A stretch of 64,000 nucleotides of DNA from Capsulimonadaceae bacterium. Lineage in GTDB: Bacteria > Armatimonadota > Armatimonadia > Armatimonadales > Capsulimonadaceae. Of the stretch, positions 1 through 64,000 are shown piece after piece. The stretch is taken from positions 4,352,001 through 4,416,000 of the forward strand of contig OZ244065.1 in the NCBI GenBank assembly GCA_965215505.1. Reading direction: 5' to 3'. Under the pieces are notes generated by a model. It searched no databases. It saw nothing but the letters and a program-made list of their open reading frames with translations, and was not told the DNA's origin. Numbering within the stretch: the first letter of the stretch is position 1; each line of letters starts with the position of its first letter. The position numbers and the translations under genes were made by a program.

Positions 1-140
1 TGAATGAATTCACTCGCTGAGGGGGACCTGTCCAGGGGACAGAAGACAAGAATAGGAACGAAAGGCAGGCACGCAATTTTATCCCGTTCCGTTGTCCCCT
101 GGACAAATCTGTTGTCAGCGAGTGAATTCATTCACTCGTC
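1..140 (+). repeat. Nested-palindrome dispersed element (REPIN/MITE-like), copy 1, left end cut by the window edge
   Basis: TGAATGAATTCACTCGCT-N6-GACCTGTCCAGGGGACAGAAGA-N45-TTGTCCCCTGGACAAATC-N7-AGCGAGTGAATTCATTCACTCGTC; same architecture at 34324, 39876 and 63715. Confidence 0.9.
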
Positions 141-170
141 CTACGCACCACCGCGACGACCTGCAACCAG

Positions 171-458
171 ATGACCAAAAAGCCGCCGCTCTGGGCCGAC
201 CTGTTGCTGACCTTTTGGGTGATCGTCGTCGCCGTCTTCTACTTCGGCGGCTACTTCCTGCCCGCACAGATCGGCATCTACACGCCGCTCGGGGCCGTAT
301 TCTATGCCCTGATGCTGCTGGTCGCGGCGGGGACGCTGGCCTGGAACTATCTGCACCGGGCCGACGCGAAAAGTAAAAACACGAGAAGCGCCGCGAACCG
401 AGACGGCGCAAAAAATGGCAAAACGAACCGACACAAAGGACACGCGCACGAAGATTAG
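171..458 (+). CDS. Small hypothetical membrane protein (2 TM, basic tail)
   Basis: 95 aa ORF with two hydrophobic segments and GC3-rich codons. Confidence 0.7.
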   Translation: MTKKPPLWADLLLTFWVIVVAVFYFGGYFLPAQIGIYTPLGAVFYALMLLVAAGTLAWNYLHRADAKSKNTRSAANRDGAKNGKTNRHKGHAHED

Positions 459-474
459 AAAGAACCAGATCTCG

Positions 475-1158
475 ATGCGAATGCGAACGATTTTGACACT
501 CGCGGCCCTCGCGCCGCTCTTCCTGGCGCGGGCCGGGGCCGCCGCGGCCACCTATCAGGCCGACGGCGTGGTGCTGCACCAGTGTTCCTGCGCCTATGCC
601 TGCCCGTGCATGTTCGAGAACGGCCCCGACAACTGCGCCCTGGCCGCCGTCTACCATCTGGACAAGGCCGCCTTCGGCGGCGTGGACGTCAGCGGCCTCT
701 CGATGATCTCGATCGACGGGGCCGTGGACGCCCATAAGGGCGCGGCCTGCTGCGCGCCGAGAAACACGGCGCAAACTGCGAAAACGAACGTGCCCGCAGG
801 CGTCGTCTACCTTGATGCCCGTGCGACCCCAGCCCAAAGGTCCGCCCTGCTCGCCCTGCTGCAAGCCCACGGCGAATGGCCCGGCGCGGGCCGGCCCGTC
901 AGGAGCGTGCCGATCCGGTTCACCAAGACCGCGCGCGGCTACAAGACGGTCGTGCCCGGCCTCTTCGAAGGCGAGACGGAGGCTGTCAAAAGCCGCAACG
1001 GGTCGGCCATTCTGGTGGACGGCGTCGGCTTCGTCGAGGGTCCCCGCTGGACCGTCGGCCGCAGCCTCACCAACGACCTGCACGACCCGGCCCTGGGCCT
1101 GAAATGGCACCTGCCGGATACGAACGGCTCGTGGTCGCTGTTCCACTGGGCCTCGTAG
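475..1158 (+). CDS. Secreted DUF1326-like protein (Cys motif, putative metal binding)
   Basis: Signal peptide MRMRTILTLAALAPLFLARAGA; CSCAYACPC motif followed by GGVDVSGL; start moved to ATG 475. Confidence 0.7.
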   Translation: MRMRTILTLAALAPLFLARAGAAAATYQADGVVLHQCSCAYACPCMFENGPDNCALAAVYHLDKAAFGGVDVSGLSMISIDGAVDAHKGAACCAPRNTAQTAKTNVPAGVVYLDARATPAQRSALLALLQAHGEWPGAGRPVRSVPIRFTKTARGYKTVVPGLFEGETEAVKSRNGSAILVDGVGFVEGPRWTVGRSLTNDLHDPALGLKWHLPDTNGSWSLFHWAS

Positions 1159-1185
1159 CCCGGTCCTCCGAGGAGTATTACTTTC

Positions 1186-3399
1186 TTGTCTGTCCAGGTG
1201 AGCGATCCGCGCTATGAGATACTAGAGAACGCCGCCGGCCCCGAGACGCCGCCGTACCAGTTCGCTAAGGCCCGCGACCGGGAGGAGGGGCGCGTCGTCG
1301 TCCTGCAAATGGTGCCCGCGCCCGTCTTCGACCGGGACGCCCGCGCGAGGCAGGAGTTCCAGGCCGCCGTGCGCGAGGCCCAGACCCTCGACCACCCCGG
1401 CATCCTGCGCGTCTTCGGGCAGGGGGTGGCCGAGGGCGGCGACCTGTATGTCGTCCGCGAGCTTCTGCGCGGCATCACGCTCCAGGAGCGCATCCGGCGC
1501 ATCGCCCCTTTCACCCTCGCCGTCGCCGCCGACATCGCCCAGGCCGTCGCCGAGGCCCTCGTCGCCGCCCACCGGGACGGGGTCGCCCACGGCGACCTGC
1601 GGCCCGCCCACGTCCTCCTCAGCCCCGAGGGCCAGATCAAGACCGCCGACTTCGCCTATGGGGCCGTCGTCGCCGCCCGCGCCGACGCATCGGGCCGCAC
1701 GGCCTACCTCGCGCCCGAGCTGACCGGGGGTGCCTCCTCCTGCGCCGGCGACCTCTACGCCCTGGGCGCGATCCTCTACGAGATGCTGACCGGCGTGCCA
1801 CCGCTCGCCGGCACGACCCGCGTCTCCTCCCCCCGTGACGTCAACCCCGGCGTCCCCCAGGCCCTCGACGGCCTTGTGCGGAAGGCTTTGGCCGCCGACC
1901 CGAACGCCCGCTACCGGTCGGCGAGTTCCCTGCTGTCCGACTTGCAGGCCATTCGGGACGCCCTGCGGACCGGCAAGTCGCTGGCCTGGTCGCCCCAGGC
2001 GGAGAAGCCCGGCGACCGGGCCGGGGAGCCGAAGGCCGAAAAGAAGCCCGAGAAGCGCGCCCCCCGCCCGCCCGCCGCCGAAGTCCCGCCGCTCGTCCCG
2101 CGCGAGGAAGCCGCCGCCGTGGCCCCCGCCCCCGTCGGGGCCATCTCCGCCGCCGCGCTCGACCTGGAAGAAGAGGCGCGGGGGGAAGAGGCATGGGAAG
2201 AAGAAACACGACAGGAAAAAAGAAAAGGGGACAAAAGACAACCCATGCGGGAACGACGCGAGCGTGAACCCTCCTCCGCCCTGGGCCGACTGACGGCGGC
2301 CGTGATCGTCCTCTTCGTCCTCGCCATCATCGGCCTGTCCCTCTACTTCGTCAAAGAGTTCGCCGCCGTGCCCGACGACATCCAGGTCCCCAACCTGATC
2401 GGCAAGACCTTTGATGACGCCAAGCGCACGGCGAGCCAGCAGCACTTCACCCTCGTCGAGAGCCAGGCCAGCGACTACAGCGACTCCATGCCGGAGAACC
2501 AGATCTACCGGCAGGACCCGCCCCCCGGCCGCACCATCAAGGCCGAAAAGGAAGTCACCGTCTACCGCAGCCTCGGCCCGCGCCTCCTGACCATCCCTCC
2601 GCTCGTCGGCACGACCCAGGACTACGCCACCCACGCCCTCCAGAACGCCAGTCTGCCCCAGGGGGACATCGCCCAGGAATACAGCGAGCGCGTCGCCGCC
2701 GGCATCGTCACCCGCCAGTCGCCCGAGGCGGGCAGCAAGGTCGCCCGCAATACGGCCGTCAACTTCACCGTCTCCCGAGGCAAACAGCCGCCGGACGCGC
2801 CCGCCGCCGCCGCCGGGGACCCGAACGGGCCGGACAAGGCGGACCTGCACTGGCACGCCGCCGCCCGCGCCGAGTCCTACACCGTCGTGCGCTCCCTCGA
2901 CGGCGACACCAAGACGGTCGCCCGCGGCCTGACCGACACCCACTTCACCGACACCGACCTCAAGCCCGACACGACCTACGCCTACACGGTCAGCGCCGTC
3001 AACGCGGCGGGCCCGTCCGGGCCGAGCGACTCGGTCCTGGTGACCACCCAGGCCAAGCCCGACGTGCCGCTCGTCATGCCCCCGGACGCGGTCGTGACGC
3101 CCGCCCCGGACGCCGGGACGACGCCGGACGCCGGCGGGTCCGCCGTGGTCGGGGGCGACCCCGCCGCACCGAAGACGGGCCGCCTGCGCCAGTTCACCGT
3201 CGAGTTCCGGGTCCCGCGCCGCCCGCGCCACACCCAGAACGTCCAGATAGACCTCCAGGACGTCACCGGGACGAACCTGGTCTATGACGAGAACCAGGAG
3301 CCGGGCGAGAAGATCAGCGTCCCGCTCCAGGGCTTCGGCAACCGGGTCAAGTTCAGCATCCTGATCAACGGGAAACTCGTCAAGCAGCAGACGCTGTAA
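1186..3399 (+). CDS. PknB/PrkC-like Ser/Thr kinase-fold membrane protein with 2 PASTA and 1 FN3 domain; catalytic motifs degenerate
   Basis: LDHPGILRVF, HGDLRPAHVLL, DFA, YLAPE, DLYALG; TM helix; VPNLIGKT and IPPLVG PASTA repeats; DLKPDTTYAYTVSAVN FN3; GAGGAG RBS at 1170. Confidence 0.85.
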   Translation: MSVQVSDPRYEILENAAGPETPPYQFAKARDREEGRVVVLQMVPAPVFDRDARARQEFQAAVREAQTLDHPGILRVFGQGVAEGGDLYVVRELLRGITLQERIRRIAPFTLAVAADIAQAVAEALVAAHRDGVAHGDLRPAHVLLSPEGQIKTADFAYGAVVAARADASGRTAYLAPELTGGASSCAGDLYALGAILYEMLTGVPPLAGTTRVSSPRDVNPGVPQALDGLVRKALAADPNARYRSASSLLSDLQAIRDALRTGKSLAWSPQAEKPGDRAGEPKAEKKPEKRAPRPPAAEVPPLVPREEAAAVAPAPVGAISAAALDLEEEARGEEAWEEETRQEKRKGDKRQPMRERREREPSSALGRLTAAVIVLFVLAIIGLSLYFVKEFAAVPDDIQVPNLIGKTFDDAKRTASQQHFTLVESQASDYSDSMPENQIYRQDPPPGRTIKAEKEVTVYRSLGPRLLTIPPLVGTTQDYATHALQNASLPQGDIAQEYSERVAAGIVTRQSPEAGSKVARNTAVNFTVSRGKQPPDAPAAAAGDPNGPDKADLHWHAAARAESYTVVRSLDGDTKTVARGLTDTHFTDTDLKPDTTYAYTVSAVNAAGPSGPSDSVLVTTQAKPDVPLVMPPDAVVTPAPDAGTTPDAGGSAVVGGDPAAPKTGRLRQFTVEFRVPRRPRHTQNVQIDLQDVTGTNLVYDENQEPGEKISVPLQGFGNRVKFSILINGKLVKQQTL

Positions 3400-3423
3400 G
3401 GGCGCGACTCGTCGCGCCCCTAC
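3399..3423 (-). repeat. GTAG-family REP palindrome
   Basis: Minus strand reads GTAG-GGGCGCGAC-GA-GTCGCGCCC-T; related copies at 14012, 14056 and 37635. Confidence 0.7.
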
Positions 3424-3450
3424 GCGGGCGGCACAACCACGGGGAATGTT

Positions 3451-4149
3451 ATGCCCATCAAGATCGCGCCGTCCATCCTGTCCGCCGACTTTGGCGCTTT
3501 CGCCGAGGCCGTCGAGGAGTTGACGGCGGCCCAGGCCGACTACATCCACATTGACGTTATGGATGGCCATTTCGTGCCGGTCATCACCTTCGGTGCCCAG
3601 CTCGTGCGCGCCCTGCGCCCCGTCACGGCCGTGCCCTTCGACACGCACCTGATGATCGAGCATCCCGAGCAGTACGTCGCCGAGTTTGCCAAGGCCGGCT
3701 CCAACATCGTCACCATCCACCCGGAGACGACCTTCCACCTCAACCGCGTCCTGCACCAGATCAAGGACGCCGGGGCCAAGGCGGGCGTCGCCCTGAACCC
3801 CGCCACCCCCGTCAGCGCCCTCGAATGGGTGCTGGGCGACCTGGACCGCGTCCTGGTGATGACCGTCAACCCCGGCTTCGGCGGGCAGGCCTTCCTGCCC
3901 GAGATGCTGCAAAAGATCCGCGCCCTGTCCGAGCTGCGGGCCGCCCACGGCCTCCGCTTCGAGATCGGCGTGGACGGCGGCGTCAACCCCGACACCGCCC
4001 CGCTCGCCGCCCGCGCCGGGGCCGACACCCTGATCGCCGGCAGCGCCGTGTTCCACCACCCCGAAGGGCTGGCCGACGCCGTCGCCGAGCTGCGCCGGCT
4101 GGCGACCGAGGCCGCCGCGCCCGCCCCCGTCCGGAACGGGGGCCGCTGA
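3451..4149 (+). CDS. rpe: Ribulose-phosphate 3-epimerase
   Basis: IAPSILSADF, HIDVMDGHFVP, DTHLM, MTVNPGFGGQ, VDGG. Confidence 0.97.
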   Translation: MPIKIAPSILSADFGAFAEAVEELTAAQADYIHIDVMDGHFVPVITFGAQLVRALRPVTAVPFDTHLMIEHPEQYVAEFAKAGSNIVTIHPETTFHLNRVLHQIKDAGAKAGVALNPATPVSALEWVLGDLDRVLVMTVNPGFGGQAFLPEMLQKIRALSELRAAHGLRFEIGVDGGVNPDTAPLAARAGADTLIAGSAVFHHPEGLADAVAELRRLATEAAAPAPVRNGGR

Positions 4150-4150
4150 G

Positions 4151-4567
4151 ATGGCCCTCCGCGCCGCCCTCGCCCTCGCCCTGCTCGCCGCCGCCGGCTT
4201 CGGCGTCTGGGAAGTGCGCCGCTGGTTCACGCCCGAGGGCCGCGACTCGATCTCGCACAAGCAGCGGCTCCTGCGGCTCTGGGGCCTGTTCTTCCTGCTT
4301 TCCGTCCTGGGCCTGTGGCTGGGCGGGACCTTCCTGCCCACCCCGCACACGCCCAAGGCGCTCATCGGCTGGGTGCAGTACTGGATGCTGACCGTCTCCG
4401 CCTCCCTGCCCCTGATCCCCCTGGCCCTGCTGGACCGGCGCGAGAACCTGCGGCACCTGGCCGAGTCCAGCCGCCAGCTCGCCGCGCTCCGCCAGTCGCT
4501 CATCCAGGATGCCCTCGCCGCCCGCGCCGGGGGGGACGCCGGAGCGCCCCCAGACACGCCCGCCTGA
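4151..4567 (+). CDS. Hypothetical membrane protein
   Basis: 138 aa with 3 hydrophobic segments; starts 1 nt after the rpe stop. Confidence 0.7.
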   Translation: MALRAALALALLAAAGFGVWEVRRWFTPEGRDSISHKQRLLRLWGLFFLLSVLGLWLGGTFLPTPHTPKALIGWVQYWMLTVSASLPLIPLALLDRRENLRHLAESSRQLAALRQSLIQDALAARAGGDAGAPPDTPA

Positions 4568-4574
4568 CCCAGAC

Positions 4575-4604
4575 ACGCCCGCCCAACCGGCGGGCGTTTG
4601 CTTT
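4575..4604 (+). terminator. Probable intrinsic terminator
   Basis: ACGCCCGCC-CAACC-GGCGGGCGT followed by TTGCTTT. Confidence 0.6.
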
Positions 4605-4644
4605 ACCATAACCGTTTTTGTCATAACCGTTCAAGGAGCTACGC

Positions 4645-5763
4645 ATGCACAAAGAACTGACCGCCCGTGCCGCCGCACGCCTTAAATCCGTCGCCGGGGG
4701 GGCCGCCGCCAAGACCGTCACTGTCGGCCTCGACGCCTTCGTGGACGAGATCATCCGCGTCGTGGACCGGCGCGCGTCCGACACCGAGTTCACCACCATC
4801 GAGCAGATCAGCGAGCTTGGCACCCGCATCATCGGCGCGGCGGGACAGAGTACCAACCTGGAGCTTGTCGTCGAGCGCGTCAAGCTCGGCGGCAATGGAC
4901 CCATCATGGCGAACGCCCTGGCCGCGCTCGGCCCGCAGGTGACCTGCCTCGGGCCGCTGGGCGAGGGCCAGGTCCACCCGGCCTTCGCCGAGATGGCCGA
5001 GCGCGCCACCTTGATCTCGCTCGGCGCTCCCGGCCACACCGATGCCCTGGAGTTTGAAGACGGCAAGGTCATGCTCGGCAAGCTGGAGCCGCTGAATGAT
5101 GTCACCTGGGCGCGCGTCACGGAGCGGGCGGGGGAGGGCGGCCCGGCCCGGCTGTTCGCCCAGGCCGACCTCGTCGCCCTGGTGAACTGGACCATGATCC
5201 CCGCCATGTCCGCGATCTGGGAGGACCTGCTGGCCCTGCTCGCCGCCCAGCCCGTCGCCCCCCGCCGCTTCTTCTTCGACCTGGCCGACCCCGAGAAGCA
5301 CAACGACGCCAAGGTCGCCGCCGCCTGCCGCCTGCTGTCCCGGTTCCAGGAGTTCGGCCCCACCATCCTCGGCCTGAACGAGAAGGAGGCCTTCCGCGTC
5401 GGCGCGGCCCTGGGCTACGAGGGCGGCCACCATGGGCGGACCGAAGTCCGCGCCGTCACCGCCTTCGTCAGCGCCAAACTGCCCGTCGAGGCCGTCGTCG
5501 TCCACCCCCGCGCCTACGCCGTCGTCGGCGCGCACGGCGAGATCACCGCCGACGTGGACGGCCCGTTCATTGAGAACCCCGTCATCTCCACCGGCGCGGG
5601 CGACCACTTCAACGCCGGCTTCTCCCTCGGCAAGCTGCTCGGCCTTGCCGACGACGAGGCCGCCACCGCCGCAGTAGGCACGTCCGGCTACTACGTCCGC
5701 CACGCCGCCAGCCCGACGCTGGCGCAGCTCGCGGAGTTCTTGGAGAGTCAGGCGGCGGGTTAG
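4645..5763 (+). CDS. PfkB/ribokinase-family carbohydrate kinase
   Basis: KLGGNG, GLNEKE and STGAGDHFNAG signatures; AAGGAG RBS. Confidence 0.85.
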   Translation: MHKELTARAAARLKSVAGGAAAKTVTVGLDAFVDEIIRVVDRRASDTEFTTIEQISELGTRIIGAAGQSTNLELVVERVKLGGNGPIMANALAALGPQVTCLGPLGEGQVHPAFAEMAERATLISLGAPGHTDALEFEDGKVMLGKLEPLNDVTWARVTERAGEGGPARLFAQADLVALVNWTMIPAMSAIWEDLLALLAAQPVAPRRFFFDLADPEKHNDAKVAAACRLLSRFQEFGPTILGLNEKEAFRVGAALGYEGGHHGRTEVRAVTAFVSAKLPVEAVVVHPRAYAVVGAHGEITADVDGPFIENPVISTGAGDHFNAGFSLGKLLGLADDEAATAAVGTSGYYVRHAASPTLAQLAEFLESQAAG

Positions 5764-5918
5764 GGAGAACGCCATGGGCCAGAGATAACGCTTGAAAATG
5801 TGCTGTGGATGGAGAAACGCTCCCAGAGGCGTGAGGTGAGCAAGCTCGCTCGGCAATATGGACAGTTCTTGCTGTATAATATGGTAGCCCTCTATGTGCC
5901 TCAAGATTCGGGAGCAAC

Positions 5919-8900
5919 ATGAAAACCTGGAAGCAAGCTGTTCACACTCTGTTCCTGCTCTGCGGCCTTCTGCTCCTCTTCGTGCCTTGTGCCAAAGCCC
6001 AATTGACCGACGATGGCAAAGTGGATGTCGTCCAAGCACACTTCCACTTCACAAATCTCGACGGCAGTGCGATCAGCCACGACGTCTTGACAACTGTTCT
6101 GAAAACGCCCCTGCCAAACGCCTCCACCAGCACGAACTACACGGTGACCTATCTAGATGCGGGCCTCCTCCTGTCCAATTACATGGACCAGAAGCAGAAG
6201 TTCGACAGCGGAAACTACAGCGAATACACGATAGACTTCGACCGCCTCCTCGTGGAAGACTTGAGCGCCTGGCTGGGCTTGTTCGGCATTGAAACCTGGC
6301 TCTCTGCCACCGATGTTTACGACTTCATCGCGAGTCACGGCTCAACCTTCAAGAGTCAACTGACGCAGAATTTAGAAGACAGTAGTCTTGACATCTTCAA
6401 CGCGGTCGGCAATCAATACACCACCACACAGACTGTGACCGAGACTTATGGGGAACTTGGCTCCGACATCTATGGCAAGTTCGGCGCTGCCACCGATGGC
6501 ATTTACGCCCTCTACGACACGCTGGAAGCTTTCCGACAAGTCACCGTCAACAACATGCTGGCGGTCTACATGAGGAACTGTTTCGGCACCGACGATGAGA
6601 GCGATGCCAACGCCTGGCTTGTCGCCGAAGTCGAAGCGGGGAACTCTTTGGTTCGGGACGATCTAGACCGCATTCACCTGGACTGCCGCTATGCCTACGC
6701 GCTGAAGCAGAAGCTGGGCGTGATCCAGCCTGACCTCGACCAATACACGAGTGATGTCAAGGCCCTGCTCGTTGGCGGCGTCAAGATCACCTACACGCCC
6801 GATGCGTATGCGCTGCACGCCCCGGTTCAAGTGAATATGAACGCCTCCGGCTCGACGGGAACATTCGGCAGCAGCATTACCAGCTACCAGTGGACCGTAG
6901 ACGGCTCCCAGGTCAGCACTTCTTCGACCTACACCGGAGCTTACTTTGCGGTCGGGCAGCACACTGTCCAATGCACCGTCACCGACAGCACCGGGACACA
7001 GATCACTGGCAAAGACACCATCAACGTCGGCCCGCCGCCGATTCAAGTCACGAACTTCGACCCCGATCATCTCACCGCGACCGTCACGACCCCGGCGAAC
7101 AGCCTGGTCAACAACCCCAACGGCTGCACCTGGAACTTCGGCGACGGGAGTGCGCCGGTGGTCAGCAGCACCAGCACCCCGGTTCCCCACACCTTCCCCA
7201 GCGGCCAAGTTTACACGGTGACTCTGACGGAAGCGACGTTTGTAGACACTACTGTCACCGGCACAACCAGCGTCAACTTCACCCCAAACCCAACGGATGT
7301 CTACAGCTACGCGCTGACCAACAGCGAAGATTGGGGCATCAGCGGCAGCCCCTACCGCATTCATGGGACATTGACGATCCCTGTGGGAGTGCGCCTGACA
7401 CTGGAACCAGGCGTCGTTCTACAATTTGACAACAGGGCTGGAATTAATGTCTACGGCAAACTCATTTCCAACGGGCAGTCTTCTCCTAAACAGCGCGTCT
7501 ACCTGACTTCTTACCGTGATAACTCGCCTCCTTCCCTGCCTTCACCGGGAACGGATGCCGGGCAGTCCGGCGACTGGCAAGGACTTACGTTCTTCCCAGG
7601 CTCTTTCGGCACATTGACAGCCTGCGTGATTCGTGAGGCCCTTAATGGTGCCGCCGGGGATATACCAGTCATCGCAGGCGCGATTTTTGATCGAAGCCCC
7701 GTTTCCACTAATTCACCGATAGCGTTGACGGTGAGCGGGAACGTGTTCAACGCCAGCGGCCTGAGCATCCTCAACAGCAACAGCCAGGCGGGCAGCCGCG
7801 ACGTGAGCGTGAGTGGCAACAGCTTCGGCAGCGGCAGCAGCGCCACGTTCTCCTACAGCCTGGGCGTACTCACGATGAGCGGCAACACCAGCGGCGACGG
7901 CGTTCCCGTCCCGTTCAACTTGGGCCTTGCAAACTCTTCCAGCCTGTCCTTGTCCGGGGCCAACACCTGGACCCCGCAGCCGGGCGTTCACTTGATCAAC
8001 TACGGCCTATTCGTTATGGCAGGCGCTACACTCAACCTGGGCAGCGGCCTGGTCATCCAGAATTACGTCTATTCCAGCTCCTATGTTGCCGGCGACCTGC
8101 GCGGGCCGACCTCCGGCAGCCCCGCTATCCTGACTGCACTCGGCGATGCCAGCCCCTACGGCGGAACGGACAGCGCGGGCAACTCAGACTGGTCGGGGGT
8201 CGCTTACGCCGCCGGACTGACGGCAAACCTTCAAGGGATTGTCATCCGCCACGCCGGCTATGGGGTTCAAGGGTTGCCGACCATCATCACCGGCGGCACC
8301 TTCGACCGATGCGACCAGGCGATTGGCGTGGACCGCACCTCTACCGACTACTATCAGGGGACGCCGCGCACTATCCCCCTGACCCTCAGCGGCAACACGT
8401 TCCTGAGCAGCCGCGTCTCCACGAACTCGCCGGTAGCGCTGACCGTAAGCGGGAACGTGTTCAGTGGCAGTGGCCTGAGCATCCTCAACAGCAACAGCCA
8501 GGCGGGCAGCCGGGACGTGAGCGTGAGTGGCAACAGCTTCGGCAGCGGCAGCAGCGCCACGTTCTCCTACAGCCTGGGCGTACTCACGATGAGCGGCAAC
8601 ACCAGCGGCGACGGCAACCCGGTCCCATTCAACCTGGGCGTCGCAAACTCCTCCGGCCTGTCCCTGTCCAAGATCAATGCCTGGACCCCGCAGCCGGGCG
8701 TTCACTTGATCAACTACGGCCTATTCGTTATGGCAGGCGCTATACTCAACTTGGGTAGCGGTTTGGTCATCCAGAATTATGTCTATTCCAGCTCCTATGT
8801 TGCCGGTGACCTACGCGGGCCGACCTCCGGCAGCCCCGCTATCCTGACTGCACTCGGCGATGCCAGCCCCTACGGCGGAACGGACAGCGCGGGCAACTCC

Positions 8901-9521
8901 GACTGGCCGGGGGTCGCTTACGCCGCCGGACTGACCGCAAACCTCAGTGCCATTACTATTAAACACGCTCTTGTAGGACTGACCGCTGATACTGCTAACC
9001 TGAACAACTGCACCTTCACGCAGAACAGCACTGGTGTTTTAGTCAACAACGGCGGCGGCACCTACCGGAACTGCTCCTTTACGCAGAACCGAATAGCAGT
9101 CCAGAACAACAGCACCAATGTCGTGGATGCGCGGGGCAACTTCTGGGGTGATCCCACCGGCCCCTACAATGCCAAGAGCAATCCGGGTGGCCTGGGCAAT
9201 GCCGTCAGTGATTATGTGTTGTTCGGAACACTATCGCCTGTGCTGACTTCCCTGACGTTTCCCTCCCCGGTCCCCTGCGGCACCGTCCTGACCGCCACCG
9301 TGACACTCAGCAGCGCCGCCCTTTCTGATACCGTCGTCGGCCTGTCCAGCAGCGACCCATCCGTCGTGCGCGTCTCGCAGTCTGTGGTCATCCCGGCGGG
9401 GGCCAGCAGCGCGACGTTCGCGATCAACACGTTCCGCAGCCACACGACCAAGACGGTGACGCTCCGGGCGGCGCTGGACCAAGTAGCCCAAACGAATGAC
9501 CTAACCATCACGGGAAGGTAA
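5919..9521 (+). CDS. Large secreted protein with PKD domains, right-handed beta-helix repeats and a C-terminal Ig-like domain
   Basis: Signal peptide; YQWTVDG and TWNFGDG PKD motifs; Asn/Ser/Gly ladder repeats; DARGNFWGDPTGP; visibly lower GC than flanks; TATAAT at 5875. Confidence 0.8.
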   Translation: MKTWKQAVHTLFLLCGLLLLFVPCAKAQLTDDGKVDVVQAHFHFTNLDGSAISHDVLTTVLKTPLPNASTSTNYTVTYLDAGLLLSNYMDQKQKFDSGNYSEYTIDFDRLLVEDLSAWLGLFGIETWLSATDVYDFIASHGSTFKSQLTQNLEDSSLDIFNAVGNQYTTTQTVTETYGELGSDIYGKFGAATDGIYALYDTLEAFRQVTVNNMLAVYMRNCFGTDDESDANAWLVAEVEAGNSLVRDDLDRIHLDCRYAYALKQKLGVIQPDLDQYTSDVKALLVGGVKITYTPDAYALHAPVQVNMNASGSTGTFGSSITSYQWTVDGSQVSTSSTYTGAYFAVGQHTVQCTVTDSTGTQITGKDTINVGPPPIQVTNFDPDHLTATVTTPANSLVNNPNGCTWNFGDGSAPVVSSTSTPVPHTFPSGQVYTVTLTEATFVDTTVTGTTSVNFTPNPTDVYSYALTNSEDWGISGSPYRIHGTLTIPVGVRLTLEPGVVLQFDNRAGINVYGKLISNGQSSPKQRVYLTSYRDNSPPSLPSPGTDAGQSGDWQGLTFFPGSFGTLTACVIREALNGAAGDIPVIAGAIFDRSPVSTNSPIALTVSGNVFNASGLSILNSNSQAGSRDVSVSGNSFGSGSSATFSYSLGVLTMSGNTSGDGVPVPFNLGLANSSSLSLSGANTWTPQPGVHLINYGLFVMAGATLNLGSGLVIQNYVYSSSYVAGDLRGPTSGSPAILTALGDASPYGGTDSAGNSDWSGVAYAAGLTANLQGIVIRHAGYGVQGLPTIITGGTFDRCDQAIGVDRTSTDYYQGTPRTIPLTLSGNTFLSSRVSTNSPVALTVSGNVFSGSGLSILNSNSQAGSRDVSVSGNSFGSGSSATFSYSLGVLTMSGNTSGDGNPVPFNLGVANSSGLSLSKINAWTPQPGVHLINYGLFVMAGAILNLGSGLVIQNYVYSSSYVAGDLRGPTSGSPAILTALGDASPYGGTDSAGNSDWPGVAYAAGLTANLSAITIKHALVGLTADTANLNNCTFTQNSTGVLVNNGGGTYRNCSFTQNRIAVQNNSTNVVDARGNFWGDPTGPYNAKSNPGGLGNAVSDYVLFGTLSPVLTSLTFPSPVPCGTVLTATVTLSSAALSDTVVGLSSSDPSVVRVSQSVVIPAGASSATFAINTFRSHTTKTVTLRAALDQVAQTNDLTITGR
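7701..8945 (+). repeat. Intragenic ~530 bp near-identical duplication (7701-8231 and 8415-8945)
   Basis: Segment VSTNSP...AAGLTANL occurs twice with a 714 nt period and near-identical DNA. Confidence 0.92.
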
Positions 9522-9605
9522 GAGGGGGTGAGGAACGGGCGGCACGGAGCCAATTGCCAGAGGCACCGCGCCCTGCGCCTGGTTTTCTTGCCGACCTATT
9601 CACTT

Positions 9606-9625
9606 TGCCATAATAGATCAGGAGG
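9606..9625 (+). promoter_or_regulatory. Extended -10 (TGcCATAAT) and AGGAGG RBS ahead of the antitoxin-vapC-rib unit
   Basis: tgccataatagatcaggagg directly upstream of ATG 9635. Confidence 0.5.
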
Positions 9626-9634
9626 CCATCTCTA

Positions 9635-9922
9635 ATGACGATCATGCTGGAACTTGACCCGACCCAGGAGGCCCGACTGCGAGATCAGGCTGAGGCGTTG
9701 GGGCTTGCCCCGGCTGACTTCCTCAAGCGAGTGGCCGGCCTGGATAATCCGCCGGAACCCGCGGAGAATGTCTTCGCGGGTAAGTCTCTGGCTGATGTGC
9801 TGGGCGAGAGCGTCGGGACGGTGGATAGCGCGGAACACTTCGGCGGACAGCCCTCCGACTTGTCCACTCGGACCGGGAAAGCATTCGGGGAGATGTTGCA
9901 CGAAGAACACGCCCGCCAGTAG
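9635..9922 (+). CDS. Putative antitoxin (VapB-like)
   Basis: MTIMLELDPTQEARLRDQAEALG DNA-binding-like N-terminus; directly upstream of a PIN toxin. Confidence 0.7.
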   Translation: MTIMLELDPTQEARLRDQAEALGLAPADFLKRVAGLDNPPEPAENVFAGKSLADVLGESVGTVDSAEHFGGQPSDLSTRTGKAFGEMLHEEHARQ

Positions 9923-9928
9923 AGGAAC

Positions 9929-10339
9929 GTGATGACACTGACTGACGCCGGGCCGCTGGTGGCACTTTTGGACAAGAACGACATCCGGCATGTCCCGTGC
10001 CGCGCTTTCCTGCCGCGCCTCTCCCCGCCGATGCGGACGGCATGGCCGTGCTTCACCGAAGCCATGTACCTGCTGGGCAGGACCACCGGCCACCAGGGAC
10101 AGGATCAACTCTGGGAATGGGCGGGGAGCGGATTCCTGGACTTCTATGAGATCACGCCGGAGCAGAGGCTGGAAATGCGTCTCCTGATGACGAAGTACAA
10201 GGACCGGCCGATGGACCTAGCGGATGCCTCCCTGGTCGTGGTGGCGAACGCGCTGGGCATTCGCCGCGTCTTCACGACCGATGGCGACTTCCTCGTGTAC
10301 CGGACCGAGGAGAACAAGCCGTTCGAGGTCGTGCCCTAG
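9929..10339 (+). CDS. vapC: VapC-family PIN domain toxin
   Basis: LTDAGPLVAL, FTEAMYLL, MDLADASLV, FTTDGDF acidic PIN tetrad. Confidence 0.9.
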   Translation: MMTLTDAGPLVALLDKNDIRHVPCRAFLPRLSPPMRTAWPCFTEAMYLLGRTTGHQGQDQLWEWAGSGFLDFYEITPEQRLEMRLLMTKYKDRPMDLADASLVVVANALGIRRVFTTDGDFLVYRTEENKPFEVVP

Positions 10340-11446
10340 ATGCACGAAGACCACTACTACATGCGCCGCGCCCTGCGGCTCGCCGCCCTCGGACGCCACG
10401 CAAGCCCGAACCCGATGGTCGGGTGCGTCCTCGTCAATGACGCGGGCCGGATCGTCGGCGAGGGCTGGCACCCGCAGCCGGGACAGCCGCACGCCGAGGT
10501 CTTCGCCCTGCGCGATGCCGGTGTCCTGGCGCGGGGGGCGACCGCCTTCGTGACCCTGGAACCCTGCGCGCATCATGGGCGGACGCCGCCCTGCGCGGAC
10601 GCTCTGCTTGCGGCGGGCGTCCGGCGCGTGGTCGCCGCCATGACCGACCCGGACCCGCGCGTCGGCGGGCAGGGGCTGGAACGGCTCCGAGCGGGCGGGG
10701 TAGAGGTGTCCGTCGGGGTGGGGGAGGCGGCGGCGCGGGCGCTGAACGCGGCCTACCTCAAGCACCGCACGACCGGCCTGCCCTGGGTCGTGCTGAAAAC
10801 GGCCATGACTTTGGACGGCAAGATCGCGACCGAGACGGGCGACTCGAAGTGGATCACCTCCCCTGTCGCCCGCCGTGCCGTCCACCGACAATTGCGGGAC
10901 CGGTGCGACGCCATCCTGACCGGGGTGGGGACCGTTCTGGCCGACGACCCCGCTCTGACGACCCGGCTGATGCACCGACAGGGCCGTGACCCGTGGCGCA
11001 TCGTCGTGGACAGCCGCCTGCGGACGCCGCTTGACGCGCAGGTGGTCCGGCAGGCGGCGGGCGACGGGAAGACGATCTTCGCGACGACCGCCTTGGCCGA
11101 CCCGGCACGGCGGGACCTGCTGCTCTCCTCGGGCTGCCAGGTCCTCGTCTGTGGCGACGACGCGGGCCGCGTCTCGCTGCCCGACCTGATGCGCCGCCTG
11201 GGAACCCGAGGGGACATCATCGGTGTTCTTGTAGAGAGTGGCGGGGCGCTGGCGGCGGGCTTGCTGTCTGCAAGCCTAGTAGGGCGCTGGCTCTGCTTCA
11301 TCGCCCCCAAAGTGGTGGGCGGACGGGCCGCGCCCGGACCGGTCGGCGACCTGGGCACTGCGCTCATGCGCGACGCCCGCGCCGCCTCGTTCCGGCGGGT
11401 GCGCCGCTGCGGGCCGGACATCGTGATAGACGCCCGCTTTGGGTAG
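10340..11446 (+). CDS. ribD: Bifunctional riboflavin deaminase/reductase
   Basis: PNPMVG, PHAE, LEPCAHHGRTPPC, TLDGKIAT, DDPALT. Confidence 0.97.
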   Translation: MHEDHYYMRRALRLAALGRHASPNPMVGCVLVNDAGRIVGEGWHPQPGQPHAEVFALRDAGVLARGATAFVTLEPCAHHGRTPPCADALLAAGVRRVVAAMTDPDPRVGGQGLERLRAGGVEVSVGVGEAAARALNAAYLKHRTTGLPWVVLKTAMTLDGKIATETGDSKWITSPVARRAVHRQLRDRCDAILTGVGTVLADDPALTTRLMHRQGRDPWRIVVDSRLRTPLDAQVVRQAAGDGKTIFATTALADPARRDLLLSSGCQVLVCGDDAGRVSLPDLMRRLGTRGDIIGVLVESGGALAAGLLSASLVGRWLCFIAPKVVGGRAAPGPVGDLGTALMRDARAASFRRVRRCGPDIVIDARFG

Positions 11447-11489
11447 AATGCCCATACCAGATCATTTCGGGAGGTGAGGAGACCGCGCC

Positions 11490-12167
11490 ATGTTTACAGG
11501 AATCATCCAAGAAGTCGGCCGAGTCGAGGCCATCGAGCGCGGCGAGCAGTCCGCCCGATTCACCATCCGCGCCGGGCATACTTTAGACGGCGTGAAGCTC
11601 GGCGACAGCATCGCCGTCAACGGCGCGTGCCTCACCGTGGTCCAGTCCGAGCTGGGCACCGTCGCTTTTGATGCCATCTATGAGACCTTGCAGAAGACCG
11701 CCCTGGGCGCGCTCGCCATCGGCGATGAGATCAACCTGGAGCCGAGCCTCGCCGCTAATGGCCGCTTCGACGGTCACATCGTCCAGGGCCATGTGGACGG
11801 CGTCGGCACCATCGCCTCCATCCGCGAGGTGGATAACTCCTATTACATCTACATCACCGCCTCCCCGACCCTCCTCCGCTATATCGTCCGCAAGGGCAGC
11901 ATCGCGATAGACGGCATCTCGCTCACCGTCGTGGATGCCGACGACAAGACATTCTCCGTCGCCATCATCCCCCACACCTGGGACCACACCAACCTCCACA
12001 TCCGCCGTGCGGGCGACCAGATCAACCTCGAAACCGACATCGTTGGCAAATACATCGAGAAGCTGGTCGGCGGCGACTACCTCCGCGCCGAGACGACCCC
12101 CCTCCGCATCGCCGACCTGGAGCGCAGCGAGCCGGCCCGTTCCGGCCCGATGACCGCCTACCGGTAG
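11490..12167 (+). CDS. ribE: Riboflavin synthase (alpha chain)
   Basis: MFTGIIQE, GDSIAVNGACLTV, GHIVQGHVD, INLETD. Confidence 0.97.
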   Translation: MFTGIIQEVGRVEAIERGEQSARFTIRAGHTLDGVKLGDSIAVNGACLTVVQSELGTVAFDAIYETLQKTALGALAIGDEINLEPSLAANGRFDGHIVQGHVDGVGTIASIREVDNSYYIYITASPTLLRYIVRKGSIAIDGISLTVVDADDKTFSVAIIPHTWDHTNLHIRRAGDQINLETDIVGKYIEKLVGGDYLRAETTPLRIADLERSEPARSGPMTAYR

Positions 12168-12175
12168 TAGTCAAT

Positions 12176-12436
12176 ATGACGCACCTTTTGCAGATACCTA
12201 CCCCTGCCGCGCAGATGGAGATGACGGAGGCACTCGCCTCAGCGGTCGCGGCAGCGGCTAAACTTTCCGTTGAGGATCAGAACTACATCGCTTGGCGCAT
12301 CATGGAAGAGACCGCTGAAGAACAGAAGTGGACTGACAGCCTCGCCGGCTCCCTCGATGTTCTCGACCAAATGGCAGCGGAAGCTTTACAGGAACATGCT
12401 GAAGGCAAAACACGGCCTTTGGAAGAGCTTTTGTGA
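12176..12436 (+). CDS. Putative antitoxin
   Basis: LSVEDQNYIAWRIMEE and LDQMAAEALQEHAEGKTRPL; GTGA overlap with the downstream RelE-like gene. Confidence 0.7.
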   Translation: MTHLLQIPTPAAQMEMTEALASAVAAAAKLSVEDQNYIAWRIMEETAEEQKWTDSLAGSLDVLDQMAAEALQEHAEGKTRPLEELL

Positions 12437-12703
12437 ACTCCAAAACCAAGGAGAGCTTCCGCAAGCGCTTTGAGACTCTTCCTGACGATGTCCGCATCTT
12501 GGCGCGACAAGCCTACCGGCATGGCGACAAGACCCCTGGCACAGCAGCTTGCAGTTTAAGCAGGTGCATCGGAACAAGCCCTACTACTCCGTTAGGATCG
12601 GGCTGCACTGGCGGGCCATGGGGTGAAGACCGGCAATGAGATCGTGTGGTTCTGGGTCGGCTCCCATGCCGAGTATGACGGGCTGCTCAGGCAACTGAGG
12701 TGA
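12433..12703 (+). pseudogene. RelE/ParE-like toxin with two single-base frameshifts
   Basis: Three frames join as MNSKTKESFRKRFETLPDDVRILARQAYR / WRQDPWHSSLQFKQVHRNKPYYSVRIGLHWRAMG / VKTGNEIVWFWVGSHAEYDGLLRQLR*; shifts at ~12521 and ~12622. Confidence 0.8.
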
Positions 12704-12753
12704 TGTGGGTGCCATTCATGGCGCATCGAACTAGACGTAGAACAGAGGCGCAG

Positions 12754-14007
12754 ATGCCGGACAACCCGTTTAACACAGTCGAAGAGGCCATCGCCGACCT
12801 GCGCGCGGGCAAGATGATCGTCCTCGTGGACGACGAAGACCGCGAGAACGAGGGCGACTTCGTCATGGCCGCCGAACACATCACGGCGGAGGCGATCACG
12901 CTGATGACCCGCCGCGCCTCGGGCATCATCACCGTCCCCATGCCCGAGGAGCGGCTGCTGGCCCTCAACCTGGAGCTGATGGTGCGCGAGAACAGCGAGT
13001 CCATGCGGACCGCCTTCACGATCACCGTGGACGCCAAAGAGGGCACGACGACCGGCAGCAGCGCCGCCGACCGCGCCCTGACCATTCGCCGCCTGGCCGA
13101 CCCGCAGGCGAGGCCCTCCGACTTCAACCGGCCCGGCCACGTCAACCCGCTCATGGCCCGCAACGGCGGCGTCCTGAAACGGGCGGGCCACACCGAGGCC
13201 GCCGTGGATCTCATGCGGATGGCCGGGCTTCAGCCGGTGGGCGTCATCTGCGAGATCATGGGCGACGGCGGCGACATGGCCCGTGTCCCTGAGCTTGCCG
13301 AACTGGCGCGTCAGTTCGACCTGAAGTTCATCACCATCGCCGAGCTGATCAAGTACCGGCGGCGGCGCGAGAAGCTGATCCATAAGGTCGCCTCCGCCAA
13401 GTTGCCGACCCGCTACGGCGAGTTCATCGCCCACGCCTACGAGAGCGACGTGGACCCCGCGCCCTATACGGCTTTCACTATGGGCGACATCGCCGACGGC
13501 AAAGACGTTCTAGTGCGGATTCACTCCTCCTGCGTCACCGGGGACCTGCTAGGCTCGCTCAAGTGCGACTGCGGCGATCAGCTCCACCTCGCTTTGGAGA
13601 AGATCGCCGAGGCCGGGCGCGGCGTCCTGCTCTACATCGAGCAGGAGGGGCGCGGCATCGGCATCACCAACAAGATCAAGGCTTACGCCTTGCAGGACGC
13701 GGGCGCGGACACGGTCGAGGCGAACGTCGCCCTCGGCTTTAAGCCGGACCTGCGTGACTACGGCATCGGCGCGCAGGTGCTTGTGGACCTCGGGGTCAAG
13801 CGGCTGCTCTACATGACCAACAACCCGGCCAAGCTTGCCGGTCTGGAGGGCTACGGCCTGGAGATCGTGGACCGCATCCCGCTCCACTCGCCCCCGAACG
13901 CCTCCAACCGCCGCTACATGGAAACCAAGCGGACGAAGATGGGCCACCTGCTCGCCGAGGACCTGCCCGCCCCGCTGGACGAGCAGGACGGCCCGGAGGC
14001 GGCTTAG
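12754..14007 (+). CDS. ribBA: Bifunctional DHBP synthase / GTP cyclohydrolase II
   Basis: DDEDRENEGD, RAGHTEA, RIHSSCVTGD, CDCGDQL, EGRGIG, TNNP; start set at ATG 12754. Confidence 0.97.
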   Translation: MPDNPFNTVEEAIADLRAGKMIVLVDDEDRENEGDFVMAAEHITAEAITLMTRRASGIITVPMPEERLLALNLELMVRENSESMRTAFTITVDAKEGTTTGSSAADRALTIRRLADPQARPSDFNRPGHVNPLMARNGGVLKRAGHTEAAVDLMRMAGLQPVGVICEIMGDGGDMARVPELAELARQFDLKFITIAELIKYRRRREKLIHKVASAKLPTRYGEFIAHAYESDVDPAPYTAFTMGDIADGKDVLVRIHSSCVTGDLLGSLKCDCGDQLHLALEKIAEAGRGVLLYIEQEGRGIGITNKIKAYALQDAGADTVEANVALGFKPDLRDYGIGAQVLVDLGVKRLLYMTNNPAKLAGLEGYGLEIVDRIPLHSPPNASNRRYMETKRTKMGHLLAEDLPAPLDEQDGPEAA

Positions 14008-14011
14008 AGGA

Positions 14012-14148
14012 AGGGCCGACACACAGGTCGGCCCCTACGGGCATACGGCCACTGCGTAGGGGCGTACCTGCGTGTGCGCCCTTCTGGCTCCGTGTGCGCC
14101 CTGTGATCTGCCTGCTCCGTTCCCCTCCGACTCCCCCAGAATTGGGGG
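14012..14148. repeat. REP cluster: inverted GTAG-REP doublet (14012-14038 minus, 14056-14082 plus), a partial third unit and a CCCCCA-GAAT-TGGGGG palindrome
   Basis: GTAG-GGGCCGAC-CTGTGT-GTCGGCCC and GTAG-GGGCGTAC-CTGCGT-GTGCGCCC; palindrome at 14133-14148. Confidence 0.75.
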
Positions 14149-14196
14149 CCGCGGGGCGATTTCTTGTGAACATTTTGGGGAGAATTGTCGTATAAC

Positions 14197-14664
14197 ATGG
14201 TGACACACGAGGGAATGATGACCGCTTCCGGCCTGCGCTTCGCCGTCGTCCTGAGCCGGTTCAACTCGCTGATCGGGGACCGGCTTTTGGAGGGCGCGCT
14301 GGACACGCTCAGGCGGCACGGGGCCTCGGACGACGACATCACGCTGGCCCGCGTGCCCGGCGCGTTCGAGATACCCCTGGCCGCCTCTGAGCTGGCGAAG
14401 GCCGGAACTTTTGACGCCGTGATCTGTTTAGGTGCTGTGATTCGGGGCGCGACCGCGCACTTCGATTACGTCGCCGGCCCGCTGGCGTCCGGGCTGGCGA
14501 GTATCGCCGTCCAGACCGGCGTGCCGGTTCTGTTCGGCGTCCTGACGACCGACACCATCGAGCAGGCCCTGGAACGGGCCGGGACCAAGGCCGGCAACAA
14601 GGGCGCGGACGTTGCCGCCGCCGCCATCGAGATGGCGAACTTACTGCGTGAAATCCGCGTATAA
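14197..14664 (+). CDS. ribH: Lumazine synthase
   Basis: [36 protein letters not shown]. Confidence 0.97.
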
Positions 14665-14722
14665 GAACGTGTCACCGAGACACATTCCGAGAAATAGAAT
14701 TCTGATGAGGTTTGTAGAACAA

Positions 14723-15979
14723 ATGAAGAAAGCAAGCTCCTACGCCGTCGCCTTCACGGTCGGTGCGGCGGCCTGTGCCGTCGGCCTCAAGACCTTCGGC
14801 GACCCCGTCTCTTACCTGGGCGGCAGCGCCTCCAAGCAGGCCGTCCTCGCCTCCCTGACCACCACGCCCCCTATGCACCGGGCCGTCGGCGACTCGGTCG
14901 TGGCCGATGCCGCCGCCAAGGTGGATGCCGCCGTCGTCACCGTCCATACCGAGGGCAAGCCCGTCGGTCAGGCCGGCGCGTTTGGGAACGACCCCATCAT
15001 GCGCCGCTTCGGCTTCGGCGGGGGCGGCCCCGTCACCCCGAAGGGGGCCGGGTCGGGCATCATCATCAGCCCTGACGGCTACATCATCACCAATGACCAC
15101 GTCGTCAAGGACACGGCCAAGCTGACCGTCAACGTCGGCAACACCGCCAAGGCTTACACCGCCCGTGTGATCGGCACCGACCCCATCACCGACATCGCCG
15201 TCGTCAAGATCGACACGGCGGGCGTCAAGCTCCCGGTCGCCCAACTCGGCAACTCCGACGACGTCCGCATCGGCGATTGGGCCATTGCCGTCGGCAACCC
15301 GCTCGATGTCGGGACGACCGTCACCCTGGGCATCATCAGCGCCCTCAACCGCTCCGGCCAGAGCGCCGAGGGGCAGGCGATCCTGCCCGCCATCCAGACC
15401 GATGCCGCCATCAACCCCGGCAACTCCGGCGGTGCGCTCGCCAACATCAACGGCCAGGTGATCGGCATCAACGAGGCCATCCTGTCGCCGAGCGGGACGA
15501 ACTCCGGCATCGGCTTCGCCATCCCGATCAACCGGGCCAAGCAAATCGCCGCCCAACTCATCAAGAACGGCAAGGTCGCCCACCCGTACCTCGGCGTCTC
15601 CTACGCGGCGGTCGCTTCTGTTTCCGCCGATGACCGCGCGCAGACGGGCATCCCCGCCACGCTCGACCAGGGAGTCGTGATCGGCAACGTGTATCCCGGT
15701 TCCCCGGCCGCCCAGGCTGGCCTGCACCGATACGATGTCATCACGCAGGCGAACGGCCAGGCCATCACCGACCAGGACTCGCTGAACAACATCATCCAGA
15801 TGCAGGGCGTCGCAAGCACCCTGACCCTCCGCATCCTGCGCGACGGCCAGCCGCGCACCGTCGCCGTCGCCCTGCGCGAGCGGCCCGCCACCTTCGGCCT
15901 GGAGCAGCAGCAGCAGGACCCGAACCAGCAGGACCAGCAGCAGTCGCCGTTCGGCCAGATGCCCTTCGGCCAGCCGTAA
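14723..15979 (+). CDS. htrA: HtrA/DegP-family serine protease with one PDZ domain
   Basis: ITNDHV, DIAVVK, QTDAAINPGNSGG; N-terminal anchor; Gln-rich tail. Confidence 0.92.
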   Translation: MKKASSYAVAFTVGAAACAVGLKTFGDPVSYLGGSASKQAVLASLTTTPPMHRAVGDSVVADAAAKVDAAVVTVHTEGKPVGQAGAFGNDPIMRRFGFGGGGPVTPKGAGSGIIISPDGYIITNDHVVKDTAKLTVNVGNTAKAYTARVIGTDPITDIAVVKIDTAGVKLPVAQLGNSDDVRIGDWAIAVGNPLDVGTTVTLGIISALNRSGQSAEGQAILPAIQTDAAINPGNSGGALANINGQVIGINEAILSPSGTNSGIGFAIPINRAKQIAAQLIKNGKVAHPYLGVSYAAVASVSADDRAQTGIPATLDQGVVIGNVYPGSPAAQAGLHRYDVITQANGQAITDQDSLNNIIQMQGVASTLTLRILRDGQPRTVAVALRERPATFGLEQQQQDPNQQDQQQSPFGQMPFGQP

Positions 15980-16004
15980 GCGTTCTGAGCGAGTCGGCTA
16001 CGCG

Positions 16005-16038
16005 GAAGGGCCTCCCATTAGGGAGGCCCTTCTTTTTT
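16005..16038 (+). terminator. Rho-independent terminator
   Basis: GAAGGGCCTCCC-ATTA-GGGAGGCCCTTC-TTTTTT. Confidence 0.9.
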
Positions 16039-16076
16039 GTGCGCCCGCTTTTTTGTGCGCCGGGTACAATGGAGCC

Positions 16077-17867
16077 ATGACCGAAGCTCAAACAGGGGCG
16101 ACGAACGACCCGGCAGCCCTGATTCACCACCTCTCTCGCCGCGCCATCGAGGCCGACGAGGCGCAGGCGCTGCTCGACGAGATGAACCTGGCCGCCATGG
16201 AGGCCGTCGGTGCGGACCGTGCCTTCATCGCCCTGGCCCACGACGCGACCGGCGAACTGGCCCTGGTCGCGACGGCCGGCTCCGGCTGGACCGACGACTT
16301 CCGCGCCATGCGCCTGCGGATTGACGAGACGGGCCGCAGCGGACGTCCACCCGGCGGGCGGGCGGGGGAGACGCGCAGCGGCATCACCTCCCACGTCGCC
16401 GCCACCGGCCGTCCGTACATCACCGGCGACGTGGACGCCGACCCGTACTACTACGCCTTCTTCGATGACGTGTGCAGCGAGATCGCCGTGCCCCTGCTGG
16501 ACGGCAACGGGCACACGCGGGGCGTCATCAACATCGAGAGCTTCCGGCCCGACCACTTCACCGACGCCCACCTGCGCCTGGTCCAGTCCCTCGCCGACAT
16601 CGCCGTCCTGCGCCTCCTGATGGACGGCTCGCGCGCCCGCGAGGCCGCCCTGGTGGAGATCGGCAAGGACCTGTCCGCCATCGGCGACACCGAGCAGCTC
16701 ATGCGCCGCGTCGTGGACGTCGCCTCGGCCCAGCTCCGCTTTGAAGACTGCTCGCTCTTCGTGCTGGACAAGGACAAGCAGCTCCTCGTCTTGCAGGCCG
16801 CGCGCGGCGGCCTGGCCGGACGCATCGGCACGGCGACCTACCCCGTCGGCGAGGGCCTGACCGGCTGGGTGGCCGAACACGGCGAGCCGATCCGCGTCGG
16901 CAACCCGCGCGACGACCCGCGCTGGAAGGGTCGCTTCGAGGAGTTCCCCATCTCCGACGTCGGCGCGTTCCTCGCCGTCCCCGTCTTCGGGCGCAGCGGC
17001 GTCCTGGGCGTCCTGCGCGTCCTGCGCCGCAAGAGCGTCGCGCCCTGGTTCCGCCGCGAGTTCACCGAGGACGACGAGAGCGTCCTGCTGACCATCGCCT
17101 CCCAGCTCGGCACCGCCATCGAGAACGGGCGCATATTAGACCGCCTGGTCAACACGGAGCGTATGGCCGCCTGGGGCGAGCTGTCCGCCAAGGCCGCGCA
17201 CATGATCGGCAACCGGACCTTCGCCATCAAGGGCGACCTCAACGAGCTGGAATACCGCCTGTCCGATCCCGAGGACCGGCGGCCCGAGTACCGCAAGCTG
17301 GCCGAGGGCATCCGGCACGGCATCTTCCGCCTCGAAGAGATCTTGCAGGAGTTCCGCGACTTCGTCCGCGCCACCCAGATCGCCCTGGCCGAGTACCAGC
17401 TCAACGACCTCATCCGGCAGTGCGTTGACGAGAGTTTCCCCAAGCGCGGCCCGATCACGCTGACCCTGGAGCTTGCCCCGGACCTGCCCCCGATCCTCGC
17501 CGACGCCTCCCGCCTGAAGCGCGCCTTCTCCGAGCTGATCGAGAACTCCCTCTCCTTCCAGCCCGACGGCGGCACCCTCCTCATCCGCACCCGCCGCGCC
17601 GACCCCGTCCAGGCCCACGCCCTGGCCGCGCTCCCGCGCGGCCGCGTCTACCTCCAGGTCGAGTTCCAGGACACCGGCCCCGGCGTCCCCGCCGACCTCA
17701 AGCCGCGCATCTTCACCCCCTTCTTCACTTCCCGCGCACGGGGCCTGGGCCTGGGCCTGAGCATCGTCAAGGGGATACTGGAGGCCCATCGTGGTAACAT
17801 CGTCGAGGTCGGCGCGTTCGGAAAAGGTGCCCACTTCATCGCCTTCCTGCCAGCCAAAGGGGATTAG
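16077..17867 (+). CDS. Cytoplasmic double-GAF histidine kinase (no adjacent response regulator)
   Basis: Two GAF domains (SEIAVPL, FLAVPV); AAHMIGN H-box; ELIENS, DTGPG, FTPFFT, GLGLGL. Confidence 0.88.
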   Translation: MTEAQTGATNDPAALIHHLSRRAIEADEAQALLDEMNLAAMEAVGADRAFIALAHDATGELALVATAGSGWTDDFRAMRLRIDETGRSGRPPGGRAGETRSGITSHVAATGRPYITGDVDADPYYYAFFDDVCSEIAVPLLDGNGHTRGVINIESFRPDHFTDAHLRLVQSLADIAVLRLLMDGSRAREAALVEIGKDLSAIGDTEQLMRRVVDVASAQLRFEDCSLFVLDKDKQLLVLQAARGGLAGRIGTATYPVGEGLTGWVAEHGEPIRVGNPRDDPRWKGRFEEFPISDVGAFLAVPVFGRSGVLGVLRVLRRKSVAPWFRREFTEDDESVLLTIASQLGTAIENGRILDRLVNTERMAAWGELSAKAAHMIGNRTFAIKGDLNELEYRLSDPEDRRPEYRKLAEGIRHGIFRLEEILQEFRDFVRATQIALAEYQLNDLIRQCVDESFPKRGPITLTLELAPDLPPILADASRLKRAFSELIENSLSFQPDGGTLLIRTRRADPVQAHALAALPRGRVYLQVEFQDTGPGVPADLKPRIFTPFFTSRARGLGLGLSIVKGILEAHRGNIVEVGAFGKGAHFIAFLPAKGD

Positions 17868-17968
17868 TAGGGTACACGCACTAGATTCAAGGCCATGCGA
17901 CCATGTGGGCTAGGAAGCCGACTGCTGGGACCCGCTATGATAAGCAAATGGCACCAGTCACAGCGTCC

Positions 17969-18430
17969 TCACCGGCCCCGCTCGGCCTCATCCCCAGCCG
18001 TCGCCGGATCAAGGTTCTGCATGACCCGGCGCAGCAGTCGACTCAGGGTTGCGACCTCTTCGGCTGTGAACCCTTGCAGCGCGACCGCGTTCCCCTCCAG
18101 CAAGACCGCCCGCGCGTCGGGGAGCTTCTCTAGGGCGGAAGGCGTCAGGGAGATCAGGCTGCTGCGTTTGTCGTGCGGGTTGGGGGTGCGCCGGATCAGC
18201 CCGTCCCGTTCCATCCGGGCCAGCAGGTGCGTCATGGTCGGCTGCTCGACCTGGGCCAGTTCGGCTAGCTCCTTCTGAGTCAGCGAGGAGCCGTCTTTTA
18301 GCGCGACCAGCACTGGCATCTGGGCGATGGCGAGGCCCAGCGCGTGGAAGCGTTCCTCCCCCCAGCGGGTCATCAGGCGGGCCGACCGGGCGATGAAGTA
18401 ACCCGGTGGCCGATGTGTCTCTGAGTCCAA
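17969..18430 (-). CDS. MarR-family regulator
   Basis: LTQKELAELAQVEQPTMTHLLARMERDGLI and DKRS wing; divergent from the monooxygenase. Confidence 0.92.
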   Translation of the reverse strand: MDSETHRPPGYFIARSARLMTRWGEERFHALGLAIAQMPVLVALKDGSSLTQKELAELAQVEQPTMTHLLARMERDGLIRRTPNPHDKRSSLISLTPSALEKLPDARAVLLEGNAVALQGFTAEEVATLSRLLRRVMQNLDPATAGDEAERGR

Positions 18431-18528
18431 GCAAGTCTCCTGAGCGGGGATGTGGCCGCAACGCCTGGAAGCTGAGGCGCGGAATTATTTTAGCACAACA
18501 CCTAATGATTCTACTCCAAAACGATAGT

Positions 18529-18543
18529 TAGTATGGTATGCTA
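18529..18543. promoter_or_regulatory. Putative MarR operator overlapping the -10 of the monooxygenase
   Basis: Imperfect inverted repeat TAGTAT-GGT-ATGCTA; TATGCT lies 6 nt before ATG 18549. Confidence 0.45.
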
Positions 18544-18548
18544 TTTAC

Positions 18549-19751
18549 ATGGTCATCCACGCAACAGACGCGCACAGGAACAAGCCGAGCATCGCCATCG
18601 TCGGGGCCGGTCCCGGCGGTTTGACGCTCGCCTGCATCCTGCACCTCCACGGCCTCCAAGCGACGGTCTTTGAAGGCGAGGCGTTTTCCTCGGCCCGGCC
18701 CCAGGGCTGGTCGCTCGACATGCACCCGGAGGCCGGACAGTATGCCATCGAGTGCGCCGGCCTGACCGCCGAGTTCAAGCGCATCGCGCGCTATGAAGAT
18801 CAGGAGATGCGGGTCTACGACAAGCACGGCACGTTGCGGCTCGCCGACACGGACGTTTCGGAGAAAGACCGCCCCGAGGTGGACCGCGAACAGCTCCGGC
18901 AGATGCTTCTGGACTCGCTCCCGCCAAGCGTCATCCTGTGGGACCATAAACTCAGCGAAGTCCGGCCCCAGGACGATGGGGCCTTTGAACTTGTCTTCCA
19001 GAACGGGACGCGCGGGCGGTTCGACCTGGTCGTCGGGGCGGACGGTGCGTGGTCGCGCGTGCGGCCTCTCGTCTCGGACGCGCGGCCCATTTACAGCGGC
19101 GTCACCATGGTCGCCCTCGGCATTGACGACGCCGACGCGCGCCACCCCCACCTCGCGCGCCTCGTCGGGCATGGCATGATGTTTGCCCTCGGGGACGGCA
19201 GAGCCTTGACCGGCCACCGGAACGCGAACGCACACATCGGCATCTACGCGGGACTGCGCGTACCGGAAGACTGGGCCAAGACCGGCGGCCTTGATATGTC
19301 GTCAAGTAGCGCGATGCGGGCCGGCCTGGCGGCCCACTTTGGTGGCTGGTCTGGCGACCTGCTGCGCTTCATCCATGACTGCGATGACGACATCACGCCC
19401 CGGCCCATCTATGCCCTGCCGATCGGCCACCGCTGGGAACACCGGCCCGGCGTCACACTGCTGGGCGATGCGGCCCATCTGATGTCCCCGTTCTCCGGCG
19501 AGGGCGCAAACCTCGCCCTGCGGGACGCGGCCGACCTCGCCTGCGCCCTGACGGGGGAGGGGGACTGGCGGGCGGCAATCCGGGGCTACGAGACCGTGAT
19601 GTTTGCCCGCGCGGAGGAGGCCGCGGTGGGGGCGGCGGAGGGGATCAATGAAGTCTTCTCCGAAGACGGCCTGACCCACGTTCTCGGCTTCATGGAGCAT
19701 ATGGCCGGGCATCACGGTGACGGAGGGGGCCATGACCTTGAAAATATGTGA
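18549..19751 (+). CDS. FAD-dependent monooxygenase (class A, TetX-like family)
   Basis: GAGPGG, SLDMH, RPEVDREQLR, VGADGAWS, LLGDAAHLMSPFSGEGAN. Confidence 0.88.
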   Translation: MVIHATDAHRNKPSIAIVGAGPGGLTLACILHLHGLQATVFEGEAFSSARPQGWSLDMHPEAGQYAIECAGLTAEFKRIARYEDQEMRVYDKHGTLRLADTDVSEKDRPEVDREQLRQMLLDSLPPSVILWDHKLSEVRPQDDGAFELVFQNGTRGRFDLVVGADGAWSRVRPLVSDARPIYSGVTMVALGIDDADARHPHLARLVGHGMMFALGDGRALTGHRNANAHIGIYAGLRVPEDWAKTGGLDMSSSSAMRAGLAAHFGGWSGDLLRFIHDCDDDITPRPIYALPIGHRWEHRPGVTLLGDAAHLMSPFSGEGANLALRDAADLACALTGEGDWRAAIRGYETVMFARAEEAAVGAAEGINEVFSEDGLTHVLGFMEHMAGHHGDGGGHDLENM

Positions 19752-20190
19752 GCTCATCTGCATCATCCTCTCGGCCCTGGTCGCCGGGGTCTTCTGGGGA
19801 CCCTGGGCGGGCCTGACCCGGTCCAACGCCACCTTCGAGCCGGACGTCTTCCTCGCCATCGTGCGCCGGATGAGCCAGAATCTGGCACCCCTGATGACCG
19901 TCCTGATGCCGGTTGCCCTGCTGTCAACAGTCCCGGTCCTGCTCCTCTCGTACAACGGGCATTCGATGACCTTCTTTCTGACCCTGGCGGGCCTCGCCCT
20001 CTTCATCACCGCCCTGGCCGTGACCATGCTCGTCGAGGTCCCCATCGTCAAGCAGATGGAGGCGTGGACGGTCCCCACGCTGCCGGGCGACTGGCGGCAG
20101 CGCCGCGACCGATGGGGGGCGTTCCACGTTGTCCGAGTGGCCTCGTCCCTTGTGGGCCTTGTCTGCCTCCTGGCCGGGGCGATCTTCTAG
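19732..20190 (+). CDS. DUF1772 / anthrone oxygenase-like membrane protein
   Basis: 4 TM; VEVPIVKQM and RRDRWGAFHVVR; overlaps the monooxygenase end. Confidence 0.7.
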   Translation: MTLKICELICIILSALVAGVFWGPWAGLTRSNATFEPDVFLAIVRRMSQNLAPLMTVLMPVALLSTVPVLLLSYNGHSMTFFLTLAGLALFITALAVTMLVEVPIVKQMEAWTVPTLPGDWRQRRDRWGAFHVVRVASSLVGLVCLLAGAIF

Positions 20191-20234
20191 GGCGTCTCAA
20201 CGCTTCTGCTCCTATAGCCCTTCGTCCACCAGTG

Positions 20235-20813
20235 TTAATGGAGCTTTCCGCCCTTTTCCAGCATTTCGAGCAAGACGGTGAAGCGCCGTGTTCTTATTTC
20301 TGGTTTTCTTGCGGTCTGTAATCGCCAGGCAATTGCGTACACATTTGTTCTGTCGAGTGTCGCAAAGAACGCCTCGGTCTTCTCATTCTGCCGCACGGCT
20401 AATAAGAAATCGTCCGGGATAACCATGTCCTTCGACGAGTCGTAGGCCGCCTGCCAGCGACCATCTTGTTGTGCATCTTCGACTTCAGCAAAGCCGGCCG
20501 GCTGCATCCTTGCCGAGTCGATCAGATGCGCCACCTTCGCGACGTTCCGTTTAGACCACAAGCTTTTAGGCCGCCGTGGTGTAAATTTTTGCAGAAAATA
20601 GTCTTCATTGTAGCTCTTCCGCTGTCCATCAATCCAGCCATAACAGAGCGCCACATCAAGCGCTTCATCGTAGGTGACAGTTGCAATACCAGAAGCTTTT
20701 TTCGCGATCTGTAGCCAGACCCCTTGCTTGGTATGAGAGTGACCTGAAAGCCACTGCTCCCAAGCTAACGAGGATACGAACGATCTGATCTGAGCTTCGG
20801 TATCGCTAGCCAT
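20235..20813 (-). CDS. YdeI/OmpD-associated family protein
   Basis: ALCYGWIDG, FTPRRPKSLWS, QTARKPEIRTRR; start at ATG 20813. Confidence 0.88.
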   Translation of the reverse strand: MASDTEAQIRSFVSSLAWEQWLSGHSHTKQGVWLQIAKKASGIATVTYDEALDVALCYGWIDGQRKSYNEDYFLQKFTPRRPKSLWSKRNVAKVAHLIDSARMQPAGFAEVEDAQQDGRWQAAYDSSKDMVIPDDFLLAVRQNEKTEAFFATLDRTNVYAIAWRLQTARKPEIRTRRFTVLLEMLEKGGKLH

Positions 20814-20893
20814 GATGTGTCCTATTGGGCCTCTGAAGGCGGATGAATGAACTTGACCGTCCATGTTTCCGGGGATGGGTGCGGCCTCCGCCG

Positions 20894-21787
20894 CTACCGG
20901 AACTCTGCGGCATCCGGCCCCATCAGCGCGGACCGTTGCAGCAGCTTCTTGATCGTCCACCCGTCGTCTTGGGTTCCGTTCTCCATGTCGCGGCAGGCCC
21001 CCTCGATGAGCTGTGCCCACCAGAGCGGCGTGATCATCTCCCACTCCTCCGGCTCCAGGGGCGACACCTCGGCATACCCGTGGATGACCTCGTCATACTT
21101 GCCCCGCCAGGAGAGGGCGAAGTCGCCGACGCGGTGGTCCCAATGGCTGAGTTCGAAGTCGAGGATGCCGCTCAAGCGGCCGTCGGCGAAGCGGAGGTTC
21201 CAGGGGGTGAAGTCACCGTGGACGACGAGGCCGGGCCGGGCCGGGAGCTGAAGGCCCGCAACGCGCTCGCGGGCGCGTCCCAGGTGCCACCGGAGAACGC
21301 GCACATCTTCCGGGTATGCCGGCTCATTCCTGGCCAGGGCAGCATCCAGAGCCGGGTCAGCCAGGATTTTCTCACAGCGCCGCCACCCCGCCCGCTGGCC
21401 CATCTCGGGGATCTGTGCCAGACCGGCGTGGAACTGTGCCAGGAGGCGGCCCCGCGCTCGCTGCTCTTCCCGACCGCCGTGCGGGTCAGTCGCCGGGGGG
21501 AGGTCGCCGGGGAGGAACGGGGCGAGGCTCCAGACATGCCCGGCCAGCTCCGTCGGCCCGGCGACCGTAGGCGCGACGGGCCACCCCAGGGCAGCGAGAC
21601 TCGCCACCAGGCGCACTTCGTAGTTGATTAAGGCCCAATCAATCGTGTCCCCCGACTGCCACCACCGGCGCAGCACCCACTGCCGCCGCGACTCGACGAG
21701 CCAGTGCCGGTTGCGCGTACCGCCGAACGGGGCGACGAGGCGGACGCCGAACTGTGCGAGGACTTCATCGTCCGGCGGCATCATCAT
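20894..21787 (-). CDS. APH / homoserine kinase type II-like phosphotransferase
   Basis: VVHGDFTPWN and ILDFE motifs. Confidence 0.8.
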   Translation of the reverse strand: MMMPPDDEVLAQFGVRLVAPFGGTRNRHWLVESRRQWVLRRWWQSGDTIDWALINYEVRLVASLAALGWPVAPTVAGPTELAGHVWSLAPFLPGDLPPATDPHGGREEQRARGRLLAQFHAGLAQIPEMGQRAGWRRCEKILADPALDAALARNEPAYPEDVRVLRWHLGRARERVAGLQLPARPGLVVHGDFTPWNLRFADGRLSGILDFELSHWDHRVGDFALSWRGKYDEVIHGYAEVSPLEPEEWEMITPLWWAQLIEGACRDMENGTQDDGWTIKKLLQRSALMGPDAAEFR

Positions 21788-22389
21788 CAGGATACGTTCA
21801 GCCTCTCTTCAAGTGCCCGCCGGACGCCCGGCCATTCGTCGTCAATGATGCTGAACCGGACGGAGTTCCTCTTGCGCCCGTCCGGCATGATGCGCTCGTG
21901 CCGGATGATGCCTTCCTCTTTCGCCCCGAGACGGAGGATGGCGCGGCGCGACTTCTCATTGATCTCGTCCGTCGTGAACTGCACGCGCACACAGTTAAGC
22001 TCCTCGAAGGCGTAACTCAGCATCAGGAACTTGGCCTCGGTGTTCACGAACGTCCGCTGCCACGAGGCGGAGAGCCAGGTGTGGCCGATCTCCAGTTTCC
22101 TGTTCTGCCGGTCGATCTTCCAGAAGCGTGTCGCGCCCACGATGCGGTCAGCTTCGATGACTCTGACGACGAAGGGGATCACGGTCCCGCTCGCCCGACC
22201 TTCGAGCGCCGCGCGGATATAGCCCTCCACGGTTTCGGCAGAAGGGACGACCGTAAACGGCAGGTTCCAGAGTTCGCCGTCGGCGGCGGCCTCTACCAAT
22301 GTGGAACCGTCCGACGCCAGAAGCGGTCGGAGCTGGACTCTTGGCCCGGTGAGTGTCTCCATCAACGCTGAGGCCATGAATAAATCCAT
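21787..22389 (-). CDS. GNAT N-acetyltransferase (RimJ/RimL type)
   Basis: LEIGHTWL, NTEAKFLML, NEKSRRAILRLGA. Confidence 0.9.
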   Translation of the reverse strand: MDLFMASALMETLTGPRVQLRPLLASDGSTLVEAAADGELWNLPFTVVPSAETVEGYIRAALEGRASGTVIPFVVRVIEADRIVGATRFWKIDRQNRKLEIGHTWLSASWQRTFVNTEAKFLMLSYAFEELNCVRVQFTTDEINEKSRRAILRLGAKEEGIIRHERIMPDGRKRNSVRFSIIDDEWPGVRRALEERLNVS

Positions 22390-22399
22390 ACGCGGCGGC

Positions 22400-22689
22400 T
22401 CATCTCTTCTTCCCGAACAAGTCAGCCACCTGGCTGTGGAAGCCCGGCAGCAGATCGTTCAGGTCAATCTCCCTTGCGAAGTTGTCAGAATACCGTGGTC
22501 GTCGGCATACGGGCCGATGACACGCCCCAACCAGATCACGATCTGGTCATGCTTGTAGCTTGTCGGCACTTCCTTGATTCTCCCGCCCACTAGCTCCCAT
22601 TTGCGCCCGTCGCGGGGCAGGCGTATCAGGTCCTCATCCGTGATTCGCCCTTCCGTGGTTGTCTTTCGTAGTGCCCCAGCAGCGGCCAT
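22400..22689 (-). pseudogene. Uma2-family endonuclease remnant with a large internal deletion
   Basis: N-terminus (LPRDGRKWELVGG...PTSYKH) joined out of frame at ~22471 to the family C-terminus EIDLNDLLPGFHSQVADLFGKKR*. Confidence 0.75.
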
Positions 22690-22806
22690 GGGTGTCCTCC
22701 TGTCTGCTTCTCACTGTCCCCATTATACCGCGCGGCGGGGTGTCCCGTCGCGCCGCCGCTCTTTCCTGTGGTACAATGAAAGGACCCCGATTAGTAAGGA
22801 CCCGCA

Positions 22807-24840
22807 ATGCGCCTTCTGACCATTTTTGCCCTCGGTTTTTCCCTGCTCACACCCTCTTTCGCGGCCCCCGCGCCGCCGGCCTCCGTGCTGGATGCGGCCC
22901 GGCACAAGGTCTACCCGGCCCTCGTCAACATCGCCGTCGTCTTCCGCTACTACAGCAACGGGCGGACGCAGCGCGCCCCGGCGGGCGGCAGCGGCGTCAT
23001 CATCAGCCCGGACGGCTATGTGCTGACCAACTTCCATGTCGCGGGCCACACGACCCACATCACCTGCACCCTGGCGGACGGTGAGGCTCTGGAGGCCCAT
23101 GTGGTGGCCGACGACCCCCTCTCCGACCTCAGCGTGCTGAAGCTGGTCCGGGCCGGCCATGGGCCGCTGCCCTACGCCGCCCTGGGCGACTCGGACAGAT
23201 TGCAGGTCGGGGACGCCGTGCTGGCGATGGGCAACCCGCTGATGCTGTCGTCGTCCATGACCCTGGGCATCGTCTCCAACACCAAGCGCGTCTTCACGGA
23301 CTTTACCGGCACCGAGATGCAGGACGTGGAACTGGACGGCGGCGAGAAGACCGGCACGTTCACCCGCTGGATACAGCACGACGCACTGATCCTGCCCGGT
23401 AACTCGGGCGGGCCGCTGGTGAACCTCGCCGGCGAGGTGGTCGGCATCAACGAATTGGGCGGCGACGGCGTCGGCTTCGCCATCCCCTCCAACCTCGCCC
23501 GGCAGGTCTTCCAGGACGTCATGCACTCCGGCCGGGTGCGGCGCGGCTGGCTGGGCCTGAGCGTCATGCCCGTGGACAAGATGGGGCGGACGACCGGCGC
23601 GCTGGTTTCGTCCGTCACCCCGGCCTCGCCCGCCGCCCGCGCGGGCGTGCAGCCGGGCGACATCCTGCTTGCGCTCGACGACTCCCCGGTCACCGTCCGC
23701 TTCTTCGAGGAGGTCCCCCTGTTCTATCAGCGCGTCGCCCGGCTCCCCGTCGGCCACTCTGCCAGCCTCCGCTTCCTGCGGGACGGCCAGCCGCGCAAGG
23801 TCGTCGTGTCGGTGGCGACGCTGGAGCCGTCGCTGGGCGCGGAACAGGAGTTCCGGGGGATGGGCGTCACGCTCCAGGCCCTCACCCCCGCCATGGCGCT
23901 GGCGCGTCACCTGCCGGACGACCGGGGCGTCCTGGTGACCGGCGTGCGGCCCGGCCAGCCCTTCGAGGCGGCCCAGCCGCCGGTCGCGGCGGAGGACGTC
24001 ATCCTCGCCGTGAACGGCCATTCCACCCCGACCCTCGCCGCCTTCCGCACGGCCGTGGACGCCATCGAGAAGAGTGCCGTGGGCCGCAGCGGCTTCCCCG
24101 TGGCCCTGCGCCGCAAGGACGAGAACCTGATGGTGATCGTCAAGGCCGACACGGACAAGACGCCCGACGACGGCGGCGAGCTGCCCAAAGCCTGGCTCGG
24201 CGTCAAGACGCAGGTGCTGACGCCGGAAGTCGCGGACGCGCTCGGCATGACCGGCCAGACCGGGTTCCGCGTCACCGAGGTCTACCCCTACACCGAGGCG
24301 AGCCGGGCCGGGCTGAAGCCGGGCGACATCATCACCTCGCTCAACGGCACCGCCCTGGAGGCTTCCCACGCCCAGGACGCCGAGGACCTGACCCACGGGG
24401 TCGAGGCATTGGCCGTCGGGGACAAGGCGCAGCTCGGCCTCCGGCGCGGGGCCGTCAAGAGCACCCTCGCCGTCACCCTGGAGCGGACGCCGGACTCGGC
24501 GGTGCAGGCGAAGACCTCCCGCTCCAAGGAGCTTGAGTTCACCACACGCAGCATCACGCTGATGGACAAGGCGGACAACCACTGGCCCGAAAGCCAGCAG
24601 GGCGTCCTGGTGACCGAGGTGACGACGGGCGGCTGGGCCAGCATCGGCGGCCTGCACACCGGCGACCTGATCCTGTCCTTGAACGGCCGCAAGGTGGAAG
24701 ACATCCCCTCGTTCGAGCGCGTCCTGTCGGCACTCGCGCACACGCACCCGAAGGTCGTCACTGTGTTCGTCCGCCGCGACGCCCTGACCCACTTCGTCTT
24801 CATCGAGCCGGACTGGTCCCGTCTGGCCGCGTCCGAATAG
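22807..24840 (+). CDS. Secreted trypsin-like serine protease with multiple PDZ domains
   Basis: Signal peptide; LTNFHV, DLSVLK, PGNSGG; about four GD/ED-I(I/L) PDZ-like units. Confidence 0.88.
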   Translation: MRLLTIFALGFSLLTPSFAAPAPPASVLDAARHKVYPALVNIAVVFRYYSNGRTQRAPAGGSGVIISPDGYVLTNFHVAGHTTHITCTLADGEALEAHVVADDPLSDLSVLKLVRAGHGPLPYAALGDSDRLQVGDAVLAMGNPLMLSSSMTLGIVSNTKRVFTDFTGTEMQDVELDGGEKTGTFTRWIQHDALILPGNSGGPLVNLAGEVVGINELGGDGVGFAIPSNLARQVFQDVMHSGRVRRGWLGLSVMPVDKMGRTTGALVSSVTPASPAARAGVQPGDILLALDDSPVTVRFFEEVPLFYQRVARLPVGHSASLRFLRDGQPRKVVVSVATLEPSLGAEQEFRGMGVTLQALTPAMALARHLPDDRGVLVTGVRPGQPFEAAQPPVAAEDVILAVNGHSTPTLAAFRTAVDAIEKSAVGRSGFPVALRRKDENLMVIVKADTDKTPDDGGELPKAWLGVKTQVLTPEVADALGMTGQTGFRVTEVYPYTEASRAGLKPGDIITSLNGTALEASHAQDAEDLTHGVEALAVGDKAQLGLRRGAVKSTLAVTLERTPDSAVQAKTSRSKELEFTTRSITLMDKADNHWPESQQGVLVTEVTTGGWASIGGLHTGDLILSLNGRKVEDIPSFERVLSALAHTHPKVVTVFVRRDALTHFVFIEPDWSRLAASE

Positions 24841-24880
24841 CAGTCCTCTGACCGTGTTGCTTCCAAGAAAGGCCCTGTTT

Positions 24881-25774
24881 ATGAACCGCCGTATAAAGGT
24901 TTGCATTATCGCAAGCGCGCTCGCCGCGTCCCTCGCCCTGCCCGCCGTCGCCGCCCGCGCCGACGACGTTCCCGCCCAGATCCAGAGCCTCGTCGCCAAA
25001 CAGTCCGCCGCCATCGTGACCGTCAAGGCCGTCCTCAAGATGCAGGCGACGGGCGGCGGTGCCTCCCAGAGCAGCGAGTCCCGGACCGAGATGCAGGGCG
25101 TGGTCGTGGACCCGTCCGGCCTCATCATGGTGTCCAGCGTCCCGTTCTCCCCCGAAAAGCTGATGGAGATGATGGGCATGCCGAAGGACTCCACCTCGGA
25201 CAGCCCCAAGATCACGCCCACCGACTTCAAGGTCGTCTTCGAGCGCGACGAGAAGGAGTACCCCGCCTTCCTCGCCGCCACCGACACCACACTGGGCCTG
25301 ACCTTCATCCAGATCACCGATCTGGCCGGGCGCGTGGTCACGCCCGTCACGTTCGCCGACGCCCCCGCGCCCGCCCTCGGCGACCCCGTTTTCGCCCTGT
25401 CACGCCTCAGCAAAGGCTACGACTACGCCCTGTTCTACGAGAGCGCGCGCGTCAGCGGGTCCATCGCCAAGCCGCGCGCCGCCCTGATGCTGGACGGCGG
25501 GATCTCGGAGCTGGGCCTGCCCATCTTCACCCTGTCCGGTGCCCCCGTCGGCGTCCTGACCAACGTCGCGGCGGGCGTCGCAAGCGGCGAGTCGAACGAG
25601 GCGACGAGCATGCGGATGATGATGCGCCTCTTCGGCGGCGGGGGCGGCGGCAACCGCCCCGGCCTTTTCGTCGTGCCCGGCTCGGTCGTCGGCCCGGTCA
25701 TCGCCCAGGCGAAGGCGCGCGCCGCCGAGATCACCGCCCAGCGCGCCAAGACGCCGGCTGCGCCCGCGAAGTAG
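24881..25774 (+). CDS. Secreted trypsin-like fold protein lacking the catalytic triad
   Basis: Signal peptide; GVVVDPSGLIM, LGDPVFAL, LGLPIFTLSGAPVGV; no TNxH, DLA or GNSGG. Confidence 0.65.
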   Translation: MNRRIKVCIIASALAASLALPAVAARADDVPAQIQSLVAKQSAAIVTVKAVLKMQATGGGASQSSESRTEMQGVVVDPSGLIMVSSVPFSPEKLMEMMGMPKDSTSDSPKITPTDFKVVFERDEKEYPAFLAATDTTLGLTFIQITDLAGRVVTPVTFADAPAPALGDPVFALSRLSKGYDYALFYESARVSGSIAKPRAALMLDGGISELGLPIFTLSGAPVGVLTNVAAGVASGESNEATSMRMMMRLFGGGGGGNRPGLFVVPGSVVGPVIAQAKARAAEITAQRAKTPAAPAK

Positions 25775-25799
25775 GGGAAGAGAAGACTAAGAGAAGAAA

Positions 25800-26450
25800 C
25801 TAGGAGAGGGGAGGGGCCGGTCCGAGTGCGGGCCGGCCCTGTGCTTGAAACCAGCCCAGAAAGGCGTCCGTCCGCGCGAAGTAGTCCGCGATGTCGGCTG
25901 AGGCCAGCAGCGCCCGGATTTCCGGCGTGTCGAAGTCGCGCGTGTTGCCGCTCAGGAAGGCTTTTTCCTCGTCCGGGTTCTGGAGCGCGTGTTCCTGAAT
26001 GACGGTGAGGATCAGGTTGTCTGTCGGGTCCTTGGTCGGCCCGGCAGCGAGGTCGGCGGCAAGAGTCGCCAGGGTCAGCGGCAGTATCTCAGCGGCGAAA
26101 TAACCCGCCTGGAGACCGGCCAATTTCCTTTGAACATCACCCAGGCGATCCCTGATGTCGTTGAGCAGATCAAAGTTTTCCGTCCTTGCTTGCTGGAGAT
26201 GCTGAACGAGAGCCTTGGCGTGGGTGGAGGTAACGTCACGGAGCAGTTGACTGATCTGCATGTCCAGAGTCTGGCGAAAGAAGTTCCTTCGCTTCCGCTC
26301 ATCCTCGAATGAAGACCAGGCTTCCATCAGGCAGATAGCCGGAACAGCAATGCGTAGGTCCGACGATGCGAGATGCAGCAAAGCGTCGGCGTTTGCGTCA
26401 CGGCCCGTCGCAGTCGCCATGATGAAATTGGTTTCGATGTAGAGGATCAT
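25800..26450 (-). CDS. PIN-like domain protein (DUF4935-like)
   Basis: ILYIETNF, CLMEA, DPTDNLI, FLSGNTRDF. Confidence 0.75.
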   Translation of the reverse strand: MILYIETNFIMATATGRDANADALLHLASSDLRIAVPAICLMEAWSSFEDERKRRNFFRQTLDMQISQLLRDVTSTHAKALVQHLQQARTENFDLLNDIRDRLGDVQRKLAGLQAGYFAAEILPLTLATLAADLAAGPTKDPTDNLILTVIQEHALQNPDEEKAFLSGNTRDFDTPEIRALLASADIADYFARTDAFLGWFQAQGRPALGPAPPLS

Positions 26451-26914
26451 AAGCCCCCGCGTGAGGTGGCCTCCTCGTGACGTATGTTTTCCGTCGTGCC
26501 CCCGTCGAGACGTTCCGCCAGACCGATTTTGCCTAACCTGTCGAGGAATGGCGGCGTCTCCGATTTCCACCGATAGGCGACGTCACGCAGCCAAGTCTCA
26601 ACCAAAGCTGTGAGATAATCCCCATAGACCCGTTTCCCGATGAACTCGGGATCATAAAACGAGAGTGCGTCCGCCGTCGGCAGGTGCAGCAGCTCGGACA
26701 GCGCCGCGCCGTCCCACCGGAAAATGCGGATGTCCTCCAGCGTCACCAGCATGGCGTAGGGGAGAACGGTCCCGGCTTCGCGGAGGTCGTCCGTGAGCTG
26801 CTGCCGGTCGTAGATGTTTTCCTTCGGACGCCCCTTCACCTCGATGAGCAGGACGGGCCGGTCCTGGGCGTCCAGGGCGATGATGTCGGCGCGGATCGGG
26901 TTCAGTGTCTTCAT
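26447..26914 (-). CDS. Small PD-(D/E)xK nuclease-fold protein
   Basis: RADIIALD...VLLIEVKG; ATGA overlap with the PIN gene; own TATACT and AGGAG upstream. Confidence 0.65.
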   Translation of the reverse strand: MKTLNPIRADIIALDAQDRPVLLIEVKGRPKENIYDRQQLTDDLREAGTVLPYAMLVTLEDIRIFRWDGAALSELLHLPTADALSFYDPEFIGKRVYGDYLTALVETWLRDVAYRWKSETPPFLDRLGKIGLAERLDGGTTENIRHEEATSRGGL

Positions 26915-26959
26915 GGCGCGTTCTCCTGAGAGGAGTATACCCGGCCCTCGGCGCAGACT

Positions 26960-27922
26960 TCAGCGCGGGACGGGGATCTTGCCCAGGGCCTCCTCGATGA
27001 GCTGGACGCCCGAGACGCCGCCGTACTTGGCTTTCGTGTCCAGCATCATCCGGTGGGCCAGGACCGGGGCGGCCAGGGCGTGGATGTCGTCGGGCAGGAC
27101 GTAGTCGCGGCCTTCCGTCAGGGCGCGGGCTTGGGCGGTGCGGAACAGGGTCAGCGACCCGCGCGGCGAGACGGCCAGCCGGACGCGCGGGTCGGCCCGC
27201 GTCCAGTCCACCAGCCGCAGGATGTACTCGGCAAGGGCGCGGTCCACGCGCACCTCCCGGACCTGCCCCTGGAGGCGCAGCACGTCCGCGCCGGAGATGA
27301 CCGGCTGGAGCGAGTCGAAGGGGTGTTCCCGGCTCTGCCCGTAGAGGATTTCGAGTTCGTGCGACAGGTCCGGGTAGCCCAGCGTGATGCGGACGGCGAA
27401 GCGGTCCAATTGCGCCTCGGGCAGCGGGTAGGTCCCGTGGAAGTCGGTCGGGTTCTGCGTGGCGACCACGAAGAACGGGCGCGGCAGGTCCCGCCGCTTC
27501 CCGTCCACCGTCACCTGCCCCTCGCTCATCACTTCCAGCAGGGCGGACTGCGTGCGCGGCGAGGTCCGGTTGATCTCGTCGGCCAGCACGACGTTGGCGA
27601 AGACCGGCCCCTCCCGGAACGTGAACGAGCCATCGGCGGGGTTGTAGAATGAACTCCCGGTGATGTCGGCGGGCAGCAGGTCCGGCGTGAACTGGATGCG
27701 CCGGAACACGCCGTCCATCGAGCGCGCCAGCGACTTCGCCAGCGTCGTCTTGCCCGTCCCCGGCACGTCTTCGAGCAGGGCATGGCCGCCCGCCAAAAGG
27801 GCCAGCAGCAGCAGGCGGATGGAGTCCGGCTTGCCCCGGATGACCGACGACAGGTTGGCCTCGATCTTCTCGACCGTGCGGGTGAAAGTCTCAGCCTCGG
27901 TGAACTCCGTGAAGACGGTCAT
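26960..27922 (-). CDS. moxR: MoxR-family AAA+ ATPase
   Basis: [39 protein letters not shown]; start at ATG 27922. Confidence 0.95.
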
Positions 27923-28389
27923 GCGGTTTCCTTTGGATGCAGGTTCTTGCGGTAGTACAAAGCCGTGTCGCCGGGCGGACAGTCTTCCAGCTTGCCGTAG
28001 AGGGTGTAGCCCAGCTTCTCGTAGAAGCCGGGTGCCTGAAACGTGCTGGTGGCGAGCCGGGCGTAGAGGCATCCGCGCTGGTATGCCTCCTCCTCCGCGC
28101 GTCCCACCAGTTCTCTGCCGAGGCCCCGTCCCCGGTGGACTTCCTCCACCCAGAGGACACTGATCTCCAGCCACGCCCGCAGGCCGTGCGTCCGCCCCGT
28201 CAGGCCGCCGACGAGCGCCCCGCCGCCGTCCAGGACGAAGAATTGCAGCGGCATCGGCTGAAACCGCCCGTCCTGATTCTGCTCCCAAAGCGGGGAATGT
28301 GCCCCGTTGTACCCAATCAAGGCTTCCGTCAGGGCGTTCTCCCGCTCCTCGCTCACGGCGGCCTCGAACTCATAGAAGTTTCGCATCAT
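27919..28389 (-). CDS. GNAT N-acetyltransferase
   Basis: LWVEEVHRGRGLG and FQAPGFYEKLGY. Confidence 0.9.
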   Translation of the reverse strand: MMRNFYEFEAAVSEERENALTEALIGYNGAHSPLWEQNQDGRFQPMPLQFFVLDGGGALVGGLTGRTHGLRAWLEISVLWVEEVHRGRGLGRELVGRAEEEAYQRGCLYARLATSTFQAPGFYEKLGYTLYGKLEDCPPGDTALYYRKNLHPKETA

Positions 28390-30355
28390 TGGACCTCCTC
28401 TCGAACCCGGCTTCCAGCGCCCGCAGCGCGGCCCTGAGCCGGGTGATCTCGGCCGGGGCGGGCGACGCGCCGAAGCGCGCCCGCCCGTAACCCGCCACGA
28501 ACGCCTCCCAGAGCGCAGAGAGGCCGCTCCCCTCCGACACCCCACTCCCCGGCGCTGCCTCAACCGCCCGCAGGTGTTCGCGCCAGGTCCGGCCTTCGGG
28601 GCAGGGCAGACCGTTCCGCGCCAGCAGCGACTCGAAGCGCACGGCCAGTGCGGCCAGGGCGGCGTCGGGCCGCGAGTAGTGGAAGCCCGCTGCCGCCTGC
28701 CGCCGGCGCTGCCAGTACCGGTATGCCTGCGGGACCAGAAGGCCCAGAATCAGCAGCCCGAAGACGGCCCCCCGCTCGGGCCAGCTCGCCGCCACCACCC
28801 ACCGGCGGATGAGGCCCAAGGCGTCCTGCATCCACTCCCAAGCCCGCCACCACACCGGGATCGGCCCGGCCTGCGCGTCCGGCCGGCCATCACCCGGCGT
28901 CGCGTCCACCGTCACCCAGCCCCGGCCCTTCACCCAACTCTCGGCCCAGGCGTGGGCGTCCCGCTGCCGGACCAGCGTCCAGCCCCTGCCGTCCGACTCA
29001 TAGGCGAAGTACCCGCTGGCGTACCGTGTCGGGACGCCCAGGGCGCGCAGCAGGACCACGGCGGCGGAGGCGAAATACTCGCAGTGGGCGCTCTTGCGCT
29101 CCAGGATGAAGTTCGAGATCGGGTCGCCCGCGCCGGGGTTGACCGTCAGACTGTAGCGGTTGTTGCGGCTCAGGAACAGCATCACCGCTCGGATCTTCTC
29201 CTGTGGGTCCGTCAGGCCGCCGCCGAACCGATGCGCCTCTTTGATGACGCGCGGGTCTATCTCGCGCGGCATCACCAGGTCGCGCGCCACCTCGTCAGGC
29301 GTCGGCGGCTTGTCGAGCAGGTCGGGGGGCGTGTCCCCTCGGCGCGGAACGATGTCATAGGCCAGTGCCGCCGCGTCCCCGTTGAGCGTTCGCAGCGGGC
29401 CGTCCGTGTGCGCCGCCCAGTCCACCGGGTGTTCGTCTTCGGTGCGGACGGACCCGGAATGCAGCGGCAGGAACAGCAGCGGGACCTCGTCGTCCAGCCG
29501 GACGACATGGACCGCCGCCCCCGCAGCCTTGCCCGGCGCGGGCCGGTACATCAGGAACGTCCGCCCCTCCAAAGCCGGCCCCCAGGTGCGGCCCGAATAG
29601 GTGTCGAATGTCATCCCGACGAGATACGGGTCCGTGCCCATGTCCCTGATACGCAGCACGCGGGTGAGCGAGTCACGCAGGGTGAACGACGAGCCGAGCA
29701 GCGGCTGCCCGCTCATGCCCATGCTGACCGAGACGTGCCGCCCGGAGAGGTTCTGCGGGCCGAGCGTGTTCAGCACGCTTTTGTAGTTGTAGAGGCCCGC
29801 GTGAGTCGCCCCGCCCAGGCCGAGGGCCAGCAGTGCGGGCAGCAAGGTCAGCCCGAGCGGGACTGCGGCGCGCGGGCGGAAGGCGGGCAGGGCCAGGGTG
29901 AAGAACAGGAAATAGGCCGGCGCAAGCACCCACAGGAAGTGGCGGTCATCGGTCGTGGTGCAGCCCAGGACGAACACCAAAGCAGACAGCAGCACGGTCA
30001 GCGGCGCGCGCGGCCCGCCCGTCGGCTCCCGCCGCCAGAATTGCAGGACCAATTCAGAAGCCGCCGCTAGGACGAACGAGAACGGGTAGCGCATGTCGAA
30101 GAAGGCGTTGTCGTCCTTCACCGCGTTCAGCAGATACCCGAACACGGCCAGCCCGATGACGACGATCCGCAGCGTCCACTTGGTCAGCGCGAAGTTTTCA
30201 AAGCGCGCCTTGAAGGCGTAAGACGCCGCCAATCCGAGGCCCAGCCCCGCCAGCGGCACGACCGCGCCGCTGCTCAGGGCCAGCGCGGTAAATGCCAGCA
30301 GGGCGGCCACGGCGGCCGGCCACGGCGGGTTCTGGTACTCGGCCTTTTCCCCCAT
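28370..30355 (-). CDS. Membrane transglutaminase-like protein (TgpA/DUF3488 type)
   Basis: N-terminal TM bundle; HCEYFA, AHAWAE, DATP triad. Confidence 0.9.
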   Translation of the reverse strand: MGEKAEYQNPPWPAAVAALLAFTALALSSGAVVPLAGLGLGLAASYAFKARFENFALTKWTLRIVVIGLAVFGYLLNAVKDDNAFFDMRYPFSFVLAAASELVLQFWRREPTGGPRAPLTVLLSALVFVLGCTTTDDRHFLWVLAPAYFLFFTLALPAFRPRAAVPLGLTLLPALLALGLGGATHAGLYNYKSVLNTLGPQNLSGRHVSVSMGMSGQPLLGSSFTLRDSLTRVLRIRDMGTDPYLVGMTFDTYSGRTWGPALEGRTFLMYRPAPGKAAGAAVHVVRLDDEVPLLFLPLHSGSVRTEDEHPVDWAAHTDGPLRTLNGDAAALAYDIVPRRGDTPPDLLDKPPTPDEVARDLVMPREIDPRVIKEAHRFGGGLTDPQEKIRAVMLFLSRNNRYSLTVNPGAGDPISNFILERKSAHCEYFASAAVVLLRALGVPTRYASGYFAYESDGRGWTLVRQRDAHAWAESWVKGRGWVTVDATPGDGRPDAQAGPIPVWWRAWEWMQDALGLIRRWVVAASWPERGAVFGLLILGLLVPQAYRYWQRRRQAAAGFHYSRPDAALAALAVRFESLLARNGLPCPEGRTWREHLRAVEAAPGSGVSEGSGLSALWEAFVAGYGRARFGASPAPAEITRLRAALRALEAGFERRSNDAKLL

Positions 30356-30356
30356 G

Positions 30357-31709
30357 CTAGATCGTCTCCACCCCGCCATCCACCTGTGCCGACGTTAGGA
30401 CCGTCACGTCCCGGCCCTCCGGCGGCGGCAACGTGCAGGGCCGGTCGCGGACGATGACCACCTTGACGCCCGCCCCCTGCTCCCGCAGCCGCTCGACGAA
30501 GCCCTCCCGGACCGCGTCCCAGTCCAGCAGGACGCAGACGACTAGCGTGATCTGCGACAGGAACTCCAGTAGCGCCTGCTCCAGAGTCTCAAAGTCCTCG
30601 GCATCGCTCGCATCCACGCAGGCCAGCAGGTCCAGGATGTCGTCCAGAAATGCCGTTCCATGTCCCGTCGTGAGTCGGTGCAAATCCGGCCCCGCCGCGA
30701 ACAGGTCCACCAGATACTCCGACCGGGCCATGTAGTCGGAGACGGCCGCCGCCGTCGAGACGGCCCGCTCGAAGGCGGGCGGCGGGGGCAGGCCCGGCGC
30801 GGGCGGGGGCGCATGGGTGTCCAGGATCACCGCCGCCCGCAGCATGTATTCCTCCCGATACTCGCGCACCACGGGACGGCTCAGCCGCGCCGTCGCCCGC
30901 CAGTCAATGCTGCGGATCGGGTCGCCCTCGCGGTAGTCGCGGTTGCCGATGAACTCCAGCGAGTCGCCCAGGTGCGAGGCCAGTGCCACCTCGCCCGGCT
31001 GGTAGCGGCGGCTGGCCGGCACCTCCAGCCGCGCCAGCGGCGCGAACTGCGGGTAGACCAGCAGCGACTCGGTTCCGGGGAAGACCTGCTGTGCCATCAT
31101 CAGGCCCAGCGGATAGGCCGTCTCTACCCGGAAGCCGCGCAGCCGGTACGCCCCGCGCCGGCGGCACAGCAGCCCCAACTTGACGTGCGCCGTCTCGCCC
31201 GATGCCAGCACCGCCAGCCCGATGCCCTCCGGCGGCACCGAGTCCACGGCGGGCGGCAGCCGGTCCGGCAGGACGGTCCAGCCGATGCCGCGCCGGCCCA
31301 AGGCTTCCACGGTGATCTCGACGGCCAGCGTCTCGCCCGCCCCGATGCGCCCGGCGTGCGTCGCCCGCAGCCTTGCGTGGGGCCGCTGCCGGTACATGCC
31401 GACAAAGGCCGCCGCCCACAGCCCGAAGGCATAGGCGGAGGCCACATACCACTGCTGATCCAGCGACAGCGACGCGAAGGCCAGCGAAACGAACGTCGCC
31501 GCCAGGAAGTAGTGTCCCACGCGCGTCAGCCGCTGCGTGTAGACGCGCCACACCCAGGGGAACAAAATCCCCTGAAAGATGGGATGATAGCGGATGTCCT
31601 TGGTCGGCGTGAACCCGCTCATTGGCGGGAAGTGCGTGTTCAGCGTGAGGGGCGTATGCTTGCGGCTGGAAAAGGAGCGGAACGAGTTTTCGGGCGGGGG
31701 CGTTGCCAT
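30357..31709 (-). CDS. DUF58 domain protein
   Basis: NRDYREGDPIRSIDWRATAR and VILD. Confidence 0.92.
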   Translation of the reverse strand: MATPPPENSFRSFSSRKHTPLTLNTHFPPMSGFTPTKDIRYHPIFQGILFPWVWRVYTQRLTRVGHYFLAATFVSLAFASLSLDQQWYVASAYAFGLWAAAFVGMYRQRPHARLRATHAGRIGAGETLAVEITVEALGRRGIGWTVLPDRLPPAVDSVPPEGIGLAVLASGETAHVKLGLLCRRRGAYRLRGFRVETAYPLGLMMAQQVFPGTESLLVYPQFAPLARLEVPASRRYQPGEVALASHLGDSLEFIGNRDYREGDPIRSIDWRATARLSRPVVREYREEYMLRAAVILDTHAPPPAPGLPPPPAFERAVSTAAAVSDYMARSEYLVDLFAAGPDLHRLTTGHGTAFLDDILDLLACVDASDAEDFETLEQALLEFLSQITLVVCVLLDWDAVREGFVERLREQGAGVKVVIVRDRPCTLPPPEGRDVTVLTSAQVDGGVETI

Positions 31710-31718
31710 GCGTGTCTC

Positions 31719-32891
31719 TTACGGGAGTGTACCCGAAGCCGGTCCCTTCTTCGGTCCACCCATCCGCCTGAGTCCCGCCCGGTCGGGGAGAAGCAGAACC
31801 AGCCTATTCCTGCCCCAAACAAGGATGCGCCCCGCGTTGTCAATGTTGACGGCTTCGGTAAGCACCTCGCCCGCGCGCTGGACCACAAGGCCGTTCAGGT
31901 CATACATCCGCCCCGCTCGGTAGAGGTAGGCGTGACTGTCATAGTTGGAGCGCTGTATCATTGGCGACAGGTTTAGTTTAACGGCGGGCATGCCTCCCAC
32001 TACGTCGCCCAAGTCGTTGAGGTCGGAGCCATAGGCGTCCCGTCCCTGCCAGAGCAACGGGATCGCCCTGCCGCCGGATAACAGCGTCGAGCCGCGCAAC
32101 ACCTGACCCCTGCGGTTCGTGATCTCAAAAATCCGCCGCCCATCCTGCGGCGTGGAGGGCCGCGCGCCCCCTCTCTCCCAGAATACCTGCGTCGGCCCGG
32201 CCTGGTTGTAGTTCGCCCCAACGACGTGGCCCCAGACCTGGCCCTGATCATTGATGTTAGTGGCGACCCAACCCGTGCCCCGCCTACCCGCCGGTAGGCC
32301 CGACACCGGCCCCAGGTCAAGGAAGCCGCCGCCGTGTTTCCAGAGGCAGGCGTGGTCAGCCTGGCCGCGCGGGGATGAGGCGCTGTAGCCCCCCACTACG
32401 TCCCCCCGCGCGCTGACCGCCATTGCAATGCTGTCGCCGGGGTGAGGTGTCGGCAGGAGGCGCGGCTTGCCGCCGGCCCATTCGCAGGCAGCCTTTTTGC
32501 CGCCCCCCGCAGACCCATCGTTGCGGACTTGTCCTACGACCAGGCCGCTCTCGTTCTGGGCGAGGGCGATGCCATGGAGGAAGCCCGGCGGCGGGGACAG
32601 CCAAGTCACCTTGCCGTCCCGCCAGAGGAGCGCGCGGTCCATGAGGCGGGCCGTTTTTTGGTCCATGTACTCCAGGCAACCCGCGACCTGCCCCCGCCTG
32701 TTCATCGAGGCGGTGACATTCTCATCATGGTGCCGGCCTAAAAATGTGGTGAATTCGACCACCCTATAGTGGGGCGGCGGTGATTGTGACTGTCCCCTGC
32801 CGGCGCAGAGCAGAAGGGGGAACATAGCCGCCGCGACAGCGTTGCGCCGCGCGCCCGCCATTCGGATACTTCTGAACATCTGTCCGTTCAT
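31719..32891 (-). CDS. Secreted protein with HAF-like extracellular repeats
   Basis: Repeated (I/L)N.RG.V(V/A)G and ...ACLW units; signal-like segment; start uncertain. Confidence 0.7.
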   Translation of the reverse strand: MNGQMFRSIRMAGARRNAVAAAMFPLLLCAGRGQSQSPPPHYRVVEFTTFLGRHHDENVTASMNRRGQVAGCLEYMDQKTARLMDRALLWRDGKVTWLSPPPGFLHGIALAQNESGLVVGQVRNDGSAGGGKKAACEWAGGKPRLLPTPHPGDSIAMAVSARGDVVGGYSASSPRGQADHACLWKHGGGFLDLGPVSGLPAGRRGTGWVATNINDQGQVWGHVVGANYNQAGPTQVFWERGGARPSTPQDGRRIFEITNRRGQVLRGSTLLSGGRAIPLLWQGRDAYGSDLNDLGDVVGGMPAVKLNLSPMIQRSNYDSHAYLYRAGRMYDLNGLVVQRAGEVLTEAVNIDNAGRILVWGRNRLVLLLPDRAGLRRMGGPKKGPASGTLP

Positions 32892-32942
32892 GCTGCCTGC
32901 CTTTCCTCTAGTACAATAAGAGAAACGGAATGGGAGAAAGAA

Positions 32943-33404
32943 ATGGTTCGCGTTTTGTTCGTCTGTCTGGGAAACATCTGCCGCTCGCCCATGGCCGAAG
33001 GGGTCTTCATGCACAAGGTCCGCGCGGCGGGGCTGGAGGACGAGATCGAGGCCGACTCGGCGGGGACGGGCCACTGGCACGTCGGCAGCCCGCCCCATCA
33101 CGGCACCCGCGCGGTGCTGGCCCGGAACGGCATCGAGTACGCGCACCAGGCGCGGCGGATCGCGGAGGCCGACCTGGACACGTTCGACTACGTCCTGACG
33201 ATGGACGACCAGAATCTGCGCGACGTGCAGGAGATCGGCGCGGGCCGCGCCGTCGTCCGCCCCTTCCTGGCATACGCGCCGGGCAGCGGCGTCCGCGAGG
33301 TGCCCGACCCCTACCTCGTCGGCGGCTTCGAGGGCGTGTACGACCTGGTGAACCAGGCCTCGGAGGGGCTGCTGAAGGCGATCCGCGAGGAACACGGGCT
33401 GTGA
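32943..33404 (+). CDS. Low molecular weight protein-tyrosine phosphatase
   Basis: CLGNICRS, DSAGT, VPDPY. Confidence 0.95.
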   Translation: MVRVLFVCLGNICRSPMAEGVFMHKVRAAGLEDEIEADSAGTGHWHVGSPPHHGTRAVLARNGIEYAHQARRIAEADLDTFDYVLTMDDQNLRDVQEIGAGRAVVRPFLAYAPGSGVREVPDPYLVGGFEGVYDLVNQASEGLLKAIREEHGL

Positions 33405-33428
33405 AGCGCGGTCAACTGTGAAGCGTGT

Positions 33429-34304
33429 CTAGGGCGTCGTCCACTCGGCCCGCGAGATGGGCCGGTAGGTGTCGTCCGAAACCGCCTCGCGGCGGACGCA
33501 CTTGTCGCCTTCATAGAAGTCCCGGTAGACGGCAACCCGCACCCCGTCCCGCCCCAGCAGGTGCCAGCGCGAACGGCGCGCGCCCGCGCCGGGAGGGACC
33601 GGGGCGGAGGTGGCGGCGAACCGGTCCAAAGTCTCGCTGCGGACGATGACGCGCGCCCCGCCCGCGTCCGGGGCGCGCGCTGCCTCAATGCGGCAGACCA
33701 GCCGGTGCCCTTCGGGCCGGACACGCAGGGTGAGCGGCTGAGGGTAGGGGTTGCGGAAGCGCAGGTCCACGCCCGCATAGGCGACTGCCGCATCACGGCC
33801 CGGCGGCGCGTAGCCGGGCGCGAAGGTGTGGGCGTGGCGCTCCAGGATGGGCAGGCCCGCCCGCAGCGCGGCGTTGTAGACCGTCGTTGAGGTCTCACAG
33901 ACCCCGCCGCCGTAGTCGTCCACCAGGACGCCGTCGTAAGAGACTGGCGCTCTCAGGAACCCCTGGTCCGCGCTCCACCCGCGCACCGCCCGGTTGAACG
34001 AGAAGACCCTGCCGGGGGCCACCGTCACGCCGTCCAGCGCCGCCGCCGCCCGCCGCGCGTTGAACCGTTGATGTGGCGTCCGCTGGGATAGGTCCGTCGC
34101 ATACGCCGCCAGCGTCCGCGTCCCGTCCGTGGCCGGGTGCAGGCGCAGGAGGCCGGCGGCCAGCAGCAGGGCCGCGCCCAGCGCGGCCAGGCCGCCGAGG
34201 GGGCGGAGGCGGGAAAGGCTTGTGGCTGTGAAGAGGGAGGGTGGCGCTGGCAAAAGAAACCCGTTCCGGCGGTATCGGCCTATGTCGTCCGCGCCTGTTT
34301 CCAT
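33429..34304 (-). CDS. VanW family protein with a G5-like C-terminus
   Basis: FSFNRAV, GGGVCETSTTVYNA, PPGRDAAV, DLRFRN; start uncertain. Confidence 0.85.
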   Translation of the reverse strand: METGADDIGRYRRNGFLLPAPPSLFTATSLSRLRPLGGLAALGAALLLAAGLLRLHPATDGTRTLAAYATDLSQRTPHQRFNARRAAAALDGVTVAPGRVFSFNRAVRGWSADQGFLRAPVSYDGVLVDDYGGGVCETSTTVYNAALRAGLPILERHAHTFAPGYAPPGRDAAVAYAGVDLRFRNPYPQPLTLRVRPEGHRLVCRIEAARAPDAGGARVIVRSETLDRFAATSAPVPPGAGARRSRWHLLGRDGVRVAVYRDFYEGDKCVRREAVSDDTYRPISRAEWTTP

Positions 34305-34323
34305 AAACGGCTGACGAGAAAAT

Positions 34324-34458
34324 GACGAGTGATTGAAATCACTCGCTCCGGGTGGAAGCGTCCAAGGGACGCGGAAACAGGGTGATGCCACCCTGGCTCT
34401 TCCTCTCTTCTGTCCCCTGGACAGGTCGGGAAGTAGCGAGTGATTTCAATCACTCGTT
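34324..34458 (-). repeat. Nested-palindrome dispersed element, copy 2 (reverse orientation)
   Basis: Minus strand: AACGAGTGATTGAAATCACTCGCT-N7-GACCTGTCCAGGGGACAGAAGA-N33-GCGTCCCTTGGACGCTTC-N7-AGCGAGTGATTTCAATCACTCGTC. Confidence 0.92.
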
Positions 34459-34513
34459 CCAGCCCGCTCGGCCCAGCCAGTGCGTAACACTGGTCAAGAA
34501 GGTATGTGAGCAG

Positions 34514-34813
34514 CTACCAATGGTACTCGTCACCTTTACGAGTCCCTTGCTTGTAGCGGGCGGCGGCGGCCTTCGCTTTCTCCGAGGGTTCCTCATCCTC
34601 GTCAAGAAGGGCCAGAAAGAAGTCCCGATCTTCGTCCCCCAAAACTATGGTGCTGTGACGCATTAAGATGTCATCCGACGCCCGGCTGAGGGTGGAGGCC
34701 GCGAAATCGCTCACGCTCTGCCCGGAGATGGCGGCGGCACGTTCGATCCGTGTCTTACTCTCGCGGCTCATGCGGAGGCTCATCCATGTGTCCTGTTCTG
34801 TGGTCGTGTCCAT
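34514..34813 (-). CDS. DUF1778 / TacA-like RHH antitoxin (no partner toxin seen)
   Basis: SLRMSRESKTRIERAAAISGQSVSDF and FFLALLD. Confidence 0.85.
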   Translation of the reverse strand: MDTTTEQDTWMSLRMSRESKTRIERAAAISGQSVSDFAASTLSRASDDILMRHSTIVLGDEDRDFFLALLDEDEEPSEKAKAAAARYKQGTRKGDEYHW

Positions 34814-34866
34814 CGTTCACCTCCCTCCCGGATTGTACCACTCGCAGCGGCGGTTTGCCACATCGT

Positions 34867-35856
34867 CTATGGGCGCGTGACCCGGTAAATGACGAACCGG
34901 CCATTCTCCTTCTTGTGGTAGTACAGGGCATGGCCGTCGGCATCCAGCGTCGGCCCTTCCGCGAAGCCGGTGATCGACGCCACTTGCTGCGGAGGCCCGA
35001 ATGGCGCGCTCAGGCTCTTGCGCGCGGCCCGGTAGATCGTCGGCGGGACGCCCGCGGTGAGACTCGGAACGCGCGTGAAGAACAGTTCCAGGCCGTCCGC
35101 AGAAACCGAGGGCGCATAGACCAGGCCGTTCGTGTTGACGTTCCGCAGGAGCGCCGCGCTGCTCGGATCGCGCCGGAACCCGCCGCCCGTGCGCGTCGCG
35201 ATCACGATCCGGGCCGCCGAGGGGCGCGGGACCCTCGAAAAGTCTCCGTCCACGATGTAGAGCGTGTTGCCGTCGGCGCTGACCTCGGCGTCGAAGTTGA
35301 CGATGCCGGGCCGGCGCAGCGAGACGCCCGGCACGAGCGCCACCGAGGAAACCTTGCCGTCCTGGGACCGGCCCCGATAAATGGTCGAGAAAGTGGCGGC
35401 GTAGGAGCGCGTGGAGACGAAGTACAAATTGCCGTCCCGGTCCATGCTCGGGACGCCTTCCAGCGCGGGCGTGTTGACCCCGGCGATCTCCCCCCAGTAG
35501 GCGAACGTCAAGCCGTCCACGCGGGCGGCATAGTGGAGGTTGGTGTTCACGGCGGGGTCGTTCGAGTTGTTGAACAGGAGCCATTTCCCGTCTCTGGTCA
35601 CGAACGGCTCCATCGCGTCCCCGGCGTAGCCCCGGATCGTCACGCGCTGCGGGTCGTGGAATCCGGTGTAGGGCAGGCCGTCCGGTGCGTCGGGTGACGG
35701 TGGGATCAGTGCCATGCGAGTGAACGGGTGGAAGCCCGGTACGATCCGGCCCGTTCCCACGGCGGCCAGCGACGCGCCGAGAAGTAGGAGTGCCAGGGCC
35801 GGCAGGAGCGCCTTCCGGCGCGGTCCGAAAAAACGAGCGTTGGCCTGATCCGACAT
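34867..35856 (-). CDS. Secreted PD40/TolB-like beta-propeller protein
   Basis: Repeated P.(V/M/L)(T/S/D).DG..L.F units after a hydrophobic leader. Confidence 0.75.
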   Translation of the reverse strand: MSDQANARFFGPRRKALLPALALLLLGASLAAVGTGRIVPGFHPFTRMALIPPSPDAPDGLPYTGFHDPQRVTIRGYAGDAMEPFVTRDGKWLLFNNSNDPAVNTNLHYAARVDGLTFAYWGEIAGVNTPALEGVPSMDRDGNLYFVSTRSYAATFSTIYRGRSQDGKVSSVALVPGVSLRRPGIVNFDAEVSADGNTLYIVDGDFSRVPRPSAARIVIATRTGGGFRRDPSSAALLRNVNTNGLVYAPSVSADGLELFFTRVPSLTAGVPPTIYRAARKSLSAPFGPPQQVASITGFAEGPTLDADGHALYYHKKENGRFVIYRVTRP

Positions 35857-35934
35857 CGGCTGTTCCCCTCCATCCCCGGCGCATTCAGCGATACTACGAG
35901 AGGAGGGCTGAGAAGTTTCAAGGCCGGGATGACA

Positions 35935-37590
35935 CTAGGCGGCAGCGCCCCGCCCGACCACATAGTGGAACCAGTCTACGTCTACATACCCGCGCTCGCC
36001 CAGGTCGTTGAATGAGTAGATGCCGATGCGGTCACCCCGGTAGTTGCCCCACTTTAACTGGTACGGATCGCCAAGATTTAGGAACGTCTTGCCGTCCAGG
36101 CTGTAGGAAAATCGGCTCTGCCCGTCATAGCCCCACGCCGAGCGCAGCCACAGGGCGTTCTGCGTGATGCGGGGTCCGGGGACAGCGTGGCCGCCGTCGT
36201 TCACCGTCAGCGTCCGTACCCCGCCGGTCTGGACCACGCCGAAGAGGCACCAGGCGGCGGAGTAATGAGCGATCCCGGCCTGCTGGCCGTCCGCCATGCC
36301 CGCGAGGTCCAATCTGACCGTCACCTCGTTCCGGCTGGTCCGCATCGCCCGCTGGGTGAGCGTGTTGCCCGCCTTCTTGAAGTCACCGGGCGCGAGCGGC
36401 GGGAAGGCGTGGAGGCGCAGGAATCCGGGCCGCTCCGCCAGCGACCACTTCTCACTTCTAGGCTGGTAGTTCCACTCCCACTGCGGCCTGAGCGTCTTGG
36501 CGCTGAACTCGTCGCTTGCCTGGATGCCCGTAAGCGGGGAGCCTTGAATGGGCTTCTTGGCCCGCCAGACCATGCCGCCGATGCCGTCCGCCCCGACCTT
36601 GCCGAGGAGCGGCCAGCCGTCCGCCCAGGTGACCGGCAAGAGGCACATCGCCCGGCCCTCCCAATCGCCGCGCCCCTGGTGCGTGACGAACTGCCACCGG
36701 CCCTCCGGCAGCTCGATCAGGCCGCCCTGGTTCGGCTCCTTATCCACCGCCCCGTTGACGTGGTTGAGCTGATGCGTCTCCCACGGCCCGTCCAGACTTT
36801 TGGCGCGTCCCATCATCACGGCCCGGCCCTCGCCGTGGACCTCGCTGAAGAAGTGGTAGTACAGGCCATCAATCTTGTAAAGCTTGTTCGCCTCGCTGCC
36901 GCGCGACTGGTGGATGACCCGGTCCGAGTCCATCAGCAGCGATCTCCCGTCGGCGCTCATCTTAAACAGGTGGATTTTGTAGCCGTCGGCGTAGTGGGAG
37001 GTGACGAGGTAGCCCTGTCCGTCGTCATCCCAGAAGGGACAGGGATCGTCCCACCCTCTGGTGCGCCACAGGCAGTGGACGGGCGTCCACGGCCCGGCGG
37101 GGCTGGGGGCGGTCGTCATGAAAAAACCCTCGTCGGGCGTGTTGAAGTAGACCCAGAACTTGCCGGCATGGTAGCGGAGGGAGCCGGCCCAGACGCCTTT
37201 CCTATAGCGGTCCATCCTGTCCCAGTTGAGGTCGGGGCCGATGAGAGTCAGATCGCCCACGGCGTGGCCAATGATCGTCCAGTTGACGAGGTCGTTTGAG
37301 TGCAGCACGACCACGCCGGGCGAATACTGGAACGTGGAGGAGATGGCGTAGTAGTCCGCCCCGACCCGGATGGCGTCCAGGTCGCTGAAGTCGGCAGGCA
37401 GGACGGGGTTGGCATAGGTGCCGTCGCCCCGGTCGCCCCATTCCCCGTGCGTGGGAACGTCGGCGTTGGGGAGCGGGACATAGGCGCTTGCGGCGGGTGT
37501 CGTTGTCATGGTTTGGGCCGAAGCCGGGAGGAACAACCCCCCGGCCAGGCAGGCGGCAAGGGCCGCGAGTGCGATCCGAATACTGGTCAT
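35935..37590 (-). CDS. Glycoside hydrolase family 43 (beta-xylosidase-like)
   Basis: NPVLPADFSDLD, WAGSL, DDPCPFWDDDG, SEANK, C-terminal ConA-like domain. Confidence 0.92.
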   Translation of the reverse strand: MTSIRIALAALAACLAGGLFLPASAQTMTTTPAASAYVPLPNADVPTHGEWGDRGDGTYANPVLPADFSDLDAIRVGADYYAISSTFQYSPGVVVLHSNDLVNWTIIGHAVGDLTLIGPDLNWDRMDRYRKGVWAGSLRYHAGKFWVYFNTPDEGFFMTTAPSPAGPWTPVHCLWRTRGWDDPCPFWDDDGQGYLVTSHYADGYKIHLFKMSADGRSLLMDSDRVIHQSRGSEANKLYKIDGLYYHFFSEVHGEGRAVMMGRAKSLDGPWETHQLNHVNGAVDKEPNQGGLIELPEGRWQFVTHQGRGDWEGRAMCLLPVTWADGWPLLGKVGADGIGGMVWRAKKPIQGSPLTGIQASDEFSAKTLRPQWEWNYQPRSEKWSLAERPGFLRLHAFPPLAPGDFKKAGNTLTQRAMRTSRNEVTVRLDLAGMADGQQAGIAHYSAAWCLFGVVQTGGVRTLTVNDGGHAVPGPRITQNALWLRSAWGYDGQSRFSYSLDGKTFLNLGDPYQLKWGNYRGDRIGIYSFNDLGERGYVDVDWFHYVVGRGAAA

Positions 37591-37610
37591 GTCGCGGCTT
37601 CCCTGCGATT

Positions 37611-37700
37611 GACCCCGCCCTGAACGGCGGGGCTGTAGGGGCGCTGCTTGCTGCGCCCTCCTTCTCTTGTTTCCTAATCCTTGCCCGCGAGGGCCGGGGC
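37611..37700. repeat. Intergenic palindromes: CCCCGCC-CTGAAC-GGCGGGG hairpin, a GTAG REP (37635-37659) and a degenerate second hairpin
   Basis: GTAG-GGGCGC-TGCTTGCT-GCGCCC-T; flanking hairpins both end in GGGGCT. Confidence 0.55.
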
Positions 37701-37710
37701 TTGCACCTGC

Positions 37711-39813
37711 CTACGCCGTCGTCGTTGCCGCCACCGGCGTCAGCGTCACGGAGCGCAGGGCGATCCCGATCCAGGCGGGCGTGGCCTGCGGCTTGAACGA
37801 GAGGGTCTGCCGGCCGCTCTGCGCCAGCGTCAGGGGCCCGAGCGGCTGGGAGGCGAAGGTGTCCCACGAGCCGGTGGAAATGGTCTTTCCCGTCATGGAC
37901 TGCCCGCCCGCCTCCACCCGGAAGGATGCGCCCGCAGCGGGAGTGTCGCAGGAGTAGGAGGCGGTGACCGTATAGGTGCCCGGCGCGGGGACGGTGAACT
38001 CCCACGAAACCGAATCGCTCGCCGTCCCCCAGTAGCCGATGTCGTCAATGCCGCCCTTGTTCTCCACCTGTGGTGAGGACCCATGAAGCGTGGCAGTTGT
38101 CGCGGTCAGGACGACCACGCCGCTTGCCTGCGGCTGGACGATGACGGCGACAGGAGCGAGTACGATGGGGGCGGCGGGCAGTGCCACCGGCGTCAGGCCG
38201 CGCCCGGCGATACGCAGGCCGTACACATAGTCGCACGGCTTTTGGGCCGGCAGGGTCAGGGCCAGGCCGCTTGCCGTCTGCGTCCAGGCCAATTTCCCCC
38301 GGTGGCCGAGCAGGCTCACGTCCTGCACCTTCCCCGCGCCCTGGGCCAAGGACCGAACCAGCAGCTTGCCGTCCTCGGGCCAGGCCATGGCGAAGGCGTA
38401 TGTGGTGTCGCCCTTCTGGGTGAACCGGAAGTCCTGCGGCGTGTACTTCCGGTTGCCCTCGTTGAAGCCCTGCGCGCGCGTCGCCGGGCCGCCGCCTGCG
38501 GGACCCTCGCCGAAGACGTGCCAGGGGCGGGTGGCGTAGATGCCCTCGCCGCTCACGTCCATCCACTTCTTGAAGTCGGCAAGGAAGGCCAATTCGTCCG
38601 TATCAGGCTTGCCGCTGCCGGGCAGCGGGATGTTGAGCATCAGGTTGCCGTTCTTGCTGACGATGTCCACCAGCATGTGCGCCACCTGGTCCGGCTTCTT
38701 GTAGCCGTGCCGCTCGAACAGCGGCAGCGAGTAGTGCCAGTCGCCGATGCAGGTGTCGGTCTGCCACGGCAGCGGCTCGATCCGGTCGCTGTAGCCGCGC
38801 TCCAGGTCCCAGACCAGGCACTTGCGCTGCTGCTCGCTGAGGATCTTCCCGTTGACGACTGCTTCCAGCCGCCCGCCGTGCCGCTTCATGTTCCGGTTGT
38901 AGAAGTTCGCCGCGATCCGCAGGCCGACATCGGTGATGGGGTAGAGGGGTAGGACGGTGTCATCAAAGTAGACCTGGTCCGGGTGGTAGGTGTCGATCAG
39001 GTCCATGATGCGGTTGTAGAACTTCTCGGTGTAGGCGGCGCTCGGCAGGTCGCCGCGCCCCCGGTTGTTCCACTCCCATTCCAGGCCCATCGGCGCGTGG
39101 TTCTGGGCGTAAAGCTCCTGCGGGTCCAAGCCCTCCCACCACAGGCCCTTGCCGTCCGCCTTGGTCAGATGGCCGTCATACGGGACGCCCGCAAGCGGTC
39201 CGGTCTTGTCCGCGCCCTGCGAAGTCTCGTACCACGACCAGGCATGGGCGGCGTGGACCGAAACCGCGAAGCGCAGCCCGGCAGCCCGCACGGCCTTCTC
39301 CCAGCCGCCCACGATGTCCTTCTTGGGGCCGACGGCGACCGAGTTCCAGGTCTGGTACTTGCTGTTGTAGTTGTCCAGGTTGTCGTGGTGGTTGGCGAGG
39401 CACATGAAGTATTTCGCCCCGGCACCTTTGTAAAGGCCGATCAGATGCTCCGGGTCCCACTCCTCCGCCTTCCACTGGTGGATCACGTCTTTGAACCCGG
39501 CCTTGGACGGGTGACCGTAGTGGGCGACCTGATAGTTGTAGTCGCGGTTGCCTTCCTGGTACATCTGGCGCGCATACCAGTCCCCCTGGCCCGGCTGGCA
39601 CTGCGGCCCCCAGTGCGCCCACATGCCGAACTTGGCGTCCCGGAACCAGTCGGGGGTCTGGTACTGCGACAGCGAGTCCCAGGTCGGCTGGAACGGTCCG
39701 CCGGTGGCGGGCGTGGGGAGGGCAGCATCGGCCCTCAGCCCCAGCCGCCCGAGGGCGAGGCCGGCTGCGGCGGCGGCCCCCCCAGTGATGAGCCTGCGTC
39801 GTGAGATTGACAT
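37711..39813 (-). CDS. Alpha-L-fucosidase (GH29), Tat-exported, with a C-terminal CBM-like domain
   Basis: SRRRLI Tat motif; WFRDAKFGMWAHWG, NHHD, DIVSKNGNLMLN. Confidence 0.92.
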   Translation of the reverse strand: MSISRRRLITGGAAAAAGLALGRLGLRADAALPTPATGGPFQPTWDSLSQYQTPDWFRDAKFGMWAHWGPQCQPGQGDWYARQMYQEGNRDYNYQVAHYGHPSKAGFKDVIHQWKAEEWDPEHLIGLYKGAGAKYFMCLANHHDNLDNYNSKYQTWNSVAVGPKKDIVGGWEKAVRAAGLRFAVSVHAAHAWSWYETSQGADKTGPLAGVPYDGHLTKADGKGLWWEGLDPQELYAQNHAPMGLEWEWNNRGRGDLPSAAYTEKFYNRIMDLIDTYHPDQVYFDDTVLPLYPITDVGLRIAANFYNRNMKRHGGRLEAVVNGKILSEQQRKCLVWDLERGYSDRIEPLPWQTDTCIGDWHYSLPLFERHGYKKPDQVAHMLVDIVSKNGNLMLNIPLPGSGKPDTDELAFLADFKKWMDVSGEGIYATRPWHVFGEGPAGGGPATRAQGFNEGNRKYTPQDFRFTQKGDTTYAFAMAWPEDGKLLVRSLAQGAGKVQDVSLLGHRGKLAWTQTASGLALTLPAQKPCDYVYGLRIAGRGLTPVALPAAPIVLAPVAVIVQPQASGVVVLTATTATLHGSSPQVENKGGIDDIGYWGTASDSVSWEFTVPAPGTYTVTASYSCDTPAAGASFRVEAGGQSMTGKTISTGSWDTFASQPLGPLTLAQSGRQTLSFKPQATPAWIGIALRSVTLTPVAATTTA

Positions 39814-39875
39814 GGTCGCTCCTTTGTCTCGTGTTTATCGCGTTTGTGGCGTCGCTGTGTGGCGTTGCTGAAAAG

Positions 39876-40019
39876 GACGAGCGATTGAAATCACTCGCTG
39901 CCGCCGGACCTGTCCAGGGGACAGAAGAGGGACAGGAGGGGGAAAGAGCAGGGGGCAACACCCTGTTCTCGCGTCCCCTGGACGCTTCTGCTGGCAGCGA
40001 GTGATTTCAATCACTCGTC
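39876..40019 (+). repeat. Nested-palindrome dispersed element, copy 3
   Basis: GACGAGCGATTGAAATCACTCGCT-N7-GACCTGTCCAGGGGACAGAAGA-N42-GCGTCCCCTGGACGCTTC-N7-AGCGAGTGATTTCAATCACTCGTC. Confidence 0.92.
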
Positions 40020-40065
40020 CTCTCCGCCGCCCTCTCCCCTTCACCCGCCCTCTCCCCTTCGCCCG

Positions 40066-43000
40066 TCAGCGGCTCGTGAAAACGTAGTCCCCGGAGCCGA
40101 CGTGGTAAACGCTTGCCCCGTCCTCGCTCCTCAGAAACTCGACCCCGCGCCCCGGCGAAACCGGCAGGCCGCCTTCCAGGACGGAGCGCGGGTCGTGCGC
40201 CGGCACATAGACCGTCGCGGTCGTGTTGGCCGGGATGCTGACGCGCAGGGTCAGACGTCCGCCCTCGCGCTTCCAGCCGCTGACGATCCGCCCGGCGCGC
40301 GAGTCGTAGGCGGCTCCGGCCCAGGTCAGGCCAGGGACGGCGGCGGGGCGGATGATGATCTTGCGGAAGCCCGGCCCGTCCGGGTCGTCCCGGATTCCGG
40401 CCAGCGAACGGTAAAACCACTCGTTGATCTGCCCGAACATGAAGTGGTCCTGCGACGAGCCGCCGTTCCACCCTTCGGTCAGGCTGGTCTTGCCGAGCTT
40501 CACCTGAAGCCCGTAGCCCTGCGTGTCCGTGTCGAACGTCGTGTCGATCAGGTCCGACCGGCCCCCGTCGGCCAGGCTTTCCAGGACGAACCGCAGGCTC
40601 ACTTCCCCCGCCGTCGGCCCCTTGCTTTGCAGGTCCCGCGCCAAAGCATCCAGCACGGCGGGGCGATGGGCCGGCTCCACCATCCCCATCGCCAGGGGGA
40701 AGGCATTGGAGGCCTGCGAGCCGGTCGCATAGCTGTCCGTCGCGGCATCGAAGAACTTCTGGTTGTAGGCGGCCAGTATCTCCTGCGCTTGCCGGCTGTA
40801 ATGAGCCGCATCGTCCGGCCTGCCCAGGAGCGCCGCCACGCGGGCCAGCGTCTGGGAGTCGTAAAAGTAGAAAGCGGTCGCCGTGATGCCGATGGGGGTG
40901 AGCTTGGAAGCCCCGTCGCCGTGGGCGTCGTACCAGTCGCCCAGGCCGAAGCCGACGACATGGCCCTGTGCCCGCGCGCTCAGATAGTCCACATAGCGTC
41001 GCATGGTGTCGTAGTGCGCCCGCAGCGGCGTAAGGTCGCCGTCGAACTCGTACTGCTGCCACGGCACCGCGATGCAGGCGCTGCCCCACTCCGGCGGGTT
41101 CGTGAACGCGCCCTCATCCCAGTGCGGGTAGTCCGGGCAGGTTGAGGGGACCAGGCCATTGGGCCGCTGGGCGTCCGCCATGTCGTTCACCATCTTGGAC
41201 ATGAGCGTTGCCATGTCAAAGTTGTAACGGAGGGCCGGCCCGTTCAGGTGGTCCTCTTCCAGCCAGCCCAGCTTCTCGCGCGTGGGGCAGTCGGTCAGGA
41301 TGCTGACCATGTTGTTGAGCTGCGCCTGGCGAATCAGGCTCGCCGTCTTATTATACCTCTCACTCGAACAGGCGAAATGGCCGACGGCGGGGGCGTCGGC
41401 GTGGATGACGTCCCCCTCCACGACCTCGACCACCGGGAGCGATGCGCCGCCCGGCGCGGGCCGCGTCTCCACTTTAAGGTAGCGCCCGCCCCGGTAATAG
41501 AACCGGGACGCATAGGACTCGTCGCCCCCGCCGCTCAGGGTGTAGGTCCAGTAGGAGTCGCCCCCGCACATCTGGTCGTCGATGTCCCCGTTTTCTTTGA
41601 CAAGCTCCGACGGCGTGACCCGGACCGACGCCCCCCGCGCCCCCCGGACCCGCAGGCGGAGCAGGAGCGAGGCGTTCCGGCCCAGGTCGTAGACGGCCGC
41701 CGTCGGGCTGATCTGCCGGCGGCTGATGGGCAGGAGCGCGCCGAACCGTCGGATCGGCGGCCCGGCGCAGGAAAGCCCGCGCAGGACCCCGCCGGGGCCG
41801 GCTGTGATGACGGGACTCGCCCACCGGCCGTCGTCGAAGCCGGGTCGGTCCCACCCCGCCGGGGCGAGCCGGGCGTCGTAGTCCTCCCCGCCGTAGATGG
41901 ACGAGAAGGTGATCGGCCCCGCGCCGACCTTCCAATGCCCGTCCGTGACGACGTCCTGCGCCGTCCCGTCGGCGTATTCCAGCCGGAGCAGCCCGAATGC
42001 CCGCTGCGGGCCGAACGACCCGGTGATCTTCGTGTAGCGGCCCGGATGGATGTTGTACATGCCGTTGCCCAGGAACAGGCCGACGGCGTTCGCGCCGGGG
42101 CGCAGGGCGGCCGTGATGTCGTAGGTGTCGTACAGGCACGTCTTGTTGTACTGTGTCCATCCGGGCGACAGGACTGCGTCGCCGACCCGTGCGCCGTTGA
42201 CCGACATCTCGTACTGGCCCAGGCCGCACACGAACGCCACGGCCCGCGTCAGGCCGGGCCTGACGGTGAAGCCGCGCCGCAGCAGGACCGAGTCGGTCCG
42301 CGCGCCCAAGCCCCCGGAGGTCATCAGCGCGGCCCTGCCCCACTCGCTGGACTCCACGCTGTCTTCCGCCGCGACGCCCGCGACGGCGGCCTCTTTCCCC
42401 GCCGAGATCGCCTGAACGCCGCGCAGCGCGAAGGCGTAGGCCGCCGTCCCGGTGATCGCCGCGTCCCGCAGCCAGAGCTTCGTCGCCGTGACGCGCACAT
42501 AGCGCGCGGTGACGGCATGGGCGGCGAACGCGACCGGCCCGACGCCGGGATTGGGGTAGTCCGCCGATGACTGGTCCGTGACCGTCTCGGGGTGCTGGAA
42601 TGCCGCCTCATTGGCGGCCTCCACCCGGAAGCGCAGGGGAAAGCCGAAGCCGTCCCGCCCGGCGTGCTGCATGGGGAGCAGACGCACGGCGGAGAGCGCG
42701 ACCGCCCGGCCCAGGTCGATCTGCACCCACTTCACGTCGTCCTGCCGCTGCGCCTCCGAGGCGTGGTAGCCGATCAGCGCGGCGTTGCCGACGGCGGCAT
42801 CCCTACCGATCCATTCACCCCCCTGCCAATCGGCGGGGCGGAGGATGCCCATGGTCCAGCGGGCGGGCGCGCTCCACGCCGAGGGCCGCCCGGCCTGATC
42901 CACGACCCGCACCTTCCACCAGCACCGGCCGCCGGAGCGCAGCGGCTTCCCGGCGTAGGCGATCTGGTTGGTTCGGTCCGAGGCCACGGCTCCCGAGTCC

Positions 43001-43281
43001 CACAGGTCACCCGCGCCCCGCGCCAGCAGGCCGGGCGCGGAGGCGACCAGGATGCGGTAGGCGGTCTGACGCAGTCCTCGGCCCGTGCCTTCCAGCGTCC
43101 AGGACAGCCGGGGGGCGGGAGTGTCAACGCCCAGGGGGTCCGCGACATACCCGCAGCGCAGGGTACCGACGTGGAGTGACCCGGCGGGCTGAGGCGCGGC
43201 GAGGCAGGGCGTCGGCCCGCCGGGCAGCCAGAGGGCGGCCAGGAGCAGGCCGAGTAGCGGCGGGAGTTTTGATGCAGGCAT
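40066..43281 (-). CDS. Alpha-L-rhamnosidase (GH78) with an inserted F5/8 type C-like module
   Basis: PRLSW, GEDYDAR, TDCPTREKLGW, GDW, SQDHFMFG; WVQIDLG...ARYVRV insert. Confidence 0.92.
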   Translation of the reverse strand: MPASKLPPLLGLLLAALWLPGGPTPCLAAPQPAGSLHVGTLRCGYVADPLGVDTPAPRLSWTLEGTGRGLRQTAYRILVASAPGLLARGAGDLWDSGAVASDRTNQIAYAGKPLRSGGRCWWKVRVVDQAGRPSAWSAPARWTMGILRPADWQGGEWIGRDAAVGNAALIGYHASEAQRQDDVKWVQIDLGRAVALSAVRLLPMQHAGRDGFGFPLRFRVEAANEAAFQHPETVTDQSSADYPNPGVGPVAFAAHAVTARYVRVTATKLWLRDAAITGTAAYAFALRGVQAISAGKEAAVAGVAAEDSVESSEWGRAALMTSGGLGARTDSVLLRRGFTVRPGLTRAVAFVCGLGQYEMSVNGARVGDAVLSPGWTQYNKTCLYDTYDITAALRPGANAVGLFLGNGMYNIHPGRYTKITGSFGPQRAFGLLRLEYADGTAQDVVTDGHWKVGAGPITFSSIYGGEDYDARLAPAGWDRPGFDDGRWASPVITAGPGGVLRGLSCAGPPIRRFGALLPISRRQISPTAAVYDLGRNASLLLRLRVRGARGASVRVTPSELVKENGDIDDQMCGGDSYWTYTLSGGGDESYASRFYYRGGRYLKVETRPAPGGASLPVVEVVEGDVIHADAPAVGHFACSSERYNKTASLIRQAQLNNMVSILTDCPTREKLGWLEEDHLNGPALRYNFDMATLMSKMVNDMADAQRPNGLVPSTCPDYPHWDEGAFTNPPEWGSACIAVPWQQYEFDGDLTPLRAHYDTMRRYVDYLSARAQGHVVGFGLGDWYDAHGDGASKLTPIGITATAFYFYDSQTLARVAALLGRPDDAAHYSRQAQEILAAYNQKFFDAATDSYATGSQASNAFPLAMGMVEPAHRPAVLDALARDLQSKGPTAGEVSLRFVLESLADGGRSDLIDTTFDTDTQGYGLQVKLGKTSLTEGWNGGSSQDHFMFGQINEWFYRSLAGIRDDPDGPGFRKIIIRPAAVPGLTWAGAAYDSRAGRIVSGWKREGGRLTLRVSIPANTTATVYVPAHDPRSVLEGGLPVSPGRGVEFLRSEDGASVYHVGSGDYVFTSR

Positions 43282-43284
43282 GGC

Positions 43285-46200
43285 TCAGTCTTTCCCGTCT
43301 ACCGTCAGGTGCGCCGTCTTGCCCAGCACGGACAGGGCGGGGTCAACCGCGCTGCCCATCTGCGGCGGCATGACGTCGTAGTCGCCCGGCGTGGCGGCCT
43401 GCAAGTGGTAATCGATCTCGTGCTGGCCGGGCGTCAGGTCCGAGATAAAAAAGACGACCTTGTCGTCACGCACGTCCGTATAGTCCCACCAGTTGGACCA
43501 GTCCGCTGTGTCGTCCCCGGACGCCTCGGCGACCCGGAACCCCGCCGGCAGCGGTTCCTCGACGACCACGCGCGAGGCGGGCCGAGTGGCATTAATAATG
43601 AGCCGGACGAGGACGCCCTCGCCCGCGTTCAGATGCGTGTCCGGGGTAGGCACGGTGTCCTCCCAGAGCCAGTTGCGGCGGCTCGTCGTCCGCATGTAGG
43701 TCCGCCTGATCCGATACCCGGATGGGGCGGGCGGCAGGGGCGCCCCGCCGGGGCGAAACACGGCGTTCCAGACGCGCGCCAAGAGCGGCGTCGGCGGGTC
43801 GGGCGCGGGCTGCGTGAGGCACTGCCGCAGTTCCAGCGAGTAGTACAGGCGGCCCGTCCCGACCTTCCGGAGCGAGACCGTGTTCTCGCCAATCTGCAAG
43901 GCCGTCCCAGGCACGTCCAGCGAGACCTCGGGCCGGTCCGCGGAGTCCGGCGTGAAGCGAACGGCGCGGACCTCATGCCCGTTGACCAGGACGTAGGCCT
44001 GGAAGTTCGGCGACGACTCGCCGCCCCGCGCCGCGTAGATCGCCAGGGCGCGCACCGCCACGGCGGTCGGGACCGGGCCGACCCAGTGGTCGCCGCTGCG
44101 GGCGGTCATCAGCCAGCGGGCCGCGCCGTCAATGCGCGCATCATCGGGAGTGACTGCCTCGGCCGCCAGCAAAGCCCAGGCCGTCGCCTCGGCGTCGGGC
44201 ATCTCGGCCCCCGCCCCCTCCGCCGTCCGGTGCCCGCCCCCTGCCCACGAGACGAGGCTGCCGGTCTGCCGCCCGACCTCCCACAAACGGCGCATCAGCG
44301 TCCGCGCCTCGCCGGCCTCTTCGCCGCCCAAGGCCTGCTCGGCCAGGGCGGCCCGCGCCAGATCGGCAGGGCGGGGCAAGGCGTCCGGGCCGCGCCAGCG
44401 CCTTTGGAGCCAGTGCAGGTTCGCTCGGGCGTCTTTCACATCGCCCCCCGCCGCCAGTGCCAGCGCGGCCAGCGAGACATTCGCCTCGTCCGGGTGCCCG
44501 TGTCCGCGCTCGGCGTTGGCGAGCGAGGCCAGCGTCTCGTTCGCGGCCTTCTGGACCTTTGCCGGGACCGGCAACCCGCCGGAGCGGGCCTGCGTCAGCG
44601 CCCAAGCCGCCCAGGCGGTCATCCAGACGTCGGGCTTGCTGGTGGAGAACCAGCCCCACCCCCCGCCGTCGCCTTGCAGGCGGACCAGTCGCAAGGCGGA
44701 GCGCCGGGCGACGTTTTGCAGCCGCGCCCGCGTGCCCGCGTCCGTCACCAGGCCGGGTGCCCCCAGCGCGGCGGCGTCGCAGAGCAGGGCCGAACCCGTC
44801 GCGTCCGTGCTTTCATAGGGGTAGCCCGAAATCCAGACCGTGGCGGGAAGCAGCGTCGTGCTGATGGAGGGCGCGAGCCGGACCGTCAGCCGACTCGCGC
44901 CTTGAATGGCCGACGGGTCGAGCGTGACCGACTGCGAAACGTCGTGCAGCAGCGTCCCCGAGTGCCAGACGTTCTGCATGACGCCGTGCGGCAGCAGCGG
45001 CACCGGCTCCTCCACGCCGTCGGACAGACCCCCGCCGGACGCCGTCATCTGGACGGGGACGGGCGGCGTGCCGTTTGCCGCGACGGCGTCGGGTGCGGTC
45101 ACAGTCCAGGTCAGCCGGGCCGGGCGGCCCGGCTCCACATCCACGGTCCGGGCCGCGTCACCCGACACGCCCAGCCCCGGCGCGGACAGGCGGATCGTGG
45201 CGTGGATCGTCCCGGCGGTGTTGTTGTGGACCAGGCCGATCAATCGCCCGGTGTCCCCGGCCACCAGGAAAAGCGGCGTTTCCAGCCGGACCAGCAGGTC
45301 CTTCCCGACCGTGACGGCGGCGACGGCCTTGCCGACGCGCGTGTCCGACGAGTGCCCGTAGCTCGTGATGCGCCACGTCGTCAGCGTGTCCGGCAGCGTG
45401 AAATGCACCGCAATGTTCCCGTCCGGGCCGGTCAGGAGGGCGGGCTTCCAGAGGGCGGTGTCGGGGAATTTGCGCCGGATGTCAATGCTGGTCCCGCCCT
45501 TGTCCACGTCGCCCAATGTCTCGACCTTGCAGGAGTAGTCGGTTTCGACGGCGTCTTCTTGGGCTGGCTGGAAGGCGTCGCCGATGGTGCCGGGCGGCTC
45601 CGGCTTGATGGCGTAGACGGCACCGTCCACCACGCCCAGCGAGACTTCGGCGGGGACGGGGCTGCCTTGCGCGTCCCGCGTATGCACGAGGATCGTGGCC
45701 GAGTCGCCCGGATGGTACGCCGTCTTGTCCGTGCTGAGGCTGACCAGCAGGCCGCGCCGGTCGTCGTCTACCGTCAGAGTCGCCTCACTGCTCTCGAACT
45801 GCTTGCCGTTGACCGCGCAGACCTTGACCCGGACCGAAGGCGCGTCGTCCAGTGTCACCGGGAGGTCCACGGCGTTCGAGTGCCGGGTCAGTGCCACGGT
45901 GAAGGCGCGGTAAAGCGTCGTCCCTTCCAGAGTGACCAGCGCAGTTGGGCCTGGGTGGGCCGTGTTGACCAGCAGGTGCGCGGTCTGCCCTGGCGTGTAT
46001 TTTGCCCGGTCCAGCACGACGGATAGGTCGGACAGCCGGGCGGGCAGGGCGCGGTCCGCGTCGGCGGTGTCGCCGGGGACCCAGACGTCGGTGTCCGCCG
46101 TGACCTTATTGCCGCGCCGGTCCGTCCCGCCGGCATGCACCGTCAGGAGGCCGTTCTGCGTGGCCGTGACGGTCGCCGTCGCCGAACCGTCGGCCCCGGT

Positions 46201-48285
46201 CGTGACGTGGACGTCCTTGACGGTCGTGGCCGCCCCTTTGCCGTCCGGCGTGTCCGCCTCATAGCCCGCGCTGACCTCGACATCCTGACCCGGCAAAGGC
46301 GCGTCCGAGGCGTTCCGGGCTGAAACCGTGACCGTCACCGCGTCGCCCTTGTGGCAGGCGTAGACGTCCGGCGTCGCCTTCAGCGAGAACTCGCCCTGCG
46401 CGACCGTCACCTTGCCCTCCGCGCTGACCGTGTGGCCGGAAGCGTCGTCCACGTCGGCGTCTACCGTGTATTCTTCGTCCCCGCCCGGCTCGCCGCTCCT
46501 GGTCGGCAGCCGCAGGAAGGCCTGGCCGTTTCCGTCCAGCGTGACATCCTTCTCGACCGTCGGCTCGCCGCCCGTGTCGGGGCTGTCGCCCGTGTTCTCA
46601 CTGCCGCCGCTGCTGAAGCCGCGCAGGATCACCTTCGCCCCGCTCACCGGCGAGCCGTAGTAGTAGGCCGCCGTGACCGTGGCGTCTACGGTGTCGCCAT
46701 GCACATAGCGGGGGGCGGAGAACGTCACCGTCGCCTGATACTCGGGCTTGTGGTAGGCGGCGACGCTGAACGTCGCCGACTCCCGGTGGCCGTCAATGAA
46801 GGCCTTCACCGTGTATTCGCCCGTCAGGGCCTCGGGCGAGAGGCTCAGGACGGTGTTCCACGACCCCAGCGCGTCCGTCGCCGTGTCCTGGTGGCTGACG
46901 AGGTTGTCCTGCGGGTCCCGGATGTCCAGGGTCACGGGCCGGGCCGCTGGCACCGCGAAGCCCCGGCCCTGGTCGAACCACCGGCTGATGCCCTCCAGAT
47001 TGACGGCCTGGCCGGGCCGGTAGACGGGCCGGTCGGTGTAGAGGAAGGCGCGCAGGGACCGGCCCGCGATGCTCGCCGAGGCGGCCGGGTCTGCCTGGTC
47101 GCCGCCTTCGGCGTCTGCATCGTCCGACGCCCCGTTCCTGCCAGGCGTGTTCAGGCCGAAAGACAGCGCGACCGTCGAGCCGCCCGCCTGCGCCACCAGA
47201 ATGCCTTCGCTCTCCGCCGATGCGCCCGCCGCCGAGAGCCGGGCCAGGCCGTCCGCGCCGGTCGTCGCTTCGCCCATAAGGCGGCTCGTGCCGGCCTCGG
47301 CGAACAGCCTCAGACGCGCGTGGGGGACGGGGCGGCCCGTCGCCAGATCGGTGACGAACGCCAACGTCCGCGTCCCGAAGGTCTTGCGGATCAGGGCCAG
47401 GTTCGTCACGCGCACCCAGCCGGTCGCCGTGACCGTCTTGGCGTCCTCGTCCGCCGTCGCCGTCACCCGGTACAGGCCGGGCGAGAGCGGCCCGAGCGGG
47501 ACGCGCTCGTAGAACGATCCCTCCTTGTCTGCGTCGCCGACGGTGTAGGTCCAGTGCCGCAGGGGGGTGAACTCGCCGCGCCAGAGCGGCCCCGGGCCCT
47601 CGGCGTTGTCGTGGACGGAGCGGGCCAGCAGGGAGGGCTTGTGGCCCAGCGCGCCGCCGACGTCCAGCCTGTCCAAGCGCAGGTGCAGGACGCGCGTCAG
47701 CAGAGCGCCTTGCAGGGGCAGCAGGGGAGTCTCGGCGGGCGTCCAGTCCAGCGTCGTCGCGGTGAAGTTCAGCGTGGACTCCTGCCGCTTCAACGGGATC
47801 GTGATCTGCGCGGCCTGCTCCTCCAGCACGACCACCGTGTGGGTGTCGTCGGACGAGTGCAGGCTGGTGGAGGCGCTGACCGCGTACTCGCCGACCCGGA
47901 CGTGGGCCAGCTCAAACCGCCCCTGGGCGTCCGTGTGGGTGCGCCACTCCGTCCGGGGCGCAGCGGAGCCGCCGGACGGGCCGACCTCGGCGTCATCTTT
48001 GCTGTCCTGCGTCCAGCCGAGCGGCGGCTCCGCCACGGCCTGCATGGAGGTTTCCACGTCCTGGACGGCGTCTTCGCCGCTCTTGGTATCATCTTTCAGC
48101 GACAGGGACACGTCGGCATCGGCCAGCGGCAGGCCCGAAACAGAGTCCACGCAGACGCCCCGGACCGTTCCGGTCGGCGGCTGGGACCAGGCCAGGGCCG
48201 CGCAGATCAAGGCGGTCAGGGCGATCAGGAGGGTGAGCAGCAGGCGTCGCCGCCGGTCGTCAGGCACGAGGGCGGGACGTGACAT
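43285..48285 (-). CDS. Bacterial alpha-2-macroglobulin family protein lacking the thioester motif
   Basis: TDRPVYRPG, PDTLTTWR, GGWGWF, VVEEPLPAG, RDDKV, TPGDY; YPYESTDAT in place of YPYGCxEQT. Confidence 0.9.
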   Translation of the reverse strand: MSRPALVPDDRRRRLLLTLLIALTALICAALAWSQPPTGTVRGVCVDSVSGLPLADADVSLSLKDDTKSGEDAVQDVETSMQAVAEPPLGWTQDSKDDAEVGPSGGSAAPRTEWRTHTDAQGRFELAHVRVGEYAVSASTSLHSSDDTHTVVVLEEQAAQITIPLKRQESTLNFTATTLDWTPAETPLLPLQGALLTRVLHLRLDRLDVGGALGHKPSLLARSVHDNAEGPGPLWRGEFTPLRHWTYTVGDADKEGSFYERVPLGPLSPGLYRVTATADEDAKTVTATGWVRVTNLALIRKTFGTRTLAFVTDLATGRPVPHARLRLFAEAGTSRLMGEATTGADGLARLSAAGASAESEGILVAQAGGSTVALSFGLNTPGRNGASDDADAEGGDQADPAASASIAGRSLRAFLYTDRPVYRPGQAVNLEGISRWFDQGRGFAVPAARPVTLDIRDPQDNLVSHQDTATDALGSWNTVLSLSPEALTGEYTVKAFIDGHRESATFSVAAYHKPEYQATVTFSAPRYVHGDTVDATVTAAYYYGSPVSGAKVILRGFSSGGSENTGDSPDTGGEPTVEKDVTLDGNGQAFLRLPTRSGEPGGDEEYTVDADVDDASGHTVSAEGKVTVAQGEFSLKATPDVYACHKGDAVTVTVSARNASDAPLPGQDVEVSAGYEADTPDGKGAATTVKDVHVTTGADGSATATVTATQNGLLTVHAGGTDRRGNKVTADTDVWVPGDTADADRALPARLSDLSVVLDRAKYTPGQTAHLLVNTAHPGPTALVTLEGTTLYRAFTVALTRHSNAVDLPVTLDDAPSVRVKVCAVNGKQFESSEATLTVDDDRRGLLVSLSTDKTAYHPGDSATILVHTRDAQGSPVPAEVSLGVVDGAVYAIKPEPPGTIGDAFQPAQEDAVETDYSCKVETLGDVDKGGTSIDIRRKFPDTALWKPALLTGPDGNIAVHFTLPDTLTTWRITSYGHSSDTRVGKAVAAVTVGKDLLVRLETPLFLVAGDTGRLIGLVHNNTAGTIHATIRLSAPGLGVSGDAARTVDVEPGRPARLTWTVTAPDAVAANGTPPVPVQMTASGGGLSDGVEEPVPLLPHGVMQNVWHSGTLLHDVSQSVTLDPSAIQGASRLTVRLAPSISTTLLPATVWISGYPYESTDATGSALLCDAAALGAPGLVTDAGTRARLQNVARRSALRLVRLQGDGGGWGWFSTSKPDVWMTAWAAWALTQARSGGLPVPAKVQKAANETLASLANAERGHGHPDEANVSLAALALAAGGDVKDARANLHWLQRRWRGPDALPRPADLARAALAEQALGGEEAGEARTLMRRLWEVGRQTGSLVSWAGGGHRTAEGAGAEMPDAEATAWALLAAEAVTPDDARIDGAARWLMTARSGDHWVGPVPTAVAVRALAIYAARGGESSPNFQAYVLVNGHEVRAVRFTPDSADRPEVSLDVPGTALQIGENTVSLRKVGTGRLYYSLELRQCLTQPAPDPPTPLLARVWNAVFRPGGAPLPPAPSGYRIRRTYMRTTSRRNWLWEDTVPTPDTHLNAGEGVLVRLIINATRPASRVVVEEPLPAGFRVAEASGDDTADWSNWWDYTDVRDDKVVFFISDLTPGQHEIDYHLQAATPGDYDVMPPQMGSAVDPALSVLGKTAHLTVDGKD

Positions 48286-49726
48286 CCGCGTCCTCCTTCC
48301 GCGCCGGGCTGCCCGTCACCGTCAGGCGCAGGATCAGCGCCGACGCCCCCAGCAGGATGAGGGCGACGCGCACGGCGCGTGTCGGCTCCGCGACGTGCCC
48401 GATGAGCGGCAGGAACTGGAACAACATCAGGCCGAGCAGAACGCCGCTGACGATGACCGCCTCCTGACGCAGCCGCGCCAGCCCGCCCGCCCCCGAAAGC
48501 AGCAGCCCGACTGCCACGCCCAGCAAAACGCCCGCCACCGAGCGCGGCTGCCAGATGTAATCCAGCAGCAGGGCGGGCAGTGTCAGGACGACGACCCATT
48601 GGAGCAGGACCGGCCAGCGCGCGCCGCGCGGGCCGTCCCCATTGGCCGCCCACTCCGACGCAAGCAGCGGCAGCAGCGCGCCCAGGCTGACCGCGAACAG
48701 GTCCCAGATGTCGCCCGGCCCGCTGGCGTGGACCGCCGCGCCGTTCTGCAAGGTCGCCAGCCGGTAGACCAGTAGGACGGCGGCGAAACCCATGCCGACG
48801 CGCCCGGCCCGCCCGCCGTCCTCGGAAAGTAGGGCAGGCCCGGACACCAGCCAGCCGCCCAGAATGAGCAGGGCCAGACCGTAGCCGGACCACAGGGCGA
48901 AGGCCAGGGCGCTGCCCGATGCCAGCAGGACCAGCCCCGCCGAGGAGGATTGTCGGTCGTCCCCCGCGCCGCGCCCCGTCCGGACCAGCAGGCCGAACAC
49001 GACGGCCCCCAGCGTCAACAACTCCAAGGGCCGCCAGGAGGGCGCGACCCGCGACAGCGGCAGCAGGACCAGGAGGATGGCCGCCGCCAGGGGGCCGAGG
49101 GCCGAGGGCCGCCGCGTCCGCCCGGCGAATGCCGAGGCCAGCGCGCCCGCCGCGCCCAGCAGCAGGGGGACGTCCGCCCAGAATTCCTGGTTCCGCGCCG
49201 AGGCCCGCCCGAACCCGATCAGGACCGCCCCCGCCAGGCACACCAAATAAAGCAGCCCGACCACCGCGCCGCCCCCGCCGCCTTCCGCGTCGGGGTCCAG
49301 CAGGGCCGGGGCGACTCCGAGGCACAGCACGGCCAGGGCCGCCCCGATCATCAGCGCGGTCAGCCCGGTCACCTCCCCGTGCGTCAGCCACAGCCGCCCC
49401 GCCGCGACGACGGCCGTCCCCAGCCCGAACATGGGAGCAGCGGAAGCCGCCCCGGACCGACGCCGTGCCAGGGCGCAGAGCGCCCAGCCGCCCGATGCGC
49501 CCAGGGCGATGCCGCGCGCCGCCATGAAGTCCGCGCCCGACGCGCCCAGCCGGACCATCGCCAGGCCGAGCAGCAATGTCGCCGCCAGCCAGACGGCGTA
49601 AAACGAACGTGGAAGGGTTGGGGGCGCGAGTCGGCGCGCGGCGCGGCCGGCCCCCGCGCCGAGGGCCAGGGTCGCCATGCCGATCACCAGGGCCAGCCAG
49701 GGCAGCAGCCAGAAATGAGTCGCCAT
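48260..49726 (-). CDS. Polytopic hypothetical membrane protein
   Basis: Many hydrophobic helices; GAGGAG RBS; overlaps the macroglobulin start. Confidence 0.75.
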   Translation of the reverse strand: MATHFWLLPWLALVIGMATLALGAGAGRAARRLAPPTLPRSFYAVWLAATLLLGLAMVRLGASGADFMAARGIALGASGGWALCALARRRSGAASAAPMFGLGTAVVAAGRLWLTHGEVTGLTALMIGAALAVLCLGVAPALLDPDAEGGGGGAVVGLLYLVCLAGAVLIGFGRASARNQEFWADVPLLLGAAGALASAFAGRTRRPSALGPLAAAILLVLLPLSRVAPSWRPLELLTLGAVVFGLLVRTGRGAGDDRQSSSAGLVLLASGSALAFALWSGYGLALLILGGWLVSGPALLSEDGGRAGRVGMGFAAVLLVYRLATLQNGAAVHASGPGDIWDLFAVSLGALLPLLASEWAANGDGPRGARWPVLLQWVVVLTLPALLLDYIWQPRSVAGVLLGVAVGLLLSGAGGLARLRQEAVIVSGVLLGLMLFQFLPLIGHVAEPTRAVRVALILLGASALILRLTVTGSPARKEDADVTSRPRA

Positions 49727-49809
49727 GAGTCTCCTCAAGCCGCCGCGCGGCACCCGTGCGGGCGGGGTGGCTTGGAGGATGGATTAGACGCGGGGAGGGC
49801 TTTTTCCTG

Positions 49810-50436
49810 CTACGGGTCCGCCTGCCCCACCAGGGCGGCGCGATACCCCGCACCGACATCCAGGTCGTGGCAGGTCCACCGCGCATCCGCCGTCGGCGTC
49901 GCCGCCGAGGAGAGTCCCACGCCCAAAGCTTTCAAGAAAGCCTCGTGCCGGACCCAGGCCCGCGTGAAGGCGGCGGGCCGGTCGGCGGGCGGCAGCGAGG
50001 ACAGCCGCGCCGCCTCCCCGGCGGGCAGATACCGTCCGGCCAGCGACACGGCGGCGAGGTCGGGGCAGACGCGCTCGATGTCTATGCCGACCGTGCGGTC
50101 CCAGGCCAGCGCGAACAGGGCCACGCCACCGCAGTGAGACAGGTTGAAGCCCAGGGCCGCGCCGTCCCCTTCCAGGAAAGGCTTGCCATGCTCGGTATAG
50201 TGGAAACGGAGCGAGGCAGGCGGGCAGCCCAGGGCCTCGCCGAGCAGCCCGCGCAGCAGGCCGCGGGCGGCTTCGAACCGGTCCGCGTCGAGCGGGCGGT
50301 GGAAGCGGGCCGCCCGTGCGCGCTCGTCCGAGGAGAGGGAGAGTGCCAGTGCGTCCCGCTCCCCCGGCGGCAGGTCCAGATCCGCGCGCCAAACCCCGAT
50401 GCCCGGCGTCAAGACCTCAACCGGCGTCAAGCGCAT
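49810..50436 (-). CDS. Sfp-type 4'-phosphopantetheinyl transferase
   Basis: GKP, FNLSH, VGIDIE, WVRHEAFLKALGVG. Confidence 0.93.
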   Translation of the reverse strand: MRLTPVEVLTPGIGVWRADLDLPPGERDALALSLSSDERARAARFHRPLDADRFEAARGLLRGLLGEALGCPPASLRFHYTEHGKPFLEGDGAALGFNLSHCGGVALFALAWDRTVGIDIERVCPDLAAVSLAGRYLPAGEAARLSSLPPADRPAAFTRAWVRHEAFLKALGVGLSSAATPTADARWTCHDLDVGAGYRAALVGQADP

Positions 50437-52993
50437 CAAGGCAGGCCCCCAGCCGGTCTCCCAGCGCGCCGACGTCTCCCAGCAGGCAGGTGACGTGCGT
50501 CCCCGGCACGTCGCACACGGTCAGGGCCGGCGCGACCTCGCGCCACAGGGCGAACGGGTCGCCGGGGAACGTCTCGGGGTCGTCGGCGGCGCGCAGCAGG
50601 TGGACCGGGCCGGCATAGGGGCGCGCGACATAGGCCGCCGCCGCCCGGTCGCAGTCCTCGATCAGACCCGCCCCGCCGCGCCCCTTCGCCCGCCGGCCCC
50701 AGCTCTGCACCAAAGCCCAGGCCGGCAGCAAGGCCTGCTGCCAGGCGAGGAAGCGCTGCGCGCTGCCCGCCAGGCGGCGCAGGGCCAGCCGGAGCCGGGG
50801 GTTGATGGCGTGGACCTCGATCAGCGCCAAAAACTCGACCGTCTCGCCCGAGGCGGTCAGCATCCGCGCCATCTCGTAGCCGATCAGGCCGGACCCGCAG
50901 AAGCCGCCGAGCCGGTAGGGGCCGTGCGGCTGGGCCGCGCGCACGACCGCGACATATTCGGCGGCCAGGCTCTCGATCGTCAGCGGCCCGCGCCCCCGCT
51001 CGGTGGGGGCGTGGAGGAGGAGCATCGGCTGGTCCGCGTGCAGGCGGCGGGCCAGGTGGTGCGCGTAAAACCCTCCCAGCGGGTAGTAGCCGTGCAGATA
51101 GAAGAAGGGCCGACGTGAGCCGCCCGCGAGCGGCGTCGGCGGCGGCATCGGGGCGGGTGCCTCGTCCCGGCGCAGGAGGGCAGCCAGGGCCTCCACCGTC
51201 CCGCCCTCGTACAGCGCGGACACCGGCACGGAACGGCCGCAGGTCTGCGCGATCCGGTCCAGCAGCCGGGCTGCCAGCAGGGAATGCCCGCCCAGTTCCA
51301 GGAAATCGTCCCGGATGCCGACGGGCCGGATGTCCAGCAGGTCCTCCCAGACCTGCGCGAGCTGCTGCTCCAGGGGGTTCCGGGGCGCGATAAAGTCCGG
51401 GCCGCGCTCCCGCAACTCCCCGGCGGGCGGCGGCAGGGCCGCCCGGTCCCGCTTGCCGCTGGGCGTCAGCGGCAGCGCGCGCAGGGGGGCGACGACGGCG
51501 GGGACCATGTGCGCGGGCAGAGTCCGCGCCAGGAAGTCGCGCAGGGCTGTCCCGGTCGGCGAGGTCCCGGCCCGCAGGACGACATAGGCCGCCAGCCGTT
51601 TCTCACCCGGCCGGTCTTCGCGCAGGGCGGCGACGGCGTCCAGGATGTCCGGATGGCCCAGGAGGGCCGCCTCGATCTCGCCCAGCTCGATCCGGTATCC
51701 ACGCATCTTCACCTGCGTGTCCGCACGGCCGAGATAGTAAAGCTCCCCCCCGGCCCCTTGCCGGGCCAGGTCGCCCGTCCGGTACAGCCGCGCGCCCGGC
51801 GTCCGGTCGAAGGGGTGGGGTAGGAAGCGCTCGGCGGTCAGCACGGGCCGGCGCAGGTAGCCGCGCGCCAGCCCGGCCCCGGCGATGTAAATCTCGCCCG
51901 TCTCGCCCCCGGAAACCGGGCGCATGTTTTCGTCCAGCAGGAACAGCTCGGTGCCGGCTATCGGACAGCCGATGGGGATGGAATCGGGCAGCGGGTCGCC
52001 GTCCAAGCCGCGCGGAACCGTCCAGCAGGCCGCGTCAATGGTCGCCTCGGTCGGCCCGTAGACGTTGTGGAGGTCGGCCACGAGCTTCGCGTGGACGAGG
52101 CGCGGCAGGTCCGGCGGCATCGCCTCGCCGCCGCAGAACAGGTGCCGCAGGTCCCGGCACCGCACGATGTCCGGGTGCGCCAGCAGGACCCGGAGCTGGG
52201 CCGGGCCGAAGCCGGCCACGGTGATCCGCCGCTCGGCCAGCGTCCGGACGACATAACCGGCGTCCACCGTCCCGCCGGGGCGCATCAGGACCAAAGTCGC
52301 CCCCACCGTCAGCGGCCAGAAGATGGCCCAGACGGACGGGTCGAAGCTGAACGAGTACGACTGGAGCATCCGGTCGCCCGCTGTCAGCGGGAAGCACCCC
52401 TGACGCCAGTGCAGGTTGTTACAGGCCCCCCGGTGCGCCAGCAGGACGCCCTTCGGCTGCCCGGTCGAGCCGGAGGTGTAGATGACATAGGCCAGGTCGT
52501 CCGGCCCGGACCCGCCCGCCAGGTCTCCGCCCTGCTCGCCGTCCTCCAGGCCCGCGCCCAGGGGAATGACGCGCGCTCCGGCGGGGAGGAGGCCCCGCAG
52601 GCGCGGCTGCGCCAGGGTCAGGGTGGGCCGGGCGTCTTCCAGCAGGAAGGCCAGCCGCTCGGGCGGGTAGGCGGGGTCGAGCGGCAGGTACGCCCCGCCG
52701 GCCTTCAGGACGGCCAGCAGCGCGACGATCGTCTCCGGCCCGCCGTCCGCGCAGACGCCTACGACGGCGTCCGGGCCGGCCCCGTTTACCCGCAGGAGGC
52801 GGGCCAGCCGGTTCGCGCGCCGGTTCAGGTCCCCGTAGGTCAGGCGGCCGCCGTCAAAGACGACCGCGGGGGCGTCCGGCGTGCGTGCGGCCTGCGCCTC
52901 CACCATCCGGTGCAGGCATTCTTCCGTGCGGGCCGGATCGGCGCGGCGCGCGGCCAGGGCGGCTCGCGCGGCCAGGGCAGCTCGCGCGGTCAC
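50417..52993 (-). CDS. Stand-alone NRPS-like A-T-TE enzyme
   Basis: YVIYTSGSTGQPKG, YGPTE, YRTGD, SGKRDR; LGGHSLL carrier Ser; TE GGFCGSG and PGTH; GTG start overlaps the upstream stop (GTGA). Confidence 0.93.
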   Translation of the reverse strand: MTARAALAARAALAARRADPARTEECLHRMVEAQAARTPDAPAVVFDGGRLTYGDLNRRANRLARLLRVNGAGPDAVVGVCADGGPETIVALLAVLKAGGAYLPLDPAYPPERLAFLLEDARPTLTLAQPRLRGLLPAGARVIPLGAGLEDGEQGGDLAGGSGPDDLAYVIYTSGSTGQPKGVLLAHRGACNNLHWRQGCFPLTAGDRMLQSYSFSFDPSVWAIFWPLTVGATLVLMRPGGTVDAGYVVRTLAERRITVAGFGPAQLRVLLAHPDIVRCRDLRHLFCGGEAMPPDLPRLVHAKLVADLHNVYGPTEATIDAACWTVPRGLDGDPLPDSIPIGCPIAGTELFLLDENMRPVSGGETGEIYIAGAGLARGYLRRPVLTAERFLPHPFDRTPGARLYRTGDLARQGAGGELYYLGRADTQVKMRGYRIELGEIEAALLGHPDILDAVAALREDRPGEKRLAAYVVLRAGTSPTGTALRDFLARTLPAHMVPAVVAPLRALPLTPSGKRDRAALPPPAGELRERGPDFIAPRNPLEQQLAQVWEDLLDIRPVGIRDDFLELGGHSLLAARLLDRIAQTCGRSVPVSALYEGGTVEALAALLRRDEAPAPMPPPTPLAGGSRRPFFYLHGYYPLGGFYAHHLARRLHADQPMLLLHAPTERGRGPLTIESLAAEYVAVVRAAQPHGPYRLGGFCGSGLIGYEMARMLTASGETVEFLALIEVHAINPRLRLALRRLAGSAQRFLAWQQALLPAWALVQSWGRRAKGRGGAGLIEDCDRAAAAYVARPYAGPVHLLRAADDPETFPGDPFALWREVAPALTVCDVPGTHVTCLLGDVGALGDRLGACLDALDAG

Positions 52994-53949
52994 AGTGCGC
53001 TCCCCAGGAAGCTCGCGACGTCCTCGGACGTGATCTCCGGCTCGCCGGGCGCGACGTGGTCCAGCTTGCCCTGACGCATCCACCCTTCGAGCTGTTCCAC
53101 CAGGCTGAACAGGTGGTCGAACGAGTCCACGACGAACAGCAGCGGCTGGTAGAAGTTCGGCAGGAATCCCTGGTTGACCACCCATTCGAGCTGGAGCGAA
53201 TACCTCTGGACCTGTCTCGGGTCGGCGGCGCGGTCTATCTCGCTCCGGGAGCTGAGGAGTGCGCTGCCGTAGACCTTCACCCCGTCCCCCCCGCCCGGCG
53301 CGCGCATCAGGCCCGTCTCGATCGTGAACCAGAAGAAGCGCGCCATCGCCCGGATCATGCTCGTCAGTCGCCGTATCTTCTCCTCCTCGTCGGCCACCCC
53401 CGAGACCAGCTCGACCGCCGTGTGCGCGCACCGGCCGAACTGCACCAGCACGTCGGCGAAGGCCGGGTCGGTGTGCATCGGGACGTGACCGGTGATGTCG
53501 TGGAAGATGTCCGGCCAGGGGGAGAATGACTGCGCCGCATCCCGCATCGTCACCGTCGTCGGGAACTCGCGGCGGCGCAGGCAGTCGAAAAAGAGGAAGG
53601 CGGGCAAGTAGCCGCTGACGCCGATCGCCCGGAAGCCGGTCAGGGGCGCGAGGAAGCGGTTGACGTCCTCCAGGCGCGGCACCCGGTCCGGGTCGAGCCG
53701 CAGCGAGGCCAGCCCGCGCAGGAACGGCGCGTTCGCGTGCCGTACCCAGCGCGACTCCATCCCCGCATACAGCCGCCGCCAGGCGGCGTGATTCTCTTCG
53801 GAGTACAACTCGTAAGGCTGATGGATGAACCGCCGCCCCGCCAACTGGGCACCCTCGATGAAGGCCGATTTGCCCGTCGTCAGCCCGGTTCCCTCGGACT
53901 GTGAGAGTGACTTTTCGCTGTTCGAGAGTGACTTTTCAATGATCGCCAA
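52990..53949 (-). CDS. Pterin-dependent aromatic amino acid hydroxylase (PhhA-like) with an altered active site
   Basis: PDIFHDITGHVP (2 His), RFFWFTIETGL (Glu), YGSALLSS, YQP; start tentatively TTG 53949. Confidence 0.88.
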   Translation of the reverse strand: MAIIEKSLSNSEKSLSQSEGTGLTTGKSAFIEGAQLAGRRFIHQPYELYSEENHAAWRRLYAGMESRWVRHANAPFLRGLASLRLDPDRVPRLEDVNRFLAPLTGFRAIGVSGYLPAFLFFDCLRRREFPTTVTMRDAAQSFSPWPDIFHDITGHVPMHTDPAFADVLVQFGRCAHTAVELVSGVADEEEKIRRLTSMIRAMARFFWFTIETGLMRAPGGGDGVKVYGSALLSSRSEIDRAADPRQVQRYSLQLEWVVNQGFLPNFYQPLLFVVDSFDHLFSLVEQLEGWMRQGKLDHVAPGEPEITSEDVASFLGSAL

Positions 53950-54149
53950 GTGTCCATCCCCTGCGCCCCTATCTTGAAGACGGGACGCCCTGATGAACGT
54001 AAAGTGCAGATTCAGTGCCAACAATAAGGAAAATGGGGGGCGAGCGAGGAAACAGGTATATCACACAGGGTCGGTGTCAGGGGGAAAGTGTCAAGATTCA
54101 CAACGGCGCGGTGAGGCAGGCGACCATCAGGAACGCGGCCCGTCAGGAG

Positions 54150-54860
54150 TCAGGAACGCAGCCCGTAGCCGACCCCGCGCCGCGTCTCGAGCAGGTCGCC
54201 GGCCTGCACCGGTATCTTGGCGCGCAGCCGACGGATGTGGATGTCCACAGTCCTCTCGCCGCCCTCGAAGTCCACGCCCCAAACCATGTCCAGCAGGCGG
54301 TCGCGGGCGAAGAACTTGCCCCGGTGCAGCGTCAGGAAGCGCAGCAGATCGTACTCGCGCGGCGTCAGCGGGAGGATGAAGCCGGACGCGGAGCGCGCGC
54401 AGCCCGCGGCCAGGTCGAGGACCACGTCGGCGACGGTCAGCGTGTCGCCGGACTGGATGTGGCGCTTGCGGAAGCCCAGCAGGGACAGGCGGGCCAGCAC
54501 CTCGGCGGGCGCATAGGGGGGAAGCAGGAAGTCGTCGGTATAGGCGGGCCAGTCCGGCTGTTCCAGGTGCCTGGACGTCAGCAGGGCCAGCCGGGCGGGC
54601 GCGGGCAGCTCCTCCCCCCAGGCGTGCAGGAGCAGCCGCCCGGCGTGGCGCAGGGGCAGGCAGTCGGGGGCGGTGGAGAGGTCCGCCAGCAGGACGTCCG
54701 GGGGCCGGCCCTCGAAGGCGCGGCAGAGCGCGTCCATCGCCGCCGCCCCGTCGTCCAGGGCTGTCCGCTGCACGGCATAGCCGGCCAGCTTGAGGGCGCC
54801 GACGAGGGCGGCGGCGGGTCCGCCTTTTTCATTGGGGGCCAGGACGAGGACGTTCAGCAT
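54150..54860 (-). CDS. OmpR-family regulator with an atypical receiver domain, GlnR-like
   Basis: LTPREYDLL, VWG, RTVDIHIRRLRAKI, RGVGY; receiver lacks the N-terminal acidic pair and the conserved Lys; DW...DDFLL...PAEVLARL. Confidence 0.8.
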   Translation of the reverse strand: MLNVLVLAPNEKGGPAAALVGALKLAGYAVQRTALDDGAAAMDALCRAFEGRPPDVLLADLSTAPDCLPLRHAGRLLLHAWGEELPAPARLALLTSRHLEQPDWPAYTDDFLLPPYAPAEVLARLSLLGFRKRHIQSGDTLTVADVVLDLAAGCARSASGFILPLTPREYDLLRFLTLHRGKFFARDRLLDMVWGVDFEGGERTVDIHIRRLRAKIPVQAGDLLETRRGVGYGLRS

Positions 54861-54974
54861 GGCGGCACGGATCGTTTAAAGCACGGGTCGTTCGTGCGGG
54901 GATCAGCCGCGCCGCTGCGGGTGAGAGGTTTCTTGAGAGGTGTCTAAAGGAGTCCGCGTCAATGGGGTGATTCT

Positions 54975-55004
54975 ATTGTGGCACGGGAAGGGGGCCGGTG
55001 TCAA
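54975..55004 (-). promoter_or_regulatory. Sigma70-type promoter of the regulator gene
   Basis: Minus strand TTGACA-N18-CACAAT. Confidence 0.55.
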
Positions 55005-55009
55005 GGGTT

Positions 55010-55042
55010 GCGGGGGCCGGCACTTCCAGTGCCGGCCCCCGC
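55010..55042. terminator. Perfect 14 bp hairpin 3' of nirD (terminator or stabiliser; no U-tract)
   Basis: GCGGGGGCCGGCAC-TTCCA-GTGCCGGCCCCCGC. Confidence 0.55.
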
Positions 55043-55053
55043 GCCGGAGAGAA

Positions 55054-55404
55054 TCACACCGTCAGCCACATCTCCCCGCCCTCGGACAGACGGACCGGGT
55101 AGGTCTGGATGTCGCAGTCGCCCATCAGCCCGACCCCCGTCGTCAGGTCGAACTTGCGCGAGTGGAACGGGCACATGAGGATCGTGCCCCCGACCAGGCC
55201 GTCGGCCAGCGGGCCGTTCCGGTGCGGGCACTCCGCCTGGGTGGCGTAGACCGCCCCGGCGCGGGTGTGGAACACGGCGACTTCCAGGCCGCGCACCGGG
55301 AAGACGCGCCCCTCGCCCATAGGGATCTGGTCCACAGGACCGAGGGAGACTTCGGTTCTTTCCAATTCAGCCCTTTCCAATTCAGCCCTTTCGATTGTCA
55401 TCAT
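55054..55404 (-). CDS. nirD: Nitrite reductase small subunit (Rieske)
   Basis: CPHRNGPLADG and CPFH; ATGA overlap with nirB. Confidence 0.9.
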   Translation of the reverse strand: MMTIERAELERAELERTEVSLGPVDQIPMGEGRVFPVRGLEVAVFHTRAGAVYATQAECPHRNGPLADGLVGGTILMCPFHSRKFDLTTGVGLMGDCDIQTYPVRLSEGGEMWLTV

Positions 55405-57875
55405 GCGTTCACCACCGGGAGGGTCGAGACGAACTGGTTGGCCGTGGCCGGGGTGTAGGCTTCCAGCCAGGGGTCAACGTAGGCGTCCACGGTCGCCTGC
55501 ATCGTCGCGTCCAGCCGGGCGGCGATCCCCTCGCCGTCCTCCACGACGACGGCCTTGATCTTCTCCAGCCCGACCCGCTCCACGAAGCCGTAGGTCCGCT
55601 CCAAATACTTGGCGTTCTCGATGTAGTACTGCATGAACCGGCCCATGATCAGGAGCACCTCCTCGTGGGAGCCGACGCTGCACAGCACGTCCCCCTTGCG
55701 GATGTGCGCGCCCGCCGCGCCGCCGATGAAGATCTCCCAGCGCCCGCCCTCGACGGCCACCGCGCCCAGGTCCTTGACCATCGCCTCAGAGCAGTTGCGC
55801 GGGCAGCCCGCCGTCGCCAGCTTCATCTTGCCGGGGCTTTCGACCCCCTGGAAGCGGCGCTCGATCTTGATGCCCAGGCCCGTGCTGTCCCCGACCCCGT
55901 AGCGGCAGAACTCGGTCCCGACGCAGGTCTTGCAGGTGCGGAAGGACTTCGCGTAGGCGTGGCCCGAGGGCATGTCCAGGTCCTTCCAGACGTTCGGCAG
56001 GTTTTCCTTGGTGATCCCCAGGAGGTCAATGCGCTGGCCGCCGGTGATCTTGACCATCGGCACGTCGTACTTGTCGGCGACGTCCGCGATGCGCCGCAGC
56101 TCGGCCGCCGACGTGACCCCGCCGTAGATGCGCGGGATGACCGAGAACGTCTTGTCCTTCTGGATGTTGGCGTGGACGCGGTCGTTGATGTAGCGGGCGT
56201 CCCGCTCGTCCTCGTACTCCGCGCCCCAGAGCGACTTCAGCAGCGAGGCCAGGCCCATCTTGCTGGTGACCTCTTCCTGGCCCCCCGCAAGCGCCTCGAA
56301 AACGGACGAGACGGACTTTAGCTGCCGGTCCATGATTGCCTGCACCAAGGCGGGCTTCGGCAGCGGCACGCCCGGCACATAGTAGTGGATGCTCGGGTCC
56401 TCCTCCACCTGGCCCTCGGCGGCCCACTCGACCACCTCCTGCACCAGCTTCTTGCACGACCCGCAGCCCGCGCCCGCCCGCGTCGCCTCCATCACCATCT
56501 TCAGGGACCGCTTGCCGCCCTCGACGCACTTCCTGATCTGGCCCTTCGAGACGCCGTTGCAGTTGCAGATCTGGGCGCTGTCCGGCATCTCCAGCATCGT
56601 CGTCTCGGTGGACGGTGCCCCGATGTCGAACAGCAGCGACAGCCGCTCCTCGGGCAGCGGCGTCCCCCGGTCAAAGGCCTGCATCAGATAGGCGACTTTG
56701 TTCAGGTCGCCCAGCATCATCGCCCCGATCAGCATGCCGTCCCGGATGATCAGCTTCTTGTAGGTCCCGCGCTTCGGCTCGGAGAACATGACCACTTCGT
56801 CCCGGTCGTCCATCGGCTCGGTCACGCCCATCGAGGCAAGCTCGACGCCCATGACCTTCAGCTTGGTGGCGATCTTGGACCCGTGGTAGGCGGCATCCAG
56901 GTTGCGCCCCGTGATGTGGTCGGCCAGCACCTGCCCCATCTCCCACAGCGGCGCGACCAGGCCGTAGACCCGCCCCCGGTGCTGGGCGCACTCGCCGACG
57001 ACGTAGATGTCCGGGTCGTCCACCGACCGCATCTGGTTGTCGGTGACGATGGCGCGCTCGACGGTCAGGCCGCAGGCGTGCCCGATCTCGGCGTTCGGCT
57101 TGATGCCGGTCGAGATGACCACCATGTCGCAGTCCAGTGTCGTGCCGTCCTTGAACTCAAGGCCCGTCACGCTGTCCTCGCCCAGCACGCGGGCGGTGTT
57201 CTTCATGGTGTGGACGTGGACGCCCATCTTCTCCATGATGCCGCCCAGAATCTTGCCCGCCGCCGGGTCGAGCTGCTGGTTCATCAGGTGCCCGCTGATG
57301 TGGATGACATGCACCTCGACGCCGTAGTTGATCAGCCCGCGCGCCGCCTCCAGGCCCAGCAGTCCGCCGCCGATGACGGCCGCCTTGCGGCACTTGTTGG
57401 CGTAGCCGGCGATCTTGTGGCAGTCGTCCAGGGTGCGGAACACGAAGACGCCGTGCTTGTCCGCCCCGTCGGGCGTTTGCAGGCCATCCATCGGCGGGAC
57501 GAAGGGCCGGCTGCCCGTGGCGATCATCAGCTTGTCGTAGGGCGTGACCTGGCCGTCGTCGCTGTGGACCTCTTTGCGCGCCCGGTCGATGTGCGTCACG
57601 CGGGCCGGGGCGTGGAGCTTCACGTCGTTCTCGGCGTACCACTCCATCGGGTTGAGGAAAATGTCGGAAGGGTCCTGCGACCCGTTGAGGACGTTGGACA
57701 GGAGGATGCGGTTGTAATTGCCATACGGCTCGTCGCCGAACATGGTGATCTCGAACTGCTCGCCGCCGCCGCGCGCCAGTATCTCTTCGACCGTGCGCGC
57801 GCCGGCCATGCCGTTGCCGATCACGACCAACTTCTGCTTATCTGGAGTCTGAGTTAAAGTCTGAATATCTGCCAT
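55401..57875 (-). CDS. nirB: NAD(P)H assimilatory nitrite reductase large subunit
   Basis: IGNGMAG, GGGLLGLE, CNCN...GCGSC, HANIQKD, CKTCVG...C, GCPRNC; start at ATG 57875 after GAAAGG. Confidence 0.95.
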   Translation of the reverse strand: MADIQTLTQTPDKQKLVVIGNGMAGARTVEEILARGGGEQFEITMFGDEPYGNYNRILLSNVLNGSQDPSDIFLNPMEWYAENDVKLHAPARVTHIDRARKEVHSDDGQVTPYDKLMIATGSRPFVPPMDGLQTPDGADKHGVFVFRTLDDCHKIAGYANKCRKAAVIGGGLLGLEAARGLINYGVEVHVIHISGHLMNQQLDPAAGKILGGIMEKMGVHVHTMKNTARVLGEDSVTGLEFKDGTTLDCDMVVISTGIKPNAEIGHACGLTVERAIVTDNQMRSVDDPDIYVVGECAQHRGRVYGLVAPLWEMGQVLADHITGRNLDAAYHGSKIATKLKVMGVELASMGVTEPMDDRDEVVMFSEPKRGTYKKLIIRDGMLIGAMMLGDLNKVAYLMQAFDRGTPLPEERLSLLFDIGAPSTETTMLEMPDSAQICNCNGVSKGQIRKCVEGGKRSLKMVMEATRAGAGCGSCKKLVQEVVEWAAEGQVEEDPSIHYYVPGVPLPKPALVQAIMDRQLKSVSSVFEALAGGQEEVTSKMGLASLLKSLWGAEYEDERDARYINDRVHANIQKDKTFSVIPRIYGGVTSAAELRRIADVADKYDVPMVKITGGQRIDLLGITKENLPNVWKDLDMPSGHAYAKSFRTCKTCVGTEFCRYGVGDSTGLGIKIERRFQGVESPGKMKLATAGCPRNCSEAMVKDLGAVAVEGGRWEIFIGGAAGAHIRKGDVLCSVGSHEEVLLIMGRFMQYYIENAKYLERTYGFVERVGLEKIKAVVVEDGEGIAARLDATMQATVDAYVDPWLEAYTPATANQFVSTLPVVNA

Positions 57876-58006
57876 TTTGCTGCCTTTCGGAGACACGAGG
57901 TTTCCCGAGAGAACGGGTAGCATCAGGAAAAGGCAGCACTGCCGGGGAAGAGCGTCGGTGCAGAGGGGAGCGTGGAGGCCACAGCATCGTGGTCAACTCT
58001 GCAAAC

Positions 58007-58038
58007 AGTATGAATCACAAATGTTTCCGCCGTGTTTC
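58007..58038 (-). promoter_or_regulatory. GlnR-type box and -10 of the nirBD promoter
   Basis: Minus strand GAAAC-ACGGCG-GAAAC-N10-CATACT; same geometry as the site at 63075-63106. Confidence 0.65.
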
Positions 58039-58048
58039 GGAGACACTG

Positions 58049-58180
58049 CCCCCCGACCCCTCTCCCGCAAGCGGGAGAGGGGAGTCAGAGAGGACAAAGG
58101 CTAAGAGTGAAGGCGCAGAGGAAATGATCCGTCTCTTTCGCCCCCCTCTCCCGCTTGCGGGGGAGGGGCCGGGGGTGGGG
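58049..58180. repeat. Inverted doublet of a CCCCTCTCCCGC-AA-GCGGGAGAGGGG REP-like palindrome
   Basis: Units at 58049-58084 and 58141-58180 in opposite orientation. Confidence 0.75.
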
Positions 58181-58192
58181 GTTCTTCAAACC

Positions 58193-58540
58193 CTACACCT
58201 CCAGCAGCCCGACGTCCAGTACCAGGGTCCCGGACACCCCCTCGGGGGCGGCCACGGTGGCTTCCAGCTTGGTCCCGGACATCAGATCCTCGACCACGGC
58301 CAGGGCGACATGAACGTCGCCGCGCGCCCCGATGGGGAAGAGCCGCATGGGCCGGCCGTCACGCATCAGGGTGACGTAGATGAGTTCGGCGGACGAGTTG
58401 CCCGCCCGGAAATAGACGAACTGGGTCCGCTTGCCGACCGGGACGGTATAGGTCAGCTCGGCCGAGAGCGGGACGGGGTTATGCAGGCCGCGCCCCTCGA
58501 ACGGGAAGACGCCTTGCAGCAGTTGGGGTTTCGAGTACAT
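58193..58540 (-). CDS. Small beta-rich protein of unknown function in the nitrate cluster (paralog A)
   Basis: LQGVFPFEGRG, YFRAGNSS, FPIG, HVAL; AAGGAG RBS; clear paralog of 62495-62857. Confidence 0.85.
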   Translation of the reverse strand: MYSKPQLLQGVFPFEGRGLHNPVPLSAELTYTVPVGKRTQFVYFRAGNSSAELIYVTLMRDGRPMRLFPIGARGDVHVALAVVEDLMSGTKLEATVAAPEGVSGTLVLDVGLLEV

Positions 58541-58605
58541 AAGTATTTGTTTCTCCTTAGATTTGAGGCTCGTATCAGGGAAGTCTGTCAGCTCGGGGAA
58601 GTCTG

Positions 58606-58642
58606 TCAGCCGCCCGGCCCCGTGCTGGGGCCGGGCGGCTGA
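58606..58642. terminator. Perfect 16 bp hairpin 3' of the nitrate transporter gene (no U-tract)
   Basis: TCAGCCGCCCGGCCCC-GTGCT-GGGGCCGGGCGGCTGA. Confidence 0.55.
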
Positions 58643-58648
58643 GGGGTG

Positions 58649-60283
58649 CTACGCCGGGTTCATCTCCACGCCGCCCGCGCCGACCAGGACGCGCTCCGGC
58701 TCGGCATGGGCCTTCGCCACGCCGCCCGCGCCGAGCCAGGTCCGCTCCCAGACCGGGGTGACGGCCCGCAGCGTGATCAGGGCGATCACCGCGATGCCCG
58801 CGAAGGCGAAGAAGCCCGCGCCGTAGGTGTGGAAGATGTCGTGCAGCGACCCCATCTCCTGCGCCAGATAATAGCCGCCGACGCCGCCCGCCGCGCCGAC
58901 CAGCCCGGTCATCACGCCGATCTGCTTGCGGAACCGCTGCGGGATGAGCTGGAAGACCGAGCCGTTGCCCATGCCCATCGCGCCCATCAGGATGAACAGC
59001 AGCGGGAAGGTGATGGCCTTGCTCGTGATCGTGAAGCCGATCACGGCGGCGGTCAGGATCGCCGTGGCGTACAGCACGGACAGCATCCGGATGCCGCCGA
59101 TCCGGTCGGCCAGCAGGCCGCCGACGGGCCGCAGGAACGAGCCGGAGATGATGAACGGCCAGGTGAACAGGCCGACCGCGACCTTCGGGTAGTCGTACTG
59201 GTCCACGAAGAACGTGTTGATGAACGACGACATGCCGACGAAGCCGCCGAAGGTCACGAAGTACAGCAGGCAGAAGGTCCAGGCGTCGCCGGTCTTGAGG
59301 ATGCTGGTATAGTCCGAGAGCTTGACGGCGGGCGCGTGGCCCGGCGCGTCCTTCGCCATCAGGCTGAAGACCGCCAGCGTGAGGACGATCGGGATCATCA
59401 GCAGGCCGAAGACGCCGTGCCACCCGACGACCGGGACCAGGAGCGGCGCGAAGATGGTCGCAAGGATCGTCCCCGAGTTGCCCGCCCCGGCGATTCCCAT
59501 CGCTAGGCCCTGCAAATGAGGCGGATACCAGCGCGAGGCCAGCGGCAGCGAGATCGCGAACGAGGCCCCCGCCAGGCCCAGGAAGAAGGCGATGAAGACC
59601 AGCGAGTTGTAGTCGGTGCCGAACTTCCAGCCGACGATCAGCGGCAGCAGCGTCACGGCCAGCGAAACCATGCCGACCCGCTTGGAGGCGAACCGGTCCA
59701 CCAGGACGCCGAGGAAGATGCGCCAGAAGCCCGCCGCCAGCAGGGGCAGGCCGACCAGGAACAGCTTGACCCCGGCGGGGTAGCCGTTGGCGAGCGGCTG
59801 GAACGCCTTGCCGTCCTTCGCCAGCGCGGCCATCGGCTTGAGCGGGATGACGTTGTCATACGGGACGCCGTGCGCGGTCGGGGCCGCCGCCACCTGGATC
59901 AGCTTGGACTTGGCGTTGATCGCCGCCAGGCCCGCCGCGATTGTTTCGGGGCTGGTGCTGTCCAGGATGTACTTCTCGGCGGGCTTGACGCTGTTCCGGG
60001 TGGCGTCTTTAGGCACGCCCGGCTTGAGGAGCAGGTGGTTGACCGTCTTGGCCTCCGACTTGGTCGCGTCGGGGCCTTTCATGATCAGGGTGTAGGGCGT
60101 CTCCTTGGTGATCATCGCCGAGGGCGTGATCCGCAGGTTCGCGCCCGTCAGGGCCGGGTCGGTGGCGATGAACGGCATCAAAGCACCCAGGATGACCCAG
60201 ACCATGAACGAGATGTCGAAGTGCAGGAACGCGCTGAACAGTGAGGGCGCGTGACCGCTGGTTTTCAGGTCACTGATTTTCAT
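58649..60283 (-). CDS. narK: NarK/NasA-family nitrate/nitrite MFS transporter with a large loop insertion
   Basis: FDISFMVW, FWRIFLG, GLAGASF, GIAGAGNSG, TFGGF, FLRPVGG, GMGNGSVF. Confidence 0.92.
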   Translation of the reverse strand: MKISDLKTSGHAPSLFSAFLHFDISFMVWVILGALMPFIATDPALTGANLRITPSAMITKETPYTLIMKGPDATKSEAKTVNHLLLKPGVPKDATRNSVKPAEKYILDSTSPETIAAGLAAINAKSKLIQVAAAPTAHGVPYDNVIPLKPMAALAKDGKAFQPLANGYPAGVKLFLVGLPLLAAGFWRIFLGVLVDRFASKRVGMVSLAVTLLPLIVGWKFGTDYNSLVFIAFFLGLAGASFAISLPLASRWYPPHLQGLAMGIAGAGNSGTILATIFAPLLVPVVGWHGVFGLLMIPIVLTLAVFSLMAKDAPGHAPAVKLSDYTSILKTGDAWTFCLLYFVTFGGFVGMSSFINTFFVDQYDYPKVAVGLFTWPFIISGSFLRPVGGLLADRIGGIRMLSVLYATAILTAAVIGFTITSKAITFPLLFILMGAMGMGNGSVFQLIPQRFRKQIGVMTGLVGAAGGVGGYYLAQEMGSLHDIFHTYGAGFFAFAGIAVIALITLRAVTPVWERTWLGAGGVAKAHAEPERVLVGAGGVEMNPA

Positions 60284-60368
60284 GATGTCTCCTCGTAAGA
60301 TCGGTACAGATTGCTAACATAAAGGGGAGACGCGACGCTGCGTTGAGAAACTCTAAAGGCCCTACGGC

Positions 60369-62498
60369 TTAAAGGCTCGGTGCCTTCTCCACCCGCACCG
60401 CGCAGACCTTGAACTCCGGCATCTTCGAGGACGGGTCCAACGCGGGGTTGGTCAGCCGGTTCGCGCAGGCGTCCCCGCCCCAGTGGAACGGGACGAACAC
60501 CGTGTCCTGACGGATGTTCGGCGTCAGCCGCGCCGCGACGTGGATCGAGCCGCGCCGCGTGGTCAGGGCCACCCGGTCGCCGTCCTCGATGCCGAACCGG
60601 CGGGCCAAGGCGGGGTGCATCTCGACGAACGCCTCCGGCGAGATGCGCCCCAACGCCTCGACGCGCCGGGTCTGCGTCCCGCTCTGGTACTGCGCCATGA
60701 CGCGGCCCGTCGTCAGGTACAGCGGGTACTCGTCGTCCGGCTCCTCCGCCGCCCCCCGGTGGTGGACCGGGTGGAACTTCGCCCGCCCGTCGGGGTGCCC
60801 GAACGCCTCCTGGAACATCCGGGGAGTGCCCGGATGGTCCTCAGAAGGGCACGGCCAGAAGACGCCCTTCTCAGCGTCGATGCGGTCGTAGGTGATGCCC
60901 GAGTAGTCGGCGATGCCGCCCGCGCTGGCCCGGCGCAGCTCCTCGAAGATCTCCGCCTGGTCGTCGGTCGGGAAGTACTGGCCCGCCCCCAGCCGCGCCG
61001 CCAGGGCCGTGACGATCTGCGCGTCGGTCCAGACGCCCTCGGGGCGCATCTTGGCCTGCTGCCGGTGGATGACCCGCCCTTCAAGGTTCGTCATCGTGCC
61101 GCCCTCTTCAGCCCACTGCGCGATGGGCAGCACCACGTCGGCCAGCAGCGCCGTCTCGGAGACGAAGATGTCCGAGACGCACAGGAAGTCCAGCGCGCGC
61201 AGCCGCTGCTCGACGTGCAAAGCGCGGGGTGCGGAGACGGCGAGGTTGCAGGCCATGACCAGCATGGCGCGGACGCCCCCCTCCTGCCCCATGCTGTCCA
61301 GCAGCTCGTAGGCCGAGCGGCCCGGCCCCGGCAGGCTGTCCGGGTCCACGCCCCAGACCCCGGCCACATGGGCGCGGTGTTCGGGGTTGTCTATCTTGCG
61401 GTAGCCCGGCAACTGGTCCGCCTTCTGGCCGTGTTCGCGCCCGCCCTGCCCGTTCCCCTGGCCGGTGATGCAGCCGTAGCCGCAGTGCGGCCGGCCCGCC
61501 TTGCCCAACGCCAGCGCGAGGTTGATGAACGCCAAGGCGTTATCAACGCCCTTCGACTGCTGCCCCGCGCCCCGCGCCGTCAGCACCATGCCCGTGCCCG
61601 CCTCGCCCAAAAGGTGGGCCGCCTTGACGAGCTGGGCGGTCGGGACGCCGGTGATGCGCTCCACCCGGTCCGGCCAGAACGAGGCGATGATGCGCCGGAC
61701 GCTTTCCCAGCCGGTCGTCCGGGATGAGATGAAGTCGTGGTCCAGCAGCCCGTCGGCGGCGGCGATGTGCAAAAGCCCGTTCGCCAGGGCCGTGTCCGTG
61801 CCGGGCGTGAGCTGGAGGTGCAGCGTCGCCTGCTCCGCCGTGGCCGTCCGGCGCGGGTCGGCGACGATCAGCGCGCCGCCGTTCTCGCGCTGACGCTCGA
61901 AGTACTGCATGACCGGCGGCATGGTCTCGGCGGGGTTCGCGCCGATCAGCAGGACGGCCTCCGCGCCGGGGATGTCCTCCAGAGGGAATGGCAGGCCCCG
62001 GTCTATCCCGAAGGCCCGGATGCCCGCGACGGCTTCGGAGGCCATGCAGAACCGGCCGTTGTAATCTATGTGCGGCGTCCGCAGCGCGACGCGGGCGAAC
62101 TTGCCCAGCCAGTACGCCTTCTCGTTGGTCAGCCCGCCCCCGCCGAAGATGCCGACCGAGTCGCGGCCGTAGACCGCCTGGGCGGCTTTGACCCCTGCCG
62201 CCACCCGGTCCAGCGCCTCGTCCCATGTCGCGGGCCGCAGGGGTCCCCCCTTGGAGGCCCGGGCGAGCGGCGTCCGCAGCCGGTCCGGGTGCCCGAGCAG
62301 GTCCGTGGCCGTCCAGCCCTTCTGGCACAGGCCCCCCTTGTTGGTCGGGAAGTCCTTGCGCGGCTGCACTTGCAGGAGGCCCTGGGCGTCCGGCACCAGG
62401 TTCATGCCGCACTGCAAGGCGCAGTACGGGCAGTGCGTGGCGGTGGCAGCACTAGCGGCGGCACTAGTGGCGGCATCGGTTGTCGTGGGAGCGCTCAT
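60369..62498 (-). CDS. nasA: Assimilatory nitrate reductase catalytic subunit (Mo-bisPGD)
   Basis: HCPYCALQC...LCQKG, NGRFCMAS, TGQGNGQGGRE, GTMTNLEG, SKMPEFK; ATG 62498 overlaps the upstream stop. Confidence 0.93.
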   Translation of the reverse strand: MSAPTTTDAATSAAASAATATHCPYCALQCGMNLVPDAQGLLQVQPRKDFPTNKGGLCQKGWTATDLLGHPDRLRTPLARASKGGPLRPATWDEALDRVAAGVKAAQAVYGRDSVGIFGGGGLTNEKAYWLGKFARVALRTPHIDYNGRFCMASEAVAGIRAFGIDRGLPFPLEDIPGAEAVLLIGANPAETMPPVMQYFERQRENGGALIVADPRRTATAEQATLHLQLTPGTDTALANGLLHIAAADGLLDHDFISSRTTGWESVRRIIASFWPDRVERITGVPTAQLVKAAHLLGEAGTGMVLTARGAGQQSKGVDNALAFINLALALGKAGRPHCGYGCITGQGNGQGGREHGQKADQLPGYRKIDNPEHRAHVAGVWGVDPDSLPGPGRSAYELLDSMGQEGGVRAMLVMACNLAVSAPRALHVEQRLRALDFLCVSDIFVSETALLADVVLPIAQWAEEGGTMTNLEGRVIHRQQAKMRPEGVWTDAQIVTALAARLGAGQYFPTDDQAEIFEELRRASAGGIADYSGITYDRIDAEKGVFWPCPSEDHPGTPRMFQEAFGHPDGRAKFHPVHHRGAAEEPDDEYPLYLTTGRVMAQYQSGTQTRRVEALGRISPEAFVEMHPALARRFGIEDGDRVALTTRRGSIHVAARLTPNIRQDTVFVPFHWGGDACANRLTNPALDPSSKMPEFKVCAVRVEKAPSL

Positions 62499-62857
62499 GC
62501 GGACTCGTGTTCCTCCAGGATTCCGACATCCACGACGACCGCCCCGGTCAGCCCGCGCGGCGCGGCATAGCCGACCTCGATGCGCGAGCCGGCGGCGTGC
62601 GTCTCGATGATGGAAAGCGGCACATGGAAGTCGGCCTTGGGGCCGACGGGGAAGTAACGGATCGGCTTGCCGTTGACCGACAGCGCGAGATAAAGCAGGT
62701 CGTCGGACAAGTTGCCGGCCCGGAAGTAGATCACCTCGGCGGTCGTGCCGGGCGGGACATGGTAACACAGGGCGTCATTCAGCGGGCCGAGGTCGAAAAA
62801 CCCCCGCCCGGCAAAAGGGAAGACCCCCTGCAAGAAGCGCGGCGTAGCCTGGCCCAT
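62495..62857 (-). CDS. Small beta-rich protein of unknown function in the nitrate cluster (paralog B)
   Basis: LQGVFPFAGRG, YFRAGNLS, FPVG, HVPL; alternative GTG start at 62938. Confidence 0.8.
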   Translation of the reverse strand: MGQATPRFLQGVFPFAGRGFFDLGPLNDALCYHVPPGTTAEVIYFRAGNLSDDLLYLALSVNGKPIRYFPVGPKADFHVPLSIIETHAAGSRIEVGYAAPRGLTGAVVVDVGILEEHESA

Positions 62858-63074
62858 CCGCGTCAGCCGCTGCTGGCGCGTCTCGGTCGTCGTGGTCTGT
62901 GTGTCGGCATCAAGGAAAGGGTTGGAATCGCTTATCACCGGGAATCGCTTTCTTTTCAAGAAGTTCAGAAAAGGCGGCGTCGCCGGGAGGAGCCACAGGG
63001 CGGTGTGGCGAACCAACGGAAGGGACATGAGGGGGAGAAGCCGGCGCGTCGGTGCGTTCGGCTTGACAAGTCCT

Positions 63075-63106
63075 ATTATACACTCCCAATGTTTCGGCAG
63101 TGTTTC
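63075..63106 (-). promoter_or_regulatory. GlnR-type box and -10 of the nitrate reductase operon promoter
   Basis: Minus strand GAAAC-ACTGCC-GAAAC-N10-TATAAT. Confidence 0.7.
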
Positions 63107-63136
63107 GGCTGAGTTTTGGGGATAAAAATCTTGCAG

Positions 63137-63727
63137 ATGACGGCGGCGATCCTGGCCGGCGGCGAAAGCCGTCGCATGGGGGCGGACAAGGCCGCGCTCA
63201 CCTTCGGCGGGGTCCCGCTGCTGGAGCTGGCCGCCCGCGCCGCCCTCGCGGCGGGCCTGCCGGTCCTCGTCGCGGGCCGGGACCACCCCCCCGGCTGGCC
63301 GCTCCCCGCCGTGGAGTTCGCCCCGGACGCCGCGCCGGGCCTCGGCCCGCTGGGCGGCCTGGAGACGGCCCTGCGCCGCGCCGGGACGCCCGTCCTCGCC
63401 CTGGCCTGCGACATGCCGCTGCTGACCCCCGAGACCCTGCTCTGGCTCCGGGACTCGGCGGCGACCGGGGCGGGCCGGCACGGTCTGGCCGTCACCCGCG
63501 TGGGGCTTTGGGAGCCGCTGTTCTCCGTCTACGACCCCGCCTGCCTGCCGCTGATCGGGTCACGTCTGGCCGAAGGTCGCCGGTCCCTGCACGGGCTGAT
63601 CGAGGCGGGAGACTTCGCCGCCGTGGAGGCTCCGGACTGGGTCGCGGCCCAGCTCCTCAACGTCAATACGCCGGAGGATTTGGCGCAGCTCGCGACGGGC
63701 AGTGAGGAAAGAAAGACGAGTGATTAG
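63137..63727 (+). CDS. mobA: Molybdenum cofactor guanylyltransferase
   Basis: ILAGGESRRMGADKA, GPLGG, ACDMP, EPL, NVNTPED. Confidence 0.93.
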   Translation: MTAAILAGGESRRMGADKAALTFGGVPLLELAARAALAAGLPVLVAGRDHPPGWPLPAVEFAPDAAPGLGPLGGLETALRRAGTPVLALACDMPLLTPETLLWLRDSAATGAGRHGLAVTRVGLWEPLFSVYDPACLPLIGSRLAEGRRSLHGLIEAGDFAAVEAPDWVAAQLLNVNTPEDLAQLATGSEERKTSD

Positions 63728-63840
63728 AATCACTCGCTGATTGGGACCTGTCCAGGGGACAGAAGAGGGAAGGCCATATCGCTCTGCTCCCTTGTCCTCT
63801 GGACAAATCCTGCCGTAGCGAGTGATTTCAATCACTCGTC
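63715..63840 (+). repeat. Nested-palindrome dispersed element, copy 4 (contains the mobA stop codon)
   Basis: GACGAGTGATTAGAATCACTCGCT-N6-GACCTGTCCAGGGGACAGAAGA-N25-TTGTCCTCTGGACAAATC-N7-AGCGAGTGATTTCAATCACTCGTC. Confidence 0.92.
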
Positions 63841-63864
63841 TTGTCTCGCCCCGTCTTCCTCCTC

Positions 63865-64000
63865 TTATTTCCCCCTCATCCCCAGGCAAGGCCGCTCCAC
63901 CAGATGCCAGCTCACCGCCGCACACGCCAGCGTCGGCGGGAAGGCCGCCGCGAACAGCAGGGCGGGAGTCAGGTGCGCCCCGGCAGACTGGATCAAGAGC
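63865..64000 (-). CDS. 3' end of an acyltransferase-3 family membrane protein (partial)
   Basis: Minus strand reads LLIQSAGAHLTPALLFAAAFPPTLACAAVSWHLVERPCLGMRGK*; SWxxVExP motif. Confidence 0.7.
   Translation of the reverse strand, partial: LLIQSAGAHLTPALLFAAAFPPTLACAAVSWHLVERPCLGMRGK

Follow-up and report, generated by a model that had tools for sequence, protein, structure and literature searches.

A variant aromatic amino acid hydroxylase gene coupled to genes for an A-T-TE NRPS-like enzyme and a phosphopantetheinyl transferase in a lineage of Armatimonadota

Related hydroxylases and NRPS-like enzymes

The phenylalanine hydroxylase PhhA, represented by C. violaceum PAH, usually has phhB as its operon partner. 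PacX, or Phe3H, from the pacidamycin pathway, with homologs in the sanglifehrin, napsamycin and sansanmycin clusters, is a pterin/Fe(II) hydroxylase encoded beside NRPS genes, and supplies a non-proteinogenic hydroxy-aromatic amino acid. In the accessible part of the Phe3H study (PMC7027792), two pocket positions, which are Phe and Gly in Phe4H, control meta versus para hydroxylation, and all Phe3H known to that source have Cys and Thr instead. The C187A and C187S variants of Phe3H still gave 100% meta product, T202A gave 67% meta and the double variant C187F/T202G was shifted towards para, while the identity of Phe3H to bacterial Phe4H was only 24-28% (PMC7027792).

NRPS-like enzymes of the atromentin, polyporic acid and ralfuranone type have an A-T-TE architecture and use alpha-keto acids. 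In such synthetases, the alpha-amine-binding Asp of the A domain is lost. The TE of A-T-TE enzymes that dimerize aryl-alpha-keto acids keeps one unit bound during the loading of a second and then joins both, according to the available portion of PMC9047271. MysE (Ava_3855), which acts in mycosporine-like amino acid biosynthesis, is also an A-T-TE enzyme without a condensation domain, and is described in the accessible text of PMC10666671 as loading an alpha-amino acid and releasing it by an unusual TE reaction. A Cys at the TE nucleophile position accompanies unusual TE chemistry in ObiF and SulM, which release a beta-lactone and a beta-lactam, respectively, in the sections available of PMC10510592. 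ObiF, SulM and AB3403 are C-A-T-TE termination modules that act on acylated beta-hydroxy or beta-amino substrates.

Layout and conservation of the locus

The locus is located in a 64,000-nt stretch of DNA from a Capsulimonadaceae bacterium, here referred to as the window, and has the following features:

52990..53949, minus strand: variant aromatic amino acid hydroxylase, 319 aa (Pfam PF00351, NCBIfam NF008877, alignment to C. violaceum PAH)
50417..52993, minus strand: NRPS-like A-T-TE enzyme, 858 aa (Pfam, ortholog alignment, TE alignment to AB3403 and NocB)
49810..50439 (50436 if ATG), minus strand: Sfp/HetI-type 4'-phosphopantetheinyl transferase (PPTase), 208-209 aa (PF01648 and PF22624)
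54006..54020, minus strand: sigma-54-type -24/-12 promoter-like element, TGGCAC-N5-CTGC, intergenic, upstream of the hydroxylase
48260..49753, minus strand: polytopic membrane protein, unassigned to any known family, 56-83 nt beyond the PPTase gene

As reported in the preliminary description, the three enzyme genes are on the same strand and overlap; the triplet is real and translationally coupled, with overlaps of 4 nt and of 20-23 nt. The hydroxylase reading frame is open from 54024, and its start was placed at TTG 53949, as supported by a Shine-Dalgarno-like GGGGA/AGGAG site 8 nt upstream that is also kept in locus L002 and by a database protein of 319 aa that is 100% identical. The NRPS-like gene runs from GTG 52993 to a stop at 50417, with its start codon overlapping the TGA stop codon of the hydroxylase gene in the tetranucleotide GTGA, and its product shares the N-terminus MTAR with the ortholog P0001. 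With ATG 50436 as its start, the PPTase gene has 20 nt in common with the end of the NRPS gene, and with TTG 50439 it has 23 nt; the ATG is favored because a 100% identical database protein is 208 aa long.

Transcription probably starts at the sigma-54-type element directly upstream of the hydroxylase gene. This sequence motif occurs once in the window, where 0.27 matches would be expected, and 25 of 100 shuffles contain at least one match, which makes it weak evidence when taken alone, but both the element and its position are kept in L002, where the flanking sequence has diverged. At the other end, no terminator-like site was predicted between the PPTase gene and the gene for the membrane protein. 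The earlier designation as a minimal three-gene operon may be too narrow, since this gene begins only 56 nt further on and is itself overlapped by an alpha-2-macroglobulin gene.

We scanned 46 ORFs in the window, all of at least 90 aa, with Pfam, and identified no condensation domain, reductase domain or second NRPS/PKS, and no pterin-4a-carbinolamine dehydratase (phhB), which for the condensation and reductase domains and phhB bears out what had been noted previously. No gene for pterin biosynthesis or recycling was seen in the window. The genes flanking the triplet are for nitrate assimilation and glycoside hydrolases, and the sole nearby transporter, a NarK-type MFS protein, belongs to the adjoining nitrate-assimilation genes. 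Unlike PhhA, the hydroxylase lacks a PhhB neighbor, and its coupling partner is an NRPS-like gene rather than catabolic genes.

A set of 120 hydroxylase homologs was split by a concerted active-site signature into 36 variant and 84 canonical sequences. In a tree built with the signature columns removed, all 36 variants are on one side of a branch with an SH-aLRT value of 97, corresponding to one change on the tree. Co-location with the other genes was scored by an exact match in nucleotide size of the longest contig of each protein, and mostly not from the DNA itself; by this measure, 12 of the 36 variant hydroxylases had a contig of exactly the same size as a Cys-TE A-T-TE ortholog, as compared to 0 of the 84 canonical ones, after exclusion of one impossible coincidence, a 4442-nt contig that is taken up entirely by the NRPS. 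Several of the co-occurrence contigs are only 6-8 kb, and many of the 24 variant hydroxylases that were unmatched to an A-T-TE ortholog are on contigs of 2-5 kb. Eight PPTase orthologs were on contigs of the same size as those of A-T-TE orthologs, and two contigs, of 7912 and 6434 nt, had all three proteins by size match.

The 4-nt overlap between the hydroxylase and NRPS genes is the same in L002, and the pairing of the two proteins holds to about 50% NRPS identity (P0030, P0043, P0045). The relatives that carry the set are uncultured Armatimonadota. These results show that the triplet is conserved in other genomes and that the cassette is conserved within a lineage of Armatimonadota. A housekeeping or catabolic PhhA that lies beside an unrelated NRPS-like gene by chance would agree with the lack of PhhB and of other partners that are clearly biosynthetic, and with flanks that consist of primary metabolism and glycoside hydrolases, but the start/stop overlap in two genomes, the restriction of the co-occurrence to the variant clade and the depth of the pairing make this explanation highly improbable. 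The arrangement is more than chance because it recurs in relatives, and we consider it very probable that the hydroxylase and the NRPS-like enzyme are functionally linked. The preliminary description named no characterized cluster with this architecture, and a full-text literature search likewise found no published description of a hydroxylase, A-T-TE enzyme and PPTase in this combination. An altered ring hydroxylase, a one-module NRPS-like enzyme and an activating PPTase here form a conserved but uncharacterized small pathway.

Active site of the hydroxylase

The hydroxylase matches the Pfam family Biopterin_H (PF00351; E 8.8e-32, 110.9 bits versus a gathering cutoff of 22.7), and its best match among solved structures is C. 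violaceum PAH (PDB 1LTU and others, E 6e-38), with which it has the fold and the metal triad in common. The ligands H150, H155 and E211 align with the iron ligands of that protein and are the same in each of 22 sequences, and the carboxylate-binding Arg is kept. Among the NCBIfam models, the score was above the cutoff for the Phe 4-monooxygenase equivalog NF008877 (258.5 versus 247 bits) and below it for TIGR01267 (154.5 versus 264.75 bits).

The pocket, in contrast, has changed at F142, W145, T153, T212, A230, L263, P264 and N265 relative to the canonical sister proteins, and at least nine concerted substitutions are fixed across the 36 variant sequences, with the loss of three acidic residues. 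The residue that follows the iron-binding Glu, T212, is Phe in 84 of 84 canonical proteins and Thr in the variants, with Ser in 4 of the 36. The position 15-18 residues further on, A230 at the Gly of the YGxG motif, is Gly in all 84 canonical proteins and Ala in all 36 variants. These two regiochemistry positions are presumably F331 and G346 in human PAH.

It had been suggested that the hydroxylase residues point to 3-hydroxylation. The protein is indeed a true variant at both regiochemistry positions, where it departs, like PacX, from the Phe/Gly of PhhA and Phe4H, but it has Thr/Ala rather than the Cys/Thr of Phe3H, and a Phe3H-like sequence of the Cys/Thr type was not present among the best 150 cluster representatives. 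Because of this difference, we infer m-Tyr rather than read it directly from the residues. The substitutions tip the balance slightly towards a non-para or otherwise non-canonical hydroxylation, while m-Tyr specifically would be a tentative and rather doubtful assignment of the product.

The same protein could instead make ordinary L-Tyr for a Tyr-derived cassette product, with the pocket changes tuning kinetics or cofactor use. The score for the Phe 4-monooxygenase equivalog, the 64-68% identity to canonical-looking family members and the intact metal- and carboxylate-binding residues are as expected from such a para-hydroxylase. A cell does not usually require a separate hydroxylase to provide an NRPS with Tyr, however, and the concerted substitutions in 36 sequences include both regiochemistry determinants and the three lost acidic residues, so that we regard a supply of para-tyrosine as improbable.

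The identity of 64-68% to the canonical Phe4H-like family, as compared to 24-28% for Phe3H in the accessible part of PMC7027792, indicates an origin independent of Phe3H. As an independent case, a plasmid of Streptomyces tendae encodes a hydroxylase of 34% identity with the same Thr and Ala at the two positions; its gene belongs to an NRPS-type cluster and adjoins the gene for a stand-alone A domain. The codes of the A domains beside it are unrelated to that of the A-T-TE enzyme described below.

The A-T-TE enzyme and its possible products

Pfam domains for AMP-binding (PF00501), AMP-binding_C (PF13193), PP-binding (PF00550) and Thioesterase (PF00975) were identified in the NRPS-like enzyme, and PF00668 was absent. 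All core residues are in place, and the ortholog alignment shows conservation of S571, the carrier Ser, and of K514, the A10 Lys. The motif-mapped A-domain code, DPWGFGVIDK, is near-invariant over 29 A-T-TE orthologs; of the 30 Cys-TE rows, which include the window protein, 26 have exactly this code. Every row that covers the alpha-amine position has an Asp there (D218), which indicates an alpha-amino substrate and argues against an alpha-keto-acid synthetase of the quinone or furanone type; no aminotransferase gene adjoins the triplet either. The PPTase matches ACPS (PF01648, 45 bits) and AASDHPPT_N (PF22624, 37.9 bits), and was rejected as a HetI equivalog at 135.9 bits versus a cutoff of 370.

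The preliminary description had taken the A-domain code as an independent pointer to a 3-hydroxylated aromatic substrate. Among the matches of the same search, the code agrees with Phe-type codes at only 3 of its 10 letters and with Tyr-type codes at 2, and the nearest ones are Gln-type (7 of 10). None of the Phe or Tyr codes among those matches fits it, and this argument for an aromatic substrate is therefore unsupported. The Gly residues at both the 278- and 301-equivalent positions suggest a roomy pocket. The chances that the A domain loads the product of the hydroxylase appear to be about even.

Outside the clade, the full-length proteins closest to the enzyme are stand-alone A-T-TE proteins from cyanobacteria, of which 16 have a Ser-TE and nearly the same code (DPWAFGVIDK and others), with 41-45% identity in the seven that were aligned. 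If these have no hydroxylase neighbor, the amino acid loaded by the A domain may have nothing to do with the hydroxylase. In an arrangement similar to MysE or Ebony, the A domain would load another amino acid, such as a polar or an aliphatic residue, and the Cys-TE would couple it to the hydroxylase product or to another small acceptor as an amide, ester or adduct. The Gln-like code, far from the aromatic ones, and the cyanobacterial relatives are consistent with this. So is MysE, a characterized cyanobacterial A-T-TE that, in the accessible text of PMC10666671, attaches Ser to an acceptor that is not a peptide and has no C domain for this step. The same text gives most MysE A domains as predicted to be specific for Ser or Gly, and DPWGFGVIDK is neither, while the two Gly residues of the pocket suggest a large substrate. 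Furthermore, no DHQS-like, O-methyltransferase or ATP-grasp (mysA/B/C-like) genes were identified in the window, and taken together we find coupling to an acceptor unlikely on the whole. The enzyme differs from MysE itself in its TE Cys in place of Ser, in its code, in the lack of mysA-mysB-mysC genes in the window and in its host, its relatives being Armatimonadota and not cyanobacteria.

The TE has Cys699 at the nucleophile position, with E726 and H833. Cys699 aligns with the Ser of the NocB TE and with the Cys of AB3403 (PDB 4ZXH), the closest solved TE, at the position of the catalytic Ser. Every one of the 30 clade rows has the Cys and H833; the acidic residue is Glu in 28 of them and Asp in the other 2. 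Unlike ObiF, SulM and AB3403, the enzyme has no C domain, and nothing points to a beta-functionalized substrate.

We favor a pathway in which the neofunctionalized pterin/Fe(II) hydroxylase would, judging from its residues, hydroxylate the ring of an aromatic amino acid non-canonically, most likely converting Phe to meta-tyrosine, with Tyr to DOPA or another regiochemistry as alternatives. The substrate would be the free amino acid because the carboxylate-binding Arg is kept. The A-T-TE enzyme, with the domains listed above, would then adenylate an alpha-amino acid, in the simplest case the product of the hydroxylase, and load it on the carrier domain, made holo by the co-encoded Sfp-type PPTase. 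The aminoacyl group could subsequently move to the conserved TE Cys as a second thioester, for release without a condensation domain. Preferably, the TE would join its own unit with a second carrier-bound unit to a homodimer or a cyclodipeptide-type product, the main alternative being transfer to an external nucleophile. A compact specialized-metabolite cassette based on a non-canonically hydroxylated aromatic amino acid is in our estimate evenly poised, and the dimerizing release is by itself unlikely.

Equally unlikely is the joint reading of an independently evolved second type of non-para hydroxylase (Thr/Ala) that feeds a C-less A-T-TE enzyme, the Cys-TE of which joins two units or one unit and an outside nucleophile. 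Were it true, three genes only would produce a previously unseen small molecule derived from m-Tyr or DOPA, possibly under sigma-54 (nitrogen-linked) control, and the Thr/Ala pocket in S. tendae would mark a wider, unrecognized class of biosynthetic hydroxylases.

Finally, the amino acid activated by the A-T-TE enzyme could be transferred in a Dlt-like manner to a surface polymer or lipid via the downstream membrane protein. This protein, of 497 aa from GTG 49753 or 488 aa from ATG 49726, is encoded close to the PPTase and has about 16-18 predicted helices, but matches no Pfam or NCBIfam family, MBOAT/DltB included. The 3' end of its gene is overlapped by an alpha-2-macroglobulin gene, which suggests that it belongs to a different functional unit, and envelope aminoacylation is very improbable. 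Its best Atlas score, 0.85, was uninformative, and a single-sequence AF2 model is all-helical, with a pLDDT of 51.

Gene layout and surroundings of the cassette

The cassette consists of three overlapping genes, all on the minus strand. The preliminary description of a same-strand triplet is accurate, as coordinates, overlaps and Pfam domains agree with it.

53949 to 52990 (-): aromatic amino acid hydroxylase, 319 aa, Pfam Biopterin_H
52993 to 50417 (-): NRPS-like protein, 858 aa, Pfam AMP-binding, AMP-binding_C, PP-binding and Thioesterase
50436 or 50439 to 49810 (-): PPTase, 208/209 aa, Pfam ACPS and AASDHPPT_N

The hydroxylase gene starts with TTG, preceded by a conserved Shine-Dalgarno-like sequence, and its TGA stop codon overlaps the GTG start codon of the NRPS-like gene as GTGA. 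The ATG of the PPTase gene is located 20 nt inside the NRPS-like gene. A Pfam scan of the 46 ORFs in the window identified no condensation domain, reductase domain, second NRPS/PKS or pterin dehydratase, which bears out the earlier statement that condensation and reductase domains and a pterin dehydratase are missing nearby. In-frame tandem duplications were observed at the 5' ends of the NRPS-like gene (52947-52989 (-), 18 nt x 2.4, TRF score 79) and the hydroxylase gene (about 53895-53936 (-), 21 nt x 2, giving EKSLSNS/EKSLSQS), both of which are missing from the orthologues.

Upstream of the cassette, the same strand carries genes for an assimilatory nitrate reductase, a NarK-type transporter, NirB, NirD and an OmpR-family regulator (54150-54860 (-)), which has a weak GlnR-like N-terminal match and is without a standard receiver-domain match. 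Because the regulator gene is located at the end of the nasA-narK-nirBD string, an order that is repeated in the close locus L002, the protein probably controls nitrogen assimilation and not the cassette. A promoter-like element was identified before the hydroxylase gene.

54020-54006 (-): sigma-54-type -24/-12 element, TGGCAC-N5-CTGC, intergenic

Taken alone, this element is not significant (1 match in the window vs 0.27 expected). Its position and sequence are kept in L002 (about 7249-7263 (+)), where the flanking DNA has diverged, so that the two loci share TGGCAC-N5-C/TTGC, and a second block about 30 nt further upstream, GTGAT.TACCTGTTTCC, is also kept in both. No enhancer-binding protein gene adjoins the element, a search of 47500-55000 yielded no sigma-70-type promoter-like site, and an Rfam scan of the window gave no match.

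Downstream of the cassette is a gene for a membrane protein, which is overlapped by an alpha-2-macroglobulin gene that is followed by genes for a GH78 rhamnosidase, a fucosidase and a GH43 enzyme.

48260-49753 (-): polytopic membrane protein, 497 aa, 56-83 nt downstream of the PPTase gene

An unlikely rival explanation for the cassette is a Dlt-like modification of the envelope via this membrane protein. No terminator was predicted between the PPTase gene and the membrane protein gene; the protein itself has no relative in Pfam, NCBIfam or the Atlas (best Atlas score 0.85), and its single-sequence AF2 model has a pLDDT of 51.

The hydroxylase and its pocket

The 120 hydroxylase homologues listed fall into two classes without intermediates, 36 variant and 84 canonical. 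The variants have F142, W145, T/C153, T/S212, A230, L263, P264 and N265, where the canonical proteins have Y, E, A, F, G, E/A, I and D/H/G, respectively. In a tree with these signature columns removed, the 36 variants occupy one side of a branch with an SH-aLRT value of 97, and only one change is needed. The iron ligands are intact, as seen in an alignment to the C. violaceum PAH structures. R136, the Arg that binds the carboxylate, does not vary in the family alignment, which argues for a free amino acid as the substrate.

In the pocket of the cassette hydroxylase, the residue after the iron-binding Glu is Thr instead of Phe, and the YGxG motif has Ala in place of its Gly. More pocket positions are altered besides these two, and three acidic side chains are lost. 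Sections of a study on Phe 3-hydroxylase (Phe3H) report that all known enzymes of this type have Cys and Thr at the two pocket positions, of which the first is Phe in Phe4H, TyrH and TrpH and the second is Gly in Phe4H (PMC7027792). The same sections describe that Phe3H fully keeps its meta selectivity in C187A and C187S, yields 67% meta and 33% para product in T202A, and is shifted towards para in the double mutant T202G/C187F (PMC7027792). As judged from the alignment, both known determinants of regiochemistry are altered in the cassette hydroxylase, by residues other than those of Phe3H. By analogy, the cassette would resemble the pairs of Phe3H and NRPS in its precursor-supply logic, but its hydroxylase lacks the Cys/Thr pair. 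The enzyme may instead supply para-tyrosine, a rival explanation on which the comparison with Phe4H bears: the protein is matched by one NCBI Phe 4-monooxygenase model, but the Phe/Gly pair of the Phe4H pocket is missing. We favor a hydroxylase that would yield a non-canonical ring-hydroxylated amino acid.

Since the hydroxylase is 64-68% identical to its canonical sister proteins, as compared to only 24-28% between Phe3H and bacterial Phe4H in the sections cited (PMC7027792), it seems to have departed from Phe4H independently. A wider sample drew on the best 150 representatives. Of its 151 rows, 56 were dropped as fragments or because the Glu was unaligned, which left 95 that span the Glu and the two positions. 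Phe/Gly was found in 59 of the 95 and other pairs in 36, including Tyr/Gly, Val/Ala, Met/Ala and Tyr/Ala. Thr/Ala was recovered in 6 of the 95 rows, a count that includes both the window protein and the representative of the cluster to which it belongs. Pocket variants thus seem to be common among bacterial hydroxylases (about a third of the representatives covering the site). To our knowledge, the Cys/Thr Phe3H is the sole biosynthetic type of pterin-dependent ring hydroxylase to have been characterized. If another type of pocket emerged within the canonical Phe4H family, it would represent a natural experiment on the control of regiochemistry and might yield a new biocatalyst for uncommon isomers of tyrosine.

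A further Thr/Ala case, annotated as "hypothetical", is a Biopterin_H protein of 242 aa encoded on a Streptomyces tendae plasmid (NZ_CP043960.1, locus L025, 11974-12702 (+)). At the two positions linked to regiochemistry it carries Thr and Ala, the equivalent of W145 is Phe, and its gene immediately follows a stand-alone A-domain gene within an NRPS-type cluster that also contains MbtH, a P450, TauD and a GntD-like hydroxylase. The A domains next to this S. tendae hydroxylase were rejected as independent support for a link between the hydroxylase and the A-domain code, the codes being unrelated.

The A-T-TE enzyme and its orthologues

The 120 NRPS matches listed comprise 29 A-T-TE orthologues with the architecture of the NRPS-like enzyme, 16 cyanobacterial A-T-TE proteins and 75 longer multi-domain NRPSs. 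Identities to the window protein are 49-77% for the 18 orthologues aligned over their full length and 41-45% for the seven cyanobacterial proteins aligned; no specific NCBIfam model was found for the cyanobacterial homologues. In the window protein, every adenylation core motif is present, as are the carrier Ser (S571) and the TE His (H833). With the TE register fixed by alignment to the TEs of NocB (Ser) and AB3403 (Cys), the nucleophile position is Cys in 30/30 rows of the clade and Ser in 16/16 cyanobacterial rows. The catalytic acid is Glu in 28/30 clade rows, and Ser701, next to the nucleophile, is not conserved. A passage in PMC10510592 notes Cys at this position in TEs with unusual chemistry.

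The ten A-domain specificity positions were placed by motif, using the GrsA numbering, and the mapping was validated by the standard-looking codes that it gave for the multi-domain NRPS matches. The clade code is DPWGFGVIDK in 26/30 rows. The Asp that opens the code points to an alpha-amino acid as the substrate and rules out the alpha-keto-acid dimerizing type, and Gly at the equivalents of both 278 and 301 may indicate a large pocket. The architecture is similar to that of the quinone/furanone synthetases, but their substrate class is not that of the cassette enzyme; it is also similar to that of MysE, the gene context of which is missing here. Compared to codes of the same set, DPWGFGVIDK agrees with the Gln-type at 7 of 10 letters, but with the Phe-type at only 3 and with the Tyr-type at only 2, which leaves the earlier reading of a 3-hydroxylated aromatic substrate unsupported. 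The main rival explanation is that the A domain loads another amino acid, which is then coupled to the hydroxylase product. In the pathway we propose, the A domain would load the hydroxylase product itself and the Cys-TE would free it without a C domain, tentatively by homo-condensation of a TE-bound unit with a carrier-bound unit, by analogy with stand-alone A-T-TE enzymes. We know of few such enzymes that use alpha-amino acids, and the combination of a conserved Cys-TE with the lack of a C domain implies release by a chemistry not yet worked out.

Conservation of the cassette

In a scan of genome contigs, the only close loci were L001 and L002, each truncated by a contig edge, while the remaining 22 loci are generic NRPS modules (e.g., a 1408-aa protein in the multi-module cluster L003). 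In L002, from an Armatimonadota MAG, the DNA directly shows regulator, hydroxylase and NRPS genes in the order of the window, with the identical 4-nt overlap. Searches of plasmids with tblastn gave only distant PhhA matches for the hydroxylase (<=33% identity) and only generic modules for the NRPS (~82% coverage).

For the metagenome relatives, co-location was judged from an exactly equal size of the longest contig per protein rather than from DNA. By this measure, the split among the hydroxylases is linked to the A-T-TE enzyme: 12/36 variants have a longest contig equal in nt to that of a Cys-TE orthologue, including contigs as small as 6175, 6434, 7451 and 7912 nt, as compared to 1/84 canonical hydroxylases, at 4442 nt. 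The latter match was rejected as co-location, since a partial NRPS alone occupies the entire contig, which the hydroxylase therefore cannot share. The other 24/36 variants have no contig size match, and many are on contigs of 2-5 kb. Eight A-T-TE orthologues match PPTase orthologues in contig size, and for two contigs the sizes agree across all three genes. These matches and the overlap in L002 support the conservation of the triplet elsewhere that had been put forward for checking. A chance adjacency of the hydroxylase and NRPS-like genes is disfavored, as the co-occurrence data speak against it.

Full-text searches of the literature found no paper on a triad of hydroxylase, A-T-TE enzyme and PPTase, in line with the earlier view that no cluster of such architecture has been characterized. 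We classify the cassette as an orphan mini-cluster with two enzymological oddities. Its named relatives belong to the Armatimonadota, from which we know of almost no characterized natural products, and with three genes it is small enough for direct heterologous expression.

Elsewhere in the window, a complete riboflavin operon (10340-14664 (+); ribD, ribE, ribBA, ribH) is preceded by a PIN-domain gene, and no FMN riboswitch was detected at this operon at the Rfam gathering score. An ORF of 1200 aa with PKD domains (5919-9521 (+)) has a local G+C content of 58-62%, as compared to about 68-70% elsewhere, and might encode a horizontally acquired surface protein.

Follow-up and report, generated by a model that had tools for sequence, protein, structure and literature searches.

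Three overlapping genes lie together on the minus strand of the window (the whole stretch of DNA analysed here, 64,000 nucleotides). The first (52990..53949, minus strand) encodes a 319 aa protein that resembles the pterin- and Fe(II)-dependent aromatic amino acid hydroxylases, as judged from its ORF, its Pfam match and its alignment with the phenylalanine hydroxylase of Chromobacterium violaceum (cPAH). The ORF begins with TTG, and a longer in-frame ORF extends to position 54024; the TTG start is supported by close homologues having the same MAIAEK-type N-terminus. The protein belongs to Pfam family Biopterin_H (PF00351; E = 8.8e-32, 110.9 bits against a cut-off of 22.7), and its best solved relative is cPAH (about 1e-37). 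Members of this variant type are named phenylalanine 4-monooxygenase in public records and by NCBIfam, and the window's protein scores 258.9 against the phenylalanine 4-monooxygenase equivalog NF008877 (cut-off 247) and 154.9 against TIGR01267 (cut-off 264.75).

The TGA stop codon of the hydroxylase gene overlaps the GTG start (GTGA) of a gene for an 858 aa NRPS-like protein (50417..52993, minus strand) with adenylation, carrier and thioesterase domains (A-T-TE; Pfam AMP-binding, AMP-binding_C, PP-binding and Thioesterase). The core motifs TSGSTGxPKG, YGPTE, YRTGD, GKxDR and GGHSL are all readable and intact. The end of this gene is in turn overlapped by a gene for an Sfp/HetI-type 4'-phosphopantetheinyl transferase (PPTase; 49810..50439, minus strand; Pfam ACPS, 1.3e-11, and AASDHPPT_N), the best NCBIfam match of which is HetI (1.3e-39), under the HetI cut-off. 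A 200 bp spacer (53950..54149) separates the cassette from a nitrate-cluster regulator and is presumed to be a promoter region, and searches of it for a sigma-70-like site and for Rfam matches found neither. Gene synteny within the genus suggests that the cassette ends on the right at this spacer.

Retained and altered sites of the hydroxylase

The original prediction, made from the letters of the sequence, was that the iron triad is intact, and this was borne out. The codons for H150 to H155 (HDITGH; 53485..53502, minus strand) align with cPAH H138/H143 (HDLFGH) and that for E211 (53317..53319, minus strand) with cPAH E184 (TIETG over TVEFG). All three ligands are invariant in an alignment of 35 variant sequences, so that the 2-His-1-carboxylate site is preserved. 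The pterin-stacking Phe is present at F120/F121 (human F254, cPAH F107), as are the residues that hold the substrate carboxylate, R136 (human R270) and S233/S234 (human S349/S350); these also align with cPAH and are invariant among the variants, and their roles follow PMC8003416.

The side-chain pocket is different. In the alignment with cPAH, FSPWPD lies over YLQEPD, TIETG over TVEFG and YGSALLSS over YGAGILSS, so the three altered motifs that had been reported are real. Positions are numbered after human PAH, using as anchors S349 and the established iron ligands, H285, H290 and E330. The earlier assignment of the changes to Y277/T278/E280, F331 and G346 agrees with the pocket residues listed in PMC8003416. 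F142-S-P-W145 (53515..53526, minus strand, read directly) occupies the place of Y277-T278-P279-E280, and F142 and W145 are found in 36/36 clusters of variant homologues, compared with Y and E in 84/84 canonical clusters. T212 (53314..53316, minus strand) is at the F331 position, where 32 of the 36 variant clusters have Thr, the other 4 Ser and all 84 canonical ones Phe, while A230 (53260..53262, minus strand), at the G346 position, is Ala in 36/36 variant and Gly in 84/84 canonical clusters. The original prediction took these two positions as the equivalents of Cys187 and Thr202, which set the meta selectivity of Streptomyces phenylalanine 3-hydroxylase (Phe3H), and PMC7027792 says the same.

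Among the residues, two further changes, both fixed, are the chief additions to the original prediction: a rebuilt Tyr377-Thr380 loop, in which Pro takes the place of Ile at the Val379 position, and the loss of one residue following the carboxylate-binding Arg. The linkage to the A-T-TE and PPTase genes and the Cys thioesterase described below are likewise additions to it. L263-P264-N265 (53155..53163, minus strand) stands for T378-V379-T380, a numbering of our own that is anchored on the conserved QP...SF motif; L, P and N are found in 36/36 variant clusters, where canonical clusters have E, I and D (81, 84 and 78 of 84, respectively). The loop lines the substrate pocket and differs among PAH, TH and TPH (PMC12171880). 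Across the 120 clusters, 12 columns discriminate variant from canonical proteins, and the elements in or near the pocket are F142, W145, T153, T/S212, A230, L263, P264, N265 and the deletion (pocket roles from PMC12171880 and PMC8003416). None of the 12 falls in the pterin-side segment that holds cPAH L101/F107, and the same comparison revealed no docking insert separating the two groups. Where a canonical PhhA pocket has Y277, E280, F331, G346 and a hydrophobic residue of the Val379 type, the window's protein has F, W, T, A and P. An AF2 model of the hydroxylase is poor at the changed loops (pLDDT <50 for residues 133-149 and 263-269).

Distribution, gene context and ancestry

Of the 120 nearest clusters of homologues, 36 have the complete variant set F/W/T(S)/A and the other 84 have Y/E/F/G, with no intermediates. 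The three altered motifs thus appear together in 36 clusters and are absent from the remaining 84, so the substitutions are not due to chance. The finding of the same residues in ordinary catabolic orthologues would have spoken against the original prediction, but the canonical relatives examined keep Y/E/F/G throughout (84/84 clusters, and 79/79 and 106/106 loci), and the reading was not refuted. Overall, the variant shares 62-68% of its residues with canonical PhhA from members of the Armatimonadota, Gemmatimonadota and Acidobacteriota. Like cPAH (PDB 1LTU) and canonical PhhA, it is a single domain of about 300 aa with the Biopterin_H fold and the same iron, pterin and carboxylate sites, and it departs from them in 12 fixed differences that are concentrated in the side-chain pocket.

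The variants form a lineage of their own, whose gene surroundings differ from those of the canonical forms and are biosynthetic. An A-T-TE gene (56-77% identity) lies directly downstream in all seven variant loci for which there is DNA context (the window, L002, L115, L116, L117, L118 and L119), and a PPTase gene follows it in 5/5 loci that are long enough, being kept in L115, L116, L117 and L118. No match to the A-T-TE protein at >40% identity is present in any of the 79 and 106 canonical locus rows (about 185). For 12 further pairs of hydroxylase and A-T-TE clusters, the longest contigs are identical in size, an indirect sign of linkage. The cassette is patchily distributed within the genus and is found in different flanks. 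One genome of the same genus, G301 (= G309), carries both forms, the variant in the cassette and a canonical copy about 90 kb away that adjoins an HPPD-like gene and genes for FAA hydrolase and homogentisate dioxygenase (HgmA). Only the canonical paralogue sits among tyrosine/homogentisate genes there; the variant, unlike canonical PhhA, is never in a catabolic context and always precedes the A-T-TE and PPTase genes.

The window's own genome (6.18 Mb, a single contig, 96% complete) has one Biopterin_H gene and no canonical copy. The homogentisate pathway is missing, with no match to HgmA_C across this contig, and no other A-domain protein was detected at E<=1e-20, nor any other NRPS. Both prephenate dehydrogenase and pterin-4a-carbinolamine dehydratase are encoded. 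The cassette linkage, the two forms in G301 and the lack of a canonical copy, HgmA_C or other NRPS in the window's genome together argue for a neofunctionalised biosynthetic paralogue, and it is likely that the gene encodes a diverged enzyme dedicated to biosynthesis and not the housekeeping enzyme that converts Phe to Tyr. Given the rebuilt pocket and its constant place in a three-gene natural-product cassette, the enzyme probably serves to form an unusual hydroxylated amino acid and not to break down phenylalanine.

In a tree built from all alignment columns, a branch with support 100 sets the 42 variant rows apart from the rest. When the columns that discriminate the two groups are left out and distant outgroups are included, the variants do not resolve as a single clade (two changes are needed), and an outgroup row (P0243) sits among them on very long branches. 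The derivation from a canonical ancestor therefore rests on character-state parsimony and not on a well-rooted tree.

The A-T-TE partner and the candidate product

The thioesterase has Cys in place of Ser in its nucleophile motif, GFCGSG (approximately 50720..50737, minus strand, estimated from the residue position). At the position of this Cys, the NocB thioesterase and 7crn have their catalytic Ser, the 7dxo mutant has Ala, and AB3403 likewise has Cys. GFCGSG lies over GWSFGG of NocB and GWCFGG of AB3403, and PGTH over PGDH, so both a Cys nucleophile and the triad His are present. The Cys is found in 30/30 A-T-TE proteins of the cassette type. AB3403 (Acinetobacter, PDB 4ZXH/4ZXI) is the best solved match to the thioesterase domain (4.3e-13), and it shares with ObiF1 (beta-lactone) and SulM (beta-lactam) the Cys nucleophile and the type-I thioesterase fold. 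These three, however, are C-A-T-TE termination modules that act on acylated or peptidyl substrates, whereas the cassette protein has no condensation domain and the genome no partner NRPS for it.

The spacing of the A-domain code matches the published table for MysE (Ava_3855), a stand-alone A-T-TE protein of mycosporine-like amino acid synthesis that needs a PPTase and also has Asp at code position 9 (PMC12232313). The cassette code departs from those published for MysE (Ser, Pro and Gly types) at no fewer than five of 10 positions, the thioesterase of MysE-type relatives has Ser where that of the cassette has Cys, and no mycosporine genes are present beside the cassette A-T-TE gene. Its nearest homologues outside the cassette are cyanobacterial A-T-TE proteins (42-45% identity), and its code almost matches the one found in a functionally uncharacterised cyanobacterial A-T-TE group with a Ser thioesterase. 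The code has Gly at positions 4 and 6 and Asp at position 9, from which the pocket would suit a large side chain bearing OH or NH. An Asp at position 9 hydrogen-bonds a side-chain OH (the beta-OH of serine) in a model of MysE (PMC12232313), and an Asp there has also been described as binding an amine (PMC12042044).

We propose, tentatively, that the PhhA paralogue serves a self-contained specialised-metabolite cassette in which the hydroxylase acts first, then the A-T-TE protein with its PPTase. As the iron, pterin and Arg/Ser sites are kept, the enzyme would act on a free aromatic L-amino acid, hydroxylating it with O2 and tetrahydropterin. The side-chain pocket is rebuilt on all four walls (Y277F, E280W, F331T/S, G346A, the Val379 loop and the one-residue deletion), by which the ring would be held differently, and L-Phe may be hydroxylated at C3 to give meta-tyrosine. 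The A-T-TE protein, being translationally coupled, would adenylate the product and load it on its carrier domain, which the PPTase of the cassette would prime, and the Cys thioesterase would release it, possibly as a dimer, a cyclodipeptide or a strained ring. Counting against this proposal are the NF008877 score and the A-domain code, for which we could document no similar aromatic-specific code.

Meta-hydroxylation of free Phe is our first guess, suggested by the parallel with Streptomyces Phe3H, and in itself somewhat doubtful. Phe3H (PacX/SfaA type), with homologues in the mureidomycin, napsamycin, sansanmycin and sanglifehrin clusters, is likewise a pterin/Fe hydroxylase in a natural-product cluster. 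As given in PMC7027792, Phe3H has C187 in place of the Phe, and T202 in place of the Gly, of Phe 4-hydroxylases, so that in both enzymes the Phe beside the Glu ligand has given way to a small polar residue, and a larger residue than Gly stands in the YGAG motif. The variant does not have the defining Cys and Thr reported there, having Thr/Ser and Ala instead, and according to the same source Phe3H C187S is 100% meta-selective, while T202A is 67% meta and very slow. Compared by published residues, the variant is also changed at the E280 and Val379 positions, and its partner is a lone A-T-TE protein, unlike the multimodular assembly line of Phe3H. The source puts Phe3H at only 24-28% identity to bacterial Phe4H, against 62-68% between the variant and canonical PhhA, which argues that the variant arose independently of Phe3H, in line with the original description of it as separately derived; it is across this same distance (24-28% identity to Phe4H-type enzymes) that the suggested substrate and regiochemistry are drawn by analogy. 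If meta-tyrosine is formed, Phe3H chemistry would have been reached a second time, and independently, through the same two positions.

The E280W change and the Val379-position Pro, for which the Phe3H work consulted gives no counterpart, could mean a different substrate. Another aromatic amino acid might be hydroxylated in the same cassette role (Tyr to DOPA, or Trp or His), and activated by the A-T-TE protein. The replacement of E-I-D by L-P-N in the loop, the space opened by the F331 to Thr change, the new Trp at the E280 position and the fit of the A-domain pocket to a large OH- or NH-bearing side chain all point this way. TH and TPH, however, keep YxPEPD, TVEFG and YGAGLLSS, so the variant does not resemble them; Phe is retained at the F331 position in Tyr and Trp hydroxylases (PMC7027792), and the W326 position is kept as W207 in the variant and is not Phe as in TPH. 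We regard a different aromatic substrate as unlikely.

That an ordinary Phe 4-hydroxylase was recruited to feed tyrosine to the A-T-TE protein, its substitutions being neutral or compensatory, would agree with the high identity to canonical PhhA, the NF008877 score, the public names and the retained iron, pterin and carboxylate-binding residues. It is quite unlikely, given 12 fixed clade-specific columns focused on the pocket with no intermediates in 120 clusters, the low TIGR01267 score, the supply of Tyr through prephenate dehydrogenase in the window's genome and the separate canonical copy retained in G301.

More doubtful still is a rebuilt PhhA scaffold carrying out chemistry that is not known from its family in nature, on a beta (benzylic) carbon or a carrier-tethered substrate, with the three genes together yielding an alpha-amino-beta-lactone or another strained or cyclised compound. 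In A-T-TE and oxygenase pairs such as NikP1/NikQ, the tethered amino acid is reportedly hydroxylated and then released, and here the thioesterase would free the hydroxylated acid. The strict adjacency and GTGA overlap with the A-T-TE gene would suit such a role, and nothing else in the cassette would need a carrier protein. The invariance in the variant clade of R136 and S233/S234, which bind a free carboxylate, is a mild argument against a carrier-bound substrate, the variant has no extra docking insert relative to canonical proteins, and we know of no pterin-dependent hydroxylase that acts on one, making hydroxylation on the carrier very improbable.

Equally improbable, and entirely inferential, is hydroxylation of an aliphatic or benzylic (beta) carbon followed by loading of the beta-hydroxy amino acid and its ObiF-like cyclisation to a beta-lactone by the Cys thioesterase: the Cys in all cassette proteins and the contact between Asp 9 and the serine beta-OH in the MysE model (PMC12232313) favour it, as does the association of Cys-type NRPS thioesterases with the making of a beta-lactone (ObiF) and a beta-lactam (SulM), the two enzymes for which alone such strained-ring release is known (PMC10510592). 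AB3403 also has Cys at this position without a known lactone product. To our knowledge, no natural pterin-dependent hydroxylase of the Biopterin_H family makes beta-hydroxy amino acids. In Armatimonadota, from which we know of no characterised natural products, three genes would then turn a proteinogenic amino acid into a strained product.

The variant hydroxylase and its substrate pocket

The hydroxylase gene occupies positions 52990-53949 on the minus strand and comprises 319 codons with a TTG start. A longer ORF in the same frame extends to 54024, and since the N-termini of the closest homologues (MAIAEK...) coincide in the alignment with the start at 53949, the shorter gene, as delimited in the original prediction, is likely to be correct. 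The protein matches Biopterin_H (Pfam, 8.8e-32), and its nearest solved relative is the phenylalanine hydroxylase of Chromobacterium violaceum (cPAH, ~1e-37). In the alignment with cPAH, HDITGH lies over HDLFGH (H138, H143) and TIETG over TVEFG (E184), which bears out the earlier proposal of an intact iron triad; FSPWPD lies over YLQEPD and YGSALLSS over YGAGILSS, and the three altered motifs described previously (these two and TIETG) are real. By the established ligand numbering of human PAH (H285, H290 and E330), the motif positions correspond to Y277/T278/E280, F331 and G346. The same mapping had been proposed before, and it agrees with the pocket residues given in PMC8003416.

A 21-nt tandem duplication (53905-53946) gives the hydroxylase N-terminus the repeat EKSLSNS/EKSLSQS, which is single copy in close homologues; Tandem Repeats Finder, for which the unit is too short, reported nothing between 53800 and 54100. 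A promoter/terminator scan detected no promoter-like site and three terminator-like sites (1.8 expected), and Rfam gave no match over 49000-55500 at E<=0.1.

The search gave roughly 7,300 homologues in all. Among the 120 best homologue clusters, the full variant set (F[SA]PWPD-type, T[IV]E[TS]G and YGSA[LM]LSS) is found in 36, including the window's own protein, and the remaining 84 carry YLPEPD, TxEFG and YGSGLLSS, with no mixed forms. The taxon-labelled variant members (L002, P0035) all belong to the Armatimonadota, to our knowledge a little explored phylum. A column-by-column comparison of the alignment revealed twelve columns that discriminate variant from canonical proteins (319-aa numbering, canonical state in parentheses). 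S28 (A), L80 (I) and R200 (K) have no assigned position in human PAH; a one-residue deletion lies just before F142, where canonical proteins have Leu; T153 (A) falls between the two His ligands; and F142 (Y), W145 (E), T/S212 (F), A230 (G), L263 (E), P264 (I) and N265 (D) correspond to human PAH Y277, E280, F331, G346, T378, V379 and T380, respectively. The L263-P264-N265 loop change does not figure in the original prediction and was found by this comparison; we assigned it to T378/V379/T380 ourselves, with the conserved QP...SF motif as anchor. Among the 149 other representatives readable by the motif pattern, none has Trp at the position of E280. Since none of the twelve columns falls in the pterin-side segment (with cPAH L101/F107), and neither R136, the carboxylate-binding Arg, nor the S233/S234 Ser pair varies in the variant alignment, chemistry and cofactor look conserved, while every wall of the side-chain pocket has changed. 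An AlphaFold2 model built from a 35-sequence variant alignment had a mean pLDDT of 68, and the changed loops (residues 133-149 and 263-269) scored below 50.

Origin of the variant clade

A tree built from all columns separates 42 variant rows from 108 canonical rows by a single branch (FastTree support 100). In a second tree, from which the discriminating columns were removed and to which 11 distant representatives from a library of 1.84 billion proteins were added, the canonical clade is retained (46 rows, SH-aLRT 98), and the variant rows form an unresolved grade beside very long outgroup branches, with one outgroup row among them. Rooting with the distant representatives is unreliable (end branches of 1.4-6.8 changes per column), and because the variant rows collapse in the second tree a well-rooted 'nested' origin is not claimed. 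The variant states would be derived on grounds of parsimony, not of a rooted tree, because the canonical sister clade has residues of the Y/E/F/G type, as do most of the distant representatives, and TH and TPH likewise keep canonical-type residues (PMC7027792).

Residues other than Phe (Val, Ala, Thr or Met) occupy the F331 position in other distant bacterial lineages (P0243, P0260, P0284, P0312, P0331, P0337, P0362, P0368, P0379 and P0386), in some of which the G346 position is Ala or Ser as well, and pocket remodelling at these sites may have occurred more than once.

Both forms occur together in G301 (= G309), a genome of the same genus, where the variant lies in the cassette and a canonical copy (66% identity) about 90 kb away. 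The canonical copy adjoins the genes for an HPPD-sized protein with two Glyoxalase domains, for an FAA hydrolase and for homogentisate dioxygenase, and this neighborhood is a classical catabolic cluster.

The cassette and its A-T-TE protein

The stop codon of the hydroxylase gene overlaps the GTG start (GTGA) of the A-T-TE gene (50417-52993, minus strand), the product of which has 858 aa with AMP-binding, AMP-binding_C, PP-binding and Thioesterase domains. The end of this gene is in turn overlapped by the gene for an Sfp/HetI-type phosphopantetheinyl transferase (PPTase; 49810-50439, minus strand). DNA context was available for seven variant loci, namely the window, L002, L115 (in G301), L116, L117, L118 and L119, of which L117 and L118 are near-identical metagenome contigs. 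The A-T-TE gene lies directly downstream in all seven (56-77% identity), and the PPTase is present in all five that reach far enough. No A-T-TE match above 40% identity was found in the 79 canonical genome loci or in the 106 canonical rows among homologue loci L082-L195 (some rows being duplicates); canonical loci gave only weak, acyl-CoA-ligase-like matches (25-28%). In twelve more hydroxylase/A-T-TE cluster pairs the longest contigs are of identical size on both sides, which indirectly suggests that these share the same pairing. Literature searches on this pairing found no published case, a tblastn search of plasmids with the A-T-TE protein returned only generic NRPS modules (<=45% identity), and the ESM Atlas held only generic A-T-TE clusters.

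The flanks of the cassette vary between loci, and its distribution in the genus is patchy: the hydroxylase was found in one of 14 other genus genomes by protein search, and cassette DNA in two of 15 genus genomes by DNA search, one of these with the A-T-TE gene alone on a 2.6-kb contig. In G301 an rve-family integrase/transposase gene (18360-19340 of L115) is located about 8 kb away from the cassette, consistent with a mobile or accessory region. The window's genome encodes no other adenylation-domain protein at E<=1e-20, so the A-T-TE protein stands outside any larger assembly line.

The core motifs of the A-T-TE protein are intact. With code positions set relative to motifs A4 and A5, following PheA numbering, the ten-position code of the A-domain reads D-P-W-G-F-G-V-I-D-K. 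It is exact at the covered positions in 27 of 30 cassette-type proteins (the 27 include a truncated protein that spans the last seven positions only), and each of the other three differs at one position. Several relatives of cyanobacterial type, 42-45% identical, have codes one or two positions off that of the cassette and a Ser thioesterase, whereas the cassette proteins have Cys; a MysE identity was rejected for them, as published MysE codes differ. In a wider set of A-T-TE proteins with a Ser thioesterase (P0194, P0197, P0202, P0203, P0213, P0222, P0238 and others) the codes are one to three positions off, and several of these proteins are cyanobacterial, the genera including Chlorogloeopsis, Fischerella, Nostoc, Oculatella and Lyngbya. 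The code spacing (+1, +3, +39, +25, +2, +23, +8, +1) is the same as for the Av.MysE positions in the supplementary table of PMC12232313. Assignment of the cassette A-domain to the MysE Ser, Pro or Gly types, or to a SulM-like Dap specificity, was rejected because the codes differ, and a full-text literature search gave no match to the code. Asp at code position 9 has been modelled as hydrogen-bonded to the serine hydroxyl in MysE (PMC12232313), and binds side-chain amines in diamino-acid domains (PMC12042044). The cavity should be larger for having Gly at positions 4 and 6, and the code as read would be compatible with a bulky side chain carrying an OH or NH group.

All 30 cassette-type proteins have Cys as thioesterase nucleophile, within GFCG[SA]G or a motif close to it. 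In alignments this Cys takes the place of the catalytic Ser in NocB and in 7crn. The best solved match of this domain is the Acinetobacter AB3403 termination module (PDB 4ZXH/4ZXI), with Cys (GWCFGG) at the nucleophile position.

Candidate reactions and neighboring genes

The pterin-dependent aromatic amino acid hydroxylases form a small family that has been studied intensively and in which the control of regiochemistry and substrate choice by the pocket is still debated, and BGC-embedded members (PacX, SfaA) are already known. The variant shows all the tested membership features of Biopterin_H, and is very probably a neofunctionalised, biosynthesis-dedicated PhhA paralogue that works with the A-T-TE protein and PPTase as a minimal three-gene cassette. 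The novelty lies in an independent origin, in another residue solution and in the partner, a condensation-free A-T-TE protein with a Cys thioesterase.

As to the reaction, meta- (or other non-para) hydroxylation of free L-Phe is put first, tentatively, by analogy with Streptomyces phenylalanine 3-hydroxylase (Phe3H), which is altered at the same two positions. According to PMC7027792, Phe3H C187 replaces the Phe of Phe 4-, Tyr 3- and Trp 5-hydroxylases and T202 the Gly of Phe 4-hydroxylases, confirming the residues named in the original prediction; C187S gives 100% meta product, and T202A 67% meta and 33% para. Against this reading, however, the variant does not carry the defining Phe3H residues, T202A is slow and only in part meta-selective, E280W and the Pro in place of Val379 find no parallel in the Phe3H account consulted, and the A-domain code does not correspond to any documented code for an aromatic residue. 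Another aromatic substrate is a less probable reading; the Tyr377-Thr380 loop of PAH lines the substrate pocket and differs among PAH, TH and TPH, Val379 being Ile366 in TPH1 and Asp455 in TH (PMC12171880).

It is rather unlikely that an unchanged Phe-to-Tyr enzyme was merely recruited to the cassette. The variant passes one NCBIfam equivalog for catabolic PhhA and is so named in public records, yet its pocket and context do not agree with that assignment, and the label phenylalanine 4-monooxygenase is probably wrong for the variant clade. In the window's genome (6.18 Mb, one contig, 96% complete) the variant is the single Biopterin_H gene, a prephenate dehydrogenase is present and no HgmA_C match was found, in contrast to three relatives that have canonical PhhA; from this inventory, the variant is therefore unnecessary for tyrosine supply or Phe catabolism. 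A pterin-4a-carbinolamine dehydratase is encoded elsewhere in the genome. Quite improbable are a carrier-bound substrate and, equally, an aliphatic or benzylic hydroxylation with the product going to lactonisation by the Cys thioesterase.

In the variant clade nature has remodelled both Phe3H meta-selectivity positions, throughout the clade and apparently independently, along with two further pocket changes, and the cassette is a clean, testable case of how regiochemistry or substrate choice is set in pterin hydroxylases, with the canonical sister clade (62-68% identical) as a ready-made source of reciprocal mutants and built-in control. The three-gene unit should express easily, and could yield a new non-proteinogenic amino acid catalyst and the first product for a condensation-free A-T-TE protein with a Cys thioesterase.

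A nitrate/nitrite assimilation block (54150-62768) comprises genes for an OmpR-type regulator, a NirB-like nitrite reductase, an MFS transporter and a molybdopterin oxidoreductase, in an order that is kept genus-wide over the part searched (to 60300). The regulator (54150-54860) was rejected as a cassette regulator, being syntenic with nirB and the MFS gene genus-wide without the cassette and missing from other cassette loci; in Pfam it matches Trans_reg_C only, with no match to a receiver domain, and its NCBIfam matches begin near residue 107. Between nirB and the MFS gene lies a 43-nt inverted-repeat element (58050-58175; arms 86% complementary, 40-nt spacer), stretches of which are repeated at many sites of this genome and of genus relatives, so that it looks like a REP/MITE-like dispersed repeat. 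The stretch between the PPTase and alpha-2-macroglobulin genes holds two long minus-strand ORFs of 553 aa (48225-49886) and 497 aa (48260-49753), which overlap in different frames. Pfam and NCBIfam gave no match to either, a tblastn search with the 553-aa ORF found nothing in the other cassette loci, and DNA matches to 48225-49886 in genus relatives are short fragments only. Downstream of the cassette (35935-48285) are genes for GH43, alpha-L-fucosidase and alpha-L-rhamnosidase, followed by a 1666-aa bacterial alpha-2-macroglobulin, and a fucosidase gene also directly follows the cassette in L116.
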